From the NCBI GenBank assembly GCA_947448795.1, contig CANFOZ010000001.1, positions 52,662 through 116,661 on the forward strand: a DNA stretch of 64,000 nt, given 5' to 3'. Below the pieces are notes generated by a model. It saw nothing but the letters and a program-made list of their open reading frames with translations. It searched no databases and had not been told where the DNA came from. Both the position numbers and the translations under genes were made by a program. Source of the stretch: Bacteroidota bacterium (GTDB taxonomy: Bacteria; Bacteroidota; Bacteroidia; AKYH767-A; JAHEYN01). Shown here piece by piece: positions 1-64,000 of this stretch. The first letter of the stretch is position 1. Each line of letters opens with the position of its first letter.

Positions 1-146
1 AAAGTATCGACAAACAGTTGCTTGGCGCGGTTGCAGCTAAAATACGCACCCTGCGTAAACCTGAACCTTACAAAGGAAAAGGTATCAAGTTCGCCGGCGA
101 GGTGCTCCGTAGAAAAGCTGGTAAGTCAGCTTCTAAATCATCTTAA
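1..146 (+). CDS. rplF: 50S ribosomal protein L6, C-terminal fragment (gene starts upstream of window)
   Basis: Frame-3 translation from the window edge reads ...[31 protein letters not shown], an L6 C-terminus. It sits directly upstream of rplR, as in the conserved spc operon. Confidence 0.6.
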
Positions 147-198
147 GTTTAAGATTAGAACTTGCTCATTAAGTCAATAAGAATAAAATAATATTATC

Positions 199-555
199 AT
201 GTCAGCAAAGAAATTAGAGAGAAGAGATGCTATCCGGAACAGGGTACGTAAAAAGATCTCCGGCACAGCCGAGCGACCACGTCTGTCCGTGTTCCGAAGC
301 AACAAACAAATATATGCCCAGGTGATCGATGATCACACAGGATCTACCATCTGTGCTTATTCATCCACACACAAGGAGATGGAAGGCAAGAAAGTTAACA
401 AGGTTGAGCAGGCTAAAATGGTTGGCCTAGGTATCGCCAAAGCGGCTTCTGGTGCAGGTGTTGCAACAGTGGTGTTCGATCGTGGTGGTTATCTTTATCA
501 CGGCCGTGTTAAATCACTTGCTGAAGCGGCTCGTGAAGGTGGATTGAAATTTTAA
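199..555 (+). CDS. rplR: 50S ribosomal protein L18
   Basis: The 118-aa ORF has the typical L18 N-terminus ([16 protein letters not shown]) and ends ...[11 protein letters not shown]. Its position is between L6 and S5. Confidence 0.9.
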
Positions 556-576
556 TTATCTATAAAAAAATATACA

Positions 577-1095
577 ATGCCTGTACAAAATAGTAAAAAA
601 GTCAAGTCCAGCGAGACTGAGCTGAAAGATCGTTTGGTTTCAATCCAGCGTGTCACAAAAACTACCAAGGGCGGACGCACCTTTAGTTTTTCAGCGATCA
701 TCGTGGTGGGAGACGAGCATGGCGTGGTAGGTTACGGACTTGGTAAAGCCAAAGAGGTGACTGATGCCGTGAGAAAAGGCGTGGATGATGCTAAGAAGAA
801 CCTTATCAAGGTAAATCTCATCAAAGGATCTGTGCCGCATGAGCAGTATGGTAAATTTGGTGGTGCACTTGTGTTCCTTAAGCCAGCAGCTCCTGGAACA
901 GGCGTAATCGCCGGTGGTGCGATGCGTGCAGTATTGGAGAGTGTAGGCGTTAAAGACGTTCTCGCTAAATCAAAGGGATCATCCAATCCCCATAACGTTG
1001 TGAAAGCGACTGTTGATGCACTTGCGAATCTTCGTGATGCAATTACTGTAGCACAGCATCGTGGTGTGAAAATGGACAAAGTATTTAACGGTTAA
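577..1095 (+). CDS. rpsE: 30S ribosomal protein S5
   Basis: A 172-aa ORF with a conserved S5 core ([12 protein letters not shown]...). Operon position supports the call. Confidence 0.9.
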
Positions 1096-1117
1096 TCATC
1101 TTCTGAACTTCATAGCG

Positions 1118-1297
1118 ATGAAAAAAGTAAAAATAACACAAGTGAAAAGCGGTATCCACCGTATGCTTAGCCAAAAGCAAACGCTTCAGGCCTTGGGTCT
1201 ATCCATGAATAAAACAGTGGAACACGAAGTAAATCCTCAGATAATGGGTATGATCCGCAAGGTCATCCATCTGGTGACTGTTGAGGAATCAAAATAA
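1118..1297 (+). CDS. rpmD: 50S ribosomal protein L30
   Basis: A 59-aa ORF that is absent from the ORF track because it is under 60 aa. Translation MKKVKITQVKSGIHRMLSQKQTLQALGL... is L30-like, and it lies between rpsE and rplO. Confidence 0.75.
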   Translation: MKKVKITQVKSGIHRMLSQKQTLQALGLSMNKTVEHEVNPQIMGMIRKVIHLVTVEESK

Positions 1298-1322
1298 ATA
1301 GCTACATTTAACTTATAGAATC

Positions 1323-1778
1323 ATGAATTTAAGTAATCTCAGCCCTGCTAAAGGCTCAGTAAAAAAAGAGAAGAAGCGTATCGGTAGGGGCCAAGGTTCC
1401 GGTAAAGGCGGCACTTCCACAAAGGGTCATAAGGGTGCCCAAAGCCGCTCCGGTTATTCTAGCAAGCGCGGTTTTGAAGGCGGTCAAATGCCATTGCAGC
1501 GTCGTGTTCCGAAATTCGGTTTCAAAAATATCAATCGCGTTGAATATAACGGTGTTAATCTCGATGTTATACAGAAACTCGCGGATGATCACAAGTTGAC
1601 AACGATCTCTCCTGAGATATTGTTTGAGCACGGTCTTACTTCTAAAAAGGATCTTATTAAGATTCTTGGACGCGGTGAGCTGAAAGCTAAACTTTCGATA
1701 GCAGCACATGCTTTCTCCGCGACAGCTAAAACCGCAATCGAAGCCAATGGCGGAGAGGCGATTGTTCAAAAATTCTAA
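1323..1778 (+). CDS. rplO: 50S ribosomal protein L15
   Basis: A 151-aa ORF with a glycine/basic-rich N-terminus (GRGQGSGKGGTSTKGHKG) typical of L15. It precedes secY. Confidence 0.9.
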   Translation: MNLSNLSPAKGSVKKEKKRIGRGQGSGKGGTSTKGHKGAQSRSGYSSKRGFEGGQMPLQRRVPKFGFKNINRVEYNGVNLDVIQKLADDHKLTTISPEILFEHGLTSKKDLIKILGRGELKAKLSIAAHAFSATAKTAIEANGGEAIVQKF

Positions 1779-1805
1779 TATCAATCCACACGCAACCACG
1801 CGCTG

Positions 1806-3161
1806 ATGAAAGATTTCATTAACACTATACGGAATATATTCAAAATCGACGATCTTCGATCGAGGATTGTGAATACCTTGTTCTTTCTAATCATTTACCG
1901 ATTGGGAGCACACGTCGTTCTCCCAGGCGTTAATCCAAATGAGTTGGCTGCCTTAAAGAGCCAAAGCAGCGGTGGAATTCTAGGCCTCCTCGACATGTTT
2001 GCCGGCGGCGCCTTTTCCCATGCATCGATCTTCGCTTTAGGAATCATGCCCTACATCTCTGCATCCATCGTGTTGCAATTGCTAGGTATAGCCATCCCAT
2101 ATTTCCAAAAATTGCAGAAAGAAGGCGAAAGCGGTCGCAAAAAGATTAATCAGTACACACGTTACCTAACTGTGCTTATCTGCGCGTTTCAGGCACCGGG
2201 TTATTTGGTTAACCTTAAATCGCAGGCAGCAGGCGCTATTATCTCTGTAACTAATCCTGAATTGGTTTCTCCATTCATGTTTACCCTTACCTCTGTTATT
2301 ATTCTTATGGCCGGCACCATCTTCGTGATGTGGTTAGGAGAGAAAATTACGGACAAGGGTCTTGGTAATGGTATATCCCTTATCATCATGGTGGGTATCA
2401 TTGCCCGTCTACCGGCCTCCCTGAAAGACGAGTTTGTTTCTCGTCTCGGTTCTGGTGGTATGATTGCTTTCTTGATTGAAATAGTGGCTCTTGCCTTAGT
2501 CATCATCATGGTGATACTGCTTGTGCAAGGTACACGACGCATTCCAGTTCAAGTAGCGAAGAAAATCGTTGGTAATAAGCAATATGGTGGTGTTCGTCAA
2601 TACATCCCGCTGAAAGTGAACTCTGCTGGTGTTATGCCTATCATCTTCGCACAAGCGATTATGTTTATCCCAGCTACGGTTGCTCAGTTTTTCCCGGACT
2701 CTAGCACATCACAAGGTATTGCAACCACCTTTACCAACTTCACTTCTTTTTGGTATAACTTTGTATTTGCTCTGCTAATCATTGTATTTACCTATTTCTA
2801 CACTGCGATTACGGTGAATCCAAATCAGATGGCAGAGGATATGAAGAAGAATGGCGGATTCGTACCGGGTGTTAAGCCAGGTCGCAAAACGGCTGAATTC
2901 ATTGATAATGTGATGTCTCGTATAACACTTCCAGGTTCCGTGTTCCTTGCTTTGGTAGCTATTATGCCTACTTTTGCAATCCTTCTCGGAATAAGCAGCA
3001 ATTTTGCCCACTTCTACGGAGGTACATCGTTGCTGATTTTGGTTGGTGTGGTGTTGGATACACTTCAACAGATTGAGAGCCACCTTTTGATGAGACACTA
3101 CGATGGTCTCATGAAATCTGGACGTATAAAAGGCAGAACGGCAGTTGGAGCCGCGATGTAA
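1806..3161 (+). CDS. secY: Preprotein translocase subunit SecY
   Basis: A 451-aa polytopic membrane protein. SecY-like segments are present (GIMPYISASI, plug/TM2 region). Its position after rplO is canonical. Confidence 0.95.
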   Translation: MKDFINTIRNIFKIDDLRSRIVNTLFFLIIYRLGAHVVLPGVNPNELAALKSQSSGGILGLLDMFAGGAFSHASIFALGIMPYISASIVLQLLGIAIPYFQKLQKEGESGRKKINQYTRYLTVLICAFQAPGYLVNLKSQAAGAIISVTNPELVSPFMFTLTSVIILMAGTIFVMWLGEKITDKGLGNGISLIIMVGIIARLPASLKDEFVSRLGSGGMIAFLIEIVALALVIIMVILLVQGTRRIPVQVAKKIVGNKQYGGVRQYIPLKVNSAGVMPIIFAQAIMFIPATVAQFFPDSSTSQGIATTFTNFTSFWYNFVFALLIIVFTYFYTAITVNPNQMAEDMKKNGGFVPGVKPGRKTAEFIDNVMSRITLPGSVFLALVAIMPTFAILLGISSNFAHFYGGTSLLILVGVVLDTLQQIESHLLMRHYDGLMKSGRIKGRTAVGAAM

Positions 3162-3203
3162 AATTCGGAACGCCTGCCGCAATGCAGACGAACCATTGAA
3201 AAG

Positions 3204-3983
3204 ATGATTTATTACAAGACGCACGAGGAGATAGAGTTAATAAGAGAAAGTTCTTTACTTGTTTCGAAGACACTGGCTGAAGTAGCCAAAATCATTCGAC
3301 CGGGAATCACTACTGAAGCGTTGGATAAACGCGCAGAAGAGTTTATCAGGGATCATGGTGCCGTTCCAGCCTTTAAAGGTTATAAGGGTTTCCGTCATAC
3401 CTTGTGTATCTCAACTGATCATCAGGTGGTGCATGGAATACCTTCTGATCGCGTTATTCGCGATGGCGAAGTGGTTTCTGTGGATTGCGGGGTGAAAATG
3501 AATGGATTCTTCGGTGATTCAGCGTTTACCTTTCCAGTAGGAAATGTCAGCGCGGATAAGCTTAACCTGCTTAAAGTAACGCGCGAGAGTTTAGAGCGTG
3601 GAGTAGCGAAGGCAGTGGCTGGTATGCGTATGGGAGATATCAGCGCAGCGGTTCAAGAACATGCTGAACAACATGGGTACTCTTGTGTACGCGAGTTGGT
3701 TGGACATGGCATCGGCCGCGATCTGCATGAGAAGCCGGAAGTTCCGAACTACGGAAAACGCGGTTCGGGGATGAAGCTGCAGGAAGGATTGGTTATCGCA
3801 ATAGAGCCGATGATCAATATGGGAAAAAGCGCAGTGGTGCAAGAAGACGATGGTTGGACAGTGTCAACAAGAGATGGAAAAGCGTCGGCACATTTCGAAC
3901 ACACCGTTGCCGTTCAGAAAGGAAAGGTAGATGTATTGACCACCTTTCGATTTATAGAAGAAGTAGTTTCAGTTACAAGATAA
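3204..3983 (+). CDS. map: Type I methionine aminopeptidase
   Basis: 259 aa. MetAP metal-binding context is visible (HGIGRDLHE, ...VIAIEPMIN...). It lies between secY and infA, as in many non-enteric operons; no adk is present. Confidence 0.9.
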   Translation: MIYYKTHEEIELIRESSLLVSKTLAEVAKIIRPGITTEALDKRAEEFIRDHGAVPAFKGYKGFRHTLCISTDHQVVHGIPSDRVIRDGEVVSVDCGVKMNGFFGDSAFTFPVGNVSADKLNLLKVTRESLERGVAKAVAGMRMGDISAAVQEHAEQHGYSCVRELVGHGIGRDLHEKPEVPNYGKRGSGMKLQEGLVIAIEPMINMGKSAVVQEDDGWTVSTRDGKASAHFEHTVAVQKGKVDVLTTFRFIEEVVSVTR

Positions 3984-4004
3984 TAAAAGAGGAATAAAAA
4001 GAAT

Positions 4005-4223
4005 ATGTCAAAACAGTCATCCATCGAACAAGACGGAACCATCAAAGAGGCTTTGTCGAATGCGATGTTCAGAGTGGAGCTGGAGAATGGTCACGAGATT
4101 ATCGCACATATTTCTGGCAAGATGCGCATGCACTACATCCGCATCCTTCCAGGGGATAGAGTGAAAATAGAAATGTCTCCATACGATCTTTCAAAAGGAC
4201 GAATCACATACAGATACAAATAA
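4005..4223 (+). CDS. infA: Translation initiation factor IF-1
   Basis: 72 aa, with an S1-like fold signature ([31 protein letters not shown]). Confidence 0.9.
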
Positions 4224-4251
4224 GAATAGACAAGGATCAATAAACACAATC

Positions 4252-4368
4252 ATGAAAGTAAAACCATCATTAAAAAAACGCAGCCCGGAATGCAAGATCG
4301 TTCGTCGTCACGGGGTGCTTTATGTAATCAACAAGAAGAATCCACGTTTTAAGCAACGTCAAGGATAA
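4252..4368 (+). CDS. rpmJ: 50S ribosomal protein L36
   Basis: A 38-aa [41 protein letters not shown], not in the ORF track. It has a zinc-ribbon C..C...H pattern and lies between infA and rpsM. Confidence 0.8.
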
Positions 4369-4402
4369 TCATCGGCAATCAATAACATTAATATAAAAAC
4401 AA

Positions 4403-4780
4403 ATGGCTCGTATAGCAGGTATTGATTTACCAAAAAATAAGCGTGGAATTATCGGATTAACCTACATCTACGGTGTGGGCCCGAGCATGGCTCGTCGTAT
4501 ACTCGGTGAGGCAGGTGTGAACCCCGACACGAAAGTGAGTGAATGGAACGATGATCAGCTTACCAAGATCCGTACTTTTATCACTGAACACATGAAAGTA
4601 GAGGGTGCTCTTCGTTCCGAAATTCAGTTGAATATCAAACGTCTGGTAGATATTAATAGCTATCGCGGTAGCCGTCACAGACTTGGTCTTCCAGTTAGAG
4701 GTCAGCGCACAAAGAACAACTGTCGCACACGTAAAGGAAAGCGTAAGACAGTTGCGAATAAGAAAATGGTAACTAAGTAA
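4403..4780 (+). CDS. rpsM: 30S ribosomal protein S13
   Basis: 125 aa. The N-terminus [14 protein letters not shown] is diagnostic of S13. Confidence 0.9.
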
Positions 4781-4801
4781 TAATAATCACACAACAATAT
4801 A

Positions 4802-5212
4802 ATGGCAACTAAAAAGAATGATAGCGGCGCTGCGGCCAAGGTAGTCCGTAAGAAGATCGTGAAAGTGGATGCTGTGGGCGAAGCTCATATCAGTGCTACT
4901 TTTAACAACATCATCATCGCATTAACCAACGTTAGCGGACAAGTTATTTCTTGGTCTTCTGCAGGCAAAATGGGATTTCGTGGTTCAAAAAAGAACACCC
5001 CTTATGCTGCTGGACAAGCTGCACAGGATTGCGCTAAGGTGGCTTACGATATGGGACTTCGCAAGGTGAAGGTGATCGTAAAAGGACCAGGCTCTGGCCG
5101 TGAATCAGCGATTCGTACGCTGCATAATGCAGGTATCGAAGTAACCGAGATTCTTGATCTTACTCCGGTTCCTCACAACGGCTGTCGCCCTCCAAAGAAG
5201 CGCCGCGTTTAA
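4802..5212 (+). CDS. rpsK: 30S ribosomal protein S11
   Basis: 136 aa, with an S11 core ([24 protein letters not shown]). Confidence 0.9.
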
Positions 5213-5254
5213 TTCGTTTAAATAGTATTTATTTATACATAATCATCATTAATA

Positions 5255-5860
5255 ATGGCAAGGTACACAGGACCAAAGACGAGGATAGCTCGCAAGTTTA
5301 AGGAGGCTATCTTCGGACCGGATAAATATTTTGAGAAAAAAAATTACCCTCCAGGAATGCACGGACAGAGCAAAAAGCGCTCTAAGCAATCGGAGTATGC
5401 TGTACAGCTTCAAGAAAAGCAAAAGGTAAAATACACGTATGGTATTCTTGAGAAGCAATTTGCTCGTACGTTTGAGCTGGCTTCACGCAAAGGTGGCATC
5501 ACGGGTGAAAACCTCCTTCAGTTGATTGAGTCTCGTCTTGACAACGTAGTGTTCCGTCTCGGAATCGCTCCTAGTCGTATGGCGGCTAGACAATTGGTTG
5601 TGCACAAGCACATTCAAGTTAATGGTAAATTAGTAAACATTGCTTCTTATTGCGTTCAGCCGAACGACACAATCAGTGTTCGTCCACGCTCTCAGTCTTT
5701 GGAAGTGATTACAAACGCAGTCGTAGGTCGTAATAACCGTTACCCTTGGTTGGAGTTTGACTCTACTAGTATGACTGGTAAATTTATCTCTGCACCTGCT
5801 CGCGATCAGATTCCTGAGAACATCCGCGAACAGCTCATCGTTGAATTGTACTCTAAATAA
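5255..5860 (+). CDS. rpsD: 30S ribosomal protein S4
   Basis: 201 aa. The N-terminus [15 protein letters not shown] is typical of S4. Confidence 0.9.
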
Positions 5861-5920
5861 TTCTTTCGGTTCATCTGTAGTGCGCTTAGTGTTCATCATC
5901 TTTTAAACCAAAACATACAA

Positions 5921-6913
5921 ATGGCAATTCTAGATTTTCAAAAACCCGAGCAGGTCATCATGCTTAATGCCTCTGAGACTCAGGGACAGTTTGAGTTTCG
6001 TCCTTTGGAGCCGGGCTACGGCATTACCATTGGCAATGCCTTGCGCAGGATTCTGCTATCTTCACTCGAAGGTCATGCAGTAACCTGGGTGAAATTTAAC
6101 GGAGTGTCTCACGAGTTTTCTACCATCAAAGGTGTGGTTGAAGATATGACGGAGATCATCCTGAATATCAAACAGATTCGTTTTAAAAAGCAAATTTCAG
6201 GTACAGATTCTGAGAAGTTGACTGTAAACTTCACTGGCAAAGAGCAATTGACTGCTGGCGATATCGGCAAGCACACAAGCGCTTTCCAAGTGTTGAACCC
6301 AGATCTTGTTATCTGCAACATGGATAAAAATGTAAAACTCAGCTTCGAACTCAACATCGAGAAAGGCCGTGGTTACATTCCTTCTGAAGAGAACAAACCA
6401 TCTTCTGCGCCTGCTGGCCTCATCGCTGTTGACGCAATTTTCACACCAATTAAAAATGTGAAATATCAAATCGAAAACTTCCGCGTTGAGCAGAAGACCG
6501 ATTATGAAAAATTGGTATTGGATATCACTACTGATGGTTCTATCCATCCTAAAGAGGCTTTGAAAGAGGCTTCCCGTATCCTTATCCATCACTTCATGCT
6601 CTTCTCTGATGAGAAGATCACCATGGAAACTAAAGTAACGGCTGCCGTTGAAGAGTATGATGAAGCAACCCTTCACATGCGTCAGCTCCTGAAAACCAAA
6701 TTGGTTGACATGGACTTATCTGTTCGTGCACTCAACTGCCTCAAAGCAGCAGATGTGGAAACCCTAGGCCAACTTGTTTCTTACAACAAGTCGGACTTGT
6801 TGAAGTTCCGCAACTTTGGTAAAAAATCCCTCACTGAATTAGAAGAGCTTGTGCATAGCAAGCAGCTTAATTTTGGTATGGATATCAAAAAATTCAAATT
6901 AGATAAAGAGTAA
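5921..6913 (+). CDS. rpoA: DNA-directed RNA polymerase alpha subunit
   Basis: 330 aa with an N-terminal dimerisation domain and a C-terminal domain. It follows rpsD and precedes rplQ. Confidence 0.9.
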
Positions 6914-6964
6914 TTTCAGCGACAGGTCATACGACAGGTCAACAATCCTAAATAACAAGATACA

Positions 6965-7501
6965 ATGAGGCACGGAAAAAAATTCAATAAGCTTAGCCGG
7001 ACGGCAAGCCACCGCAGGGCTCTCCTCGCGAACATGGCGGCTTCGCTGATCATGCACAAGCGCATCACTACAACCGTAGCGAAAGCAAAGGCGCTCCGCA
7101 AATATGTGGAGCCATTGCTGACCAAGTCAAAAACAGATTCAACGCATTCACGCAGAACGGTTTTTGCATATCTCCATAACAAAGAAGCGGTTACTGAACT
7201 GTTTCGTGATGTAGCTGCGAAAATCGCAACGCGTCCAGGTGGTTACACACGCATTCTGAAAACCGGCAATCGTGCTGGTGACAATGCCGAGATGTGCTTT
7301 ATCGAGCTGGTAGATTACAACGAGAACATGCTGAAAGGCGGTGCTCCTGCTAAAGCCGCTGAAGCCGCTCCGAAAAAGAGCCGTCGTGGTGGTGCTAAAA
7401 AAACTACAGCTACAGCTGGTGCTTCTGACGAGGCAACTGCTGAAGGTGCAGCACCTGCAGCTCCAAAAAAGAAAGCAGCTCCTAAGAAGAAAGAAGACTA
7501 A
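6965..7501 (+). CDS. rplQ: 50S ribosomal protein L17 with extended Lys/Ala-rich C-terminal tail
   Basis: 178 aa. The N-terminus [25 protein letters not shown] is L17. The last ~60 aa are low-complexity ([18 protein letters not shown]...[12 protein letters not shown]). Confidence 0.85.
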
Positions 7502-7522
7502 TTACATTCTTAAATTATCAGA

Positions 7523-7560
7523 GAAGGATAGTGCATCAGCATTATCCTTCTTTGCATTTT
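7523..7560 (+). terminator. Hairpin terminator ending the ribosomal-protein/rpoA operon
   Basis: A perfect 8-bp inverted repeat, GAAGGATA-(12 nt loop)-TATCCTTC, followed by TTTGCATTTT, lies immediately after the rplQ stop. Confidence 0.6.
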
Positions 7561-7623
7561 AGGGTGACTCGTGCGTTTAGCACATTAAAAATTGTGTATT
7601 TTTGAATCATAAAACACTATCCC

Positions 7624-8202
7624 TTGAGCCAGATCGAACTAATCAGACAGGAATTTGATGAAGCACAACGTGTGCTAGCGGCTTTCAACAAGGAAGAGAG
7701 TTGGACGGCTATTGCAGTTGCTGGTCAGATTTTGGTTGATGCACTTAACGCAGGCAACAAAGTGATTTCTTGTGGTAACGGTGGATCAATGTCGGACGCC
7801 ATGCATTTCGCTGAAGAGCTGAGCGGTCGTTTTCGTGAAGACCGCAAAGCATTAGCAGCGGTGGCTATATCAGACCCTGCTCATCTTTCGTGTGTTGCCA
7901 ATGACTATGGGTATGCACGCGTTTTTTCAAGGTATGTTGAAGGCTTGGGTAAGCCGGGAGATGTTTTGCTGGCCATTAGTACCAGTGGCAATTCTGAGAA
8001 TATATGCTTGGCTGCCGAAGCGGCGCGTGCCAAAGGGATGAAGGTAATCGCCCTGACAGGAAAAACCGGTGGCGCCTTGGCTGGTTTATGCGATCTGGAA
8101 ATCCGCAGTCCCGAATCTGCATTTGCTGATCGGGTGCAGGAAATTCATATCAAAGTAATTCACACCCTCATTTTGTACGTAGAGCGGTTTATTTCTACCT
8201 AA
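7624..8202 (+). CDS. gmhA: SIS-domain protein, probable D-sedoheptulose-7-phosphate isomerase (GmhA/DiaA family)
   Basis: 192 aa. SIS motifs are present ([29 protein letters not shown]). The ORF track begins at a TTG codon, so the exact start is uncertain. Confidence 0.65.
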
Positions 8203-8284
8203 TTTTTGCTCATTACAGCCGCTTTCTTGGTTTTGACAAGCAAGTAGTCCATCCGGGCGTATTTTCGTTTTAAATCGAAAATAT

Positions 8285-9823
8285 ATGCTTGTAAAAACTT
8301 TCGGCAGTGCTGTGAACGGCATACATGCCACAACTATTACCATGGAGGTGAACGCCCTCATCGGACTCAACTTCTTTCTCGTCGGCTTGCCCGACAATGC
8401 GGTGAAAGAAAGCCATAAGCGCATCGTTGCGGCTTTAAAAAACACAGGCTATAAAAACCCAGGTCGCGAGATAACCGTGAATATGGCGCCGGCGGATATT
8501 CGCAAGGAAGGTTCGGCCTACGATCTCCCGCTAGCGCTCGGTATATTGGCGGCATCCGAGCAAATAAATGGCCAAGAGTTAGACAAATACATCATCATGG
8601 GCGAGCTGTCGCTTGATGGTGGACTAGCGCCAATCAGAGGCGCTTTGCCTATGGCTATTCAAGCAAAAGCAGATCGTTTCAAAGGCATTATCCTGCCTAA
8701 ACAAAATGCAGGTGAGGCCGCTGTTGTAGAGGATCTTGATGTCTATGGCGTGGAGCATATCAGCGAAGTTATCCGATTCTTTGAGGGAGAAAAAGGGCTA
8801 GCCCCAATTAAAGTGGATTTGGGTAATCTCTTTCATGCCGATCAGCAAGTCTTCGATTTTGATTTTTCGGAAGTGAAAGGACAAGAGAATATCAAGCGCG
8901 CCTTAGAGATTGCGGCGGCAGGTGGTCACAACGTGATTCTGATAGGGCCGCCAGGTGCCGGGAAAACCATGTTGGCTAAGCGTTTGCCAAGCATCTTGCC
9001 GCCCCTGAGTTTAGAGGAAGCACTGGAGACGACGAAAATACATTCGGTGGCGGGAAAGATTAGTAAAAATACATCCTTAATATCGTCAAGACCATTTCGT
9101 GCGCCACACCACACGATATCAGATGTAGCGCTGGTTGGCGGCGGACAAGTGCCTCAGCCGGGCGAAATATCCTTGGCTCACAACGGAGTCTTGTTTTTGG
9201 ATGAACTGCCGGAGTTTAAACGCACCGTATTGGAAGTCATGCGACAACCTTTGGAAGAGCGAAAAATCATGGTTTCCAGGGCTCGCTTCTCGGTGGAATA
9301 TCCAGCAAGTTTTATGCTGGTTGCATCCATGAATCCGTGTCCGTGCGGGTTCTACAATCATCCTGAAAAAGAATGCGTATGCGGACCGGGTGTTGTCCAA
9401 AAATACTTGACAAAAATTTCAGGGCCGCTCCTAGATCGTATCGATATTCATATTGAGGTTACACCGGTTCCCTTTCGCGAGCTATCCAGCAATGTTGTTT
9501 CGGAAGCAAGCGCAGCAGTCCGAGCGCGCGTTATTAAAGCCCGAGAGGTTCAGCAAAAAAGATACGATGGCCAATCCGGTATTTATGCGAACTCGCAGAT
9601 GACCTCGAAACACTTAAGGCATATTTGCAACTTGTCGGATGATGGAGTGCTCTTGTTAAAAACAGCCATGGAGCGGCTTGGACTTTCAGCGCGGGCCTAC
9701 GACCGTATTCTTAAGGTAGCGCGAACCATTGCCGACTTGGATGCGAGTGAAGATATAAGCACCGCGCACTTAGCCGAGGCAATTCAATACCGTAGCTTGG
9801 ACCGAGAAGGATGGGCGGGGTAA
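8285..9823 (+). CDS. comM: YifB/ComM-family Mg-chelatase-like AAA+ ATPase
   Basis: 512 aa. It has an N-terminal Lon-like/ChlI domain, Walker A VILIGPPGAGKTMLAKR, Walker B VLFLDELPEF and a Cys-rich insert (CPCGFYNHPEKECVCG). Confidence 0.85.
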   Translation: MLVKTFGSAVNGIHATTITMEVNALIGLNFFLVGLPDNAVKESHKRIVAALKNTGYKNPGREITVNMAPADIRKEGSAYDLPLALGILAASEQINGQELDKYIIMGELSLDGGLAPIRGALPMAIQAKADRFKGIILPKQNAGEAAVVEDLDVYGVEHISEVIRFFEGEKGLAPIKVDLGNLFHADQQVFDFDFSEVKGQENIKRALEIAAAGGHNVILIGPPGAGKTMLAKRLPSILPPLSLEEALETTKIHSVAGKISKNTSLISSRPFRAPHHTISDVALVGGGQVPQPGEISLAHNGVLFLDELPEFKRTVLEVMRQPLEERKIMVSRARFSVEYPASFMLVASMNPCPCGFYNHPEKECVCGPGVVQKYLTKISGPLLDRIDIHIEVTPVPFRELSSNVVSEASAAVRARVIKAREVQQKRYDGQSGIYANSQMTSKHLRHICNLSDDGVLLLKTAMERLGLSARAYDRILKVARTIADLDASEDISTAHLAEAIQYRSLDREGWAG

Positions 9824-9842
9824 AAAATCAGAATGAGAGCGG

Positions 9843-9860
9843 GTCCCGAATACTCGGGAC
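9843..9860. terminator. Short perfect hairpin between convergent genes
   Basis: GTCCCGA-ATAC-TCGGGAC, a 7-bp stem, sits in the 93-nt gap between the comM stop and the stop of the minus-strand membrane-protein gene. There is no strong T-tract. Confidence 0.35.
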
Positions 9861-9916
9861 GGTACGGGAGGAAATGAAAATGAGAGCGATGGGAGTAGAC
9901 AAAAACGGTTGGGCTG

Positions 9917-10744
9917 TCAATGCTGAAGTTGAACATCGGAAATGTTAAACTGAGCGTCGTATAAAACTTGTAGCGCATCGCTTGTAATGGCGGAGTCGCC
10001 TCTGAATGGTCTATCTAAATCATAACAAATGAACATAGACATCGCAAACATAACGGCAATGATAAGCTTCATTGTAAATTGAATTTTCAAGTTTTCCATT
10101 TTATAGAAAAAGCTGGAGATGATCGTTAAGAAGCTAAATAAAAAGAGCACATACCAAGTGGACGCTGGTAAATCTTTCTTCGTGTCGTGCAAGCGCATAC
10201 GTCGGAGGTCGGTCAGCTCCCGATACAAGGGGAAGTAGATCTCGTAAAAATAGCGCTCGTCATGCGGCATGTCATACATGGTGTGCACGTGTTCGCGAAG
10301 TCCCATAAAGGCCTGCAGCGTTTTATCCGACGAGTTCCCTTTTTTCATCGCTGGCCATTCATCGTGAATAACAGAGTAGGTGTACTCTTTGATTGATTTA
10401 CGCATGTTCGCCTTGTAGGGTTCTTGCATGTGGTGCGTTTGGCTGTACATGGTGGCTAGTATGTCGGCCTCTCTGCCCACGTTGGTATCCACGGTTTGCC
10501 AAGTGGTCCAAAGGCTTACCCAGACAAAGGTTACTATTAACGAGAAAATCACACCAGCTAGGTTAAAGGTGGTGAGCACCATCTCATTTGAATCTTCACT
10601 TAATTTCCCCTTTGTAAGCTTCAAGAATATAGCAAATCCGATAAAGGTGAAGGAAACATATAGTATAATCCAAGTGGACAGGTTAAGCCAGATGTCAGAT
10701 TTGTAAAAGAATTCCATGTTTTGAATTTGTATGCAGCAAAGCAA
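9917..10744 (-). CDS. Hypothetical integral membrane protein (two TM pairs flanking a ~150-aa soluble region; recollection-level resemblance to DUF4239)
   Basis: 275-aa ORF. It has strongly hydrophobic helices at both ends, and a His-rich soluble middle (HHMQEPY, HVHTMYDMPHDERY). The true start is probably MEFFYKSD..., 9 codons into the ORF. Confidence 0.5.
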   Translation of the reverse strand: MLCCIQIQNMEFFYKSDIWLNLSTWIILYVSFTFIGFAIFLKLTKGKLSEDSNEMVLTTFNLAGVIFSLIVTFVWVSLWTTWQTVDTNVGREADILATMYSQTHHMQEPYKANMRKSIKEYTYSVIHDEWPAMKKGNSSDKTLQAFMGLREHVHTMYDMPHDERYFYEIYFPLYRELTDLRRMRLHDTKKDLPASTWYVLFLFSFLTIISSFFYKMENLKIQFTMKLIIAVMFAMSMFICYDLDRPFRGDSAITSDALQVLYDAQFNISDVQLQH

Positions 10745-11024
10745 ATTTACAATTTGCTGAGGTGAGCTAAGTTCGTTTTTATCAAAAAATTAGTAATTTG
10801 AATAGTATCGCTTATCCAACCTTGATTTTTTACATAGCTTTACAAGTGAACTATATAATGATTTTCAACTTTATGTCATTCGCTAATTTTCGCAAGGAAG
10901 CATTCGCAAATAAATCACATGCCTTTTTAACGTGTTTGTTTTTTGCACTCCTTGCTATTGCTATCGTTTCATCAGTTTTAATAGTAAGTATGTTCAAGGC
11001 ATTTCTTCGCAGGTGAATCATGAT

Positions 11025-12014
11025 ATGGAGGCCTTTATGAACGAAAAGGCGATCGATCCAGGCAAAACGGCTGACGACTTTCATGCTCGTCCTGCACATT
11101 GCCCGAAGGCATTGGTCGGTATTTATATCGAACGGGTTTTAGATGCTGATATCAAGCAATCTTTTTGGGATTATGAATGTACGATTTGGTTTCGTTGGAA
11201 GCCAAGCGAAGTCGATTTTTTGGGCAGGAATAAATTTATGCTAGATGGCCAGATTCCATTCAAAATTATTGATGGATCGATAGCAAGTACCGAGGTTACG
11301 GAGCATTTTAAAATACCTCAAGACAGCTCAGAATATATACAATATTTTGTTCGTGCTAAGAGTTCGAAATTTTTTGATGTTTGCCTCTATCCTGTTGACA
11401 AGCACGATTTAATATTGCAGGTTGAACACAAGTGGCTTGAACGCAACCAGCTGCTTTTGGTGCCCGATACGACAGAATCGAAAATTAGCTCTAGGGTGTC
11501 AGTATGTGGCTATATCAAATCCCCTGAACCCATTATTATTGAGAAGCCCCATCGATATCGTTCATCTAAAGGAAACCCGAATTTTACAGATGGGCATCGC
11601 TTGGTTTTTTCACAAGCAAGGATGGCGATGCATATCAGCAGGGGAGGTGTCTCGAATGTCTTCAAGCTCTTTTTGGTGCTTTATATAGCGGTGGTTGTTG
11701 CCTTTGTGTCTTTTTTTGCATCCGACCCAAGCAGATACGCCGTTGGCGCCTTGTTCACCACGGCGGGTGCTAATTTTATATTAATGTCGAAGCTGCCAGC
11801 GCTACAAGTATATTCTTTTGCCGAGATCCTGTATGCCATGTGCCAAGTGGTTATTCTTTTAATGATCGTTTTTCTTGCCATATTACCGCGAATAACGACG
11901 GTAGATAATCGACCGGATTTCTTTGAAAAGAAGATGCATCTGGCAATCCATTCGAGCTTGCTTCTATTTACTATCGTCCTTAATATCCTACTTATTAAAG
12001 TCGCCTTGCAGTAA
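11025..12014 (+). CDS. Hypothetical membrane protein: ~230-aa soluble N-domain followed by four C-terminal TM helices (topology reminiscent of prokaryotic pentameric ligand-gated ion channels)
   Basis: Start chosen at the internal ATG (MEAFMNEKAID...) of the 10932..12014 ORF. The C-terminus has a TM1-TM2-TM3, short loop, TM4 layout. No signal peptide is evident. Confidence 0.45.
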   Translation: MEAFMNEKAIDPGKTADDFHARPAHCPKALVGIYIERVLDADIKQSFWDYECTIWFRWKPSEVDFLGRNKFMLDGQIPFKIIDGSIASTEVTEHFKIPQDSSEYIQYFVRAKSSKFFDVCLYPVDKHDLILQVEHKWLERNQLLLVPDTTESKISSRVSVCGYIKSPEPIIIEKPHRYRSSKGNPNFTDGHRLVFSQARMAMHISRGGVSNVFKLFLVLYIAVVVAFVSFFASDPSRYAVGALFTTAGANFILMSKLPALQVYSFAEILYAMCQVVILLMIVFLAILPRITTVDNRPDFFEKKMHLAIHSSLLLFTIVLNILLIKVALQ

Positions 12015-12085
12015 AAGAAAGCTAGAAAGAGAGATGCGTAAAAGTTACGGATCTAAATTGCCAATTATAACGCTCTTGCCATCAC

Positions 12086-12730
12086 TTAAAACGGGATGCC
12101 CACTTTCACTCCCCAAAGGAATCGTGCGTGGTTAGTCAATATTGTTTTTTTTGTGTTTTGCACATCCTTTAATTGAGCGAAATAGACTTTGGTATCGCCG
12201 CTGTATGTAGGCATCGAAACGCCTTGTCCTGCATAGAAGTCAGCAACTACGTATTTACCCGCAAACTGGTAGCCTGTTGTGGCAGAAATTTCGAGCGTGT
12301 TGAACTTCATACTCTTGGATCCATAATTGTAGCCACTTGTGCCTGTGCCTTCGTTGAGCGTCCATGTCTGCGACGCATAGGCCATTTCAGGAGCGACATA
12401 GAATCCACCTGGAAATTTAGGGATTTTGTAAATGTAAAAACGAGCCACTGGGTTAATGTAGTAGCCGCTTCGATTGTCATAGCCCTTATTATTAATTTTT
12501 ACCATCGGATTGGTGATGTAGTTCAAATTGACCATGAAGCTCTTATTCTTCTTTGCTCCATAGAAACGCTCATAAGACACAGGCAACCAACCGGCCACCG
12601 CATACAGCGGGTTAGACTTGATAACGTTGTAATTCAATTTAATCTCTTCCTGCGTGGTGGTAGGTTTGTCTTGTGCAATGCCCATGTAGGATGTGCAGAG
12701 CATAACCAAAAGCAACAGTGATTTTTTCAT
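12086..12730 (-). CDS. Putative outer-membrane beta-barrel protein
   Basis: Start at the internal Met gives the signal peptide MKKSLLLLVMLCTSYMGIAQ. The sequence has alternating amphipathic strands rich in Y/G/N and ends in the aromatic ...GIPF, typical of OMP barrels. Confidence 0.55.
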   Translation of the reverse strand: MKKSLLLLVMLCTSYMGIAQDKPTTTQEEIKLNYNVIKSNPLYAVAGWLPVSYERFYGAKKNKSFMVNLNYITNPMVKINNKGYDNRSGYYINPVARFYIYKIPKFPGGFYVAPEMAYASQTWTLNEGTGTSGYNYGSKSMKFNTLEISATTGYQFAGKYVVADFYAGQGVSMPTYSGDTKVYFAQLKDVQNTKKTILTNHARFLWGVKVGIPF

Positions 12731-12883
12731 GGTGTTTCTTATTATTGAAAATGAATAAACAGCGAAAGAAGGTGTAAATATATAATTATAAATCAAAAAA
12801 GCTCCGGTTCTAGTAATTAGTTAGGTAGTTCAATGGAATGCGTTTTTAATTGACCTAACGCTATAAGGTTTTATCTTTGCTCC

Positions 12884-14134
12884 ATGAAAACACGAATGCA
12901 GCTTTTTCTTCGTTTACTTTTTGTCGTTCTGTTGATGAAGGCTTTGTGCTTTTCTTTTAGTCCTGCTCGTGCTGCAGTGACTGCTGCAAGCATCAAAGAA
13001 AGTCGCGGCGACTCTATCCGCAAGCGCTTTGTGGAACCCATGAAAACGCGGTTTGAGATCCAAGCCAACTATGGTTCGCGCAACTCCTTGCTGGTGATTA
13101 CCTCTAGAGGGAATGCGCCCGCTTTTATATCCTATGCGAATCAAAATCCGACCCAGATTGGTGTTGTGGTTTCATTTCTTAATCTTAGTATTCCCGTTTC
13201 TTTTTCACCGTCCTTTCTTTCGAATGGATTGGGCTTGCGTAACATTTCTTTTTCGCCTTCAACCTACGGTAAATGGCTTTGGTGGAACGCCGATTTTAAT
13301 TATAGCAAGGGGTATGGGATAAGTGGTTTTAAAGATCTTTCCAAAGCTTACCTATTGCGCTCGACGGATCTTCAAGCACTGCGCAACGATATTCGCTCGT
13401 ATGCACTTTCATCTTCGCTTACTTTTGTGCCCAATGGCAACCGCTTCTCATCAGCTGCTGTGTTCTCTTTCACGTCTCGTCAGTTGCATTCATCGGGGTC
13501 CTTGCTTATGGGGCTTAATTATCATTTCTCTTCTGTGTTGGCCGATTCGTCTTTACTGCCTAACAATCTTGCAGGTGCCTTTGCTGCTGAGCAGGCTTTT
13601 GTAAATAGTCGTTCAGCATCGGTTGGTATAGCCCTTGGCTATACTTATACCTATGTTGTTGCTAAGAATATCTTTGCGAACATTACCTTGTTGCCATCCT
13701 TGGCAACAGGCATTGGGCGTACTATTGATGTCGCAGAAAAAAAGGAGAAGCACTATCAATTCTTATCGCCTTCAAACACGTTTGGCTATGTTGCACTTGG
13801 ACACAATGGTCAGCGCAGCTATTGGGGTGTGTCATTGAATATGCATACCTATCGCGAAAATCCTGCGGGCGCAAACCTATTCATGAACTTTGTTACACCA
13901 ACGGTGTTCGCTGGTTTCAGAGTAGTCAAGTGGAGCCGCAGCGTTCCGCCTCCAAAGTTAAAAAGAAGTCGGTCTTCTGCCTTTGTACGCGGTCAAAAAG
14001 TGAGTTGGTGGGCAGGTGGAAGCAAGCACAACGGTGTGGTGATTGAGGTCTATAAAAAAGGGTTTTATAAAGTCAAAGAAAACGACACGAAAGAAGAGAT
14101 CGTTTGGGAAGAAAAGGACTTGCTTGCGCAGTAA
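12884..14134 (+). CDS. Secreted/outer-membrane hypothetical protein with C-terminal HVA1/DUF2945-like (Tudor/SH3-like) module
   Basis: 416 aa. An N-terminal signal peptide is present (LFLRLLFVVLLMKALCFSFSPARA). The body is beta-rich and S/N/Y-rich. The last ~60 aa (GQKVSWWAGGSKHNGVVIEVYKKGFYKVKENDTKEEIVWEEKDL) match the small DUF2945/HVA1 fold pattern. Confidence 0.5.
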   Translation: MKTRMQLFLRLLFVVLLMKALCFSFSPARAAVTAASIKESRGDSIRKRFVEPMKTRFEIQANYGSRNSLLVITSRGNAPAFISYANQNPTQIGVVVSFLNLSIPVSFSPSFLSNGLGLRNISFSPSTYGKWLWWNADFNYSKGYGISGFKDLSKAYLLRSTDLQALRNDIRSYALSSSLTFVPNGNRFSSAAVFSFTSRQLHSSGSLLMGLNYHFSSVLADSSLLPNNLAGAFAAEQAFVNSRSASVGIALGYTYTYVVAKNIFANITLLPSLATGIGRTIDVAEKKEKHYQFLSPSNTFGYVALGHNGQRSYWGVSLNMHTYRENPAGANLFMNFVTPTVFAGFRVVKWSRSVPPPKLKRSRSSAFVRGQKVSWWAGGSKHNGVVIEVYKKGFYKVKENDTKEEIVWEEKDLLAQ

Positions 14135-14143
14135 GATGATTAC

Positions 14144-15226
14144 CTAAGATGTTTTTCGGATGCGCTCGCTGTAAACGAGTTTCGAAATTTCACCCAAGGT
14201 GGCGCTGAGTTGCTCGAGCTTACTACCCTTGGTCATTGCACACAAAAGGTATGGTTTGTTATCCACATAAAAGATAGCGCATTCGTGCAACTGCCTAAAT
14301 CCATTAGGATTTTTTTCAGGCGAGGTGCCATGTTCACCGAATTTGTCAACCATAACTACGTTGCTTGGAACACCCTGTTTAAATCCCTTTTCGAATTTTG
14401 ATTGTGCCAACATTTCCATGGCAAGCTCAGCATGCTCCTCAGAGATCATGGCGCTGTTGTAGAGCATGCGAAACAACCTTGCGTATTGCGCAGCAGAAAC
14501 ACCAAAATCAGGATTGTTGACCTCCGTAAAAGGGATCTCTAAATCAGCAAGTATTTGTTTGAAAATCGATACGTTCACAACTTGATGTAAAGTGGCTGTT
14601 GCGAGGTTGTCGGAGTCGATAATCATGGCTGCGATAAGCTCTTGCACGGTGTACGTTTGGCCCGATTGAATCTTGAATTGCTCTTGAAAGGTTTGGCTTC
14701 TCACCGATTGGCGCGACCCAGCAATCTGAATTTTTTTAGATAAAAAAGAGGCGTCTCGGTCAGCTTGAATCATCAAGGTAATCAAGGTGTTTACCTTCAT
14801 TAAACTTGCTGGGTAAAAGCGCAATTGGTCGTTTATTGCAAACTCCTCGCTCGAACTCAAGTCTCTGATATACACCGACGCATCTTCGATTTGCTGACTC
14901 TTCTTTTTGTCTTCGATTAATGTATTGACGGCTTGCTGCAATTGTATCATGCGCTGATCGCTCAAAGCCTGTGAACCTAATAGCAAAAGGGGTTTTATTA
15001 ACTGAAAACGCTTGGAGCGAATGGGGGAGGAAAGAGTTGCGGGAGCCGCTTCGGGAGTGCTTTGCAAAATTGGCGTGCGATCCAACTTCTTATGATAGCA
15101 GGATAGTATGCTGATAGAAACCCAAGAGGAACTTGCTGCAACGAGCAAGAGTAGAAGAACAAATAACCACGTTTTTTTCTTTTGCATACAAAGTTTGTAT
15201 ATACAAATGTATGGCGCTTTTTTCAC
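14144..15226 (-). CDS. Class A beta-lactamase-related serine hydrolase (variant third box)
   Basis: 360 aa with an N-terminal TM/signal anchor. An S-x-x-K motif (ASLMK) is followed ~57 aa later by an SDN motif (IDSDNLA). The KTG box is replaced by DKFGEHG. The start may be the internal MQKKKTWLF... Confidence 0.6.
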   Translation of the reverse strand: MKKAPYICIYKLCMQKKKTWLFVLLLLLVAASSSWVSISILSCYHKKLDRTPILQSTPEAAPATLSSPIRSKRFQLIKPLLLLGSQALSDQRMIQLQQAVNTLIEDKKKSQQIEDASVYIRDLSSSEEFAINDQLRFYPASLMKVNTLITLMIQADRDASFLSKKIQIAGSRQSVRSQTFQEQFKIQSGQTYTVQELIAAMIIDSDNLATATLHQVVNVSIFKQILADLEIPFTEVNNPDFGVSAAQYARLFRMLYNSAMISEEHAELAMEMLAQSKFEKGFKQGVPSNVVMVDKFGEHGTSPEKNPNGFRQLHECAIFYVDNKPYLLCAMTKGSKLEQLSATLGEISKLVYSERIRKTS

Positions 15227-15353
15227 ATGAGTGTCATTTCAAAATCATTATGTTGTTAATCAAGTGTTTAATTAAATTGTGGAATCGTGGCGTCTAATCT
15301 ATTCAATGAAATTGATTGGTTCATCCTATGTTTTATGGGATGAAAAAGCAATC

Positions 15354-15390
15354 CACAAAAAAACCCCGCAATTGCTTGCGAGGTTTTTTT
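15354..15390. terminator. Bidirectional rho-independent-type terminator
   Basis: An A7 run, then CCCCGCAA-TTGC-TTGCGAGG (one mismatch in the stem), then a T7 run. It lies just downstream of the minus-strand M43 peptidase gene stop. Confidence 0.6.
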
Positions 15391-15406
15391 ACATCTTGAA
15401 AAAATA

Positions 15407-16399
15407 TTAAAGTTGTGCGAAAGTGTTACGTGGTCCGCCTGTTATGAAAACAGCTGCGGCGCGTGCTTTCTGTCCCGCGGTGAACATGTACATGCACGCA
15501 TCGTCAGTATAGTCCATGTAGTTCATGGTCATCTCCACCGGAGTGCCAGTGCAGGTGCTAAGGTGCGGGTAGGTAGGGCAGCCGTAATTTGCAGTGTTGT
15601 GATTCGGCGTGTCGTTCACGAGATCACTTCCGCAAGTAGCATCACCCCAGATGTGGCGAAGGTTGAGCCAGTGGCCAACTTCGTGTGTTGCAGTTCGGCC
15701 AAGGTTGTATGGAGCAGACACCGTGCCTGTTGTGCCAAATGCGTTATCGTCAATTACCACCCCATCGGTTGTTGATGAGCCACCAGGAAACTGCGCATAA
15801 CCAAGGATGCCACCCGAGAGGTTACATACCCACAAGTTAAGTTTGGTTGTTGGTGTTGTTGGATCGATACCGCCTTGGGACGTTTTCTTCATCGCGTCGT
15901 TGGTGGTCCAAGAGGTTTTGGTAGTGCTCTTGCGAACAACGGAGCTCAGCACGAAGGTTATACCCATGCTGCCAGAGCGAAGGCTTTGAAATAGCGCTGG
16001 TGTATTGTTGTAATCGGTATTCAGCGCTTTGAAGTCGAGGTTCAGGCGATCAATCTGAGATTGAATCTGTGTTTGCGAAATGTTTTGTGCAGTGGTTTTG
16101 TATAGCACGTTCACGACCACTGGAATTTCTATCGTGCCGTCGGCAAGAAGACGTTGATTCCCTTTGTTGTCGATGAAGTCTTGGGTGAAGCGTTCGATCT
16201 CTTCCATGCGTCGCGCGAGTGATGGGTTATGCGAGATTTGCTCTTGCAGCACCTCGTAAGATGCGCAACGACGCTCTCCGAGGGAAGGTGTTTCTGTTTC
16301 TTGATTACCAATCACCGGTAAGGTGGTCAATGGTTTTTCTTTTTGGCAGGCACTTGCGAAAAGCAAGACGGCCGCGCCGAGTAGGGTGAGTTTTTTCAT
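15407..16399 (-). CDS. M43 (pappalysin/cytophagalysin-type) zinc metallopeptidase lipoprotein
   Basis: 330 aa. Lipoprotein signal MKKLTLLGAAVLLFASAC, and a zincin motif HEVGHWLNLRHIWGD of the extended HExxHxxGxxH type. A downstream Met-turn is present. Confidence 0.75.
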   Translation of the reverse strand: MKKLTLLGAAVLLFASACQKEKPLTTLPVIGNQETETPSLGERRCASYEVLQEQISHNPSLARRMEEIERFTQDFIDNKGNQRLLADGTIEIPVVVNVLYKTTAQNISQTQIQSQIDRLNLDFKALNTDYNNTPALFQSLRSGSMGITFVLSSVVRKSTTKTSWTTNDAMKKTSQGGIDPTTPTTKLNLWVCNLSGGILGYAQFPGGSSTTDGVVIDDNAFGTTGTVSAPYNLGRTATHEVGHWLNLRHIWGDATCGSDLVNDTPNHNTANYGCPTYPHLSTCTGTPVEMTMNYMDYTDDACMYMFTAGQKARAAAVFITGGPRNTFAQL

Positions 16400-16513
16400 C
16401 GCTTGTATTTTTGGTTTGACTCAAATATACATTAGAAGATGCAATTGAAAAAAAAGAATGAGTGATCCGGCGGTATTCGATAAAAAACTGGCGAAAAATA
16501 AAGAAATCCGGTC

Positions 16514-17548
16514 TTAACCACCTAACGTGGCCAGGAAGTTTTTGAACTGTTCAACCAATGTTGGATAGGTGCTTAAGCTGGTTAGATCGCACTTCTCGGT
16601 GACCTCCGTTCCAATGAACATCAACTTCTCATTGTTGAACTTGGTGTACATGAAAATATCTTTCTTGATGTTGAACTTCTCCTTTGTGTCAATCACCTCG
16701 GGGCGGGTGTCGATCACAAGCGGCGAGAGGTTCAGAAACTCTGTCGGCACCTTGGTGTCTTTCATGAGCAGCACCGAATGGCTGTCGGAAAACTGATCGT
16801 GAAGCAGTTCCGTGGCCTTGAAATCGGAATCGGAGCTGTTCAGCAGGTCCATCACGTGACTGAACTTGGCGCCTTGGTGCTTCATTTTCTGCACCTTGAT
16901 CTCGCGGATGGTGACGAGTTTGTATTTGATGATGAAGGCGATGGAGGCCAAGACCTGCGCGAGTTTGTCTTCGTATTCCACACAACGCTTCTGAATCTCC
17001 TCTTCGGTGAGGTTGATCTGGTAGTGTCCGATCTCGTTGCGTTCCGGCACCCAGAAGTCGAGGGTTTCGTAGAATTTCTTGTTCAACGCCTCTTTCATTT
17101 CGGGCATGAAAGGCTCGATGCTGAGCTTTTCGAAGAGGTTGCCTGAGGCGCGGATGAGCCAGGTGAAGTTGCCCAAGGAGAGCACCGTGATGCGCTGCTT
17201 GAACTGTCCGCTGAATTCCGATGGAATCTCGAAGTTCTTGTGGATGCGTTCCTCCCATAATTGAGCGAGCATAACGAAGCTGAGATATTGCATCGTTCGT
17301 TCAATGGTCTTGAAAAGCTGATCCAAACGGCCGCGATCGAGCTGTCGCATCGATCCGGAGAAGAGGCGGCGCATTTCTACTCCAATCGGCCAAGGCAGAT
17401 GTTTAATGATTAAATCGGCAAGTACACGCGTGTCAGGGCCATCGTCCGGATCGTCCTCGTCGCTTAGCAGGTATTTGGCCAAAGAAGGCTTGTGTTGAAC
17501 CATGGATTCGAACACTTTTTTAATCAATTCTTCGTTGACGTTGGCCAT
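16514..17548 (-). CDS. Hypothetical protein, likely co-transcribed partner of the upstream STAND NTPase-WD40 gene
   Basis: 344-aa ORF that starts 12 nt after the stop of the 1282-aa gene on the same strand. It is soluble, with an acidic patch SDEDDPDDGPD and no recognisable catalytic motif. Confidence 0.5.
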   Translation of the reverse strand: MANVNEELIKKVFESMVQHKPSLAKYLLSDEDDPDDGPDTRVLADLIIKHLPWPIGVEMRRLFSGSMRQLDRGRLDQLFKTIERTMQYLSFVMLAQLWEERIHKNFEIPSEFSGQFKQRITVLSLGNFTWLIRASGNLFEKLSIEPFMPEMKEALNKKFYETLDFWVPERNEIGHYQINLTEEEIQKRCVEYEDKLAQVLASIAFIIKYKLVTIREIKVQKMKHQGAKFSHVMDLLNSSDSDFKATELLHDQFSDSHSVLLMKDTKVPTEFLNLSPLVIDTRPEVIDTKEKFNIKKDIFMYTKFNNEKLMFIGTEVTEKCDLTSLSTYPTLVEQFKNFLATLGG

Positions 17549-17560
17549 CTTTAGGAGTGC

Positions 17561-20500
17561 TTATTTTAATCCGTATTCTTCAATCTCACGAGGGGTGAAG
17601 GACCTTGGTTCGCCGAATACTTTTTTTGTTCGAACTAGCTTTACGATTTCATCTGGTTGAACAGGCAATTGATGAATGGTTTTGCCATCGCTCAAGTAGA
17701 GTGTTTTTCCATCTTTTGAAAAATCGCCCTTGTAGCCATTTACCGAAAGCAATTCGTGTCCACCAATGGTGCGAAGACGAACGAAGTCCTCTTCTGTAGT
17801 GCAAACTAACTTGCCATCAGAGGAAATGGTAATTTTTTTAGGGCTTTTGATTTCCGGCGCATTCGTGTTACTCCAGTTAGCATCCGTCTTAAGCCATGGA
17901 CCGTAAGGAATGTTTGTCCACAGATTGTAAGAAGATTTGAAATAGGAGATGCCTCCGGAACTTGTGGTACTTTTTTCATAAGGCTCAAATACGACCGTTG
18001 ACTCGTTGTCACTGAAGTATGCATCTGCAATTGCGAAGGGAATCTCGTAGGCATCATTCAAGGTATTGATCAATTCGCCTTTTAGATTCCATATGCCCAT
18101 AAGGCTATCGTCGGAGGCGGTGATAATGAATTTGCCATCCTTGGAGAAACGCGCTCTGTTAATCTTTTTGTGATGACCGCTCAGCAATGCATATGATTTA
18201 GTTTGCAAGGTGCTGCTATCATATCTCCACACCTGTGCAATGGAGTCTTGGGTTGTCACGAAGAAGGTGCTTGCCGGGGAGAATGCAATACCAGTTGGTT
18301 GTCCCTTGACACCTTCTAAAGTCAGGCGTTTAGGATGCAGTCCCTTTGCATTCAAAGCGTAAAGGGCGATGTGAGCGGAATCTTCGGGGTAACCCAATAA
18401 AAGATCATCGAATGACACGAAACTTGATCCACCTGTTTTATCGGACTGCAGGGTATGTGCTTTTTTAGTGATGGCTTTTCCGGTATGAACATCGAAGACA
18501 TGGATGTCAGCCTCTTGATTCGGCTCTAGCTCCTGTATGATGATCATTTTTCCGGTGCCTGAAAAATCAGCAATTTGCTCTGCATCTTTGTTTATTGATG
18601 TATAGCTGAAGAGCTCCTTGAAGTTGACATCTAGCACCTTTACCGTTCCGTTTTTCATGCAAATCGCATGCTGACCATCTGGCCCTAATTTATGTTCCAA
18701 TGCGTTTTGGATTGCACTTTGGTAGCTCGGTTTCCAAATACTGACGGTGTTCCCGTTCATGCTGCCCGTCACTACAAATTGATTATTTGCGGTGAAGGAC
18801 ACTTTCTCATCAGCGAAAGTTTCCGTCATTCTGCGGAACGTGGTATGCTTTCCTAGCGGTGTATAAAGCTCGACCGTGCGTTCGTTATCATCTACCGTCA
18901 GTGCGTACTTGGAGTCATTCGATAGCCTGACTAAATCGCCCTTGATGCGATGGCTTAGTTGACCATCCGCTCGGTTGTATATATCCGTGTATTCTCTACC
19001 ACTCATAACATAGATGCTTTCTCCATCGGGAGAGAAGGACATATTCGCTCCTTCGAAGTTGCCTTTGATCGTTAGCTGCAGCTTGCCGCCAATGGTAAAC
19101 AAACCAATGCAAGAGTCGTTTTTCGCCAGTAATTCTTGCTCATCCGGCGAGAGGCTTATTGCATCCGAGAAGCCTTTGATAATCTGTAACTTTTTCCCTT
19201 GTCGATTATACATAGAAACTTGTCGAAAATTAGTCTCGGTTTTTAGTTCGGTTTCCGACTCGCTGTAGGTTGTAAAAGCCATGCCGGTAAACAGCATGTT
19301 GCCATCCCTGCTGAATTCGATGCGATTCGACAGTTGATGCAGTTCGAAGCTATTAACCAAGCGACCACCGGCATCGTATTCGAGTATGCTTGCGTTGCCA
19401 AAACTGTACAGCCCCATCGCAAGCAGTATGTGATTGTCCGCAGTTAATTTTGCTCTGGCTCCAGCATGCTCTTTGTTTTCTAAAGCCAAAACTGTTTTCA
19501 GCTCTTTGTTAAGTATGAAAACCGAATCCAGCTGCACTAGCATGTACATTTCTTTTAGCGCCTGAATCTGGAATTCGCTCGCCACCTTACGACTGTTGAT
19601 TTTGTTGCCATTGAAATTCCAAACACTGATTTCCATGTTTGAGTTATTGGCACTTGCAGGCCCAAGCACGTCGATAAGCACAAAGGTGTTAGGCGTGGCA
19701 AGCAGGGGAGGTTTCGATCCTGCAGCAGGAAAAGTATAGAGATGATTCTCGTGATTTAGCTTAATGGTTTTTGTCAGGGATACTCCTGTTTCTTTGAAGC
19801 TATAAAAACGCAAGGTGCTGTCGTCGCTGGAAGTAACCATGTGCTTACCTGATTCATCAATCAAGTAATCCTTTCCCGGCACGTTGAGATAAAACGGTCC
19901 ATTCCGATACGCGTTGATCAAGGCCTTCTGAATCAACTCTCCCTTGGGATTCAATTCATAGGCTTTTTCAGCAAGAAGGTATGCGAGTGTCGGATCCTCA
20001 TCAACCTTAATCAGCGACATGGCCGCTAATTCATTCGCGCGTGTCAGCTGATTCTGTTGATAGAAATAAAAAGCAACGGCACCTACCAACAGCATCAAAC
20101 TCAATAAGGAAACAAGCGAAACACGGCGCTTCAGACGACGGTTCGTTTGGATGATTGTCCTGCTTTTTTGCACAAAGCCCTGTAAGGATTCATCCAAAAA
20201 AAGTTGCTTCTCGTAGGTGGCGAGGTAATTCAGATCGTCCTGATTAAGCAAGATGCCGCGCACCTGAAATTCTTGATGGCGATTGGTGATCAGCTGACGA
20301 ACCTGCAGCAGTTCTTTCTCTGTCAGCGTTATTTTCTCATAAATCTTAGCTGCGAGCGAATCGTGGCGTAACTCGTATTTATCCTTTTCGTCTTTGTCGC
20401 GCAGAATCCGCAGATTGACAAATAGATTGACAAAGTGCTCGATCTCCTTGTCTGTAAGGTCTTGGCCCAAAGTACGTGTGAAATCGCCCGCTTCCTGCAA

Positions 20501-21409
20501 AGACAATTGGCGTTTCGTTCCTTCTGTTGAAACAAAACTTTTCAGCACACTGACCGCCTTGTTCGCTTCGGGAATGGTTGCCAGCTGCTCTTCCAGGAAA
20601 TCGGCGAGCACATCCGAGATGTTACCCAGCTCTTGTAACATGCTGTTGCGAAAGCCGATTTCGTTCGGATTTCTTTTGACAGCCAATTTGTAGAGCTTGT
20701 CGAGGAAAACCTGCAAGTAGGTCAATTCAACCTCGGAGCGCTCGGGTGATATCTTGTCGAGCAGACTTTGTGCAAAGCCCTCTTCCACAGGGATGTTGAA
20801 CACCCTGCAAGGTCCGAGGATGGCTTCCTGGGCTGCCGTGCGCGTCATCTTCTCGATGCGGATTCTGTTTTGGAAAAACTCCGGAATCTGTTCCTCAAAA
20901 CGGCTCAGATTTTCAAGGTACTCGCCGCGTATGATGAAGATGAACTTACAAGAGAGGCCGGCTTGGATGACCGCTTTGAGTTCGTCGATGAAGTGATCGA
21001 TCTCTTCCTTGTTGCCGAAGATGAACAGCTCCTCGAACTGATCGAAAAGCAGGTAGATGGGTTTGAAGTGATCGAGATATAACGACTCGATACACTTTTT
21101 TAATCTTGCATTTTCTTTGATCGGGGTGATGGCTTGCTTGCGTATCGTATCAGTCAATGAACGCGTCATGTTGTCGCCGCGTCTCACCAGGATGGGCATC
21201 CAGTCGCTCTCGTTGAATTTGTTGGCCAAGCCGCATTGAATGAGACTCGTCTTGCCTGTGCCTGAGGCACCGTAAACCAGCAGCATGTTGCTCTCGAATA
21301 CGCGTGCATAGAGTTCTTCAATTTCTTTTTCACGACCGAAGAAGATCTCGCGGTCGGCACGCGTGAAGCTATCCAGAAACTTGAACGGAGATGACGTGGT
21401 TGCTTGCAT
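17561..21409 (-). CDS. Membrane-anchored STAND-type P-loop NTPase with large C-terminal WD40 beta-propeller region
   Basis: 1282 aa. The N-terminus has FFGREKEIEELY followed by Walker A VYGASGTGKTSL and Walker B IYLLFDQFEELF. A helical region follows, then a single TM helix RRVSLVSLLSLMLLVGAVAFYFY near aa ~440-465. After that come ~800 aa of beta-propeller repeats with a canonical WD40 unit (LSGHHKKINRARFSKDGKFIITASDDSLMGIWNL). Confidence 0.7.
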   Translation of the reverse strand: MQATTSSPFKFLDSFTRADREIFFGREKEIEELYARVFESNMLLVYGASGTGKTSLIQCGLANKFNESDWMPILVRRGDNMTRSLTDTIRKQAITPIKENARLKKCIESLYLDHFKPIYLLFDQFEELFIFGNKEEIDHFIDELKAVIQAGLSCKFIFIIRGEYLENLSRFEEQIPEFFQNRIRIEKMTRTAAQEAILGPCRVFNIPVEEGFAQSLLDKISPERSEVELTYLQVFLDKLYKLAVKRNPNEIGFRNSMLQELGNISDVLADFLEEQLATIPEANKAVSVLKSFVSTEGTKRQLSLQEAGDFTRTLGQDLTDKEIEHFVNLFVNLRILRDKDEKDKYELRHDSLAAKIYEKITLTEKELLQVRQLITNRHQEFQVRGILLNQDDLNYLATYEKQLFLDESLQGFVQKSRTIIQTNRRLKRRVSLVSLLSLMLLVGAVAFYFYQQNQLTRANELAAMSLIKVDEDPTLAYLLAEKAYELNPKGELIQKALINAYRNGPFYLNVPGKDYLIDESGKHMVTSSDDSTLRFYSFKETGVSLTKTIKLNHENHLYTFPAAGSKPPLLATPNTFVLIDVLGPASANNSNMEISVWNFNGNKINSRKVASEFQIQALKEMYMLVQLDSVFILNKELKTVLALENKEHAGARAKLTADNHILLAMGLYSFGNASILEYDAGGRLVNSFELHQLSNRIEFSRDGNMLFTGMAFTTYSESETELKTETNFRQVSMYNRQGKKLQIIKGFSDAISLSPDEQELLAKNDSCIGLFTIGGKLQLTIKGNFEGANMSFSPDGESIYVMSGREYTDIYNRADGQLSHRIKGDLVRLSNDSKYALTVDDNERTVELYTPLGKHTTFRRMTETFADEKVSFTANNQFVVTGSMNGNTVSIWKPSYQSAIQNALEHKLGPDGQHAICMKNGTVKVLDVNFKELFSYTSINKDAEQIADFSGTGKMIIIQELEPNQEADIHVFDVHTGKAITKKAHTLQSDKTGGSSFVSFDDLLLGYPEDSAHIALYALNAKGLHPKRLTLEGVKGQPTGIAFSPASTFFVTTQDSIAQVWRYDSSTLQTKSYALLSGHHKKINRARFSKDGKFIITASDDSLMGIWNLKGELINTLNDAYEIPFAIADAYFSDNESTVVFEPYEKSTTSSGGISYFKSSYNLWTNIPYGPWLKTDANWSNTNAPEIKSPKKITISSDGKLVCTTEEDFVRLRTIGGHELLSVNGYKGDFSKDGKTLYLSDGKTIHQLPVQPDEIVKLVRTKKVFGEPRSFTPREIEEYGLK

Positions 21410-21465
21410 CGAGATGCAATTTATAGAAAAAATCGTACTTTTACTAAAGCAGAAAAAACAAAGTC

Positions 21466-22347
21466 ATGGAGCCTCAAATTCAAAAAACCAGCTCGCATTG
21501 GTTTCGCGTGATGCGGTATTTCTTTTTCGCCACTTCGGTCGTTTTGTACCTTTCTAGCTTTGTTTTTTTTCAGGACCTCGCGATGTTGTGCATGTTCCTC
21601 TGCATGCTGGGCGCTGTGGTCGTGGAGAGCATGGTGGGCAAGAAACACAAGCGCATGATTCTGCTGAGTCTCGGTTTTCTTATTTCCGATGTTGTCATTA
21701 CTTCGCTGCTAGTCAATCATCCGGATTACGATATGTGGAGTCGTTTCCGCATGTTACTCGGCGTCTTTATCTTTTCACTGCTTTCTCCGCTCATCACCGA
21801 GGTAAAACATTACCCGAAGATTTTTCTAGGGGCCTTGGGTTTGTTAATAATCGGCGTGTTTTTTAAAGTTTCTCATTTTCCAGGCGCTTCCGTGATTTTG
21901 GTTGTGAGTGTTTTTTTTATGACGATTGTTTTCATCGTTCAATGGTTCTATTCCTTTCGTTTCCTGAAAACGAATTTGCTGCTGATGTTCGCAAGTTTGT
22001 TGTGTAATTTCGTGGTCATCATTTTTTATCTCGGATGGCTCTTCCGCACGATGCATTGGCAAGGGGCTGCTATTTTCACCTTGAACAACTACTTCGCCCC
22101 CTTGTTCGGTCTTGTATCGGCCTCCTTAATCATCGGTGTGCAGATGAACGATTTCACGAGTTGGCTCGAGAGTCAACGCAAATACCTGGTGAACAACATC
22201 CTCATCCCTTGGTTCGTCGTTTTTCTCATCGGTGGCTGGATGCTGCTCTTTGAGCAATCCTTCAATAACCTTATGATCGGTGCGAGCAACGTGGCGCACA
22301 ATCCTTTCGGCATGCAGGATTATTCCATCGACGATTTACCTAAGTAA
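21466..22347 (+). CDS. Polytopic integral membrane protein (unknown function)
   Basis: 293 aa with at least 7 hydrophobic helices. Its stop is 6 nt before the TPR-PP2C gene, so it is probably co-transcribed. Confidence 0.55.
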   Translation: MEPQIQKTSSHWFRVMRYFFFATSVVLYLSSFVFFQDLAMLCMFLCMLGAVVVESMVGKKHKRMILLSLGFLISDVVITSLLVNHPDYDMWSRFRMLLGVFIFSLLSPLITEVKHYPKIFLGALGLLIIGVFFKVSHFPGASVILVVSVFFMTIVFIVQWFYSFRFLKTNLLLMFASLLCNFVVIIFYLGWLFRTMHWQGAAIFTLNNYFAPLFGLVSASLIIGVQMNDFTSWLESQRKYLVNNILIPWFVVFLIGGWMLLFEQSFNNLMIGASNVAHNPFGMQDYSIDDLPK

Positions 22348-22352
22348 GGCAG

Positions 22353-24350
22353 ATGTCTTCAGTCGAAACGTTTCGAGCTCGCGTCCGCGAATTATGGAAT
22401 CTGCGCTACAGCGATTCTCGTCAACTCGGTGTGCTGGGTGCTGAACTAATTTCTTCAGGATCGGTACATAAACAAGAGCACCCTTCGACAAGCTCAGGGA
22501 CCGGCCCTTCGACAGGGGTTCGACGGGCTCACCCTGTAAGCTCAGGGACCGGCCCTTCGACAGGGGTTCGACGGGCTCACCCTGTAAGCTCAGGGAGCGA
22601 GCGAGAAAACACGCGGGCCTATGGCAAATTGTTTGTCGCCATCTCGAATTTCTTCAATTCGAAGGATGAGCATGTGCTCGAGTATCTCCTCGATAGCTAT
22701 GCATCTTTTGCAAAATTGAACGATGCCGATGGCTTGGGAAAAGCCTGTGCCTTTTTGGCAAGTGTATACGACAACTATGGTGAATACGAAACGGCATTGC
22801 GTTATGCACAAGAAGGTCTTCGTCATGCTGAAACCACGAAGGATGAGGAGCTCGAAGCCGATGTACATGCCAATGCCGGCTTGATCTACACACGCATTTC
22901 AGATCTCGAGCATGCAGAGCAATCGTTTCTGAAAAGCCTGACTATCCGCGAACGCATGGGCAACCACCGCGCCGTCGCATCTTCTTTAAATCTCCTCGGA
23001 AGAACCTATTCACTCGCTAATAAATTTGAACAAGCGCTTGACTACTACAATCGAAGCTTGACGCTGCGCATCGAACAGCAAGACAAGGGTGGAATTCCCT
23101 GGACTTACATCGGCATGGCGAGTGTGTTCGAGCGAATGCAGGATTTTGCATCGGCCTTGGATTACTATGGGAAAAGTGCCGCACAAAGCAAGGAGAACAA
23201 AGATGTACGGGCCAATTTGTATTGCTTGTTGGGCTCCGGCAAGATCCGATTGAATTACAACGAGCCCGAGCTCGCAAAGCTTGAGTTGCAGGAAGGACTG
23301 CAGATTGCTGAGTCGATCAAGAGCAAGCCGCTCATGTACGATTTTCACCAAGCGCTCTCCAAGGCGTATGAGTTGCTTGTCGATTATCAACAGTCTCTAA
23401 ATCACCTGCGCCTTTTTCAGGAGTTGAAAGAGGAGGTGCTAAGCACCGAGACAACCAACAAGATGAAGCATCAGCAGATGAGCTTCGATATCGAGCGATC
23501 GCGCCAAGAGGCCGAGATCTTCAGGTTGCGCAACGTGGAACTTAAAGAGGCGTATGACAAGATTGAAGAGAAAAACAAAGCGATCACCGATAGCATCAAC
23601 TACGCTTTACGCATTCAACAAGCGATTTTGCCATCCAAGGCAGTGATGGCGCAAGGCTTGCCTGAGCATTTTGTGTTGTATCTCCCAAAAGACATTGTAT
23701 CCGGTGATTTCTATTGGTTCGGAGAGCAAGAAGGCTTCAGTATTGTAGCGGCTGTCGACTGCACCGGACACGGTGTTCCCGGCGCTTTCATGAGCATGGT
23801 AGGCAGTAGTTTGCTCAATCAGATCGTGCTCGAAAAAAACATACTCGCGCCTGATGCTATCTTGTCTGCGTTGCATCTCGGTGTTACGCATGCATTGCAA
23901 CAACACGGCACTGCCACTGCTTTTGGCGAAAAAACCCGCGATGGCATGGACATCGCCTTGTGCGTGCTGCAAAAAAGTGCGAACGGTTATCGTCTAGCCT
24001 ATGCAGGTGCCAATCGGCCTTTGTATCACATTCGCCAAAGCCTCTTGAACGAGACAAAGGCCACCAAGCTATCCATCGGTGGGGCAGATGAGGGTGAGGC
24101 ACGCGCATATACAGCACATAACATACAGCTCGAAACAGGAGATGCGTTCTACATCTTCAGTGATGGATATGCGGATCAGTTCAGCGCCTCCGACCAGAAA
24201 ATGATGACACGCCGATTCAAAGAACTGCTGCTCGAAGTGCAGGGACATTCCATGGTTGAACAGGAGCAGCGCCTCCGCACATTCTTCTTGGAATGGCGTG
24301 GAGAGGCAGAGCAGACCGATGATGTGTTGGTAATCGGCGTGCGCGTATAA
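22353..24350 (+). CDS. TPR-repeat / coiled-coil protein with C-terminal PP2C-type (SpoIIE/RsbU-like) serine phosphatase domain
   Basis: 665 aa. TPR-like helical repeats span aa ~100-340, then a coiled coil (EEVLSTETTNKMKHQQMSFDIERSRQEAEIFRLRNVELKEAYDKIEEK). SpoIIE motifs follow (SGDFYWF, VDCTGHGVPGAFMS, YIFSDGYADQF, DDVLVIGVRV). The N-terminal region contains a 16-aa exact duplication. Confidence 0.75.
   Translation: MSSVETFRARVRELWNLRYSDSRQLGVLGAELISSGSVHKQEHPSTSSGTGPSTGVRRAHPVSSGTGPSTGVRRAHPVSSGSERENTRAYGKLFVAISNFFNSKDEHVLEYLLDSYASFAKLNDADGLGKACAFLASVYDNYGEYETALRYAQEGLRHAETTKDEELEADVHANAGLIYTRISDLEHAEQSFLKSLTIRERMGNHRAVASSLNLLGRTYSLANKFEQALDYYNRSLTLRIEQQDKGGIPWTYIGMASVFERMQDFASALDYYGKSAAQSKENKDVRANLYCLLGSGKIRLNYNEPELAKLELQEGLQIAESIKSKPLMYDFHQALSKAYELLVDYQQSLNHLRLFQELKEEVLSTETTNKMKHQQMSFDIERSRQEAEIFRLRNVELKEAYDKIEEKNKAITDSINYALRIQQAILPSKAVMAQGLPEHFVLYLPKDIVSGDFYWFGEQEGFSIVAAVDCTGHGVPGAFMSMVGSSLLNQIVLEKNILAPDAILSALHLGVTHALQQHGTATAFGEKTRDGMDIALCVLQKSANGYRLAYAGANRPLYHIRQSLLNETKATKLSIGGADEGEARAYTAHNIQLETGDAFYIFSDGYADQFSASDQKMMTRRFKELLLEVQGHSMVEQEQRLRTFFLEWRGEAEQTDDVLVIGVRV
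22491..22586 (+). repeat. Perfect 2 x 48-bp in-frame tandem duplication inside the PP2C gene
   Basis: AGCTCAGGGACCGGCCCTTCGACAGGGGTTCGACGGGCTCACCCTGTA occurs twice back-to-back and is GC-rich. Partial 10-11-nt copies flank it on both sides. It encodes SGTGPSTGVRRAHPVS twice. Confidence 0.85.
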
Positions 24351-24353
24351 AAA

Positions 24354-27300
24354 CTACTTGATTTGTTTTTTGCGTTTCATGCCAAGCAGTCGCCCAAACT
24401 GTATTTCCAGCCCGGTCAGCAACCTCTTGAAAACATCGAAATACAGGGCGAAGCCCAACAAAATGGTGCTTATCCAAATCACCACAAGGTTGGCCTCAAA
24501 GGTGTTTAGATAGCTTCCCAGCAAATATTTTCGGGGCGCTAAAAAGTGCGCTCTAAATCCCGATTCAGCTACCCCATCGCGGAAGATGGGATCAATCGTG
24601 GTGACCAAACGTTCGTTCTCGATTTGATACGTGGGTGCATCAAAGGACGGATTGCGAGCCATGTCCTCGAGCTTGCCGTTGTGGTGCTTTTTCTTGAGCT
24701 CGTTCATGGCATCCGTGCCTCCGGGCTGCTTGTCCACTTCGACGAAGAAACGGTCACGTGCTTCAATTGCTTGGTTGTACTCATCGCCGCCTTGGCCTTT
24801 TACTGCCTCCAAATAAATTCTGAGGGCATCCCAAGTGGCTTTGTCTGAATGCGCTAAAGAAGGCAGGGCTGCAACATTGTTTTGTGATTGCTTGGCTTTC
24901 AGCTCATTGCATAGCACCTCCCAATTGGAATTAACGTTCGGCCCACTATGCTCCACTTCGTCAAGCAGGTTGAGCAAGGTCATGCACCAGCTTTTTTTCA
25001 GGCTAGCCAAACTTACCGCTCTATCCAACGTATACAAGGGTTGCTCGTAATCATTTCGGGTAAATTGATTCACTGCCAGGGCCTCGAAAGCCCAACGCGA
25101 AGTCATCAGTTCGCCAGGCAAGGGAACAACGGCTCTGCTAGAGATGATTGGGTTCAATTCATCAAACTTCACAATCACGCCACTGAGAAGCAGTTGCGGG
25201 ATGAGAAGAAAAGGAATTAGGATGTAAATAGTGACGGCCGAGTTAAAGGAGGCCGAGATGTTCAAGCCCAGCATGTTGGCGAAGCAGGAGCTGGTGAATA
25301 GCACGAGCCAATAGGCCGTATGCATATGTTGGATACCGAGCAGCGTGTTGCCGATCCAAACGAAAATCAACATCTGAAAGGCACTCAGGCCGAACAGCAG
25401 CACTATTTTAGAAAACAAATAGCTGCCTTTACTCAAGTTCAGAAAAGACTCTCGACGCAGGATTTTTCGGTCGCGAAAGATTTCCTCCGCACTAACGGTA
25501 AGGCCAATAAAAAGTGACACCACCACGCACATGAACATGTAAGCTGGAATGTTTCGATTGTCGCCCAATGTATACGCTTGTCCTTCGAGCGAGAATCGAC
25601 ACAGGAACGCGAGTATAAAGGCCAGCAAAGGCGGCTCCAGTATGTTGATGAGCAGGTATTGTGTGTTCGCCAACTTGGAAAAGAAATCTCTTTGCAGAAA
25701 AATTGTAAACTGTTTCCACAAACCCGGCTTATGGAAGTTGATTACCGGTTTTGTCTTTTCCACGGCTTCGCTCTTGCCATTAGCTAGCAGGCGCTGGTAG
25801 CGCTCGTTCCATTCTTTCGGTAATACTTTTCTTTCGCCGCTCGGGTTACCGTTCTCATCCAAAATGCGAGCTTCCAGAATCGAGAAAACTTGTTCCGGAT
25901 TGACATTGCCACACGTTAAACATTCACTTTCTTCCGCATCTACGTATGCAGCGGCGCGTTTGAAGTAAATGACCGATTCCACCGGATCGCCAAGATAGAC
26001 GGGGTAACCGCCAACGTCGAGGATCAGCAGCTTGTCGAACATCTTGAAAATCTCGGAGGAGGGTTGATGGATGACAACAAACACCAGCTTGCCACGCAGG
26101 GAGAGTTCTTTCAGCAAATCCATGATGTTTTCGGAGTCGCGCGAAGAAAGTCCGGATGTAGGCTCGTCCAAGAAAAGCACCGAGGGTTCACGGATCAATT
26201 CCAAGGCGATGTTGAGTCGTTTGCGTTGTCCGCCGGAGATGGTCTTCTCGAGCGGGTTGCCCACCTTCAAGTCGCGGGCTTCGTATAAGCCGATGTCGTT
26301 TAATAGCTGAAGGACTTTGTCAGCGATTTCCTTCTCCGTCAACTGATTGAAACAGAGCCGAGAGTTGAAATAAAGATTTTCGAAGACGGTGAGTTCTTCA
26401 ATAAGTAGGTCGTCTTGCGGCACAAAGCCAATCAGACCTTCAAGCTGTGCTTTTTCTTTGTGTAAATCGATACCGTTGATCAGCACTTTTCCCGCTGTCG
26501 GCGGGTTGTTGCCGTTGAGAATGTTAAGCAATGTCGATTTGCCAGCGCCGCTGCCACCCATTATACCCATGAGGTGTCCTGAGCGTTCGGTGAAACGAAG
26601 CGTCTGCAAACCAAGTTTGCCACTCTTGAATCGGTACTGGATGTCTTTCACCTCGAAACTGACAGCCTCATCAGCGCGGTGACTCATGAAGCAGCGCGCT
26701 ACATCACTGTAGAATATCGGTTGGATAGTATTGCCTCTCACCGAGGATCCGGGCGCGAAGACGGTGACTTTGTTTTTAGCAAGTCTTTGGCCGTTGATAG
26801 TGAGCCCCGCATCGCCCATAAATCGAATGAGAAACAGCGCTGCGCTGCTGATGCGCAAAACGAAAACGGGATGTGGAAGGGATTCGGCAATGAGGCGTTT
26901 ACCCGCAAGATCAGTGGCTGCTTTATGACTCGTGATGCTGAGCAGGTTCGCATTGGCCTTCAATGCCGGATCCGTGTTCGGATCGGCAAAGTCAAGCATC
27001 TCTTGAAATTGGCCTTCGCTGATATTGAAGGAGGAAGCGACCGTGTTGACGAACTCAAGCTCCTGCTCATTCATCAGCTCTTGCGAATGCAGAAAATCGA
27101 GAAGATAAAGGAGTACGAATACCTTCTGCCGAGGACTTAACTCTTCGTTTAATTGATTGCAGATGACGATGACTTTAACCGAGCTGACAGCTGTCTTCTT
27201 GCGTCTTTGTGTGTCGGTCGTTCCAAACTCCAACTCATTGAAAAAGCTGTCGTAAACTTGCAGGTAGTTGTCTACCTGGTCTGCGTTCAGATATTTTTGC

Positions 27301-27401
27301 AAGAAGTCGGCAACCACTAAACGCCGGGTGTCCGGCTGCTCTGCGCCTTTCGCGATGATCGCGAAAAGTTGCATAAGGGCACGAAGGATCTTCTCGCTCA
27401 T
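24354..27401 (-). CDS. ABC transporter, fused N-terminal regulatory (FHA-like) region + ATPase + ABC-2-type permease
   Basis: 1015 aa. Walker A GIMGGSGAGKSTLLNILNG, ABC signature LSGGQRKRLNIALEL, Walker B VLFLDEPTSGLS. The C-terminus has 6 TM helices. Upstream of the NBD is an FHA-like segment (LTINGQRLAKNKVTVFAPGSSVRGNTIQ). Confidence 0.8.
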   Translation of the reverse strand: MSEKILRALMQLFAIIAKGAEQPDTRRLVVADFLQKYLNADQVDNYLQVYDSFFNELEFGTTDTQRRKKTAVSSVKVIVICNQLNEELSPRQKVFVLLYLLDFLHSQELMNEQELEFVNTVASSFNISEGQFQEMLDFADPNTDPALKANANLLSITSHKAATDLAGKRLIAESLPHPVFVLRISSAALFLIRFMGDAGLTINGQRLAKNKVTVFAPGSSVRGNTIQPIFYSDVARCFMSHRADEAVSFEVKDIQYRFKSGKLGLQTLRFTERSGHLMGIMGGSGAGKSTLLNILNGNNPPTAGKVLINGIDLHKEKAQLEGLIGFVPQDDLLIEELTVFENLYFNSRLCFNQLTEKEIADKVLQLLNDIGLYEARDLKVGNPLEKTISGGQRKRLNIALELIREPSVLFLDEPTSGLSSRDSENIMDLLKELSLRGKLVFVVIHQPSSEIFKMFDKLLILDVGGYPVYLGDPVESVIYFKRAAAYVDAEESECLTCGNVNPEQVFSILEARILDENGNPSGERKVLPKEWNERYQRLLANGKSEAVEKTKPVINFHKPGLWKQFTIFLQRDFFSKLANTQYLLINILEPPLLAFILAFLCRFSLEGQAYTLGDNRNIPAYMFMCVVVSLFIGLTVSAEEIFRDRKILRRESFLNLSKGSYLFSKIVLLFGLSAFQMLIFVWIGNTLLGIQHMHTAYWLVLFTSSCFANMLGLNISASFNSAVTIYILIPFLLIPQLLLSGVIVKFDELNPIISSRAVVPLPGELMTSRWAFEALAVNQFTRNDYEQPLYTLDRAVSLASLKKSWCMTLLNLLDEVEHSGPNVNSNWEVLCNELKAKQSQNNVAALPSLAHSDKATWDALRIYLEAVKGQGGDEYNQAIEARDRFFVEVDKQPGGTDAMNELKKKHHNGKLEDMARNPSFDAPTYQIENERLVTTIDPIFRDGVAESGFRAHFLAPRKYLLGSYLNTFEANLVVIWISTILLGFALYFDVFKRLLTGLEIQFGRLLGMKRKKQIK

Positions 27402-27424
27402 CGTATATCCAAGAGGTCGAAACC

Positions 27425-28273
27425 CTAGTTCGTGATTTTTCCACGCACGGCTGTGACCTTTTCCGTCAATGAAGCAAGTGTTGCATCATCAATGGATGCA
27501 GAAGAAGGGATGGCCTGATAAAGTGAGTTGAGCGCGTTCATCTCTGTGATGATCGGCATGAACTCCTTATCTTTTTCATAGTCCTTCAGAACGGAAACAA
27601 TTTTGCCTAAATGCAGCTTTTGCATGAAGATCTGTTCTTTGATTTTTTTCAAATCTTCACCATTCTCCATGCCTTTAACGCTATTCAGTGTAAGGTATTG
27701 GCTTTCTACCCATCCACCCACAAGCATGTGTGTGGCCGTTTGAAGACGCTGATTGTTGCGCAAGTATTGATCCACTTGGGTGTAAAATTCATCTACCACT
27801 TTCATTACCGAATCCTTATTCTCTGCATAGTTCTTGATGCGCGAAGCAGCTACTTTGTTAAAGCCTTCGGTTGCATCCAGCGAGCCGGCTAGGTTTTTGG
27901 TGGTGTTATAATAAGTTTGGATGTTGCCAAACTGGTCGTTTGCCGCCAGATAGCCAAGATCGATGGCGTAAACACCGAAGTTTAGACCCCGCTTGAAAGA
28001 GGTAGTGTAACGTGACTCGTTGGCGGTTCCGTTTGTAAGTCCCTTGTCGAAGCGCGCATGCGATTTGCCGAGTACGTTGATGATTTCCAAAGGACTTGGA
28101 ATATCAGCTAATACCATGGAGAATTTGAATTCTTTCGTTTCGTCGATGGCCTCAACAGCAGCGGTGTCTTTCGCGGTTTCAGTGGTTGCAGCCGCCGGCT
28201 CTTGGTTTGCCGGAGGATTGCTGCAGGCGATCACAGTTAATAGCAGGGCTGGAGCAAGAATGCGTGCGTTCAT
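27425..28273 (-). CDS. Hypothetical lipoprotein
   Basis: 282 aa. Signal plus lipobox (LLLTVIACSN). It lies between the DUF1987-like gene and the ABC transporter on the same strand, with 18- and 23-nt gaps. Confidence 0.5.
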   Translation of the reverse strand: MNARILAPALLLTVIACSNPPANQEPAAATTETAKDTAAVEAIDETKEFKFSMVLADIPSPLEIINVLGKSHARFDKGLTNGTANESRYTTSFKRGLNFGVYAIDLGYLAANDQFGNIQTYYNTTKNLAGSLDATEGFNKVAASRIKNYAENKDSVMKVVDEFYTQVDQYLRNNQRLQTATHMLVGGWVESQYLTLNSVKGMENGEDLKKIKEQIFMQKLHLGKIVSVLKDYEKDKEFMPIITEMNALNSLYQAIPSSASIDDATLASLTEKVTAVRGKITN

Positions 28274-28291
28274 GGTGTTTTGGTTAATGGT

Positions 28292-28696
28292 TTATTTGGA
28301 TGTTTCTTGTGTTTTAAAGGGCATTTTCAAAATAGATTTGTAATCTTCCCCGGCTTCCTGCATGTCATCGTCTTCGGCTTGGTATTCCCAAATTACGTCA
28401 ACAGCGGATAATCGGGAAACATGCAGCGCTTGCAGTCGTTTGAAAAGATCTGCCAGTATTTTTGCCGAGCTGGTATTGAAATAGTCCAACTGAATAGTCA
28501 CAGAAGTGGCCGACTTGGGCTTCGCGCTGTATTCTTCCAGCCATGCAAACACGGGTTTGTAGAATTCGATGGTGTTCTCTGGAATGGAACGGCCACGAAT
28601 TTCTAAATTACCAGTGTCCGGATTCAAATTAACTGTTGGACTTTTTGCGGCTCCTTCAATTAGCAATGGGTGCATTTGGGCAAATATTTGTTGCAA
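28292..28696 (-). CDS. DUF1987 / SiaC-like small regulatory (phospho-acceptor) protein
   Basis: 134 aa. Motifs NLEIRGRSIPENTIEFYKPVFAWLEEY and LDYFNTSSAKIL match my recollection of the SiaC/DUF1987 family (Thr in ...NTSS...). It has an acidic C-terminal tail. Confidence 0.55.
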   Translation of the reverse strand: MQQIFAQMHPLLIEGAAKSPTVNLNPDTGNLEIRGRSIPENTIEFYKPVFAWLEEYSAKPKSATSVTIQLDYFNTSSAKILADLFKRLQALHVSRLSAVDVIWEYQAEDDDMQEAGEDYKSILKMPFKTQETSK

Positions 28697-28732
28697 AAAT
28701 AGAAAAATCTCTGATTATTAAAGGAAAACTAA

Positions 28733-29251
28733 TCAATTGACTCCGGAAAGCGCCTTATGCGCCTTTCTCTTCCTGCGACTGTGATGTTGAAAAGTATTCG
28801 AAAGAATACTGATGTTCCCATCTACCTCAAGTATCGCCAGATTTACTTCTTTGATCGAGTTCACGCCGTGCTCGCGAATAGCCGCCTCCAGTTCCTCAAT
28901 TGATATTTTTTCTTGCTCTAAATTTTTAACGATGAGTTGCCCTTGGTGAATCAACATCACTGGCTCGCCTTGTATAAACCGACTTGCTTTTTTGCTACGA
29001 AAGAGTACTTCTTTCAATACCGCATTCAAAAGAAAAAGTGCGCCGGCCGCCACCAGTCCGCCTTGCAAGGACGTGTCGCTGCCAACCATTGCATTCTGTA
29101 CCGAGTTGCTGATGAGTAAAATAAAAACCAAATCAACCACCGAGAGTTGAGAGATTTCCTTTTTTCCGAATAAACGAATAGCAAGTACAATGAAGACATA
29201 CACAGCACATGTTTTGCCAATGATTGGCCAATAAGGACTTAGTAATTCCAT
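28733..29251 (-). CDS. DUF421/YetF-like membrane protein
   Basis: 172 aa. N-terminal TM helices are followed by a soluble C-domain (...IEELEAAIREHGVNSIKEVNLAILEVDGNISIL), characteristic of the YetF family. Confidence 0.5.
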   Translation of the reverse strand: MELLSPYWPIIGKTCAVYVFIVLAIRLFGKKEISQLSVVDLVFILLISNSVQNAMVGSDTSLQGGLVAAGALFLLNAVLKEVLFRSKKASRFIQGEPVMLIHQGQLIVKNLEQEKISIEELEAAIREHGVNSIKEVNLAILEVDGNISILSNTFQHHSRRKRKAHKALSGVN

Positions 29252-29292
29252 GCTTGGTTTATATTAAAAGAGGATGAAAGATACTTATTATC

Positions 29293-31932
29293 TCAACGCT
29301 TTTTACTTAATAAGATTTTGATCTCATTAAGTTTCATCAGGGCTTCAACGGGGGTAAGTGTGTTGATGTCGATGTTCAAAATGTCTTCGCGAATCTCTTC
29401 TAACAAAGGATCGTCGAGCTGAAAGAAACTGAGCTGAAAGTCGCTGTTTGATGCGCTGCCTTGTTTGCTCGGCTTGCCTTTCGTTTCTGAAGGGTGCTTG
29501 GTTTCGAGCACCTTCAGCATATCGTTGGCGCGTTGTATTACTTTGTAGGGCATGCCCGCCATTTTAGCCACGTGGATACCAAAGCTATGGTTACTGCCGC
29601 CTTGCACCAGCTTGCGCATAAACAAAACCTTGTTGCCGATTTCCTTCACAGACACATTGAAATTGTGAATGCGCTCGAAGCGATCAGCCATGTCGTTTAG
29701 CTCGTGATAGTGGGTAGCAAAGAGCGTCTTGGCTTTGGCTTGCGGCTGCTCGTGCAAAAATTCAGCGATGGCCCAAGCGATACTGATGCCGTCGTAGGTG
29801 CTGGTGCCACGACCAATCTCGTCAAGCAGTATTAAGCTGCGATCGGAGAGGTTGTTTAGGATGCTTGCCGTTTCGTTCATCTCCACCATGAAGGTTGATT
29901 CGCCAGATGAGATGTTGTCGGATGCTCCAACGCGCGTAAAAATTTTATCGACTAAGCCGATGCTGGCAGCCGATGCTGGCACGAAACTACCCATCTGAGC
30001 CATAAGCGTGATCAGTGCAGTCTGTCTGAGGATCGCTGATTTACCCGACATGTTCGGACCTGTGATCATGATGATCTGCTGCGTATCGTTATCGAGGTAA
30101 ATATCGTTGGCAATATACTCTTCGCCCGTTGGTAGTTGCTTCTCAATAACAGGATGACGGCCGTTTTTAATATCGATTACTTTCGATGCGTTTAAGTTCG
30201 GCTTAACGTAGTTGTTTGCGATTGCTGTTTCAGCAAAAGAAGAAAGGCAATCCAAGCGAGCGATAAGTGAAGCATTGTATTGCACGGGTTGGGTGAAGTC
30301 GGCAAGGAACAGCACAAGATCATTAAGCAAGCGTGTCTCGAGGGCGAGGATTTTTTCTTCTGCTCCCAAGATTTTTTCTTCGTAATTTTTCAGTTCTTCG
30401 GTGATGTAACGCTCAGCGTTGGTGAGTGTCTGCTTACGAATCCAAGCCGCAGGCACTTTGCTCTTGTGTGCGTGTGTCACTTCGATGTAGTACCCAAAGA
30501 CATTGTTGAAGGACACTTTCAGCGACGGGATGCCGGTGCTTTCCGATTCGCGTTGTTGTATTTGAAGCAGGTAGTCTTTGCCTGCATAGGCTATCTGTCG
30601 AAGCTCATCGAGATCGGCGTTCACCCCATCGGCAATCACCTTGCCTTTGCTAATCTGCTGTGCCGGTTCGGCCACCATTTCGCGTTCGATGCGTTCTCTA
30701 GCAGCCATGCACAGATTGAGTTGTTCTCCGATCTTTTGCAAAGACTTGGATGCCGCACTAGCACACAGTTTTTTCACCGGTTCGAGGCAGGTAAGGGCGC
30801 GCTTAAGCTGCACCACTTCACGCGGCACAATCTTGCCAAGATGAATCTTCGAGATGAGTCGCTCGAGGTCGCCAATCTGTTTTATTTGATGAATGAATTG
30901 CTGGTTGAGCTCGTTGTTATGCACCAGGTGCGAAACCACTTCTTGTCGCTCCTCAATAGGTGCGATTTCTTTTAGCGGCAGCATGATCCAGCGCTTCATT
31001 AGGCGCGCACCCATCGGCGATGCGGTGTTATCGATAACATCGATAAGGGTGCATGCTTTATCGTTCACAGACGAAACGAGCTCGAGGTTTCGGATTGTAA
31101 AGCGGTCAAGCCACATGTACTTATCTTCTTCGATGCGGGCTATCGATGCGATGTGCTTGAGGTTGTGATGCTGTGTCTCGCCGAGGTAATGGATGATAGC
31201 ACCAGCGGCCACAATAGCGTCTTTCATTTCATCTATACCAAAACCCTTCAGCGAGTTGGTGGCGAAATGCTTGCGCAGGTTTTCGGAGGTGTAATCGTAT
31301 TGAAAAATCCATTCATCCAGGGTGTAGGTGTAAAATTGATCACCGTGTTGTTGGATGAATTCTTTCTGTTTGTTTTTTTGAAAAAGGATTTCGCTCGGCT
31401 TGAAGTTTTGCAAGAGTTTGTCGATGTAAGCGGCATTGCCTTGTGCCGCGAGAAACTCGCCTGTTGAGATATCCACGAAAGCGATGCCAAGCTGCTGTTC
31501 GCCGTAGTGTATAGCGGCAAGAAAATTATTCGTTTTATGATCAAGAATTTTATCGCTCGTTGATACGCCGGGTGTCACAAGCTCAGTGACGCCGCGTTTC
31601 ACAATGGTTTTGGTAAGTTTTGGATCTTCGAGCTGGTCGCAGATGGCTACACGCTGCCCAGCGCGCACCAACCGTGGCAAGTAGGAGTCGAGGGAGTGGT
31701 AAGGAAAGCCAGCGAGCTCAATGAAGGTTGCAGAACCATTGGCTCTGCGTGTAAGCACGATACCCAAGATCTTGGAGGTCTTCACGGCATCCTGCCCAAA
31801 GGTCTCATAAAAGTCGCCCACGCGAAACAGCAGCAGTGCATCGGGATGCTTTGCCTTGATCGCGTTGTACTGACTCATCAGCGGGGTCTCTTTGTCTGCT
31901 GTCTTGGCCTTCTCTGTCTTCTCCTTTTTCAT
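29293..31932 (-). CDS. mutS: DNA mismatch repair protein MutS
   Basis: 879 aa. N-terminal mismatch-binding region ([30 protein letters not shown]), Walker [11 protein letters not shown] and the motif [18 protein letters not shown]. Confidence 0.9.
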
Positions 31933-32025
31933 GCGAGGTAAAAATACGAAAGTCGCATTGAATTATATCCATGATTGATGAATCCGGTAGATGTTGGCCG
32001 GCGGATAAATTAGTAATTTAGCGGC

Positions 32026-32571
32026 ATGGCTTTCCGCAAACTTTCGATGGATGAACTAGGTCGTCTTACGGCCGAGGAGATGCGTGATGCATCGAAGTCG
32101 CCTTTTGTTATCGTGCTCGACAATGTCCGCAGTGCACTCAATGTGGGCTCGGTGTTTCGCACAGCCGATGCTTTTCGTGCTGAAGCGGTGTACCTCTGTG
32201 GCATCACCGCCTGTCCGCCCAACCGCGACATTGAGAAGACCGCCCTTGGCGCTACGGATAGCGTTGCCTGGCGGCAATTTTCTACCACGCTCGAAGCGGT
32301 TCAGGAGTTGAGGGCAGCCGGCTACCGCATACATGCTGTTGAGCAGGCCGTTGGTAGCACCATGCTGGATGATTTTAGTCCGAGCTTGACCGAAAAGCAT
32401 GCGCTCGTTTTTGGACACGAGGTATTTGGTGTTGATGATCAAGTATTGGCCTCAGCGGATACCTGTCTTGAAATACCACAACATGGCTCCAAGCATTCAT
32501 TAAATGTCTCCGTAAGTGCGGGCATTGTTGCCTGGCATTTTTTAACCGCCTTTAAATCTAAAACAGCATGA
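32026..32571 (+). CDS. SpoU/TrmH-family RNA 2'-O-methyltransferase
   Basis: 181 aa with SpoU motifs (VIVLDNVRSALNVGSVFRTADAF, ALVFGHEVFGV). Confidence 0.75.
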   Translation: MAFRKLSMDELGRLTAEEMRDASKSPFVIVLDNVRSALNVGSVFRTADAFRAEAVYLCGITACPPNRDIEKTALGATDSVAWRQFSTTLEAVQELRAAGYRIHAVEQAVGSTMLDDFSPSLTEKHALVFGHEVFGVDDQVLASADTCLEIPQHGSKHSLNVSVSAGIVAWHFLTAFKSKTA

Positions 32572-33539
32572 TTGTAATTACCGGTGCAGCAGGATTTATC
32601 GGAAGCTGTCTTGTTCAGCAACTCAACGATGAGGGCTTCAATGATCTCGTATTAGTGGATGATTTCTTTTCCGAAAAGGCGACAAGCAATGTTGCGGGTA
32701 AGAAATACAGCAAGTTGGTTGAGCGTGCTGTTTTTATCGATTGGCTTAAAGAGCATCACCTGTTGGTTCAGTTTGTATTTCATATCGGGGCACGCACCGA
32801 TACCACCGAGTTCAATGTGGATATCTTCAATGCATTAAACCTCCACTATTCCAAGGCCGTTTGGGCTTGCTGTGTGGAGTTTGGCTTGCCTTTGGTGTAT
32901 GCTTCTTCGGCGGCCACCTATGGCAATGGCGAGCACGGCTATGCCGACGATCATGCAACAATTCCATCGCTAAAACCACTTAACCCATACGGCGATTCAA
33001 AGCAGCTTTTTGATGTTTGGGCGCTTGAACAAAAGCGTAAACCATACTTTTGGACGGGCCTCAAATTCTTCAATGTATATGGCCCAAACGAATACCAGAA
33101 AGGCCGCATGGCTTCTGTTATATTCCATGCTTTCAAACAAATTAACGAGAAAGGCGGCATGCGTCTTTTTCGCTCGCATAAAGAAGGTTTTAAAGATGGT
33201 GAGCAGCTGCGCGACTTCATCTATGTAAAAGACTTGGTGCAGGTTTGTCTGTTTTTAATGCGTCACCGCAAAGGCGAAAACAACGGTATCTACAATTTAG
33301 GAACGGGTAAAGCGCGTACTTTTTTGGACCTTGCGCGTGCCGTCTTCAAATCACTAAACAAGCCGGAGCAAATTGAATGGGTTGATACGCCTGAAGATAT
33401 TCGTGATAAGTATCAGTATTTTACAGAGGCGCGTATGGAGAAGCTGCGCGCCATTGGATATACCCAACCGTTCCATTCCTTGGAGGATGGCGTGGACGAT
33501 TATGTTCGCAACTACCTGTTGCCCAATCGGCTGTTTTAA
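32568..33539 (+). CDS. hldD: ADP-L-glycero-D-manno-heptose-6-epimerase
   Basis: 323 aa. Rossmann N-terminus MIVITGAAGFIGSCLVQQL and an SDR-extended catalytic Y..K (YGDSK). It overlaps the trmH-like stop by 4 nt. Confidence 0.8.
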   Translation: MIVITGAAGFIGSCLVQQLNDEGFNDLVLVDDFFSEKATSNVAGKKYSKLVERAVFIDWLKEHHLLVQFVFHIGARTDTTEFNVDIFNALNLHYSKAVWACCVEFGLPLVYASSAATYGNGEHGYADDHATIPSLKPLNPYGDSKQLFDVWALEQKRKPYFWTGLKFFNVYGPNEYQKGRMASVIFHAFKQINEKGGMRLFRSHKEGFKDGEQLRDFIYVKDLVQVCLFLMRHRKGENNGIYNLGTGKARTFLDLARAVFKSLNKPEQIEWVDTPEDIRDKYQYFTEARMEKLRAIGYTQPFHSLEDGVDDYVRNYLLPNRLF

Positions 33540-33540
33540 G

Positions 33541-33909
33541 TTAATGCAACAAGCCGAAAAGCTTCGGCGCAAAAATGATGCAGCCAATGATTGCTGCTGC
33601 CAAGGAAGTCAAGAGGACTGCACCTGCCGCTAGGTCTTTGATGTTCCCTGCCGTTTGGTGGTAATCGGGCCATAGCTTATCAACGAGTAACTCAATTGCC
33701 GAGTTCATCAGCTCCATTGCCAATACCAATCCGATGCAGACAACTAGGGCAATCCATTCAGTTCGCGTGATTTTAAAATAAGAGCCGGCGAGCAAAACGA
33801 TTGCGGTGATGGTAAGAAGAATGCGCGCGCTGTATTCTCGTTTCATGAAAAAAAGAATACCCTTTAGGGCATAGGAAAAATTTTGGAAGATGTTGTATTT
33901 AGGCTTCAT
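33541..33909 (-). CDS. dgkA: Diacylglycerol/undecaprenol kinase family protein (DgkA-like)
   Basis: 122 aa with 3 TM helices. The size and hydropathy fit prokaryotic DgkA. Confidence 0.55.
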   Translation of the reverse strand: MKPKYNIFQNFSYALKGILFFMKREYSARILLTITAIVLLAGSYFKITRTEWIALVVCIGLVLAMELMNSAIELLVDKLWPDYHQTAGNIKDLAAGAVLLTSLAAAIIGCIIFAPKLFGLLH

Positions 33910-34300
33910 GGTCCGGGGTTGGAATCGGCGTCCTTTGCGACTCTTCTGAAGCGGTGTGTGGCTCGCTTAACTGCTTGCGCAGCTCCACTAGAAATTCGCG
34001 TACGCGTATCAGCGATTGTGTCATCTCCGTTTCTTTTACTGCGTCATTTTTGCCCATGCGCAGCTTGTCTTTCGCACCTTGAATGGTGTAGCCTTTAACT
34101 TTTACAAGATGGTAGATCAAGCGCAAGGTTTCCAAGTCGGCCGTGGTAAACTGCCGATTCCCTTTCTTTGTTTTGGATGGCTTAAGCAGATCAAATTCTT
34201 TTTCCCAGAAACGTATAAGGGATGCGTTCACCTGAAACTGTTCAGCTACTTCGCTGATGCTATAAAAAAGCTTCTCGTCTTCTTTCTCTTTCCAGGGCAT
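33899..34300 (-). CDS. MerR-family transcriptional regulator
   Basis: 133 aa. MerR-type HTH is present (YSISEVAEQFQVNASLIRFWEKEF). It overlaps the downstream dgkA-like start by 11 nt. Confidence 0.65.
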   Translation of the reverse strand: MPWKEKEDEKLFYSISEVAEQFQVNASLIRFWEKEFDLLKPSKTKKGNRQFTTADLETLRLIYHLVKVKGYTIQGAKDKLRMGKNDAVKETEMTQSLIRVREFLVELRKQLSEPHTASEESQRTPIPTPDHEA

Positions 34301-34352
34301 ATAATAGACTAAGGAATCAACGCGTTGCAGCAGGCGAAAAGGCCATGCCGCA

Positions 34353-35324
34353 TCAGTCGAAACTTTGATTGCTTTGAGAGGAGATGGTAAGTACCTCGTC
34401 GTATTCGTTAGCAGTGAGGTCGTTGAAGAAGAAGTTGATCGGGTTGATCTTGGTGCCCGCCTTGATTACTTCATAGTGCACGTGTGGCCCGGTCGATTTG
34501 CCAGTGCTGCCAACAAAGCCAATAATATCGCCACGCTTCACTTTCTGTCCAGGGCGAACATTCAATCGGCTGCAATGGCCGTATAAAGATTGATATCCGA
34601 AGCCATGGCTAATTACCACGCAGCGACCGTAACCGCCCTTGTCCATGTCGGCCGTTGTTATCACCCCGTTGCCCGTTGCATAGATTGGTGTACCAACCGC
34701 TGCGGTGAAGTCAATGCCTTCATGAAACTTAATCGTTTTATAAACAGGGTCAACACGGTGTCCAAAACCCGAGGCAATCATTTTTAAATTCTTGTTTGAA
34801 ATAGGTTGGATGGCAGGGATCGATGCTAACATTTCTTGCTTGTCCTTGGCTAGCTTCATGATTTCGTCGAAGGATTTTGATTGCACATACAACTCCTTGG
34901 AAATCTTATCTAACTTCTTGGTTGTTTCGATAACCAAGTCAGCGTTGTCGAAGCGCTCTAAATCTTTGTATTTATTAACACCGCCAAAGCCCGCTTTACG
35001 GATGTTTTCAGGAATTGGTTCGGCTTCGAAGATCGTTCGGTAAATGTTATCGTCACGATCTTGCAAGTCGGCAATCACCGCATTTACTTGCGAAAGGCGA
35101 TCGTTGAGCAGGTCGTATTGTAGCTGCAATTGCCCAATCTCACGCTTTAGCTGCTTCTCTTTCGGTGAATCGAGATAGTTGTATGCAAAGAAGAGAATCA
35201 CCGAAGCGAAAACTACGGCCGTTGAAAGAAATCCCAATACGCGGCCAACCCGTTTCCAGATGCTAACAACCACTTTCTCATACTTGAGGGAGTGGATATT
35301 AAAATGATATTTGACCTTCGGCAT
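34353..35324 (-). CDS. M23 family metallopeptidase (membrane-anchored, coiled-coil region)
   Basis: 323 aa. It has an N-terminal TM, a coiled coil, then M23 motifs HEGIDFTAAVGTPIYATGNGVI and GSTGKSTGPHVHYEV. Confidence 0.75.
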   Translation of the reverse strand: MPKVKYHFNIHSLKYEKVVVSIWKRVGRVLGFLSTAVVFASVILFFAYNYLDSPKEKQLKREIGQLQLQYDLLNDRLSQVNAVIADLQDRDDNIYRTIFEAEPIPENIRKAGFGGVNKYKDLERFDNADLVIETTKKLDKISKELYVQSKSFDEIMKLAKDKQEMLASIPAIQPISNKNLKMIASGFGHRVDPVYKTIKFHEGIDFTAAVGTPIYATGNGVITTADMDKGGYGRCVVISHGFGYQSLYGHCSRLNVRPGQKVKRGDIIGFVGSTGKSTGPHVHYEVIKAGTKINPINFFFNDLTANEYDEVLTISSQSNQSFD

Positions 35325-35526
35325 TTCTTGAGCTTCGAATAAAATGGTATAAATTTGCCACTCATTCCGAAAGCAAAGATAGTAAAATCTTTAAAAAAGC
35401 ATAGCTTGGATTGATGTTAAGTTCTTGAAGCAAGGCTCAAAAGCCTGAATTTCAAGTTTTTATAAATTAGTTTTGCAAAGTTTTTGATTTTTTTGTATAT
35501 TCCTTAGACGCTCTATACACTACCCT

Positions 35527-38223
35527 ATGATGACATCCCGCGCCATACGCCAGACTTTTCTGGATTTTTTTAGTTCCAAACAACATGCTATTGTGCCCTC
35601 TGCGCCGATGGTAGTGAAGAACGATCCTACCCTGATGTTTACAAACGCAGGGATGAATCAATTCAAGGACATTTTTTTAGGCAATTCGCCTGCGAAAAGT
35701 CCGCGTATTGCGGATACGCAGAAGTGCCTGCGTGTATCGGGTAAGCACAACGATCTGGAAGAGGTTGGGCTCGACACCTATCACCACACTATGTTTGAGA
35801 TGCTGGGCAACTGGAGCTTTGGAGATTATTTCAAGGAAGATGCGATCGCTTGGGCTTGGGAGCTGCTCACCGAGGTATATAAATTACCCAAGGATCGTCT
35901 TTATGTGACGGTGTTTGAAGGGGATGCTAAAGAGCAGCTTGCCTTTGATCAGGATGCCTATGATTTTTGGAAAAAGTGGATCGCCGAGGACCGTATCCTT
36001 CGTGGCAATAAAAAAGATAATTTTTGGGAGATGGGGGAGAGCGGTCCTTGTGGACCTTGCTCTGAGATACACATCGATTTGCGTTCGGATGCAGAACGTG
36101 CTAAGACAGATGGCAAAGCGCTCGTCAACGCCAGCCATCCGCAGGTGATTGAGATTTGGAACAATGTGTTCATGGAGTTCAACCGCCGTGCGAATGGTTC
36201 ATTGGAGCCCTTGCCCGCAAAGCATGTTGACACGGGAATGGGTTTCGAGCGACTTTGTATGGCCCTGCAAGGCAAGACATCGAACTACGATACGGATGTT
36301 TTTCAACCCCTAATTCGTGTGCTTGCTGATGAAGCGAAGACAAGCTATGGCAAGGACGAGAAGATGGATATCGCCATGCGTGTGGCTGCCGATCACATAC
36401 GCGCCATTGCTTTTGCCATTGCTGATGGTCAGCTTCCATCCAACAACAAAGCCGGTTATGTAATTCGTCGCATCTTGCGTCGTGCCGTTCGGTATGGCTA
36501 TACCTTCTTGAATTTCCGCGAGCCTTTCTTGCATCGTTTGGTGCCGGTGCTTGCAGAACAGTTTGATGGCGTGTTTCCTGAGCTGATTGCACAACAGGCT
36601 TTTATAAGCAAAGTGATTCAAGAGGAGGAAGCGTCTTTCTTCCGCACCTTGGACAACGGGATAAAAAACTTTCACAACTATGTTCAAAAAGGAAAAGGAG
36701 TTATTAAGTTGGAAGACATTCCTGACATGGACATGGAAGACCGAGTTAAATACGAGGTAAAAGCCAAGGATCAGAAAATGATCTCTGGATTCTTTGCCTT
36801 CGAGCTCTTTGATACGTATGGCTTCCCTATCGACCTCACGCAGCTTATGGCGCGCGAGATTGGCTGGACCGTTGACATGGATGGCTTCGACAGTTGCCTT
36901 GAGCAACAGAAGAATCGCTCTCGTGCCGCATCTGCAGTAGATACTGGCGATTGGACGATCCTGCGCGAAGGCGAAGAGACCGAGTTTCTTGCCTACGATC
37001 ACCTTTCCTCTTCAGTTGAAATAATGAAGTATAGAAAAGTGAAGGCCAAGGATAAAGAACACTATCAATTGGTGTTTAACCGTACTCCTTTTTATGCTGA
37101 GAGTGGCGGGCAGGTGGGCGATTCCGGCAGTTTAACGGACGAAAACAGCAAGGCCCAAATCCGTATAAGCGATACGCAGAAGGAGAACAACTTAATTATT
37201 CACTTCGCTGACGCGTTGCCGCTTGACCCTGTCGGAACTTTCTTGGCTGAGGTGGATGCTTCGCGTCGCGAGCTGATAACTTCTAACCATAGCGCGACCC
37301 ATTTGATGCATGCCGCTTTGCGCGAAGTGCTAGGCAAGCATGTGGCCCAGAAAGGGTCTTTGGTGAACGAAGAGATCACCCGTTTCGACTTCTCTCATTT
37401 TGCTAAACTAACCGAGGAAGAACTTGCGCGCATTGAGGACATCGTTAATGAGAAGCTGCGTCTGAATATTCCATTACAGGAGAAAAGAAACTTCCCAATA
37501 GAAGAGGCCAAGAAGCTGGGTGCTATGGCCCTTTTTGGCGAGAAGTATGGCGAGTTCGTGCGCGTGGTTACCTTCGATAAAGAGTTCTCGGTGGAGTTTT
37601 GCGGAGGTACGCATGTGAAGGCAACAGGCCAGATCGGTCTTTTTAAAATTCTTTCTGAAAGTGCAGTGGCTGCTGGTGTTCGTCGTGTTGAAGCCATTAC
37701 CAACAGAGGTGCTTTGAACTACGTGAACGCGCAGCTGCTTGTGATGCAGCAGGCCAAGGCCTTGCTGAAGGCGCAAGATCTGTCGGGCGGCATCGAGAAG
37801 CTCATGGAAGAGAATATAGCTTTGAAAAAAGAAGTGGAACAGCTTCTCCACGATAAAGTACAGCAGATAAAACAGGACTTGTTGACGCAGGTGCAGGCTA
37901 AAGATGGATTGAATTTCTTATCCGTTATTGTTCAGCTGCCCTCTGCCGCTGCGCTAAAAAACCTCAGCTTCGAGCTGAAGGCGCAGGTCACCAACCTTTT
38001 TCTCGTTTTAGGCGCGGAGATCGAAGGTAAGCCGCAGTTATCGGTGATGGTTTCGGAAGAGCTTGTGAAGGAGAAAAAGATGGACGCAGGTAAAATTGTA
38101 CGGGAGTTGGCTAAGGAGATTCAAGGCGGCGGCGGCGGTCAGGCTTTTTATGCAACAGCTGGAGGCAAACACCCTGCTGGATTAAAAGCAGCCATCGAAA
38201 AAGCGTCGACCTTTATTATCTAA
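35527..38223 (+). CDS. alaS: Alanine--tRNA ligase
   Basis: 898 aa. Class II catalytic core, editing domain HxxxH...CGGTH (SATHLMHAALREVLG, EFCGGTHV) and a C-terminal DHHA1 region. Confidence 0.95.
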   Translation: MMTSRAIRQTFLDFFSSKQHAIVPSAPMVVKNDPTLMFTNAGMNQFKDIFLGNSPAKSPRIADTQKCLRVSGKHNDLEEVGLDTYHHTMFEMLGNWSFGDYFKEDAIAWAWELLTEVYKLPKDRLYVTVFEGDAKEQLAFDQDAYDFWKKWIAEDRILRGNKKDNFWEMGESGPCGPCSEIHIDLRSDAERAKTDGKALVNASHPQVIEIWNNVFMEFNRRANGSLEPLPAKHVDTGMGFERLCMALQGKTSNYDTDVFQPLIRVLADEAKTSYGKDEKMDIAMRVAADHIRAIAFAIADGQLPSNNKAGYVIRRILRRAVRYGYTFLNFREPFLHRLVPVLAEQFDGVFPELIAQQAFISKVIQEEEASFFRTLDNGIKNFHNYVQKGKGVIKLEDIPDMDMEDRVKYEVKAKDQKMISGFFAFELFDTYGFPIDLTQLMAREIGWTVDMDGFDSCLEQQKNRSRAASAVDTGDWTILREGEETEFLAYDHLSSSVEIMKYRKVKAKDKEHYQLVFNRTPFYAESGGQVGDSGSLTDENSKAQIRISDTQKENNLIIHFADALPLDPVGTFLAEVDASRRELITSNHSATHLMHAALREVLGKHVAQKGSLVNEEITRFDFSHFAKLTEEELARIEDIVNEKLRLNIPLQEKRNFPIEEAKKLGAMALFGEKYGEFVRVVTFDKEFSVEFCGGTHVKATGQIGLFKILSESAVAAGVRRVEAITNRGALNYVNAQLLVMQQAKALLKAQDLSGGIEKLMEENIALKKEVEQLLHDKVQQIKQDLLTQVQAKDGLNFLSVIVQLPSAAALKNLSFELKAQVTNLFLVLGAEIEGKPQLSVMVSEELVKEKKMDAGKIVRELAKEIQGGGGGQAFYATAGGKHPAGLKAAIEKASTFII

Positions 38224-40594
38224 TTAAAGAGACAGCTCCAGCATATTCGTGCGGGGCGCTTTCGAAGTCTTTGAGTCGTATGCGATAGATGTAAACGCCA
38301 TCGCTAGCATTGTCGCCGGCCCATCCTTTGCTGAGGTCGCTTGTTTCGAATACCGCATTGCCCCAGCGGTCGAAGATAACCATGTTGTAACTGAGAATGC
38401 CTGTTCCGACGGCTTTGAAAATATCGTTCTTGCCATCGCCATCAGGGCTGAAGGCATTGGGTAAAAACACCGTGTAGTTCGGCAGCACAAGAAGGGTATC
38501 GTAGGCCGTGTTGCTACAGCCATTGGTGTCGGTTAATAAAAGCGTGATGGTATAACTGCCTGTGTCGGCATATTCGTGATGACCAAGCTCGTAAAAGGAG
38601 CCAGCGCCATCTCCAAAACTCCATAGCCAAGCACGTCCAGCGGTATCGCTCGGACTAAATCCTACGAAGGGGTTGGCCATGCTTACATAGCTCGGGTTAT
38701 GATAAATTGTGAAAACAGGCAAAGCATTGACGCGGATGCTATCCTGTATGCTGCTTGAACAACCTGTTGTTGGGTTGGTGTATTGATAGCTTAATGGGTA
38801 AACGCCAGGTCCTATCGTTGGATCGAAGGCGCCGCTGCTGATGCCTGTGCCTGAATATATGCCACCGGCAGGACCCGCAAAGTTTAGACCAAGTGGCGCA
38901 TCGCTAACACAAAGATCAGATGGATGGATAGAGGTCATCACCGGCAAAGGGTGCATGAATACCAAGGCGCTTGCGGTGTCGATGCATCCGTTCTGATCGG
39001 TTACCAACAGATGATATACTATTGATGTGGTGTCGGTTGGTGTGAGCAGCAGAGCTGTTGCGGTGTTTCCGCTAGGGGTCCACAAATAGGTATACGGACT
39101 TGTGCCACCAATTACAGCGCTGGTTACCTGGATGGTGTTTCCCAAGCACTTAGGCGCATCTGTAGCGACGGTTGCATCCAAGGCAGTGGCAGGTGCATAC
39201 ACAGTGACGTTGCTTGTGCTTAGGCATCCGTTTGAATCGGTTACACCTACCGTGTAATTACCAGCAGTAAGGTTAACGGCTGTGTCGTTGAGCTGAGGCG
39301 GTATGGTGTTCCATGCATAGTTTAGTGCGCCTGTTCCGCCGCTGGCCGTGGCTACTGCGAATGCCGCATTGGGTATGCAGGGCGAATCAGTGCCAACTGC
39401 AGATAAGGTTATACCGGTGGGCTGGTCAATGACTACTGTATCCATGCCAGAGCAACCGCTTGGGTCGGTGATGGTAACAATATAGGTGCCGGCACTAAGT
39501 CCTGAGATGGTGTCGTTGGTGCTGCCGTTGTTCCAGCTAAAGGTGTATGTTCCAGCGCCTCCAATGACGCCAGCAACAGCAAAGCCATCATTGCCGGCAG
39601 CACAGGAAACATCCTGGGAGTCGATGACGGCCGCATTGATTGATCCTCCGCCGTTTGAAGTAACAGTGGCAGTAAGGGTAGTTGGGCATCCAAACCATTC
39701 GGTGACGGTGACGGTGTAGGTGCCTGTCGTGATGCCGCTGATGCCGCTTGTGCTAGCACCGCCTGGGGCCCATGCGAAAGTAGCGCAGCCGGGATTTGCC
39801 AGTCCGCTAACACTGGCGGATCCGTTGGAGGTACTACAGGTGGTTGGAGATGCGGTGGCGACGGGGGTGTAGGCGGATGTTAAATAGCAAGTCACCCACT
39901 GGCTGTTAAAGGCACCGCCGGTGGCGCCTGTAAAGCCCCACCATACGAGCGGGTTACCACTAAAAACAGTGTTGATAAGGTCACCTGTGTAGGTTAAGCG
40001 CAGCACACAATCGAAATAGACTTGATATACTTGCGTAGCAGGATCCCACGTGATTTTATATTTATGGATGATGCCGTCTTCGGTGTTGCCGCTGGTGCTG
40101 CTCATTTGAATTGGTCCAGCCAATTGATTGGCAGCCACCGAATGGTTGCACCAGCCATTTTTTTGTATGGAAAGATGATCGTAAGCGGGGTCGGTATTGT
40201 TGGGCCACGTGTCAAACTCGGTAATAAGTGAAGGCGTCAATCCACCTCCTGGCGAAGCGGAGTTGGGGTCGGTGCCGCAATAGCCCATCGCGCCGCCACC
40301 GGCGCCTGTCATCATGGCTGTGGCTGAAACGCGTTGCAATACAAAAGCAATCCCGTCGGCACCACCGTCGTTGTTGCCCAAGTAAACTTGTCCTTGCAGG
40401 ATGAAGGCATTGCTGAGGTTAAGCTGTGTGGTGTTCCAAGCTGCTCCCGTTTGACTTGTAGCGGCTGGCGTTATTTGAAGGGTGGTGTAGCATGCGGAAG
40501 TACTGCTAGTTGCAGATCCTATCAAGTTGAACTGTGCAAAAGCGGTGTTCAACAGGAAAAGAAAAAATCCGAATACGCCAATGCTTCTTTTCAT
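38216..40594 (-). CDS. T9SS-secreted cell-surface protein (lectin-like N-domain, Ig/PKD-like repeats, type-B gliding-associated C-terminal domain)
   Basis: 792 aa with a signal peptide. It has an N-terminal legume-lectin/LamG-like domain and multiple Cys-containing Ig-like repeats. The C-terminus NAFSPDGDGKNDIFKAVG...YIYRIR fits the T9SS type-B CTD (TIGR04131-like). Its 3' end overlaps alaS convergently by 8 nt. Confidence 0.7.
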   Translation of the reverse strand: MKRSIGVFGFFLFLLNTAFAQFNLIGSATSSTSACYTTLQITPAATSQTGAAWNTTQLNLSNAFILQGQVYLGNNDGGADGIAFVLQRVSATAMMTGAGGGAMGYCGTDPNSASPGGGLTPSLITEFDTWPNNTDPAYDHLSIQKNGWCNHSVAANQLAGPIQMSSTSGNTEDGIIHKYKITWDPATQVYQVYFDCVLRLTYTGDLINTVFSGNPLVWWGFTGATGGAFNSQWVTCYLTSAYTPVATASPTTCSTSNGSASVSGLANPGCATFAWAPGGASTSGISGITTGTYTVTVTEWFGCPTTLTATVTSNGGGSINAAVIDSQDVSCAAGNDGFAVAGVIGGAGTYTFSWNNGSTNDTISGLSAGTYIVTITDPSGCSGMDTVVIDQPTGITLSAVGTDSPCIPNAAFAVATASGGTGALNYAWNTIPPQLNDTAVNLTAGNYTVGVTDSNGCLSTSNVTVYAPATALDATVATDAPKCLGNTIQVTSAVIGGTSPYTYLWTPSGNTATALLLTPTDTTSIVYHLLVTDQNGCIDTASALVFMHPLPVMTSIHPSDLCVSDAPLGLNFAGPAGGIYSGTGISSGAFDPTIGPGVYPLSYQYTNPTTGCSSSIQDSIRVNALPVFTIYHNPSYVSMANPFVGFSPSDTAGRAWLWSFGDGAGSFYELGHHEYADTGSYTITLLLTDTNGCSNTAYDTLLVLPNYTVFLPNAFSPDGDGKNDIFKAVGTGILSYNMVIFDRWGNAVFETSDLSKGWAGDNASDGVYIYRIRLKDFESAPHEYAGAVSLIR

Positions 40595-40639
40595 GATACT
40601 TTAAGAATACATTAAAGGTATACTTTTTTGGTAAAACCT

Positions 40640-41800
40640 TTAGTTTTTACCTCCATAGGTTTGCACATCCTTTGCCGTGATTTTTTTATCGCAAAGAATG
40701 ATCAGCCGTTCCACCACGTTGCGAAGCTCGCGTATGTTGCCGGTCCAATTGATTTTTTGAAGTTCTTTTATGGCCTCGTCGGCAAATGTTTTTAATGGAA
40801 TGCCTTGTTCTTGGCATATTTCTTTGAGAAAATGATCGGCTAGCAGGGGGATGTCGTCGCGGCGATCGTTTAATGCGGGAACATGCAAGACAATGACACT
40901 CAGACGATGGTAAAGATCTTCGCGGAAGTTTCCTGCGGCAATCTCGGCGCGCAGGTCTTTGTTTGTGGCAGCAATCACGCGTACATTAACGGAAAGCTCT
41001 TTCTCGCCACCAACACGGGTGATCTTCCCTTCTTGAAGTGCGCGCAGCACCTTGGCCTGTGCAGGGAGTCCCATGTCCCCGATTTCATCAAGGAAAAGGG
41101 TGCCGTTGTTGGCTTGTTCGAATTTACCGATGCGTTGTTTGATGGCTGATGTAAAGGATCCTTTTTCGTGGCCGAATAATTCACTCTCAATGAGCTCCGA
41201 CGGGATGGCCGCGCAGTTTACCTCTACTAGTGGAGCAGCCGCGCGGTTGCTCTTTTCATGTATCCAACGCGCCACCAATTCCTTGCCCGTACCGTTGCCA
41301 CCAGTGATGAGCACGCGCGCTTCGGTTGGCGCCACTTTCTCCAGCATGTCTTTGATTTGCAGGATGCCGGCTGATGCGCCAATCATTTCACGGGTGCCCG
41401 CAATGCGTCTTTTTAACACCTTGGTTTCCTGTACTAAGCTGGATTTATCCATGGCGTTGCGGATAGTCACTAGCAGGCGATTGAGGTCGAGGGGCTTGGC
41501 GATATAATCATAGGCGCCTTTTTTAATCGCCTCCACTGCAGTCTCGATATTGCCATGGCCCGAAATCATTACTATTGGGAGTTCGGGCTGTGTGTCTTGA
41601 ATTTTTAGCAGCACCTCTAAGCCGTCCATCTTTGGCATCTTGATGTCGCATAGCACCAGGTCGAATTTATTTTCTTCAAGCAATTTCAATCCGGCCATTC
41701 CATCGGCAGCTTCCATCACATCGATTTTCTCGTATTCCAAGATCTCGCGGAGCGAGGTTCGGATGCTTTTCTCATCGTCGATGATTAACACTTTCACCAT
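40640..41800 (-). CDS. Sigma-54-dependent response regulator (REC + AAA+; no C-terminal HTH)
   Basis: Start taken at MVKVLIIDDE. REC domain (D...DIKMPKMDG), Walker A GGNGTGKE, and the sigma-54 contact segment ESELFGHEKGSFTSA, a GAFTGA variant. The protein ends ~25 aa after the AAA+ domain. Confidence 0.8.
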   Translation of the reverse strand: MVKVLIIDDEKSIRTSLREILEYEKIDVMEAADGMAGLKLLEENKFDLVLCDIKMPKMDGLEVLLKIQDTQPELPIVMISGHGNIETAVEAIKKGAYDYIAKPLDLNRLLVTIRNAMDKSSLVQETKVLKRRIAGTREMIGASAGILQIKDMLEKVAPTEARVLITGGNGTGKELVARWIHEKSNRAAAPLVEVNCAAIPSELIESELFGHEKGSFTSAIKQRIGKFEQANNGTLFLDEIGDMGLPAQAKVLRALQEGKITRVGGEKELSVNVRVIAATNKDLRAEIAAGNFREDLYHRLSVIVLHVPALNDRRDDIPLLADHFLKEICQEQGIPLKTFADEAIKELQKINWTGNIRELRNVVERLIILCDKKITAKDVQTYGGKN

Positions 41801-41946
41801 GTTCTTTTTTTTTACGAAAATACGCTTTCGTTCCGAATGTTGTTGCCGTTTCGTCAATCGCGCCAAGAGTTTCGTTGTACCTTCTCCTTGCCTTGTTGGT
41901 AAAGCGATCGATTGAAGCTGAATCCACCTTGTGATTTTCTATATCT

Positions 41947-43218
41947 TTGCCTTTGCAGATGAGCATCTATTTAGTAATTCTAATAACCATGTTTTGTTCC
42001 GCCTTCTTTTCGGGGCTGGAGATTGCGTTCATTTCGGCCAACAAGCTGAAGATCGAATTAGAGAACAAGCAAGGCATGCTGTCGGCGCGAATTGCGGCCT
42101 ATTTTCTAAGGTATCCGTCGCGTTTTATTGGAACCATGCTTGTTGGAAACAACTTGTCTTTGGTGGTTTATGGTTTGATGATGGCGCGGTTGCTCGAGCC
42201 CTGGATCGAGTCGCATTTGCCAGCGTCGATGCACAGCGCTTTTTTGGTGGTCTTGATGCAGACGTTGGTGTCTACTTTGTTGATTCTTGTTACTGCTGAG
42301 TTTCTGCCTAAGGTGCTGTTTCGCATCAATCCAAACAAGACCTTAAACTTTTTCGCTGTGCCGATGTTGTTGGTATATGTGTTGCTCTACCCAGTGGTTT
42401 TTTTGGTCATTGGCTTTTCTGAGTTTGTGTTGCAGAAGTTGTTTGGTGTTGAATTTTTTGAAGACAAATCGGTGTTCGGCAGAATCGATCTCGATCATTA
42501 CATACGCGAGGTCGCATCCAAAACACAAACGGATGGCAGCACCGAGATTCAGATTTTTCAAAAGGCCTTGGATTTTACCAATGTGAAAGTTAGCGAATGC
42601 ATGATCCCGCGTACCGAAATTATTGCCATGGAGGTTAACGAGCCGATTGAGGCCTTGCGCAAGTCTTTCATCGAAACATCGCTGAGCAAAACGCTGATTT
42701 ACGAAGGCAGCATCGATCATATCATCGGCTTCACCCATTCCTACGAAATGTTTCGAAACCCGGTGGATATTCGATCCATCTTGCTTCCTATATCGATGGT
42801 GCCCGAGACCATGGCAGCGAACGATTTATTAGCCCTTTTCACACGTCAGCATAAAAGCATCGCCTTGGTTTTAAATGAGTTTGGCTCCACGGCAGGCATG
42901 GTAACCTTAGAGGATGTGTTGGAAGAGATTTTTGGCGAAATCGAGGACGAGCACGATGTAGACGATTTGGTGGAGAAGCAGCTTAACGAGCACGAGTTCA
43001 TCTTCTCAGGTCGCACGGAAGTGGATTACATAAATGCTAAGTACCACGTGGGTTTGCCTGTTTCTGACGGCTACGAAACCTTGGCTGGTTTAATTTTTCA
43101 CCACTACGAGCGTATTCCGCAATACAACGACGTAATTCGTATCGAAAACTTTGTCATCACCGTGTTGTCGGTTAGTAATACCCGCATTGAACGGGTAAAA
43201 GTGAAGAAGGAAGAATAA
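41947..43218 (+). CDS. CNNM/CorC-HlyC family membrane protein (DUF21 + CBS pair + CorC_HlyC; GldE-like)
   Basis: 423 aa. It has an N-terminal 4-TM DUF21, CBS domains and a C-terminal transporter-associated domain. The architecture matches gliding protein GldE of Bacteroidota. Confidence 0.75.
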   Translation: MPLQMSIYLVILITMFCSAFFSGLEIAFISANKLKIELENKQGMLSARIAAYFLRYPSRFIGTMLVGNNLSLVVYGLMMARLLEPWIESHLPASMHSAFLVVLMQTLVSTLLILVTAEFLPKVLFRINPNKTLNFFAVPMLLVYVLLYPVVFLVIGFSEFVLQKLFGVEFFEDKSVFGRIDLDHYIREVASKTQTDGSTEIQIFQKALDFTNVKVSECMIPRTEIIAMEVNEPIEALRKSFIETSLSKTLIYEGSIDHIIGFTHSYEMFRNPVDIRSILLPISMVPETMAANDLLALFTRQHKSIALVLNEFGSTAGMVTLEDVLEEIFGEIEDEHDVDDLVEKQLNEHEFIFSGRTEVDYINAKYHVGLPVSDGYETLAGLIFHHYERIPQYNDVIRIENFVITVLSVSNTRIERVKVKKEE

Positions 43219-43364
43219 GTCGAAAGCCTCTTTTTTGTGATAAAAAGCGATTTTTCGTATAGACTCGTTCAAGCATTTGAATATAAACCTATATTATTTT
43301 GACTTTGGACTCTGATTTCGTATATTCGCACCTCAATTTTTAGAAAACACCTAAACAATCACTT

Positions 43365-45458
43365 ATGGCATTGATCGGAAAAATCAGAGAGCGCATGGGC
43401 ACTTTCTTGGTTATTGCAGTTGGCTTCTCCCTTGTAGCATTCCTGCTTGGCGACCTTCTTACATCGAAGACTTCTCTTTTTGCGGACAATAAAAACGAGA
43501 TTGGCAAAATCGCCGGTGAATCCATTTCTCCGCAAGATTTTGAAGCTAAATTCCAACAGAATTTGGAGTTTTACAAAATCAATAACAACTCTGAAAATGT
43601 CGATGCGGCAGCGATGGACAATCTTCGCGATCAGACATGGAACCAAATTATCAACGAGACCATTTTCCAAAATGTGTACCGGGATTTGGGTATCCTTGTT
43701 ACCACGGAGGAGCTTGTGGATATGGTGATGGGCCGTTTTGTGCATCCTAAGATTTTAGAAGTCCCTGCCTTTAAAGATTCTGTGACTGGCGCTTTTAGGC
43801 CTGACGCTGTGAAGCGTTACCTAAGCAACATTGCTAGCGATGAGAAAGCGATGGGCTCTTGGATGAACTTCGAAACAGGCATCAAGCGTGAGCGTGTGGC
43901 GCAAAAATATGTGAACATGATCAAGGGCGGTTTGTATGTTACCAAAGCGGAGGCCGAGCAAGATTATATGGCTAACAACAGAAACGTTCGTATGTCTTTT
44001 GTGGCTATGAAATACACCGATGTTGCAGATAGCCTAGTTGTTGTTAATGACGCTGACCTAAAGAGTTATTACAGCAAACACGAAAACGACTACAAGCAAG
44101 AAGCGTCTCGCAATATGGAGTTCGTTACCTTCGACCTTGCTCCTTCGCAGGATGACTATCGCGTTGCTGAGCTATCCCTTAAAGAGCTCAAAGCTGATTT
44201 CGAAGCGAGTACCAAAGACAGCGACTTCGTAAAAATGAATTCAGACAATAAAACCATCAAGGCCGAATACATTAATCCGTCTTCTATTCCTGTTCTTTAT
44301 GCTGGACTAGGTGCTGTTCAAGTAGGCGCTGTTTTGGGGCCTTATATGGATGGCAACGAGTTCAAACTTGTAAAAATTCGCTCGATCCAAGAGATGCCGG
44401 ATTCTGCCAAGGCGCGTCATATTTTGATCCGCATGGCGAATGGCGACACGGCTGCAGCCATGATGCGTGCTGACAGCTTGAAGAAAGCGATCAAATCAGG
44501 CAAGATAACCTTCGCTGAAGCAGCTCTGAAAATGTCGGAAGACAAAGGTTCTGCCGAGAAAGGTGGCGACCTCGGATGGTTCAAGGAAGGTGCCATGGTG
44601 CCTGAGTTTAACGATGCTTGCTTCAAAGGAAAAAAGGGCGAAATGACTGTTGTTCGCACCAACTTCGGCTTCCATATCATCGAACTTCAAGATCAATCTC
44701 AACTTAGCAAGCGCATTCAAGCGTTTTATGTAACGCGCAAAGTGGAAGTGAGTACAGCAACAGACCATCAAGTTTATGCTAAGGCAAATGGCTTCGTTGC
44801 TAAATACCCAACGGGAGCCGACTTCGACAAAGGAATTGCTGCTGAAAAGCTCAACAAGCGCAATGCAGATAATGTTAAAGAAAACGACCGTACTATCGGT
44901 GGCTTAGAGCAATCCAGGGAGCTTATTCGCTGGGCTTTTAAGGCCAACAAGGATGATTTATCCAAGGTGTTTCAATTGGGTGATAAATACATCATTGCTC
45001 ACTTAGTTGCTATTCATGAAAAAGGCATAGCCACCATGGACGAAGTGAAAGACCAGATCACTGGCAATGTGAAGAAAGAAAAGAAAGCGGCTCAATTCAT
45101 TGAGAAGATGCAGGGAACTGCAGACCTTAATGCGCTTGCTTCTAAGGTTAAAATGATTGTGGAGTCGGCAGACAATGTAAACTTTGCAAACACTTACATC
45201 TTGAATTATGGTAGCGAGCCGGCCATCGTTGGTGCGCTTCAGAGTGTTAAAAAAGGTGGCGTTACCAAACCGACAGAAGGTCGTCGTGCAGTCTATGTAG
45301 CTCGTTTAGACGATGTCACTGAACCTGCTGCTAAAACAGATTTAAAAGACGGAAAAAAATCCCTTGAAGCTGCCTTAAAGCAGCGTGTAGACTACCAATT
45401 ATTTGGCGCTTTAAAAGACAAAGCCAATGTGGTTGATAACAGAGGCCGATTCTATTAG
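43365..45458 (+). CDS. PpiD/SurA-like membrane-anchored peptidyl-prolyl isomerase (parvulin-type)
   Basis: 697 aa. An N-terminal TM anchor is followed by chaperone-like regions and a PpiC parvulin domain (KARHILI...GGDLGWFKEGAMVPEFNDACF). Confidence 0.7.
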   Translation: MALIGKIRERMGTFLVIAVGFSLVAFLLGDLLTSKTSLFADNKNEIGKIAGESISPQDFEAKFQQNLEFYKINNNSENVDAAAMDNLRDQTWNQIINETIFQNVYRDLGILVTTEELVDMVMGRFVHPKILEVPAFKDSVTGAFRPDAVKRYLSNIASDEKAMGSWMNFETGIKRERVAQKYVNMIKGGLYVTKAEAEQDYMANNRNVRMSFVAMKYTDVADSLVVVNDADLKSYYSKHENDYKQEASRNMEFVTFDLAPSQDDYRVAELSLKELKADFEASTKDSDFVKMNSDNKTIKAEYINPSSIPVLYAGLGAVQVGAVLGPYMDGNEFKLVKIRSIQEMPDSAKARHILIRMANGDTAAAMMRADSLKKAIKSGKITFAEAALKMSEDKGSAEKGGDLGWFKEGAMVPEFNDACFKGKKGEMTVVRTNFGFHIIELQDQSQLSKRIQAFYVTRKVEVSTATDHQVYAKANGFVAKYPTGADFDKGIAAEKLNKRNADNVKENDRTIGGLEQSRELIRWAFKANKDDLSKVFQLGDKYIIAHLVAIHEKGIATMDEVKDQITGNVKKEKKAAQFIEKMQGTADLNALASKVKMIVESADNVNFANTYILNYGSEPAIVGALQSVKKGGVTKPTEGRRAVYVARLDDVTEPAAKTDLKDGKKSLEAALKQRVDYQLFGALKDKANVVDNRGRFY

Positions 45459-45481
45459 TCGTTAAAACAATCTTTTACAAA

Positions 45482-45506
45482 GAGGCCTTCGGGCCTCTTT
45501 TTTTAT
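45482..45506 (+). terminator. Rho-independent terminator
   Basis: AGAGGCC-TTCG-GGCCTCT with a GNRA-like loop, followed by T7. It sits 24 nt after the ppiD-like stop. Confidence 0.75.
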
Positions 45507-45573
45507 GTCCTAAACTATATCGTGTAAGCGGTCGTTCGCATTATTTTTTATACATTCGTCTTTCTTAATTCCC

Positions 45574-46446
45574 GTGAGCGCAAACAAATACGCCAATCGT
45601 AAACTTCGAACCTCCTATCTATCCACGATAGTGAGCATCTCTTTGGTGCTCTTTATGCTGGGGTTGCTCGGTCTTATTGTGCTACATGCCAAAAGATTGT
45701 CTGACTATGTTAAGGAGAACATTCAGATGTCGGTTATTTTGAAGGATGGCTCAAACGAGGCGGAGGTAGGCCAGTTTCAAAAGAAAATGGATTCTTCTGA
45801 GCAGGTAAAGTCGACCGAATACATTTCTAAAGAAGAGGCTGCCCGCCGCTTGAAGGCTGACTTGGGTGAGGATTTTGTCAATTTCTTGGGGTATAATCCA
45901 CTGCTTGCTAGCATCGATGTGCGATTGAAAGCCGATTATGCCAACCCGAAAAGCATGCATGAAATAGAGCGCGAATGGCTTAAGCAGGGCTTTGTCAAAG
46001 AAGTGTATTATCAGAAATCGCTGGTCGACTTGGTAAACGAGAACCTGCGTACCATTGGCCTTGTTGTTCTTGGTTTCAGCATTATTTTATCCTTGATTGC
46101 CATCGCCCTAATCAACAATACCATCCGCCTTTCTCTTTATTCGAAGCGCTTCCTCATTAAGACGATGCAGTTGGTAGGGGCTACAAAGGGCTTCATTCGC
46201 AAACCTTTTATTCTCCGCGGCATGGTGCATGGCATATACGGGTCACTAGTTGCTTGCGTGCTGCTTTCGGGCATAATCTATTTTGCACAGGTGCAGGTGC
46301 CTGAATTGTTCGAGATTCAAGATTTAAAAACATTCATTTATCTATTTGCGGGGGTTTTTCTCGCAGGTATACTTATATCGTGGATCAGTACTTTTTTCGC
46401 TGTGCGAAAGTACCTCCGCATGAAATTGGACGAACTTTATATTTAA
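45574..46446 (+). CDS. ftsX: Cell division protein FtsX (permease-like)
   Basis: 290 aa. It has an N-terminal TM, a periplasmic domain and a C-terminal 3-TM FtsX core. Confidence 0.7.
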   Translation: MSANKYANRKLRTSYLSTIVSISLVLFMLGLLGLIVLHAKRLSDYVKENIQMSVILKDGSNEAEVGQFQKKMDSSEQVKSTEYISKEEAARRLKADLGEDFVNFLGYNPLLASIDVRLKADYANPKSMHEIEREWLKQGFVKEVYYQKSLVDLVNENLRTIGLVVLGFSIILSLIAIALINNTIRLSLYSKRFLIKTMQLVGATKGFIRKPFILRGMVHGIYGSLVACVLLSGIIYFAQVQVPELFEIQDLKTFIYLFAGVFLAGILISWISTFFAVRKYLRMKLDELYI

Positions 46447-46461
46447 TAAAAAGATATATAC

Positions 46462-46731
46462 ATGAACAGTAAGCCTTCTCCTTCTATGATTGCCGATAAA
46501 AACACGCCTGCGAGTGGTTTTGTATTCGGTCGCGAAAACTACATACTTATGATTGCAGGTATTGCTGTTATCTTCATTGGTTTTGCGCTGATGATCGGTG
46601 GTGCTAGCAAAGATCCCAATGTCTTTAACGCTGAGATTTTCAGTACGCGTCGTATCGTGATTGCTCCGATTATCGTGCTCTTGGGATTTGTTATCGAAGT
46701 GTTTGCGATTTTTCGCAAATCAAAAGACTAA
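46462..46731 (+). CDS. DUF3098 small membrane protein
   Basis: 89 aa with two TM helices and a conserved ...FNAEIFSTRRIVIAP... segment. It typically follows ftsX in Bacteroidota. Confidence 0.5.
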   Translation: MNSKPSPSMIADKNTPASGFVFGRENYILMIAGIAVIFIGFALMIGGASKDPNVFNAEIFSTRRIVIAPIIVLLGFVIEVFAIFRKSKD

Positions 46732-46737
46732 CCCAGC

Positions 46738-47532
46738 GTGAGCATCATTCAAGCTATCTGGCTCGCGATTATCGAGGGTCTTACTGAATTTCTTCCGGTT
46801 TCTTCAACGGGACATATGATACTTGGCTCAAGTGTTATGGGTATTGCCCATGAAGAGTTCACCAAGATATTCACGGTTGCGATCCAATTTGGAGCGATCC
46901 TGTCTGTGGTTGCCTTGTACTGGAAGCGGTTCTTCAAGTCGGTCGATTTTTATATAAAATTGCTTATCGCTTTTATCCCGGCTGCCATTTTTGGTAAATT
47001 ATTGAACGACTATATTGATGCTCTGCTCGAGAATCCAACCGTGGTTGCCTGCACGCTCTTACTGGGTGGCGTTGTTTTCCTCTTCGTTGACAAATGGTTT
47101 CGCAAATCAGAGACCGCAGGCAGTAGCGATATTTCTAGTCGCTCGGCCTTAACGATAGGTTTGTTTCAATGCATTGCCATGATCCCTGGTGTGTCGCGTT
47201 CTGCAGCTACTATTATCGGGGGATTAACACAGAAGCTTAACAGACAAGCAGCTGCTGAATTCTCTTTCTTTTTAGCTGTGCCAACCATGTTCGCAGCAAC
47301 GGCGTACAAGATTTTTAAATTTTATCACGAAGGCGGCCATTTTGTGCAAGCGCAGATCAACTTACTGCTTATTGGTAATATAGTGGCTTTTGTGGTAGCT
47401 CTGCTTGCTATTCGAACTTTTATTAGCGTGCTAACTCGGTATGGCTTTCGTGTGTTTGGGTACTACCGCATCGCTCTCGGACTGCTCTTACTCGCCTTGC
47501 ATTTTGCGGGGTATTCACTAACGATTGTTTAA
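46738..47532 (+). CDS. uppP: Undecaprenyl-diphosphate phosphatase
   Basis: 264 aa. The signature [17 protein letters not shown] is present. The start is a GTG codon per the ORF track. Confidence 0.85.
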
Positions 47533-47550
47533 GGAAAGGCCTGTCCGCTA

Positions 47551-48297
47551 ATGGAAGCCAAGTCGTTCAATTTCCCCGAAGGGGAAGTATTACTCATCGA
47601 TAAGCCTTTGAAATGGACGTCCTTTGATGTCGTGAATAAGGTTCGCTATGTTATTTGCAAGCGCTTAGAACAGCAGCGAAAAGAAGATCCTGAACCAACG
47701 CAAGCATTGCCTAAGCTAAAAAATCTGAAGGTTGGTCATGCTGGAACACTTGATCCACTTGCATCTGGATTGCTTATCGTTTGCACGGGCAAACTGACAA
47801 AAAAAATCACCGATTATCAGGATCAGGAGAAAGAATATACCGGCACAATTCAGTTTGGAGCAACAACCCCGTCATACGATCTTGAAACCGAACCGGAAGG
47901 AAGTTTTGAGACAGCGCATATAAACGATGCTTTAATTCAAACGGCGGCGCTTCGCTTCCTTGGTGTGATACAGCAGATACCGCCCCTTTTCTCTGCCAAA
48001 AAAGTTGACGGAGAACGCGCCTATCGCAAAGCCCGAAGAGGCGAAGATACCCAGCTTGCTGCGCGACCGATTAGTATTTACGCTTTTGCCCTTGGTCCCT
48101 GGAATCCGGTTACAAAAACAGTTGATTTTAGGGTTTCTTGTAGCAAAGGCACCTACATTCGCTCCCTCGCGCACGACTTTGGTCAGGCACTCGGCAGTGG
48201 AGCACACCTTAGCGCACTCTGCCGCACACGTATTGGCGCTTTTGAGTTGACCCATGCATGGGACCTGCAAGACTTGATTCAAGCAATCAGCAAATAG
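47551..48297 (+). CDS. truB: tRNA pseudouridine(55) synthase
   Basis: 248 aa. Catalytic motif VGHAGTLDPLASGLLIV. Confidence 0.85.
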   Translation: MEAKSFNFPEGEVLLIDKPLKWTSFDVVNKVRYVICKRLEQQRKEDPEPTQALPKLKNLKVGHAGTLDPLASGLLIVCTGKLTKKITDYQDQEKEYTGTIQFGATTPSYDLETEPEGSFETAHINDALIQTAALRFLGVIQQIPPLFSAKKVDGERAYRKARRGEDTQLAARPISIYAFALGPWNPVTKTVDFRVSCSKGTYIRSLAHDFGQALGSGAHLSALCRTRIGAFELTHAWDLQDLIQAISK

Positions 48298-48512
48298 CAG
48301 TAAAGACACATTCGGACTCCTCTTTTTTGAAAAAACTGCCTAATACTTGATAAAAGCAGCCAATTTTTGGCTTTTGTGAGTTTTTATCAAAAATAATTTC
48401 ATGCGTTTGTTGAAAAGCCTCTTTCAGGCATTACCTTTGTCGCCCTTTTGTAAAGGCTTTTGTTGAAAAACAAGGTTTTTTTTCTCATAAATAACCACCT
48501 ATTCAATCACCG

Positions 48513-49562
48513 ATGAAACTATCTCAATTCAAATTCCAACTTCCGGAGAGCTTGTTAGCTACGCACCCTGCCAAAGTTCGCGACGAGTCGCGTTTGATGG
48601 TGTTGCATCGTAAAACTGGCAAGATAGAGCACAAGGTTTTCAAAGATATCCTGGGCTATTTCGGTGAAAATGATTGTTTCATTCTTAATAATACCAAAGT
48701 GTTCCCGGCTCGTCTTTATGGAAATAAAGAGAAAACGGGAGCTAAAATCGAAGTTTTTTTGCTGCGCGAACTAAATAAGGAGTCCAAATTATGGGATGTG
48801 CTCGTAGATCCAGCACGTAAAATCCGTATCGGCAACAAATTGTATTTCGGCGAAGACGACAACTTGGTAGCAGAAGTAATCGATAACACCACTTCTCGTG
48901 GTCGTACTTTGCGTTTCTTATATGACGGTCCTTACGAAGAGTTTCGCAGCATCATCGAAAGCTTGGGTAATACCCCGCTTCCAAAATACATCAAGCGTAA
49001 GGCTGAGCCGATGGATAAAGAGCGTTACCAAACCGTTTATGCGAAGCACGAAGGAGCCGTTGCGGCACCAACTGCAGGTTTGCACTTTAGCCGCGAATTG
49101 CTCAAGCGTCTTGAATTGAAAGGATCAACCTTTGCAGAAGTTACCTTGCATGTAGGACTTGGTACATTCCGCACGGTAGAAGTAGAAGATTTGACCAAGC
49201 ATAAAATGGATTCCGAGCAGATGCATATCTCGCAAGAAGCATGTGCTGTTGTAAATAAAGCGATTGGCTTACGTAAAAAGGTTTGTGCAATTGGTACAAC
49301 AAGCATGCGTGCTATCGAGTCTTCTGTGTCAACCAACGGCGAATTGAAGCCGTATGATGGCTGGACCAACAAATTTGTTTTCCCTCCTTACGATTTCTCT
49401 ATCGCCAATTGTATGGTAACCAATTTCCATACACCAGAATCAACCCTTCTAATGATGGTTTCTGCCTTCGGTGGCTATGACCTTGTTATGGAAGCATATC
49501 AGAGCGCTATCAAGGAGAAATACAAGTTCTACACCTATGGTGATGCCATGTTGATTCTTTAA
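48513..49562 (+). CDS. queA: S-adenosylmethionine:tRNA ribosyltransferase-isomerase
   Basis: 349 aa. N-terminus [31 protein letters not shown], typical of QueA. Confidence 0.9.
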
Positions 49563-49565
49563 GCC

Positions 49566-50264
49566 ATGAAAAAATACGCTATCCTTGTTGCAGGAGGCAG
49601 CGGAATGAGGATGCAAAGCCTTGTTCCGAAGCAGTTTCTGATGCTAGACGAGCGTCCGGTGTTGTTTCATACGCTGGAAAAATTTTACAATGCAGATCTG
49701 GAAACAGATTTGATTGTGGTATTGCCTAAGCATCACATCTCCAGTTGGGAGCATCTTATAAAGGGCTACTCTTTTTCTTTACGGCACCGCATTATCGAAG
49801 GCGGTGAGACTCGTTTTCATTCTGTGAAAAACGGATTGGATGCCATTGACGGTGATGGCATTGTGGCCATACACGATGGCGTAAGGCCAATGGTGAGCGA
49901 GACTTTAATCAATTTTCTTTTTGATGAGGCCGACCGCGCAGGAAATGCGGTGCCTTGTACGCCAGTTAACGAGTCGATGCGTACTGTTTCTGGAGTAAAA
50001 AACTTCTTCACCGATCGGAGTATGTATCGCTTGATACAAACGCCGCAGGTTTTTCGTGTGAGTCAGTTAAAACGCGCCTTTGACCAACCGTACACAATGA
50101 TGTTTACCGATGAAGCGAATGTGGCCGAATCGTCTGGGTTGGAGATTAATTTAGTGCCTGGCGAAGTGCATAATATCAAGATCACTACCCGCGAGGATCT
50201 TATGATGGCCGAAGCGCTGCTTAAGAATAAAGATCAACGAAGCGAACCGAATCGCAAGGGCTAA
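49566..50264 (+). CDS. ispD: 2-C-methyl-D-erythritol 4-phosphate cytidylyltransferase
   Basis: 232 aa. N-terminus AILVAGGSGMRM...KQFL, typical of IspD. Confidence 0.8.
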   Translation: MKKYAILVAGGSGMRMQSLVPKQFLMLDERPVLFHTLEKFYNADLETDLIVVLPKHHISSWEHLIKGYSFSLRHRIIEGGETRFHSVKNGLDAIDGDGIVAIHDGVRPMVSETLINFLFDEADRAGNAVPCTPVNESMRTVSGVKNFFTDRSMYRLIQTPQVFRVSQLKRAFDQPYTMMFTDEANVAESSGLEINLVPGEVHNIKITTREDLMMAEALLKNKDQRSEPNRKG

Positions 50265-50272
50265 GTACAGAA

Positions 50273-52114
50273 TCAATTCTGTACTCCAAAGTTTTTCATC
50301 TCAATCATTCTCTTTTCCATTTCTGGTCGAGCAATTGTATCGTTGAGGTATTTTTCAATCATCAAGGAGGCGATAGGAGCAGCCCAAGCAGCGCCCCATC
50401 CACCGTTTTCAACCAATACGGCAATAGCTATCTTCGGGTTTATACGCGGGGCAAAGGCCATAAAAACGGAGTGATCTTTCCCGTGTGGGTTTTGCGCCGT
50501 TCCTGTTTTGCCACACATTTCTATGCCTGGTATCTTGGATTCTCTAGCCGTTCCGCTTTCAACAACTTTCGCCATAGCATCAACCGTGCTTTCAAAATAG
50601 GAAACATCGACTAGCGTGTTGTTTTTAATTCCAAATCGTGCTTTGAGTTCTTTGCCTGCAGCGCTGTCGCGTATGCTGCGGATAATATGCGGTGTGTAAT
50701 AATAGCCGCGATTGGCTACAATAGCCATAACATTTGCCATGTGCAAAGGTGTGCAACCCAGCTCCCCTTGACCAATGCCGAGGGAAATAATGGTATACGC
50801 GTTCCAACTTCCTTTTCCAAAGTATTTATTATAATATTTTGTGGTAGGAACATTCCCCGCCAATTCGTGAGGCAGGTCGCTGCCAAATTTCTTGCCTATA
50901 CCAAAGCTCAGTACATATTTACGCCATGCTTCGAAAGCAGCCTCGCTATTCTTATACGTGTTGTTTTCGATAATGCTTCTGAAAACGTAGGAATAGTATG
51001 AGTTACACGAATATTGTACACTGCCTATAAAATCGAGTGGTGATGGGTGGAAATGTTTTGAGCGCACTTCACAACCTGGTTTGCCGTGACCAGGAGGCCA
51101 TCCTCTCGCACACGGATAGCGTGTATCCACGTTTAATACATGTTCGTTTTTGGCGATCAGTCCATTGATGATTTTAAAGGTTGAGCCGGGTGGGTAATAA
51201 GCTTGAATGGCCCGGTTAAAAAGGGGTTTGGTGGTATCTTGCAATAAGGTCCGGTAATTCTGTGATCGAACCCGCCCAACAAGTAGGTTGGGGTCGTAAG
51301 TTGGTGCTGTCACGAGGGCTAGAATTTCGCCTGTGGATGGTTCAATGGCTACGATTCCTCCGGATTTGCCTTGCATGAGATACTCGCCGTATGCCTGCAG
51401 GTCGGCGTCGAGCGAGCAATCTAAGTCTTTACCGGCAATGGCTAGGGTATCGTACATGCCATCTTGAAAGCGTCCTTTAGGTCTGTTTAATACATCCACC
51501 AACATGATGTGCATACCGCGTACGCCGCGTAACTGTTCTTCGTAGGCGGCTTCAATACCACTCACGCCAATGTAATCGCCTTGCCTATAATACGGCTTCT
51601 TAGCCATGATGCGGTCATCTACTTCGCCGACATAGCCAAGCACATGTGCTGCAGAGAGTGTCGGGTATTTACGCAGGGTGCGGGGTTGAGCAAAAAAACC
51701 TGGAAAGCGAAACATCTTCTCTTGCAGTGTCGCATAGGTTTCCGCTGACAGTTGTTTTTCGAACAAGGAGGGCTTTACAGATGAGTAGCTTTTGGCTTTC
51801 TCGAAGCGCTTTATATAATCTTCTCGCGTGAATCCTAGAATTTTACAAAGTGACACCGTATCGATACTTTTGGCTTGCTTCGGAATGATCATCAGGTCAT
51901 ACACGGCCTCGTTGTAAACCATCAGTTTGCCTTTACGGTCATATACAAGGCCACGGGCCGCGTATTCGGTCTCGTAGCGAAGCACGTTGTTGTTTGCGCT
52001 TAGTTTGAAATGATCATCAATCACCTGTATGTAAAACAGGCGCATCAGGAAAATCAGGCCTACGACCAGAAAGATCCCAAATATGACAAACTTCCTTTCG
52101 GAGTCGGCGTTCAT
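50273..52114 (-). CDS. mrdA: Penicillin-binding protein 2 (peptidoglycan D,D-transpeptidase)
   Basis: 613 aa. N-terminal TM anchor, SxxK (STFK), SxN and KTG (GKTGTAQ). It lies directly downstream of mreD. Confidence 0.85.
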   Translation of the reverse strand: MNADSERKFVIFGIFLVVGLIFLMRLFYIQVIDDHFKLSANNNVLRYETEYAARGLVYDRKGKLMVYNEAVYDLMIIPKQAKSIDTVSLCKILGFTREDYIKRFEKAKSYSSVKPSLFEKQLSAETYATLQEKMFRFPGFFAQPRTLRKYPTLSAAHVLGYVGEVDDRIMAKKPYYRQGDYIGVSGIEAAYEEQLRGVRGMHIMLVDVLNRPKGRFQDGMYDTLAIAGKDLDCSLDADLQAYGEYLMQGKSGGIVAIEPSTGEILALVTAPTYDPNLLVGRVRSQNYRTLLQDTTKPLFNRAIQAYYPPGSTFKIINGLIAKNEHVLNVDTRYPCARGWPPGHGKPGCEVRSKHFHPSPLDFIGSVQYSCNSYYSYVFRSIIENNTYKNSEAAFEAWRKYVLSFGIGKKFGSDLPHELAGNVPTTKYYNKYFGKGSWNAYTIISLGIGQGELGCTPLHMANVMAIVANRGYYYTPHIIRSIRDSAAGKELKARFGIKNNTLVDVSYFESTVDAMAKVVESGTARESKIPGIEMCGKTGTAQNPHGKDHSVFMAFAPRINPKIAIAVLVENGGWGAAWAAPIASLMIEKYLNDTIARPEMEKRMIEMKNFGVQN

Positions 52115-52629
52115 TACTCAGATTTGGTCTTGAAAAAGAAAAACTCGGTAAGTAAAATAAGACCCACAGTCAATATCATACTTAACAACATGCGGAACAG
52201 GGTAGAGAAGAATTCGTTGAGCCGAAAAACTTCAAGGTAGAAGAGCACTGCATGATGCATAAAGACCATCAGCAGGCAGTATGTAATAAACCATCCGAAG
52301 CCCATAACTTGCAAGGATAAAGGGCGCTCTCCTTCGTAGCCATCGCGAGGCGCCATGAGTTTCAAGAGATACGGCCTGACAAAGGCAATGAGCACACAGG
52401 CTGCGGCATGAATGCCAAGGGTGTTGTTAAACATATCCACCGCTAGCCCCATTGCAAAGGCAATGGTCATGAGCAATAGGCCAGGTGTTTCTACCGGTAA
52501 AAGAAGAATAAAAAGCACATAGAGGTAAGGATTGATATACCCACTCAGTCGTATGTTGTCTAAAACAAGCACCTGTACTGCAAGCAGCAAAAAGAAACGG
52601 AAAAATTGACGCGCTAGTTTCTCAATCAT
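52114..52629 (-). CDS. mreD: Rod shape-determining protein MreD
   Basis: 171-aa polytopic membrane protein between mreC and mrdA. Confidence 0.6.
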   Translation of the reverse strand: MIEKLARQFFRFFLLLAVQVLVLDNIRLSGYINPYLYVLFILLLPVETPGLLLMTIAFAMGLAVDMFNNTLGIHAAACVLIAFVRPYLLKLMAPRDGYEGERPLSLQVMGFGWFITYCLLMVFMHHAVLFYLEVFRLNEFFSTLFRMLLSMILTVGLILLTEFFFFKTKSE

Positions 52630-53450
52630 TCCAAGTCTTTTTGAAGGGTTTTCAATTCTTCTCTAAACAAATCGTTAACCACATATACATAGGACAAGCT
52701 GCTGAAGCTTGTAGACAGTTTGACATCCACGGTATAGAAATTGTCGCCGGAGCGCACCTCAAATTTCTGAACTGTACCAATAACAATATCTTCTGGGAAG
52801 ATGGACGAGTGCGAGGTGGTTACTAGGGTGTCGCCTTTATGCAGGATTACATGCTTAGGCATGTGGGTAAGCTTAGCCATTTGCGGGTCGCCTCCTTCCC
52901 ATTCCAGATTGCCGAAATAGCTGCTTTTTTTCAGTTTAGCGCTGGTGTGAAAATCCTTGTGAAGCACAGAAATCACGGTGCAGAAGTTTTCTGAAACATC
53001 TTTCACAATGCCCGCGATGCCGTTTGCTGAGATCACCCCCATCTCGGCTTTTATGCCTTTCAAACTGCCTGCGTTAAGGGTAAGGTAGTTGTTGCGTTTT
53101 CCGGTGGTGTTGCCAATCACTTTAGCTGAAACATACGTGTATTGCTGCTTGAGAAGACTGTCATGCACGGTCATCATCACTTGCTGGTCGTTGTAAAAAG
53201 CGCCGGGAAGTAAGGATCGTAATTGGGCGTTCTCTGCAGCTAACAATTTGTTTTCGCTGCGCAGTCCAAGGTATTCAGTAACGCCGCTAACCAAGCCATT
53301 AACTCCTGCAGTGAAACTGTTTGCGGAATTAATCATCACGGTACTCTGGTATCGGTTGTTAATAACCATCAGATAGACACAGCACCCCTCGAAAATTAGG
53401 AAGAGGAGGAAGAAGTGGTATTTCCAGAGGAGTTGAAGTAGGTTGCGCAT
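52626..53450 (-). CDS. mreC: Rod shape-determining protein MreC
   Basis: 274 aa. N-terminal TM, coiled coil, then beta-rich domains. Its position after mreB supports the call. Confidence 0.7.
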   Translation of the reverse strand: MRNLLQLLWKYHFFLLFLIFEGCCVYLMVINNRYQSTVMINSANSFTAGVNGLVSGVTEYLGLRSENKLLAAENAQLRSLLPGAFYNDQQVMMTVHDSLLKQQYTYVSAKVIGNTTGKRNNYLTLNAGSLKGIKAEMGVISANGIAGIVKDVSENFCTVISVLHKDFHTSAKLKKSSYFGNLEWEGGDPQMAKLTHMPKHVILHKGDTLVTTSHSSIFPEDIVIGTVQKFEVRSGDNFYTVDVKLSTSFSSLSYVYVVNDLFREELKTLQKDLE

Positions 53451-53530
53451 CGTCGATCTTGGCCAGCTATTCTCCGGATGTTAATTTTTCAGTGAAGGAA
53501 TCGCCTTAGTGGGCGAAGATTTAGGTTAGC

Positions 53531-54553
53531 TTACGGAATAAGGAACTTGAAGCGGTCGATGTTCTTAAGTGCGATACCCGTGCCACGAACTACTGCGCGC
53601 AATGGATCTTCAGCCACATGTACAGGAAGTTTGGTTTTCATCGAGATGCGTTTATCAAGACCACGCAACAAAGCGCCACCGCCAGTGAGGTAGATGCCAG
53701 TGCGGTAGATATCAGCTGAAAGTTCAGGCGGGGTCATTTCAAGGGCCTTGAGAATAGCCTCTTCCACTTTTGATATTGATTTATCGAGGGCGTGTGCAAT
53801 CTCTGTGTACGACACGGTTATTTCTTTCGGGATACCAGTCATCAGATCGCGGCCATGTACAGCATAATCTGCAGGTGGGTTTTCTATTTCTGGAAGCGCG
53901 GCACCCACTTCGATCTTGATGCGTTCAGCAGAACGCTCTCCGATCAGGATGTTGTGCTGGCGGCGCATGTAGTCCCAAATGTCGTTGGTGAATCCGTCAC
54001 CTGCCACACGGATACTTTGGTCGCAAACGATACCTGCAAGTGCAATAACAGCAATTTCGCTAGTGCCGCCACCGATATCGATAATCATATTGCCCATAGG
54101 CTCTTCCACATCGATACCGATACCGATTGCAGCAGCCATTGGCTCATGGATTAAATACACTTCTTTAGCGCCAGCATGCTCCGCAGAGTCACGAACGGCG
54201 CGCTTTTCAACTTCGGTGATACCAGAAGGGATACAGATGACCATGCGCAGCGACGGCGTAAACAGGCGCTTGCCAGGGTTGATCATTTTAATCATCCCTT
54301 TGATCATGTGCTCAGCCGCTTCGAAATCGGCGATAACGCCATCCTTCAAAGGCCGCACCGTCTTGATGTCCTCGTGGGTTTTTCCATGCATTTGCATGGC
54401 TTGTTTTCCCACTGCAATAACCTTTCCGCTTCTGCGGTCCATGGCTACAATAGACGGCTCGTCTACTACGACTTTATCGTTGTGAATGATCAGGGTGTTT
54501 GCGGTGCCGAGGTCAATCGCAATTTCCTGTGTTAAAAAATCAAAAAATCCCAT
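53531..54553 (-). CDS. mreB: Rod shape-determining protein MreB (actin homolog)
   Basis: 340 aa with actin-fold phosphate motifs (DLGTANT, DIGGGTSE). Confidence 0.9.
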   Translation of the reverse strand: MGFFDFLTQEIAIDLGTANTLIIHNDKVVVDEPSIVAMDRRSGKVIAVGKQAMQMHGKTHEDIKTVRPLKDGVIADFEAAEHMIKGMIKMINPGKRLFTPSLRMVICIPSGITEVEKRAVRDSAEHAGAKEVYLIHEPMAAAIGIGIDVEEPMGNMIIDIGGGTSEIAVIALAGIVCDQSIRVAGDGFTNDIWDYMRRQHNILIGERSAERIKIEVGAALPEIENPPADYAVHGRDLMTGIPKEITVSYTEIAHALDKSISKVEEAILKALEMTPPELSADIYRTGIYLTGGGALLRGLDKRISMKTKLPVHVAEDPLRAVVRGTGIALKNIDRFKFLIP

Positions 54554-54686
54554 GTGCTTATGGATTTGAAAAGTTTGAATGCAAATCTGTTTTCTTGTCT
54601 TGCAAAGATAGAAAGCGCAATCTAAATTATTCCGAAATGCAAGTGTCTATAGCATGAATTTATCCACAATTTACAACGCGGTGTTA

Positions 54687-56204
54687 TTAGTGCTTAAAAT
54701 GACGCGTTCCGGTGGTTACCATGGCCAGTTGGTGAGCATCGCAGTAGGCGATAGAATCCTTGTCTTTAATGGAGCCGCCCGGTTGTATAACAGCCGTGAT
54801 GCCCGCTTGATGGGCAATCTCAACGCAGTCGGGAAAAGGGAAGAAGGCATCCGAGGCCATCACTGCTCCTTGTAAATCGAAGCCGAAGCTGCCAGCTTTG
54901 TGGATGGCTTGCTTGAGCGCATCAACGCGTGAAGTTTGTCCTACACCACTGCCAAGCAGTTGCTGGCCTTTGGCAAGAATGATGGTGTTGGATTTGCTGT
55001 GCTTCGCAATTTTATTGGCGAAAATCAGGTCGGCCAATTCCTCAGCAGTAGCGGCTTTGGTGGTGCTTTGCTTCATTTGTTCGAGACCTTCGCTGGCTTG
55101 GTCGCGGTCTTGCTCGAGGATGCCATTTAATATGGATCGATAAACTTTACCCGGCAGGCTTAGCGACTTAAGACGCAGGAGGTTTCGGTTTGTTTTTTGT
55201 TTCAGCAGCGCTAAAGCATCCGCTTCAAATCCAGGAGCGATGAGGATTTCAAAAAATAGTTTGTGAATCTCCTGTGCTGTGGCCATGTCAATAACTTGGT
55301 TGGATACCAACACTCCTCCGAAGGCAGAGACGGGATCTCCAGCCAGGGCGGCATGCCAAGCGTCCAAAAGGGAGTCGCGCGTAGCCAAGCCGCAGGCGTT
55401 GTTATGTTTGACAATAGCCACAGTAGGCGCTGTAAACTCAGCCATCAGCGTAAGGGCTGCATCAGCGTCCAAGAGGTTGTTATAGCTCAGTTCTTTGCCG
55501 TTCAGCTTTTCAAACACATCGTCAAGTTTTCCAAAAAACACACCTGCTTGGTGTGGGTTTTCTCCATAGCGCAATGTTGCTGCTGGGCCCGCATGCAAAG
55601 ACAAATCGGCAGCGCCATGAAAGTAGCGATGAATGCTACTGTCGTATGAAGAAGAGGTTAGGAATGCGCGCTCTGCAAAATGCTTCCGGTCGGCTAAGTC
55701 AGTTGCGCCATCCTTGGCTTTTAACAGTTCGAGTACGGGGGCGTAGTCTGCTGTATTGGATACGATGAGGACATCGTTGAAGTTTTTTGCGGCAGCACGA
55801 ATTAAAGAGATTCCGCCAATATCAATCTTCTCTATTATTTCGGACGCTGATGCACCTGAAGCAAGCGTTTGATCGAAGGGATACAGATCTACTATTACCA
55901 TATCAATCATTGGTATTTCGTGCGTAGCCACTTCGCTTTCGTCCGATGTGTTGCCACGGCGCGAGAGGATTCCTCCGAACACTTTTGGGTGCAAGGTTTT
56001 TACGCGTCCTCCTAAGATAGCAGGGAAGGATGTTAAGTCTTCAACGGCGATGGGTTGCAAGCCAAGTCCTTGTAAGAAATCTTGCGTTCCTCCGGTGGAA
56101 TACAAGGTCACGCCAAGAGCGCCAAGTAATCGTGCAAGGGGCTCGAGCTGATCTTTGTAATACACTGAAATCAAGGCACTGCGTATCTTTTTTCGGGTTT
56201 CCAT
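54687..56204 (-). CDS. purH: Bifunctional AICAR transformylase / IMP cyclohydrolase
   Basis: 505 aa. N-terminal MGS-like IMPCH domain (ALISVYYKD) and a C-terminal AICARFT domain. Confidence 0.9.
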   Translation of the reverse strand: METRKKIRSALISVYYKDQLEPLARLLGALGVTLYSTGGTQDFLQGLGLQPIAVEDLTSFPAILGGRVKTLHPKVFGGILSRRGNTSDESEVATHEIPMIDMVIVDLYPFDQTLASGASASEIIEKIDIGGISLIRAAAKNFNDVLIVSNTADYAPVLELLKAKDGATDLADRKHFAERAFLTSSSYDSSIHRYFHGAADLSLHAGPAATLRYGENPHQAGVFFGKLDDVFEKLNGKELSYNNLLDADAALTLMAEFTAPTVAIVKHNNACGLATRDSLLDAWHAALAGDPVSAFGGVLVSNQVIDMATAQEIHKLFFEILIAPGFEADALALLKQKTNRNLLRLKSLSLPGKVYRSILNGILEQDRDQASEGLEQMKQSTTKAATAEELADLIFANKIAKHSKSNTIILAKGQQLLGSGVGQTSRVDALKQAIHKAGSFGFDLQGAVMASDAFFPFPDCVEIAHQAGITAVIQPGGSIKDKDSIAYCDAHQLAMVTTGTRHFKH

Positions 56205-56350
56205 CGTTGTTTTTTTGTTTACGCAAGTTTATTGAAAAATCCTTGTTGTATGGTCTTTTCAATGGCTTACTTACCAACAAAAAAGAGGGAGTTGTAAACT
56301 ATTTTTTTAGCATTTCCGCACTACTCGTTGCATTGTTGTAATTTTGAGCC

Positions 56351-57601
56351 ATGTTGTTCGTCAAACTCCTAGTAGAAAGCTTCTTGTTTGCCTTGCATGC
56401 CTTGGTGGTGAATAAGCTGAGAACCTTTCTCTCCCTGCTTGGGATTACCATCGGTATATTTGCGATCATCTCGGTATTTACCGTTGTGGATGCGTTGGAG
56501 AGCAACGTGCGCAACTCCGTTGAGTCCTTGGGTGCCAATGTTATTTATGTAGAGAAATGGCCTTGGACATTTGGACCTGATTACCCCTGGTGGAAGTACA
56601 TGAATCGCCCGATTCCTTCGTATGCAGAGATGCAGGATGTGAAGCGCCGTTGCGAGCATGCAGAGGCCGTGGCCTATACGATTTCGGCAAATGGTATTTT
56701 GATGAAGTACGGCAACAACAATGTTGAGAACGGTACGATTGTGATGGCATCGCACGAGTATGACAAGATAAAAGCATTTGAACTTTCAGCGGGGCGCTAT
56801 TTTAGTTTGGCTGAGTCCGAGGCAGGCTATAATCTAGGTATTGTTGGAGCTAACATCGCCGACCAATTGTTTGAGGGACTCGATCCTGTTGGAAAAACCA
56901 TACTCGTTCGACGAGGCACGAAAGTTAAAATCATAGGTGTTTTTAAGCGTGAAGGGAATAGTATGATGGGCAACAGTTCGGATGATCAAGTGTTGCTTCC
57001 TATCAATTTTGCCCGCAAACTAATCAATGTACGCAGCGATAATTTTCAACCGCAAATACAAGTCAAAGCGGCAGCGGGCGTCAGTAACGAGGAGCTTATC
57101 GACGAATTGCGCGGCATCATGCGCAATATCCATCGCTTACATCCTAGAGAAGAGGAGGATTTTGCACTGAATGAAGCAAAAATGATTTCCCAACAGATGG
57201 AGGGGCTTTTTCAGGGCATCGGTTTTGCGGGATGGATCATCGGTGGATTCTCCATTCTCGTTGGTGGCTTTGGCATTGCCAACATCATGTTTGTGTCGGT
57301 TAAAGAACGCACAAACATCATCGGTATTCAGAAGTCGCTCGGGGCTAAGAATTACTTTATCTTGCTTCAGTTTCTTGTCGAGTCAATCGTGCTTTGTATG
57401 ATTGGCGGCAGTTTGGGCCTAGCGTTTATTTTGCTCGGCACGGTGCTGATCAATAGCTTTTTCGACATGCATGTCTACTTGACGCTGTCCAATACATTAT
57501 TGGGCTTGAGCGTGTCGGCAATCATCGGTATCATTGCCGGATTTGTGCCAGCTTGGTCTGCCTCACGCATGGATCCCGTCGAGGCAATTCGTACGAAGTA
57601 G
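56351..57601 (+). CDS. ABC transporter permease, FtsX/MacB-like
   Basis: 416 aa. TM1, then a ~230-aa periplasmic domain, then 3 C-terminal TM helices (MacB topology). No cognate ATPase gene is adjacent. Confidence 0.7.
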   Translation: MLFVKLLVESFLFALHALVVNKLRTFLSLLGITIGIFAIISVFTVVDALESNVRNSVESLGANVIYVEKWPWTFGPDYPWWKYMNRPIPSYAEMQDVKRRCEHAEAVAYTISANGILMKYGNNNVENGTIVMASHEYDKIKAFELSAGRYFSLAESEAGYNLGIVGANIADQLFEGLDPVGKTILVRRGTKVKIIGVFKREGNSMMGNSSDDQVLLPINFARKLINVRSDNFQPQIQVKAAAGVSNEELIDELRGIMRNIHRLHPREEEDFALNEAKMISQQMEGLFQGIGFAGWIIGGFSILVGGFGIANIMFVSVKERTNIIGIQKSLGAKNYFILLQFLVESIVLCMIGGSLGLAFILLGTVLINSFFDMHVYLTLSNTLLGLSVSAIIGIIAGFVPAWSASRMDPVEAIRTK

Positions 57602-57603
57602 CA

Positions 57604-58599
57604 TTAAAGCCACTTCTTCTCAAGCAAATCGCGTGTGTGGTAGGAAATGATTAGGTTGGCGCCAGCTCTTGCGAAGCCGTGCATGGTTTCCGTTACGATG
57701 CGTTGTTCATCGATCCAGCCTTTTGCCGCAGCGGCTTTCACCATCGCGTATTCACCAGAAACATTATAGCAGGCCACAGGTAAATTAGTGTTTTCGCGCA
57801 ACTTACTAATCACATCCATATAGGCCAAGGCAGGCTTCACCATAAGCACATCAGCTCCTTCTGTTTCGTCAAGCATGGCTTCGCGCATGGCTTCGCGTCC
57901 GTTTCTAAAGTCCATTTGGTACGACTTGCGATCACCCATCTGCGGGGCTGAGTCGGCAGCTTCGCGGAAGGGTCCGTAGTAGGCCGAGGCAAATTTGATG
58001 GAGTACGACATGATGGCGGTATGCTCTTGTTTATTTGCATCCATCAAGGTGCGCATTGCGCCTATGCGTCCGTCCATCATATCCGATGGCGCAACCATGT
58101 CGGCACCGGCTTGTGCGTGTGACAGCGCCATCTTCGCTAGCACTTCCACCGATTGATCATTGTGGATGTGCGGACCGTCAAGAATGCCGCAGTGTCCGTG
58201 GGTGGTATAGGCGCAAACACAGACATCGGTGATCACGTAAAGTTGGTCGCCAAACTGCTTTTTTAGTGCGCGCACGGCTGTCGAAACGATAGATTGATCG
58301 CTAAAGGAAGAACTCGCATCACTGGTTTTTTCTTCGCCTACTCCAAATAGCAGCACTTTATTCACACCAACTTTCAGGCCTTTCTCAACATTGCGCAGCA
58401 GCTCGTCGATCGAGAAATGGCTGATGCCTGGCATCGCATCGATACCGTGCACAATGTTTTTACCTGGCACCACAAAATAGGGATAGATAAACATGTCGGA
58501 GTGGATGCGCGTTTCGGCTACCAGTTCTCGTATAATTGGCGTGGATCGTAGTCTGCGAGGTCGGTGGATCATAATTTTGCGTGTAAAATGCGTATTCAA
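57604..58599 (-). CDS. hemB: Porphobilinogen synthase
   Basis: 331 aa. Schiff-base lysines and active-site context (VAPSDMMDGRIGA) are visible. Confidence 0.9.
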   Translation of the reverse strand: MNTHFTRKIMIHRPRRLRSTPIIRELVAETRIHSDMFIYPYFVVPGKNIVHGIDAMPGISHFSIDELLRNVEKGLKVGVNKVLLFGVGEEKTSDASSSFSDQSIVSTAVRALKKQFGDQLYVITDVCVCAYTTHGHCGILDGPHIHNDQSVEVLAKMALSHAQAGADMVAPSDMMDGRIGAMRTLMDANKQEHTAIMSYSIKFASAYYGPFREAADSAPQMGDRKSYQMDFRNGREAMREAMLDETEGADVLMVKPALAYMDVISKLRENTNLPVACYNVSGEYAMVKAAAAKGWIDEQRIVTETMHGFARAGANLIISYHTRDLLEKKWL

Positions 58600-60191
58600 T
58601 AAAGTCCGGATACTGCCTGTAAAAGCCCAAGATCGTCAAAACTAGCCGGCATACGATCTGTTTTAACGCCGTGCTTACGCAACGCATTCGCAGTTGCATC
58701 GCCCATCGCTACCACTTTGCTATGTGCTGGAATTCGATGCTTCTCATAAAATGTATCGACATTCGATGGACTCGTGAATACATATACATCGAAGCCTTCA
58801 GCAGGCGGTTCAAAACGATCGGTATTTTTTACGGTTTCGTATACGACCAAATCAATAACTTGAGTCTTAGAGGTCACCTGCAACTGGATTGTCCGCATGC
58901 TTTCTTTTGCCTGTGGAAACAATATGCTTTTTGATCCGGCTAGTGCTGCGAATTTTTTACCGGTCATCTTGGTGTTATCGGCATCGCCAATAAAGTCGGC
59001 GCGTTTGCCAAATTTTCTCAATTCCTCGGCCGTTGATTTTCCTACCGTCGCGAAGCGACAGCCGTCTACATCCGGTTGCTGTTGCATGAAGTGCCGCACC
59101 GCATGTTTGCTCGAGAAGAAAACCCAATCTGTTTTGGTGTATTTGCGCATCGGCACGCGTTTTATATCGATCAAAGAGCAACCGCTAACACTGCATCCGC
59201 GAGCTTCTAAACCGCTTTTGAACAAGTCGTTTTTGCGTATGTCTCTGGAGATAAAAATCTGCGTATTTGCTGGAAAATGGGTGTTCAGCTTGTTCACCAC
59301 GCGTTCGGCCAAGCCCTCGCTGCGCTTAGCGCTTAGAAAAACGTGTCTAGGAAACTGATCCCAGGCATCTGCTTTAGCGGCCGACACATTGAAAATGGCT
59401 TGTCCATCGGCATCCTCTGTTTTTTCACAATAGGCGCCAAGCGGCAGTTGGCAGCCGCCGTCGAACAGGTTTAATATTTTACGTTCCACGGCTATGGCTT
59501 CGGCAATCTCAGGATGATCCAGGGCGCGAAGCAATGCTTTTAATTCCGTGTCTTCGGCTCTGATTTGCAGTGCTAAAACACCTTGCGCGGGTGCTGGTAT
59601 AAAGATGCGTGGATCGAGTTTGTCTGTATGAAATTCCGACAGGTCAATTTCGAGTCTAGACACACCTGCAAAAGCAATCAAGATGGCATCGTAGCCTAAT
59701 GCGATGTCGCGTAGTTTTTGAATGCGCGTTGGTACATTACCACGCAAGTCTTTTGTTTGAATATCAGGCCGCCAAGATAGTAGCTGCGATTTGCGGCGTG
59801 CGGAGGAGGTGCCAACGACGGCGTTCTCAGGCAAGCCAAATTTTCGTGAAGGATCAACCACTGTTTTTCGAATAAGCAGGATCTCGCTCGGATCTTCGCG
59901 ATCAGAAACGGCTGCTATAATAAGTCCTGGAACAGGATCGGTTGGAAGGTCTTTGTGGGAGTGAACGGCAAGGTCGATCTCTTTATTTAAAAGGGCTTCT
60001 TCAATTTCTTTTGTAAAAAAACCCTTGCCCTCAAGCTTATCTAAACTCAGATGCTGTATCTGGTCTCCTTTTGTACTGATTATTTTTAATTCGCTTGGGA
60101 TGTTTAACCGAGCCAACTCTGCCTGCACAAAATGCGCCTGCCAAAGGGCGAGGTCGCTTCCTCGTGAGCCAATTACGATAGGTTTTTGCAT
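58596..60191 (-). CDS. hemC/hemD: Fused hydroxymethylbilane synthase / uroporphyrinogen-III synthase
   Basis: 531 aa. The N-terminal ~300 aa are HemC (IVIGSRGSDLALWQA, the dipyrromethane cofactor Cys region). The C-terminal ~230 aa are HemD-like. The gene overlaps the hemB start by 4 nt. Confidence 0.8.
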   Translation of the reverse strand: MQKPIVIGSRGSDLALWQAHFVQAELARLNIPSELKIISTKGDQIQHLSLDKLEGKGFFTKEIEEALLNKEIDLAVHSHKDLPTDPVPGLIIAAVSDREDPSEILLIRKTVVDPSRKFGLPENAVVGTSSARRKSQLLSWRPDIQTKDLRGNVPTRIQKLRDIALGYDAILIAFAGVSRLEIDLSEFHTDKLDPRIFIPAPAQGVLALQIRAEDTELKALLRALDHPEIAEAIAVERKILNLFDGGCQLPLGAYCEKTEDADGQAIFNVSAAKADAWDQFPRHVFLSAKRSEGLAERVVNKLNTHFPANTQIFISRDIRKNDLFKSGLEARGCSVSGCSLIDIKRVPMRKYTKTDWVFFSSKHAVRHFMQQQPDVDGCRFATVGKSTAEELRKFGKRADFIGDADNTKMTGKKFAALAGSKSILFPQAKESMRTIQLQVTSKTQVIDLVVYETVKNTDRFEPPAEGFDVYVFTSPSNVDTFYEKHRIPAHSKVVAMGDATANALRKHGVKTDRMPASFDDLGLLQAVSGLY

Positions 60192-60194
60192 GAC

Positions 60195-61430
60195 TCAGTA
60201 AGCCCCTGCTTCGTCGATGAGAATGTCTTTCGCCATTTTCATCGGCACGCTGATGTATTTTTTCTCCATGTAATTGATAACCTTGTCGAGCAATTCTTTC
60301 GATGGCTGGTCGAGGGCTTCAATTTCTTTGACAAACACTTCGTTGATTGCAGTGTCTCTGATTTCACGCACTTTCTTAGGAATAAGCCCCATTGCAAGTT
60401 CTACTTTGCGTTCGCGCTTTGCGGTAGTGAATTCGCGCATGCCTAGGTTGATGATCACTTCACAGGCAGCGAGTTCTTTCTCGCGCTCACGGAGGTTTTT
60501 TTCGGCGAGGTCCTTCAGTTGATGGATGGATACGTAGCTGATGTCGTTGTCTTGTAAAATACGCTCGTCTAAATCATTCGGCAGCGCTAGATCAATGACC
60601 ACTTTTTTTGCATTGTCGTTCCCAAGCAGGGTTTTGTAGAGCGCAGGCGTAACGATCGCGTCCGAGGAGCCGGTGCAACAAATCAGCACATCAAATCCTG
60701 CTGTGTGTTCGGGAAGTTTGCTTAGCGCGTGTCCTTGGCCACCAAGCTCTGCAGCCAATTGAAGGGCTTTCTCTGCTGTCCTATTGTAGATATGAAAATT
60801 CTTGAAGCCGTGCTTCTTGAGGTATTTTGAAAAATTGGTATTCGTTACTCCAGCCCCGATTATCAGGAAGCGTGCATCTAATTTGATGTGTAAGTTCTTC
60901 AGCTTTCTATAAGCCAAGGACACAATCGAAACCGGATTCTTCGCAATCGCTGTGTGGGTGAAAATTTTCTTTGCGGTTTCGATGCCTTTTTGAACCACCA
61001 AACGGATCATTTCGCCTGTTAGGTTCTGTGCTTTACAGGTCTCGTAGGAGTGTCGCACCTGCGTAATGATTTCACGTTCACCAACTACCAAAGAATCTAG
61101 AGAGGATGCCACTTGAAAAAGGTGTTGTACAGCATCTTCTCCTGTGTAAAGTAGCGCCTGAGATGCAATCTGACTGATCGTTGGCACATCCAGATGCGGA
61201 TACAACAAGCGCAAAAAAGCATGCACATATTCTGCATCAAGTACCTCGTTTGAAGCGAGTAGAAACTCCACCCGGTTGCAGGTAGACAACAACATTACTT
61301 CTTTGGCAAAATGCTCGGTGAGTAGAGGAGTAAGTCGCTGGCCAATCTCCGTATTTTCAATATGCAACTTGCCAATCTCGTTGAGCGCCAAGTTTTTATG
61401 ATTGAAAACGATTGATTGTAGCTGTTTCAC
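60195..61430 (-). CDS. hemA: Glutamyl-tRNA reductase
   Basis: 411 aa. N-terminal catalytic domain (LSTCNRVE), a central NADPH-binding Rossmann fold (IIGAGVTN) and a C-terminal dimerisation helix. Confidence 0.85.
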   Translation of the reverse strand: MKQLQSIVFNHKNLALNEIGKLHIENTEIGQRLTPLLTEHFAKEVMLLSTCNRVEFLLASNEVLDAEYVHAFLRLLYPHLDVPTISQIASQALLYTGEDAVQHLFQVASSLDSLVVGEREIITQVRHSYETCKAQNLTGEMIRLVVQKGIETAKKIFTHTAIAKNPVSIVSLAYRKLKNLHIKLDARFLIIGAGVTNTNFSKYLKKHGFKNFHIYNRTAEKALQLAAELGGQGHALSKLPEHTAGFDVLICCTGSSDAIVTPALYKTLLGNDNAKKVVIDLALPNDLDERILQDNDISYVSIHQLKDLAEKNLREREKELAACEVIINLGMREFTTAKRERKVELAMGLIPKKVREIRDTAINEVFVKEIEALDQPSKELLDKVINYMEKKYISVPMKMAKDILIDEAGAY

Positions 61431-61522
61431 TGCGTTTTTTTAAGGAATGCAAAGGTCGTAATTCGAGCCCTTTGTGTGTCATGGTATTGTCAGAATGCCG
61501 CAGAAATGTAAGCGTAAAACCC

Positions 61523-61933
61523 TTATTCTACAAAGAAAAAGTAGCGTATGGCAGCCCATGTTTTTGGGACGCCTTTAGCATACCCGATGGCAGAGTGACT
61601 TGCGTTCTGGACGGTGCCTTCTTTTGTGATATAACCGATGATGCTATGGCTTGCATTTTGCACCGTGCCATCGTCTTTTACATAGCCGATGGTAGAATGG
61701 CTCGCATTCTGAATGGTTCCATCGTTTCGAATATAACCGATAACGGAGTGGCTCGCGTTTTGAACCGTTCCGTCTTTGGTTATATATCCAGTTTTGGAGT
61801 GGCTGGCATTCTGTATACGCCCATCCTCCGAAATATATCCTTGCGTGCTGTGGGATGAGCTTTGCAAGGTTTGTGCTTGCGCAAATTGGAACATTACGGA
61901 TAAAAAGAGCAGGAGGGTAGATTTTGTAAGCAT
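61523..61933 (-). CDS. Secreted tandem-repeat protein (six ~16-aa repeats, consensus QNASHSxIGYIxxDGT)
   Basis: 136 aa. Signal peptide MLTKSTLLLFLSVMFQFAQA, then six consecutive repeats (…GYISEDGRIQNASHS/KTGYITKDGTVQNASHS/VIGYIRNDGTIQNASHS…). Confidence 0.55.
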   Translation of the reverse strand: MLTKSTLLLFLSVMFQFAQAQTLQSSSHSTQGYISEDGRIQNASHSKTGYITKDGTVQNASHSVIGYIRNDGTIQNASHSTIGYVKDDGTVQNASHSIIGYITKEGTVQNASHSAIGYAKGVPKTWAAIRYFFFVE

Positions 61934-61943
61934 GTTGTTGTTT

Positions 61944-61989
61944 TAAAAAAATCCCCCGTGGGAATACACGGGGGATTGCTGTTTTTTTT
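61944..61989. terminator. Bidirectional hairpin terminator downstream of nrdA
   Basis: An A7 run, then AATCCCCCGTG-GGAATA-CACGGGGGATT (11-bp perfect stem), then GCTGTTTTTTTT. It lies between the nrdA stop and the repeat-protein start. Confidence 0.7.
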
Positions 61990-62004
61990 GTTAAAACGAG
62001 ATGA

Positions 62005-64000
62005 TCAGCTTCCGCAGGCTTCGCAGGCTTCTGGATTGTCGAGCGAGCAAGCGATTTCGGCAAGGCGTGTTTCGTGCGATACCTCAAGCGGTGTTTCTTG
62101 GCCTTTGCCAAGCACCGGTGTCACAGCCACTTCGGCTTGTTTCTCCAGGGTAAATTTGATAGCATCCACTGCCGATTTTGTGCGGAGGTAGTACATGCCG
62201 GTTTTCAGTCCTTTCTTCCAAGCGTAGAAATGCATGGATGTCAGTTTCGCGAAGTTAGCATCTTGAATGAAGAGGTTAAGCGATTGGCTTTGACAGATAA
62301 AGGCACCGCGATCGGCAGCCATGTCAATGAGTGAACGCTGTTTTATCTCCCAAACCGTTTTGTATACATCTTTGATATGCTGAGGAATCTCATCGATGTT
62401 CTGCACGCTGCCATTGGCGGTCATGATCTTGTTTTTTAGGTTCTGGTTCCAGATGCCTAGTTTAACAAGGTCAAGCAACAGATGTTTGTTTACCACGATG
62501 AATTCACCAGAGAGCACGCGGCGCGTGTAGATGTTCGAGGTATAGGGTTCGAAGCATTCGTTGTTGCCAAGTACCTGCGAGGTAGAAGCGGTAGGCATAG
62601 GCGCCAATAACAAAGAGTTGCGCACGCCGTGTTGTTTCACTTCTTCTTTAAGCTCTTTCCAATTCCAACGATTGGTTGGTGTGACATTCCACATGTCGTA
62701 TTGGAAGATGCCTTGAGATACAGGAGAGCCTGCATAGGTTTCGTAGGTGCCATTTAATTTTGCGAGATCCTTGGATGAGGTCATGGATGCAAAGTAGATG
62801 GTCTCAAAAATCTCAATATTTAGCTGACGTGCCTCCTCTGATTCAAAAGGCATCTTAAGCAGCATGAACGCATCCGCCAAGCCTTGCACGCCAATGCCGA
62901 TAGGGCGGTGACGCATGTTGCTGTTGCGTGCTTCTATTACTGGGTAATAATTAACATCGATGATTTTGTTCAGGTTCTTGGTGATGGTGTACGTTACATC
63001 ATACAAGCGCTGATGATCAAATTTGCCGTCGATTACAAAGCGAGGAAGTGCGATGGATGCAAGGTTGCAAACGGCGATCTCGTCAGCTGCTGTATATTCA
63101 ACTATTTCTGTGCAAAGGTTGGATGATTTAATCGTGCCCAAGTTCTTCTGGTTGGACTTCGCGTTACAAGCATCTTTGTAGAGCATGTAAGGCGTTCCTG
63201 TCTCAATCTGCGACTCGATGATGCTGAACCAAAGCTCTTGCGCCTTGATTGTTTTACGTGCTTTGCCGCTTTGTTCGTAAGAGGTGTAGAGTTTCTCGAA
63301 CTCTGCACCATGACAATCGGCCAAACCTGGCGCTTCGTTTGGACAGAAGAGCGACCAATGCGCATCCTCTTCAACGCGTTGCATGAACAGATCTGGAATC
63401 CAAAGTGCATAGAACAAATCGCGAGCGCGTACCTCTTCTTTACCGTGGTTCTTTTTCAGTTCCAAGAAGTCGAAGATATCAGCGTGCCATGGTTCGATGT
63501 AGATGGCAAAAGAGCCTTTGCGTTTTCCTCCACCTTGGTCAACATAGCGGGCTGTGTCGTTGAACACGCGCAGCATAGGAACAATACCATTAGAAGTGCC
63601 GTTAGTGCCACGAATATAGGAGCCCGTTGCACGTATGTTATGGATGCTTAGACCGATGCCACCCGCCGACTGCGATATTTGTGCGCAGTTGGTTAGTGTT
63701 TCATAGATGCCTTCGATGCTATCGCTTTTCATGGTGAGCAGGAAGCAAGAGGAAAGTTGTGGCTTTGGTGTGCCGGCATTGAACAACGTTGGCGTGGCAT
63801 GTGTGAACCAGCGCTCGCTCATCAAATTGTAGGTGTCAATAACCGAAGCGAGATCGTTTTTATGGATGCCAACGGATACGCGCATAATCATGTGCTGCGG
63901 GCGTTCGGCTACTTTTCCATGCGTCTTTAACAGGTATGATTTCTCTAAGGTTTTGAAGCCAAAGAAATCGTATCCGAAGTCGCGATCGTAAATGATAGAG
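62005..64000 (-). CDS. nrdA: Ribonucleoside-diphosphate reductase alpha subunit, class Ia (N-terminus beyond window)
   Basis: The ORF stays open to the window edge. Catalytic motif SNLCTEI, the radical-transfer/thiyl Cys region, and the C-terminal tail ...ACEACGS. Confidence 0.85.

Follow-up and report, generated by a model that had tools for sequence, protein, structure and literature searches.

A two-gene locus of Bacteroidota encoding a predicted membrane-spanning nSTAND1-WD40 protein and a conserved HEPN-like partner

To our knowledge, every bacterial STAND/NLR-like immune sensor that has been characterised is cytoplasmic and has its effector fused to the sensor. The Avs proteins, in particular, are soluble, single-chain proteins that sense phage proteins in the cytoplasm. 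In the bacterial HEPN-STAND(-OB/S1) fusion proteins, the HEPN domain is N-terminal on a soluble STAND protein (Anantharaman et al. 2013, PMC3710099). In the EACC1-caspase system, the gene 5' of that for a caspase-fused protein encodes a small protein (~110 aa, ~13 kDa) whose only TM helix is conserved and rich in glycine (Kaur et al. 2020, PMC7159879); the neighbouring caspase cleaves this pore-forming propeptide (PMC7159879; Evans et al. 2025 preprint, PMC12642450). The locus described here differs from the characterised immune sensors in that it is predicted to be split across the membrane, with the sensor outside and the ATP switch inside, and in that it has a separate, highly conserved partner.

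The locus lies in a 64,000-nt stretch (hereafter, the window) of contig CANFOZ010000001.1 of a Bacteroidota bacterium (assembly GCA_947448795.1, positions 52,662 to 116,661) and consists of two ORFs on the minus strand, on which all features of the pair discussed below are located. The larger ORF (17561-21409; Pfam nSTAND1 E 3.9e-42) encodes a protein of 1282 aa, and the ORF of the 344-aa partner (16514-17548) is separated from it by a spacer of 12 nt, GCACTCCTAAAG (17549-17560), exactly as the initial annotation had placed and sized them. No terminator-like site was found in the spacer, and the two genes are thus probably co-transcribed. A 100% identical copy of the 1282-aa protein (P0270) is present in assembly GCA_947449325.1. 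The pair had been described as sitting at the edge of a block of secreted hypotheticals, next to comM, which is roughly correct: genes for an M43 peptidase, a beta-lactamase-like protein, a DUF4421 protein, a bestrophin and a comM-type Mg-chelatase are located downstream, and the opposite flank contains ABC transporter and MutS genes. The genes for a 293-aa polytopic membrane protein (21466-22347) and a TPR-SpoIIE (PP2C) phosphatase identified by Pfam (22353-24350, plus strand) comprise a divergent two-gene unit. The phosphatase is a recurrent, not an obligatory, neighbour, being present in 13 of 43 loci in one count and in 8 of 24 in another, with homologs near the pair in the curated loci L002, L003, L004, L012 and L013.

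The N-terminal part of the large protein (aa 8-381; 20267-21388) is a P-loop NTPase of the STAND class, as proposed initially, and belongs specifically to the nSTAND1 family (Pfam PF20703; 145.7 bits against a cut-off of 27.1, E 4e-42), with 371 of the 379 profile positions covered. The motif FFGREKEIEEL (aa 23-33) and the intact Walker A (GASGTGKTS, aa 47-55; 21245-21271) and Walker B (LLFDQFEE, aa 120-127; 21029-21052) motifs are all present as originally quoted, as is the acidic patch SDEDDPDDGPD of the partner (aa 29-39); among homologs of the NTPase, FDQFEELFIFG and GxSGTGKS are nearly invariant (alignment A2). The protein begins directly with the NTPase and lacks an N-terminal effector domain, and in this clade, the nSTAND1 protein contains no effector domain of its own. 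A single TM helix (aa 430-450; 20060-20122) follows, with a Kyte-Doolittle maximum of 2.31 (19-residue window) at aa 430-448, i.e., slightly upstream of the position first assigned to it (aa 440-465). An equivalent helix was detected in all complete partnered homologs that were inspected (all 7 full-length proteins of one comparison, and 34 of 34 in another). Given the basic stretch RRLKRR on its N-terminal, cytoplasmic side, the helix is predicted to leave the ATPase inside and the propeller region outside, in support of the layout initially envisaged.

The predicted periplasmic part starts with a three-helix stalk (aa 456-503; 19901-20044), delineated by the AlphaFold2 model and a sliding identity profile and 92-95% identical to that of the closest relative, which is followed by tandem WD40 beta-propellers (aa ~507-1250; 17660-19891). 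The model of aa 456-1282 (pLDDT 79.6) includes the stalk and ~65 beta-strands, and the best Foldseek matches for the propeller region are tandem WD40 double propellers (2ymu, E 6e-27, then Utp21, Aip1 and Apaf-1), which confirms the earlier assignment of ~800 aa to propeller blades. Pfam WD40 matches the protein with 64 bits against a cut-off of 27. Only one repeat, the unit quoted initially (aa 1074-1108; 18086-18190), is canonical in sequence, and homologs contain ~14 regular repeats. The type of sensor differs between loci that share the same chassis, with single or double WD40, GldM-like and CarboxypepD_reg-like domains.

Conservation decreases from the partner through the NTPase to the sensor, the last step being by far the largest. 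In the comparison with the closest relative, identity is 92% for the partner, 92% for the NTPase and 42-43% for the sensor, with the break at aa ~500-520; over 591 locus pairs, the median values are 66%, 56% and 29%, respectively. Compared to the closest relative, dN is 0.045 in the NTPase and 0.55-0.60 in the rapidly diverging sensor. Synonymous divergence is raised in the sensor as well (pS 0.81 vs 0.46), which cassette replacement fits as well as positive selection. Partners that are 96-97% identical adjoin sensors that are only 28-39% identical, and the partner itself is unusually conserved among its homologs (60-92% identity).

The 344-aa partner contains neither a TM helix nor a signal peptide, its highest Kyte-Doolittle value (1.68) falling in a buried helix, and accordingly is predicted to be cytoplasmic. 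It represents a family of more than 1000 homologs (831 representatives of clusters at 50% identity) for which no model is available in Pfam, NCBIfam or PADLOC: searches of these collections yielded nothing above threshold, and the initial Pfam search gave no match at E <= 1. The sequence and the structural model suggest that the protein comprises a HEPN-like helical domain (aa 40-208; 16925-17431), delineated by invariant residues, sub-threshold Pfam matches and model topology, and a small, OB-like beta-barrel (aa 210-312; 16613-16921). In an alignment of 30 diverse standalone members (A3), the only invariant columns are E83 (codon at 17300-17302), R170 and N171, whereas H175 is conserved in at least 90% of the sequences; the last three residues belong to the motif E-R170-N-E-I-G-H175-Y-Q (17018-17044) within the helical domain. 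HEPN domains are defined by an Rx4-6H motif in which the arginine is followed by N, D or H (PMC3710099), and R170-N171-E-I-G-H175 conforms to this pattern. In the model, the motif appears to close a helix and enter a flexible loop ahead of the last helix, with the acidic residue in an upstream helix, and the HEPN topology has been described in the same way (PMC3710099). Matches to five Pfam HEPN families were found, the best being HEPN_RiboL-PSP (E 5e-5, in 8 of the 30 members), Apea (7e-4) and Swt1 (2e-3), all below threshold; for the 344-aa protein itself, the RiboL-PSP score is 15.7 bits (E 0.015) against a cut-off of 28.4. Foldseek comparison of the partner with PDB gave nothing significant and no HEPN match, HMM searches against PDB sequences gave no match, and the confidence of the model is low exactly around H175. 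The HEPN matches are convergent yet sub-threshold, and we therefore denote the domain HEPN-like rather than assign it to a named HEPN family. The initial annotation had found no assignable motif in this protein, had considered an effector or signalling role and had listed HEPN among the folds to look for; with these hallmarks of HEPN RNases, the partner is plausibly an effector.

The two additional motifs of the partner are family-wide: LNLSP(L/F)xID (16709-16735), inside the OB-like domain, and PWPIGxE(L/M)RRLF (aa 52-63; 17360-17395). Because the latter is conserved in standalone members and in those fused to CHAT or AraC domains, it is a candidate scaffold element or interface with nSTAND1.

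The partner is a constant companion of this nSTAND1 clade. An nSTAND1 gene is located beside or near it in 59 of the 61 assessable metagenomic loci (immediately downstream in 51 and within 5 kb in 8), and all curated loci (L001-L018), including those of the CHAT-fused and AraC-fused relatives, are paired in the same manner, so the proposed partnership is borne out and the pairing is kept across genomes. In L009/L010 and L011, the start of the nSTAND1 gene overlaps the stop of the fused gene.

In these distant relatives, which still adjoin nSTAND1, the partner module is fused to a CHAT protease or to AraC, in the latter case either alone or together with a cyclase (of class III). The E/R/H triad is retained in 35 of 47 standalone members and in only 1 of 61 output-fused ones (Fisher p 5.5e-17), whereas scaffold positions such as P276, D280 and R60 are conserved in both groups. 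The loss of the triad upon fusion lends indirect support to a putative R/H-dependent, metal-independent RNase activity. Judging from the sequences, the partner appears to be an RNase effector or, in members that have lost the catalytic residues, to act as an adaptor for protease, transcription factor or cyclase outputs.

Taking together the domain identities, topology signals, gene linkage, motif and fusion pattern and conservation gradient established here, we propose, with moderate confidence, that the two genes form the core of a STAND signalling system that spans the membrane and has a HEPN-type RNase partner; the RNase activity, a physical interaction of the two proteins, the ligand and a role in conflict or defence are inferred. 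Under this proposal, the nSTAND1 NTPase would be anchored in the inner membrane by its single helix, with the ATPase in the cytoplasm and the stalk and two propellers in the periplasm. Binding of a periplasmic ligand by the fast-evolving propellers would license nucleotide-dependent oligomerisation of the NTPase at the inner face of the membrane, and the oligomer would gather the partner via the family-wide scaffold motifs. Clustering of the partner could then build a composite HEPN active site (putative E83 / R170-N-x3-H175), the output being RNA cleavage that might halt the growth of the cell, kill it, or shut down an invader's expression. In the fused relatives, the triad-less module would act as an adaptor that delivers the CHAT protease, the AraC DNA-binding domain or the class III cyclase. 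All three are outputs that are activated by dimerisation.

The Avs/NACHT affiliation suggested by the initial annotation is not supported, given that the score for the NCBIfam Avs4 model (NF041815) is 25.4 bits, with a cut-off of 1500, and that PADLOC yields no defence match for either protein, only P-loop-level noise (IetA, E 1.7e-4). Nor is the distribution island-like, as had been envisaged: the flanks are housekeeping and vary between genomes, and defence matches are sporadic: the 129 proteins encoded around 24 loci include a single R-M pair and a few PDC candidates, the remainder being housekeeping. The partner is absent from the phage, plasmid and viral-contig (IMG/VR) collections searched, and the loci display neither recurrent co-localisation with defence genes nor mobile carriage. 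The chief support for a defence role comes from the quick turnover of the periplasmic sensor; this role is kept conditional here because of the lack of Avs/PADLOC membership, of islands and of mobile carriage, the conservation of the partner and the AraC and cyclase outputs.

These same features are compatible with a physiological function. The propellers might sense an envelope, surface or environmental cue and, through the same machinery, elicit a regulated, non-lethal response, namely selective RNA processing in this case and AraC-dependent transcription, cNMP synthesis by the cyclase or CHAT proteolysis in the relatives. We regard this alternative as serious, albeit unlikely. It gains from the strong conservation of the partner across its numerous homologs, which far exceeds that of typical toxic effectors and counts against the defence reading, and from the chromosomal location among housekeeping, variable neighbours and the lack of mobile carriage or a PADLOC match. 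Outputs such as AraC and class III cyclases, which are typically used in signal transduction, suggest regulation, not suicide; the recurrence of the TPR-PP2C phosphatase, the presence of an outer-membrane beta-barrel-like gene directly next in the operon in five lineages, and the GldM-like periplasmic domains of one paralog point in the same direction. However, the extreme turnover of the sensor on a conserved chassis would be unusual for a fixed ligand and is typical of variable non-self recognition. Furthermore, CHAT-caspases and HEPN domains typically serve as effectors in conflict systems (PMC7159879, PMC3710099), and it was in predicted counter-invader systems that nSTAND1 was defined as a family (PMC8195603).

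The RNase component of our proposal is weakened by the failure of any HEPN profile to pass the Pfam threshold and by the weakness of the model around H175. The sub-threshold profile matches, together with the lack of a HEPN match in Foldseek, would also fit a non-enzymatic partner, i.e., an adaptor, a chaperone or a regulator of nSTAND1 (an assembly factor or inhibitor) in which the E/R-N/H residues serve binding or structure. The module is clearly a non-catalytic scaffold in the triad-less CHAT-fused and AraC-fused relatives, and PWPIG..RRLF and LNLSPxxID lie away from the putative active site. Nevertheless, we consider this version improbable: retention of the triad mostly where no output is fused is hard to reconcile with mere scaffold stabilisation, an R-N-x3-H motif that terminates a helix and leads into a loop is the specific catalytic signature of HEPN, and the system would be left without an output because the nSTAND1 proteins of this clade have no effector domain of their own. 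A part in gliding/type IX secretion or in Tol-Pal-like envelope maintenance, with the propeller as a housekeeping periplasmic protein, appears extremely improbable. The weak TolB match (E 0.011), a GldL_N match in the neighbouring 293-aa protein (E 2e-4), the GldM_3rd and GldM_4th domains of a paralog and the Por_Secre_tail proteins near some loci could be taken to indicate such a part, but the TolB score (TIGR02800) is 14.7 bits against a cut-off of 343, so the protein is not a TolB-like propeller, the GldL_N match is sub-threshold and located in a polytopic membrane protein, and the flanking genes are not conserved T9SS genes. Moreover, we know of no described T9SS or Tol-Pal machinery that includes a STAND NTPase with a HEPN, CHAT or AraC module.

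A broader proposition, which we consider possible if rather doubtful, is that the Bacteroidota and some Gemmatimonadota harbour a widespread, undescribed class of transmembrane NLR-like receptors with hypervariable periplasmic sensors, one universal HEPN/OB-like adaptor and swappable outputs. If so, bacteria would possess an "outside-in" STAND pathway to which the characterised cytosolic systems (Avs, bNACHT and the Apaf-1 type) offer no parallel, and its output would come from the RNase site of the adaptor itself or from a fused CHAT caspase, AraC transcription factor or nucleotide cyclase. Confirmation would add a new adaptor domain to STAND signalling, show how bacteria link periplasmic recognition to cytoplasmic STAND oligomerisation, and reveal a natural experiment in output swapping. 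The question is directly testable because the CHAT-type system has cultured carriers, namely Saprospira grandis, Aureispira anguillae and Flavilitoribacter nigricans.

The system is of the STAND-plus-effector type, its adaptor/effector belonging to a family that lacks annotation and its sensor being predicted to face outwards. It shares with the predicted nSTAND1 counter-invader systems the NTPase family, a C-terminal repeat superstructure as the presumed sensor and, in related systems, caspase/CHAT effectors (Kaur, Iyer, Burroughs, Aravind 2021, PMC8195603). In those systems, an EAD, Death-like or effector domain is N-terminal to the NTPase (PMC8195603), whereas here the N-terminus is bare, the effector/adaptor is a separate HEPN-OB-like protein without a Pfam model, and a TM helix is predicted to place the sensor in the periplasm. 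The EACC1-caspase system is likewise membrane-associated and consists of two genes, for a constant small component and a variable multidomain protein that may include nSTAND1; the partner is not an EACC1 protein, being a soluble, 344-aa protein with a helical domain and a beta-barrel, a different size and fold without a TM segment or a Pfam match at E <= 1. With Avs and bNACHT, the locus would share the logic of a STAND switch, sensor repeats and a nuclease or protease effector activated, as we propose, by oligomerisation; it differs in the extracytoplasmic sensor, the effector provided in trans and the lack of a match to the Avs4 model.

The HEPN-STAND(-OB/S1) proteins are similar in that an OB-fold-type domain functions as one unit with a HEPN RNase and a STAND NTPase. 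In the present case, the HEPN-like domain and OB-like barrel form a separate polypeptide with extra family motifs, the STAND protein is membrane-anchored, and the HEPN module, where its catalytic residues are lost, appears to have been put to use as an adaptor for CHAT, AraC and cyclase outputs. In the Apaf-1 apoptosome, too, two WD40 propellers follow a STAND ATPase (PDB 3sfz, 3shf, 3j2t; Foldseek E ~4e-20 to 9e-20 for the propeller region), and recruitment of the effector in trans, with activation by induced proximity, would be another shared feature; the CHAT-caspase relatives sharpen the parallel. The locus lacks a CARD or Death-fold adaptor. Apaf-1 is soluble, senses cytosolic cytochrome c and recruits caspase-9 via CARD, whereas here the sensor and the switch are separated by the TM helix, and it is the HEPN-like partner that would be recruited.

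The two genes of the pair lie on the minus strand, the gene for the 1282-aa large protein at 17561-21409 and that for the 344-aa partner at 16514-17548, with a 12-nt spacer between the two ORFs. An identical large protein is on record in the MAG assembly GCA_947449325.1, where the surrounding gene order is unchanged. Neither gene has a paralog within the window, an Rfam scan of the window recovered 0 RNA families at gathering score, and scans for sigma-70 promoters and terminators gave no more matches than expected from shuffled sequence and were thus uninformative. A 10-mer, AATTGCATCT, occurs twice in the 64 kb, both times on the minus strand: at 21412-21421, where it precedes the nSTAND1 start codon by 3-12 nt, and at 16437-16446, 38-47 nt upstream of the next gene, which encodes an M43 peptidase. 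The number of matches expected by chance is 0.26, and 2 were reached in 3 of 100 shuffles; the 10-mer could be a promoter or leader element common to both genes, or a chance match.

All the motifs that the initial annotation quoted from the pair are present where it placed them, and its reading of the large protein as a membrane-anchored STAND NTPase with a large beta-propeller region is borne out. The Pfam family nSTAND1 (PF20703) covers aa 8-381 (145.7 bits against a threshold of 27.1), and the Walker A (GASGTGKTS) and Walker B (LLFDQFEE) motifs are intact and nearly invariant across homologs; there is no effector domain N-terminal to the NTPase. The predicted single TM helix corresponds to the sole strongly hydrophobic segment of the protein, aa 430-450 (Kyte-Doolittle hydropathy 2.31), preceded by RRLKRR, and a TM helix with a basic N-terminal flank is found in 7/7 full-length partnered homologs of the first set and in 34/34 complete metagenomic ones. 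Given the positive-inside rule and the ATP requirement of the ATPase, the N-terminal half should face the cytoplasm and the C-terminal half the periplasm. In the AlphaFold2 model of aa 456-1282 (pLDDT 79.6), a three-helix stalk is followed by ~65 beta-strands, and the best structural matches identified by Foldseek are tandem WD40 double propellers (2ymu, E 6e-27, then Utp21, Aip1 and Apaf-1). In homologs the WD40 units are regular and number ~14; in the degenerate window copy, one repeat is canonical. No DNA-level repeat homogenisation of the WD40 array was detected in the window; a modest 123-nt array (73-75% identity) is present in one homolog. The suggested affiliation with Avs did not hold, the Avs4 score being 25 bits against a cut-off of 1500, and TolB scored 14.7 bits against 343. 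Searches of PADLOC and NCBIfam returned P-loop-level noise only (IetA, E 1.7e-4) and, from these noise-level or sub-cut-off scores, the protein is therefore neither an Avs member nor TolB.

The homologous loci were gathered by exact-protein look-ups and a metagenome scan; a single-query scan of species genomes gave 3 loci. In every curated locus, including those of the CHAT-fused and AraC-fused relatives, an nSTAND1 gene adjoins the partner gene, in either order, and the stop of the fused gene and the nSTAND1 start overlap in L009/L010 and L011. Eighty metagenomic loci were sampled without bias, and the 61 of them with at least 700 nt downstream are assessable; among these, nSTAND1 is encoded immediately downstream of the partner on the same strand in 51, at a distance of 0.8-5 kb in 8, and is absent near the partner in 2, both on short contigs. 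The two-gene unit first noticed in a single genome is a conserved neighbourhood, with nSTAND1 beside or near the partner in 59 of the 61 loci. Five metagenomic loci contain two nSTAND1 genes. The window order, with nSTAND1 first, occurs in none of the 80 metagenomic loci and is confined to the window lineage, L001 and L012, which also have the long double-propeller form.

The partner shows no above-threshold match in Pfam, NCBIfam or PADLOC. It has more than 1000 homologs and, among the best 120, all at least 60% identical, each one with a source name is a hypothetical protein from Bacteroidota; an exhaustive profile search with the family yielded 831 representatives of 50%-identity clusters. 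The AlphaFold2 model (pLDDT 81, pTM 0.85) is helical over aa 1-208, has a beta-rich domain at aa 210-312 and closes with a helix at the C-terminus. A Foldseek search of the PDB with this model found nothing significant, only weak uS12 (OB) matches confined to the beta domain, and profiles of the full-length family (A1) and of the helical domain (A3) matched no sequence of a solved structure except contactin (E 1.5), which is spurious. Identity with EACC1, which has been linked to nSTAND1 in the literature, was rejected given that EACC1 is a ~13-kDa single-TM protein. A BASS-like amyloid signal was also dismissed: the similarity between the partner C-terminal QFKNFL and the nSTAND1 N-terminal PFKFLD is too short, and PFKFLD is part of the generic nSTAND1 profile.

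Among 30 diverse standalone members of the partner family, 23-50% identical to the window domain, only E83, R170 and N171 are invariant, and H175 is at least 90% conserved. The HEPN signature is Rx4-6H, typically with a polar residue after the arginine; a helix further upstream carries an acidic residue, and helices 2 and 3 are often separated by inserts (PMC3710099). The R-N-x3-H of the partner conforms to this signature, including the polar residue. In the model, E83 is within helix 72-104, helices 110-164 intervene, helix 168-171 terminates at R170/N171, and H175 is in a flexible loop followed by helix 182-202, an arrangement that fits the published HEPN description. In relaxed-E Pfam searches with the 30 members, HEPN families came out on top, namely RiboL-PSP in 8/30 (best E 5e-5), Apea in 4, Swt1 in 2, MAE_28990 in 2 and Csm6_HEPN in 1, all below threshold, as are the two best matches of the window partner itself (RiboL-PSP, E 0.015; MAE_28990, E 0.042). 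Of the folds for which the partner was to be queried, HEPN is favored by the residues and the model fit, although the Pfam matches are sub-threshold and the structure search gave none.

The strongest argument for HEPN is evolutionary in kind and comes from sequence comparison with distant relatives, in which longer proteins end in the entire partner module. At their N-termini, these proteins have either a CHAT caspase-like protease, whose His/Cys dyad is intact in the one example inspected, or an AraC HTH, alone or together with a class III nucleotide cyclase. Most of the CHAT-fused clade belongs to Saprospiria (Aureispira, Saprospira grandis, Lewinellaceae, Flavilitoribacter), and some members belong to Gemmatimonadales. 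The E83/R170/H175 triad is retained in 35/47 standalone representatives as opposed to 1/61 of those fused to an N-terminal output domain (Fisher p 5.5e-17). The scaffold motifs PWPIGxELRRLF and LNLSPxxID are conserved in both groups alike, with P276 invariant in 103/103. We conclude that the partner domain is HEPN-like, without assigning it to a named HEPN family, and it is probably catalytic in the window clade.

Compared with L012, the closest relative of the window pair, the partner and the NTPase are each 92% identical, the TM helix 90% and the periplasmic region 42-43%. The drop is abrupt, at aa ~500-520 of the large protein; across this break, dN rises from 0.045 to 0.55-0.60 and synonymous differences from 0.46 to saturation. 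Because synonymous differences are saturated past the break, replacement of a cassette and positive selection in situ appear equally likely as the source of the sensor divergence. Over 591 locus pairs, the median identity falls from 66% (partner) through 56% (NTPase) to 29% (sensor, the periplasmic part), an ordering that is true of at least 589 pairs, and some pairs combine sensors 28-39% identical with partners 96-97% identical. Such a pattern characterises a conserved core for signalling and effector function joined to a recognition domain with fast turnover.

Alternative sensors, GldM-like domains and, in a split-gene version, a CarboxypepD_reg-like domain, are also found on the nSTAND1 chassis. 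In L005/L006, a paralogous nSTAND1-TM protein (14062-16137) carries GldM_3rd and GldM_4th, periplasmic domains of the gliding/T9SS motor, instead of WD40; its gene is directly upstream of the nSTAND1-WD40 gene, 5 kb from the single partner gene, and one partner may thus serve several receptors. In L017, a CHAT-type locus, the nSTAND1 protein is divided over two genes (8975-10792), for the NTPase (354 aa) and for a 241-aa protein with the TM helix and the CarboxypepD_reg-like periplasmic domain, followed by genes for a lipoprotein-like 262-aa protein and an S41 peptidase, and preceded by one for a 586-aa membrane-anchored coiled-coil protein. In L018, the nSTAND1-WD40 gene beside the AraC-fused module (9021-12393) is apparently split into ORFs of 123, 84 and 805 aa, as expected of a pseudogene or of an error in assembly or reading frame.

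No neighbour recurs other than a gene for a TPR-SpoIIE (PP2C) phosphatase, present in 8/24 and 13/43 loci in varying orientation (window 22353-24350, plus strand; L002 13115-14827; L003 5955-7886; L004 5940-7883; L012 1-2678), which may be an accessory regulator of the system. In the window lineage it is preceded by a gene for a 293-aa polytopic membrane protein with ~7 hydrophobic segments, the unit spanning 21466-24350 on the plus strand. The phosphatase gene contains a perfect, in-frame 48-bp tandem repeat (22490-22596, plus strand; 2.2 copies, 100% matches), whose translation repeats SSGTGPSTGVRRAHPV close to the N-terminus of the protein; it resembles a recently duplicated segment or a linker that varies in length. 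In five lineages with the common order, partner then nSTAND1-WD40, a gene for an OMP beta-barrel-like protein lies directly 3' of the latter (L002 11969-13108; L003 12162-13277; L007 12055-13068; L018 12393-13463; one JGI contig). The products are homologous (337-379 aa, weak OMP_b-brl matches), and in the L007/L008, JGI and L018 loci 1-2 further uncharacterised proteins of 415-470 aa are encoded behind it, which hints at an envelope-spanning assembly; no homolog of this third gene was found anywhere in the 64-kb window.

CHAT caspase, AraC and class III cyclase outputs are all activated by dimerisation, and their fusion to a seemingly catalytically dead module fits an induced-proximity adaptor. 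The linkage of the genes, their domain content and the residue patterns are direct observations. In the mechanism that we propose on top of them, a putative ligand would bind the periplasmic propellers and elicit nucleotide-dependent oligomerisation of the cytoplasmic nSTAND1 domains; the oligomer would cluster the partner via its scaffold motifs, an interaction that we infer, and clustering would form a composite HEPN site for RNA cleavage, a predicted RNase activity with a presumed phenotype.

The turnover of the sensor, the HEPN and CHAT outputs and the literature setting of nSTAND1, which is that of conflict systems (PMC8195603, PMC7159879), suggest the role in defence or conflict that the initial annotation proposed for the pair. 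The genomic context speaks against part of that proposal: the flanks are housekeeping genes that differ between lineages, defence-library matches are sporadic among 129 flanking proteins from 24 loci, so that neither a defence-island setting nor an island-like distribution of the pair is upheld, and the partner was not found in phage genomes, plasmids or IMG/VR contigs. Physiological outside-in signalling is a serious rival, favored by this chromosomal, housekeeping context, the AraC and cyclase outputs of relatives and the high conservation of the partner.

In Pfam, NCBIfam, PADLOC and the full-text literature, we found no description or model of the partner family, nor any account of its constant pairing with a TM-anchored nSTAND1 clade or of a switch in its role, from active HEPN to adaptor for other outputs or the reverse. 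Related arrangements are known: STAND and HEPN domains are combined in fused, soluble proteins (PMC3710099), nSTAND1 is named in predicted conflict systems (PMC8195603), and computational work on DGR targets has noted TM-anchored STAND proteins whose sensors are extracytoplasmic (PMC10907252).

Follow-up and report, generated by a model that had tools for sequence, protein, structure and literature searches.

A putative SiaABC-type threonine-phosphorylation partner switch genetically linked to an ABC exporter in Bacteroidota

The phosphatase SiaA and the small phosphoprotein SiaC on which it acts are known from the control of biofilms in Pseudomonas. The SiaABCD system of Pseudomonas aeruginosa, made up of a PP2C (SiaA), a kinase (SiaB), a DUF1987 phosphoprotein (SiaC) and a diguanylate cyclase (SiaD), follows a logic in which the small STAS-like SiaC regulates a neighbouring protein; T68 is the phospho-site of SiaC, the N67/T68/S69 patch is its partner-binding surface, and the protein is structurally related to STAS (PMC8457831, PMC7647112). 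Phosphorylation also controls an exporter in Mycobacterium tuberculosis, where the ABC transporter Rv1747 adjoins Ser/Thr phospho-signalling genes and is regulated by the Ser/Thr kinase PknF (PMC3138270); its two FHA domains are described in the literature as canonical phosphothreonine binders, and its operon as including a Hanks-type kinase. The Bacteroidota locus described here resembles both systems in part, and it shares with the classical partner switches (RsbU/RsbV/RsbW, SpoIIE/SpoIIAA/SpoIIAB and HsbR/HsbA) the combination of a SpoIIE-family PP2C phosphatase and a small STAS-related phosphoprotein.

The locus lies within a window of 64 kb, the whole stretch of DNA analysed, and comprises five ORFs, all of which a sequence-only reading had listed and placed correctly. 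On the plus strand, a 293-aa polytopic membrane protein (21466..22347) is followed after 5 nt, and not 6 as that reading had it, by a 665-aa cytoplasmic protein (22353..24350) composed of TPR, coiled-coil and SiaA-type PP2C (SpoIIE family) Ser/Thr phosphatase regions. On the minus strand, an operon runs from the gene of a SiaC-family (DUF1987) regulatory phosphoprotein (28292..28675) through that of a 282-aa lipoprotein with a signal peptide and a lipobox, VIAC, at Cys17 (27425..28273) to that of a 1015-aa ABC transporter (24354-27401), with the gaps of 18 and 23 nt originally reported; the phosphatase gene is convergent to the exporter gene. The transporter begins with a TerB-like, all-helical cytoplasmic domain (aa 1-140; 26982..27401) and an FHA-fold beta domain (aa 150-240; 26682..26954), while Pfam, NCBIfam and hydropathy assign to the remainder (24354..26654) an NBD, an ABC-2/ABCG-type membrane domain and a C-terminal extension. 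Specifically, ABC_tran is matched at aa 265-416 (E=1.8e-32) in an NBD of approximately aa 250-470, and ABC2_membrane at aa 564-779 (E=3.3e-19), downstream of the NBD in the same polypeptide; the White/ABCG-like subfamily model TIGR00955 scores 260 bits, under its cut-off, and the extension of about 230 aa ends with one more hydrophobic helix (aa 972-990). The lipoprotein matches no family in Pfam or NCBIfam, and its mature domain is modelled as all-helical (AlphaFold, pLDDT 79), with generic helical bundles as the only fold matches.

The first product of the operon matches PF09345 over profile positions 1-119 of 120 (E=4.6e-39; 133.2 bits vs a cut-off of 24.5), which leaves the proposed DUF1987/SiaC assignment standing, and it also matches the P. 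aeruginosa SiaC structures 6kko/6k4f (E=5e-13), with YLNTSS and YFNTSS aligned without gaps. The YFNTSS segment, singled out earlier as phospho-acceptor-like, is intact and carries the same N-T68-S patch as P. aeruginosa SiaC; a codon check placed the predicted phospho-acceptor, T68, at 28472-28474, and the motif Y-F-N-T68-S-S is kept across 32 related sequences, the sole exception being one divergent paralogue with Ser. The score against the NCBIfam SiaC equivalog (NF038265) is 84.8 bits, under the cut-off of 150. The protein belongs to DUF1987 and is not a Pfam STAS protein, in which it differs from the phosphoproteins of the classical partner switches. Its length has to be corrected from 134 to 127 aa, the true start being the ATG at 28675, in agreement with a 100%-identical database protein (P0001) and with every homologue. 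The TTG at 28696, taken earlier as the start, falls within a TATTTTTG promoter-like box.

The phosphatase is, as had been stated, a SpoIIE-type PP2C with TPRs: it matches PF07228 (E=1.3e-16) together with TPR families, including TPR_12, and its catalytic domain spans approximately aa 420-665. The NCBIfam SiaA model (NF038263) gives 179.3 bits, under the equivalog cut-off of 700, in a match restricted to the coiled-coil and PP2C part (aa 376-665). Among solved structures, the only PP2C match at E<=1e-3 is P. aeruginosa SiaA-PP2C (6k4e; E=5.1e-33), and the alignment keeps all the catalytic motifs, GDFY, VDCxGHGVPGA, DG and DD, with the catalytic residues taken as listed in PMC7647112. By sequence, then, the catalytic domain is specifically of the SiaA type, closest to SiaA-PP2C.

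The two phosphatases part in their N-terminal regions. SiaA has a transmembrane/HAMP N-terminus, whereas the Bacteroidota enzyme, in which hydropathy gave no hydrophobic segment, has a cytoplasmic TPR N-terminus and is accompanied by a separate polytopic membrane protein. This membrane protein, formerly described as 7TM, has about 8-9 hydrophobic segments by hydropathy and contains two GldL_N-like hairpin motifs, FKVSHFPGA (aa 133) and FRTMHWQGA (aa 193), with a weak GldL_N match (E=2e-4) under the cut-off. Its family is rare (108 representatives at E<=1e-3 among 1.84 billion), and in L010, a related locus, a SiaA-type PP2C has similar hairpins fused to it; the membrane protein probably serves the phosphatase encoded downstream as a membrane partner or as a sensor. 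The same pair, a membrane protein followed by a TPR-PP2C, is encoded in GCA_023251555.1, with 43% and 51% identity, respectively, next to unrelated genes. Two observations count against a coupling of the phosphatase with the exporter, namely that their genes are convergent and not co-transcribed in the window, and that no exporter accompanies the pair in GCA_023251555.1; the phosphatase of the window may serve another SiaC.

The statement that the window holds no SiaB-like kinase was confirmed by tblastn, by the SiaB profile at maximum sensitivity and by Pfam scans, the latter covering ORFs of at least 110 aa neither nested in nor overlapping longer ones, with the L001 annotation used for 29-40 kb. 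The same scans and annotation revealed no SiaD-type GGDEF domain, and no Hanks-type Pkinase domain was found by the Pfam scans in the window. Since no kinase lies within the 64 kb, phosphorylation of the SiaC paralogue of the window is an assumption. In these respects the locus departs from SiaABCD: it has no kinase gene, and the recurrent neighbour is a TerB/FHA-fold ABC exporter with its lipoprotein and not a SiaD/GGDEF enzyme. It departs also from the classical partner switches, as its output is not a sigma factor and no anti-sigma-type kinase is present in the window.

The arrangement is not a one-off. Orthologous exporter loci were compared in the best 80 of at least 563 by exporter N-terminal profile score, mostly MAGs labelled as Bacteroidales and Flavobacteriales families, a sample neither random nor corrected for kinship. 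Of the 66 informative loci, 50 encode a lipoprotein homologue immediately before the exporter, which makes the lipoprotein a conserved partner of the exporter. SiaC and/or SiaB adjoin the exporter in approximately 24 of the 80 loci, in two arrangements. In one of these, SiaC is co-directional at the head of the operon (six loci and the window); in the other, a SiaB-SiaC pair is convergent, 7-185 bp past the exporter stop codon (14/63 loci). Around 70% of the sampled exporter loci contain no Sia gene within 10 kb. When neighbour families are ranked by locus count, with ORFs nested antisense within the exporter gene left out, the exporter (81) is followed by the lipoprotein (56), a 142-aa secreted protein (51), SiaC (23), a 162-aa secreted protein (16), SiaB (15) and the best housekeeping neighbour (13); beyond the core operon genes, the exporter is most often accompanied by SiaC and SiaB.

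The kinase of these relatives is of the SiaB family (NF038262; 171 bits vs a cut-off of 85) and adjoins SiaC in 15 loci, a pairing shared with SiaABCD. The operon-head SiaCs form a separate clade in a quick neighbour-joining tree without support values, and a canonical-type and an operon-head-type SiaC adjoin each other in L010, suggesting that the operon-head SiaC is a paralogue from which the adjacent kinase has been lost. SiaA-type PP2Cs follow the exporter in L008-L011, the four closest loci with an operon-head SiaC; of the two further such loci, one, L050, shows no PP2C over 6.9 kb, and the other, L079, is truncated. Exporter, SiaC, SiaB and PP2C are contiguous in L085, sister to the clade of the window. 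Sampling from the SiaC side returned the exact layout of the window, SiaC-lipoprotein-exporter with a convergent SpoIIE phosphatase, in P0073, and SiaC-lipoprotein-exporter in P0042. The Sia-linked exporters share only 51-60% identity with one another and occupy dispersed positions in the exporter tree (quick neighbour-joining, without support values); Sia genes have stayed linked to this exporter family in divergent Bacteroidota. The co-localisation proposed for PP2C, SiaC-like protein and exporter therefore recurs, while the membrane protein and TPR-PP2C proved separable from them; since an orthologous pair stands beside unrelated genes elsewhere, the locus is best described as two adjoining sub-modules and not as a fixed five-gene unit.

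On balance, it appears somewhat probable that the locus encodes a Bacteroidota SiaABC threonine-phosphorylation partner switch coupled to an envelope exporter and not to a diguanylate cyclase. Many related genomes show the pairing of SiaA/SiaC with the exporter, so that the switch probably governs export and not a signalling enzyme of the Pseudomonas type, and we infer that it gates the exporter directly. In such a mechanism, a SiaB-family kinase whose gene lies elsewhere in the genome would phosphorylate SiaC at T68, and the membrane-protein/TPR-PP2C pair would strip the phosphate upon a membrane or envelope cue. One phospho-state of SiaC, most likely the unphosphorylated one by analogy with SiaC-SiaD, would then dock on the cytoplasmic TerB/FHA-fold module of the exporter, or act otherwise on the exporter pathway; docking would switch the export of an envelope component, which the periplasmic lipoprotein would receive.

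The linkage that suggests a contact between SiaC and the exporter would fit indirect co-regulation as well. Switch and exporter could share an envelope or polysaccharide response and be kept close for co-regulation, with the direct target of SiaC being another protein, for example a surface-polysaccharide synthesis enzyme or regulator, or SiaB as a sequestering partner. ABC-2 membrane domains (PF01061) typically belong to exporters of glycans and lipids, and some SiaB-SiaC pairs adjoin sugar-nucleotide and polysaccharide genes with no exporter nearby, as near an NTP_transferase gene in L004 and near those for epimerases, CpsB, Wzz and a glycosyltransferase in L096; moreover, the Sia pair of the second arrangement is convergent to the exporter and not co-transcribed with it. 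This explanation is credible but unlikely, as SiaC comes first in the lipoprotein-exporter operon in the clade of the window, with the 18- and 23-nt gaps expected of subunits or direct regulators, and the exporter has two conserved cytoplasmic domains of a protein-interaction type with no other obvious ligand. Furthermore, the paper on the SiaC-SiaD structure puts forward a role of DUF1987 proteins as modulators of adjacent proteins (PMC8457831).

Direct gating could also work in the opposite sense, with the FHA domain of the exporter acting as a true phosphothreonine reader of pT68-SiaC and phospho-SiaC gating transport as in Rv1747, and it is on the N-terminus of the exporter that this depends. 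The TerB-like domain rests on an AlphaFold model (pLDDT 85), a weak Pfam TerB match (E=0.07) and PF05099 precomputed on homologues. In the segment described as FHA-like, the fold was borne out by fold matching, which returned an FHA beta-sandwich, but a sequence-profile match and the canonical phospho-Thr-binding signature were not found: Pfam FHA (PF00498) matches neither residues 1-254 nor residues 155-245, even at E<=10, and an 81-sequence profile picks up none of the solved FHA chains. The GR...SxxH signature is missing, the window protein having neither Arg nor His at those positions, and the conserved residues of the family are others (S186, Y190, G196, N203-G204-Q205, G218-S219-S220-x-R222 and P228-x-Y-Y-S-D233). 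Position 180 is Phe in the window exporter and Arg in 65% of its relatives, six residues ahead of Ser186, whereas the Arg-to-Ser spacing of FHA domains is usually about 15 residues; after Ser186, Tyr190 is conserved in place of His.

Among the best fold matches is the FHA domain of EssC, an interaction module not known to bind phosphothreonine. The N-terminal FHA domains of EssC belong to an FtsK/SpoIIIE-type protein of type VII secretion and not to the ABC class, and a profile search detected no sequence relationship of the exporter domain to EssC or to other non-canonical FHA-fold modules of secretion ATPases and scaffolds. On the other side, the FHA-fold domain is kept in every family member, and the nearly invariant Ser186 and the invariant Asn203 could, by sequence, be equivalents of FHA binding residues and sit in the binding loops. 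There is also the precedent of Rv1747 as an FHA-bearing ABC exporter under Ser/Thr phosphorylation control (PMC3138270), and the window exporter is likewise an ABCG/ABC-2-like half-transporter with an N-terminal cytoplasmic FHA-fold regulatory domain beside Ser/Thr phospho-signalling genes. It differs from Rv1747 in that its single FHA-fold domain is divergent, lacks the canonical signature and is joined by a TerB-like domain, and in that its signalling partners are of the SiaA/B/C and not the Hanks type. In the only studied system, T68 phosphorylation abolishes the binding of SiaC to its target (PMC8457831), and a phospho-SiaC reader in the exporter, as the sequence-only reading had envisaged, is unsupported and decidedly doubtful.

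A chance adjacency of the membrane-protein/TPR-PP2C pair with a functionally unrelated exporter operon bearing a stray SiaC paralogue, which would fit the orthologous pair found without exporter, the convergent phosphatase and the lack of Sia genes in most exporter loci, is very improbable given that SiaC and SiaB are the most frequent exporter neighbours beyond its own operon genes, that the linkage persists at 51-60% exporter identity in two gene orders, that the exporter has SiaA-type PP2Cs with differing sensor domains at its side in L008-L011, L085, L043, L080 and L092, and that, assuming a genome of a few Mb with one to three SiaC genes, such proximity within a few kb would be expected in well under 1% of genomes vs approximately 26% observed.

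Lastly, the low-complexity N-terminal region of the phosphatase contains a perfect 48-bp tandem repeat of 2.2 copies (22490..22596, plus strand) that encodes GTGPSTGVRRAHPVSS; its copy number is polymorphic, as the phosphatase has 649 aa, 16 aa fewer, in other assemblies of this species.

A SiaA-type phosphatase, a SiaC-type protein with the acceptor threonine, and an exporter that has two interaction-type domains in the cytoplasm form a conserved neighbourhood, which in the window consists of five genes, all found as open reading frames where the sequence-only reading had placed them. On the plus strand, the gene for a polytopic membrane protein of 293 aa (21466-22347) is followed after 5 nt by that of a TPR-PP2C protein of 665 aa (22353-24350). 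The minus strand carries a SiaC-like gene (first read as 28292-28696), followed after an 18-nt gap by a gene coding for a 282-aa lipoprotein (27425-28273) and, 23 nt further, by that of a 1015-aa ABC transporter (24354-27401), the stop codon of which is separated by 3 nt from that of the phosphatase. The window is chromosomal and also codes for ribosomal proteins, SecY, RpoA, MutS, AlaRS, MreBC, and PBP2; one contig of the MAG GCA_947449325.1 has the same sequence, and an Rfam scan of the window gave zero matches.

The SiaC-like protein matches PF09345 (SiaC family, formerly DUF1987; E=4.6e-39) and the solved P. aeruginosa SiaC structures (E=5e-13), in agreement with its initial assignment. 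Its true start is the ATG at 28675, which yields 127 aa, because a 100%-identical database protein and all homologues agree on it, while the TTG start first assigned falls inside a TATTTTTG box, spotted by eye just upstream of this ATG. Bacteroidota promoters have a consensus other than that of sigma-70, and this is the basis of the promoter readings made here; a scan for sigma-70 promoters and terminators was uninformative, since its counts were at or below the shuffled expectation. The acceptor threonine is T68 (127-aa numbering) in the motif Y-F-N-T-S-S, which had been singled out as a conserved phospho-acceptor-like segment and proved invariant across 32 related sequences, apart from one divergent paralogue with Ser. 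In Pseudomonas, SiaB phosphorylates the T68 position/patch of SiaC, SiaA removes the phosphate, and SiaD is bound there (PMC7647112, PMC8457831). Between mutS and SiaC, all on one strand, is a gene for a DUF421/YetF membrane protein (28733-29251, minus strand), with spacers of 41 nt to mutS upstream and 57 nt to the SiaC start. It was rejected as a part of the module, since no sampled locus outside the species of the window has it next to SiaC.

In the phosphatase, TPR repeats at aa ~110-360 and a coiled coil precede a PP2C domain of the SpoIIE family, and Pfam returned the same domains that had been called by inspection. Among all solved structures, its sole PP2C match is the P. aeruginosa SiaA-PP2C (6k4e, E=5.1e-33), with which the GDFY, DCxGHG, DG, and DD catalytic motifs are aligned, and the NCBIfam SiaA model covers the coiled-coil and PP2C part, far under the equivalog cut-off. 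The protein has no hydrophobic segment and is thus cytoplasmic. Its gene contains a perfect 48-bp tandem repeat in 2.2 copies (22490-22596), encoding GTGPSTGVRRAHPVSS; same-species assemblies have one copy fewer and a phosphatase of 649 vs 665 aa, hence the number of copies in this low-complexity N-terminus is polymorphic, and the reading frame is kept. In the 64-kb window, tblastn, the SiaB profile, and Pfam scans detected no kinase at all, in line with the sequence-only reading, which had seen no SiaB-like kinase there, and Pfam scans found no GGDEF protein. The kinase for the SiaC of the window is presumably encoded elsewhere.

The transporter is an ABC-2/ABCG-like half-transporter with a 250-residue cytoplasmic N-terminal extension. 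The FHA-like character ascribed to this extension is supported at the level of the fold only: at the level of sequence, Pfam FHA gave no match to it even at E<=10, and a family profile of 81 sequences compared with all solved chains retrieved no FHA sequence and just one chance match. The extension also has a TerB-like domain, overlooked in the initial reading. The residues conserved in the family are S186, Y190, G196, N203-G-Q, G218-S-S-x-R222, and P228-x-Y-Y-S-D; the canonical GR...SxxH set is not conserved in the family, and the window exporter has neither its Arg nor its His. Past the ABC-2 membrane domain, a C-terminal extension of ~230 aa (aa 785-1015; 24354-25049), with no Pfam match, ends in an extra hydrophobic helix (aa 972-990) and is conserved across the family. 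Besides its lipobox, the lipoprotein has an all-helical domain, the fold matches of which are generic helical bundles and nothing else. The exporter family counts at least 563 matching stretches in species-representative genomes, all from Bacteroidota, and as a combination of TerB-like domain, non-canonical FHA fold, ABC-2, and lipoprotein it may be previously uncharacterised; no paper linking it to SiaC/DUF1987 was found in the searched literature.

The comparative signal for the neighbourhood is strong. The exporter N-terminal profile was used to take 80 loci, the best-scoring 80 of at least 563 stretches and mostly from MAGs, which were annotated by matching six-frame ORFs to profiles built in this analysis; locus counts are raw, with related loci counted separately and kinship ignored, and trees are neighbour-joining without support values. 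Of the 66 informative loci, 50 have a homologue of the lipoprotein directly upstream of the exporter. A word-indexed protein search had retrieved 13 lipoprotein relatives, the distant ones not beside exporter or SiaC, and had suggested no linkage of the lipoprotein, a result overturned by the profile scan of genome contigs. Between lipoprotein and exporter, there is a 142-aa secreted protein in 51 of 81 loci and, in some loci, a secreted protein of 162 aa that matches LolA_2 weakly (examples of such intervening genes among L012-L087 are L014 9499-9921 and L013 2589-3077), both absent from the clade of the window. The next commonest real-gene neighbours of the exporter are SiaC (23 loci) and SiaB (15 loci; a DUF6272 protein that matches the 'SiaB family protein kinase' model NF038262 with 171 bits vs a cut-off of 85), the best housekeeping neighbour reaching 13. 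We infer that chance would bring SiaC next to the exporter in well under 1% of genomes, vs about a quarter observed, by an informal estimate that assumes a genome of a few Mb with one to three SiaC genes.

The co-localisation supposed from the window alone thus recurs, as Sia genes are found beside exporter relatives in two gene orders. In one order, present in 14 of the 63 informative loci, a SiaB-SiaC pair lies 7-185 bp beyond the exporter stop codon, in convergent orientation; these exporters share only 51-60% mutual identity, are scattered over the exporter tree, and come from records labelled Bacteroidales, Rikenellaceae, Vicingaceae, Cryomorphaceae, and others. In the other order, SiaC heads the lipoprotein-exporter operon and the kinase is absent nearby; the exporter tree groups its members (the window, L008, L009, L010, L011, L050, and L079) in one clade, and in the closest relatives the exporter is flanked by one to three SiaA-type PP2Cs. 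In L085, the sister of this clade, exporter, SiaC, SiaB, and PP2C are contiguous. Sampling from the side of SiaC, through database homologues picked by the length of their contigs alone, recovered the exact layout of the window with SiaC, lipoprotein, exporter, and convergent SpoIIE (P0073), and SiaC-lipoprotein-exporter (P0042). The PP2Cs flanking the exporter in L008-L011, L085, L043, L080, and L092 have a common SiaA-type catalytic domain (48-54% identity) and differing sensor N-termini. Moreover, the operon-head SiaCs form a clade of their own, apart from the SiaB-paired ones, and L010 carries both types side by side; therefore, the SiaC of the window looks like a paralogue recruited into the exporter operon. 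In one relative with the SiaC-lipoprotein-exporter operon (L097), the convergent downstream gene (10489-11991) codes for a 500-aa HATPase_c protein, not a PP2C, which by eye looks like a sensor histidine kinase.

The membrane protein and the TPR-PP2C are a conserved unit of their own. The former has ~8-9 hydrophobic segments and two GldL_N-like F[KR]xxH[FW]xGA hairpin motifs 60 residues apart, in its relatives such motifs number two or three, again 60 residues apart, and the family is rare (108 representatives among 1.84 billion). In L010 (10054-12120), two GldL-like hairpins, alignable to the separate membrane protein of the window (BLASTP E=1e-6), are fused to a SiaA-type PP2C, a Rosetta-stone arrangement hinting that the membrane protein may work with the phosphatase. 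An orthologous pair (43% and 51% identity) is present in GCA_023251555.1, where it comes after the same divergent STAND-WD40 gene as in the window and is followed by thiolase and NlpC/P60 genes, not by the exporter. In the window, this divergent block (16514-21409, minus strand) lies across a 56-nt spacer from the membrane-protein gene and codes for an nSTAND1 NTPase of 1282 aa that has WD40 beta-propellers and, upstream of it, for a 344-aa protein that matches no Pfam family. The block is kept in GCA_023251555.1/ERZ27297570 (336 aa and STAND, with 7TM and TPR-PP2C on the opposite strand), and a STAND-WD40 gene is near the PP2C in L009 as well. The block may possibly be functionally tied to the phosphatase pair; PADLOC and NCBIfam gave for the NTPase weak Avs4/IetA P-loop matches and nothing else.

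In the mechanism that we propose, a SiaB-family kinase encoded elsewhere would phosphorylate SiaC at T68, and the membrane-protein/TPR-PP2C pair would strip the phosphate upon some membrane or envelope cue. One phospho-form of SiaC would then target the exporter (docking on the TerB/FHA-fold module is the most plausible way) and would so control whether some envelope component is exported to the lipoprotein. [quoted passage not shown] Extended to the phylum, the proposal is that a major output of the Bacteroidota SiaB/SiaC switch is this TerB-like/non-canonical-FHA-fold/ABC-2 exporter with its dedicated lipoprotein, turned on and off by direct, T68-phosphorylation-dependent docking of SiaC on the TerB/FHA-fold module, a tentative reading that we regard as possible rather than probable. 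The main rival of the proposed mechanism is an indirect link, whereby the Sia switch and the exporter would belong to a shared envelope or polysaccharide regulon; other SiaB-SiaC pairs, away from any exporter, adjoin sugar-nucleotide or capsule-type genes. The alternative raised by the sequence-only reading, in which the FHA domain of the exporter would read pT68 of SiaC, is weakened by the absence of the canonical residues from the window exporter.

The locus would work like the SiaABC partner switch and differs from SiaABCD at the equivalog level, being below the cut-offs and devoid of a local SiaB and of SiaD. To our knowledge, c-di-GMP signalling is largely lacking in Bacteroidota, and we know of no earlier STAS-like partner switch with a transporter as target; direct docking of SiaC on the exporter, if true, would be the first. 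In the searched full-text literature, DUF1987 appears in Pseudomonas work only, and nothing ties it to ABC exporters or Bacteroidota; in Pseudomonas, SiaC activates a diguanylate cyclase, the sole setting studied (PMC8457831, PMC7647112), and the authors of the SiaC-SiaD work proposed that the widespread DUF1987 proteins regulate whatever adjoins them (PMC8457831). The window locus and its relatives offer a concrete candidate for a second target class of SiaC, namely an ABC exporter that brings along docking domains in the cytoplasm. The locus also resembles Rv1747/PknF, an FHA-fold-bearing ABC exporter beside Ser/Thr signalling genes (PMC3138270), from which it differs in having neither canonical FHA domains nor a Hanks kinase; the docking mechanism, if true, would add a mode of post-translational control of ABC exporters that differs from the Hanks-kinase/FHA control of Rv1747. 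The regulatory handle is, in addition, a good way into what the exporter family exports, and when.

Lastly, in other Bacteroidota loci, full SiaA-SiaB-SiaC operons or SiaB-SiaC pairs are located directly upstream of sugar-nucleotide and capsule-type genes, coding for epimerases, CpsB, Wzz, and a glycosyltransferase in L096 (1-12381) and for an NTP_transferase in L004 (9440-11543), which hints that the Sia switches of these loci are tied to surface polysaccharide.
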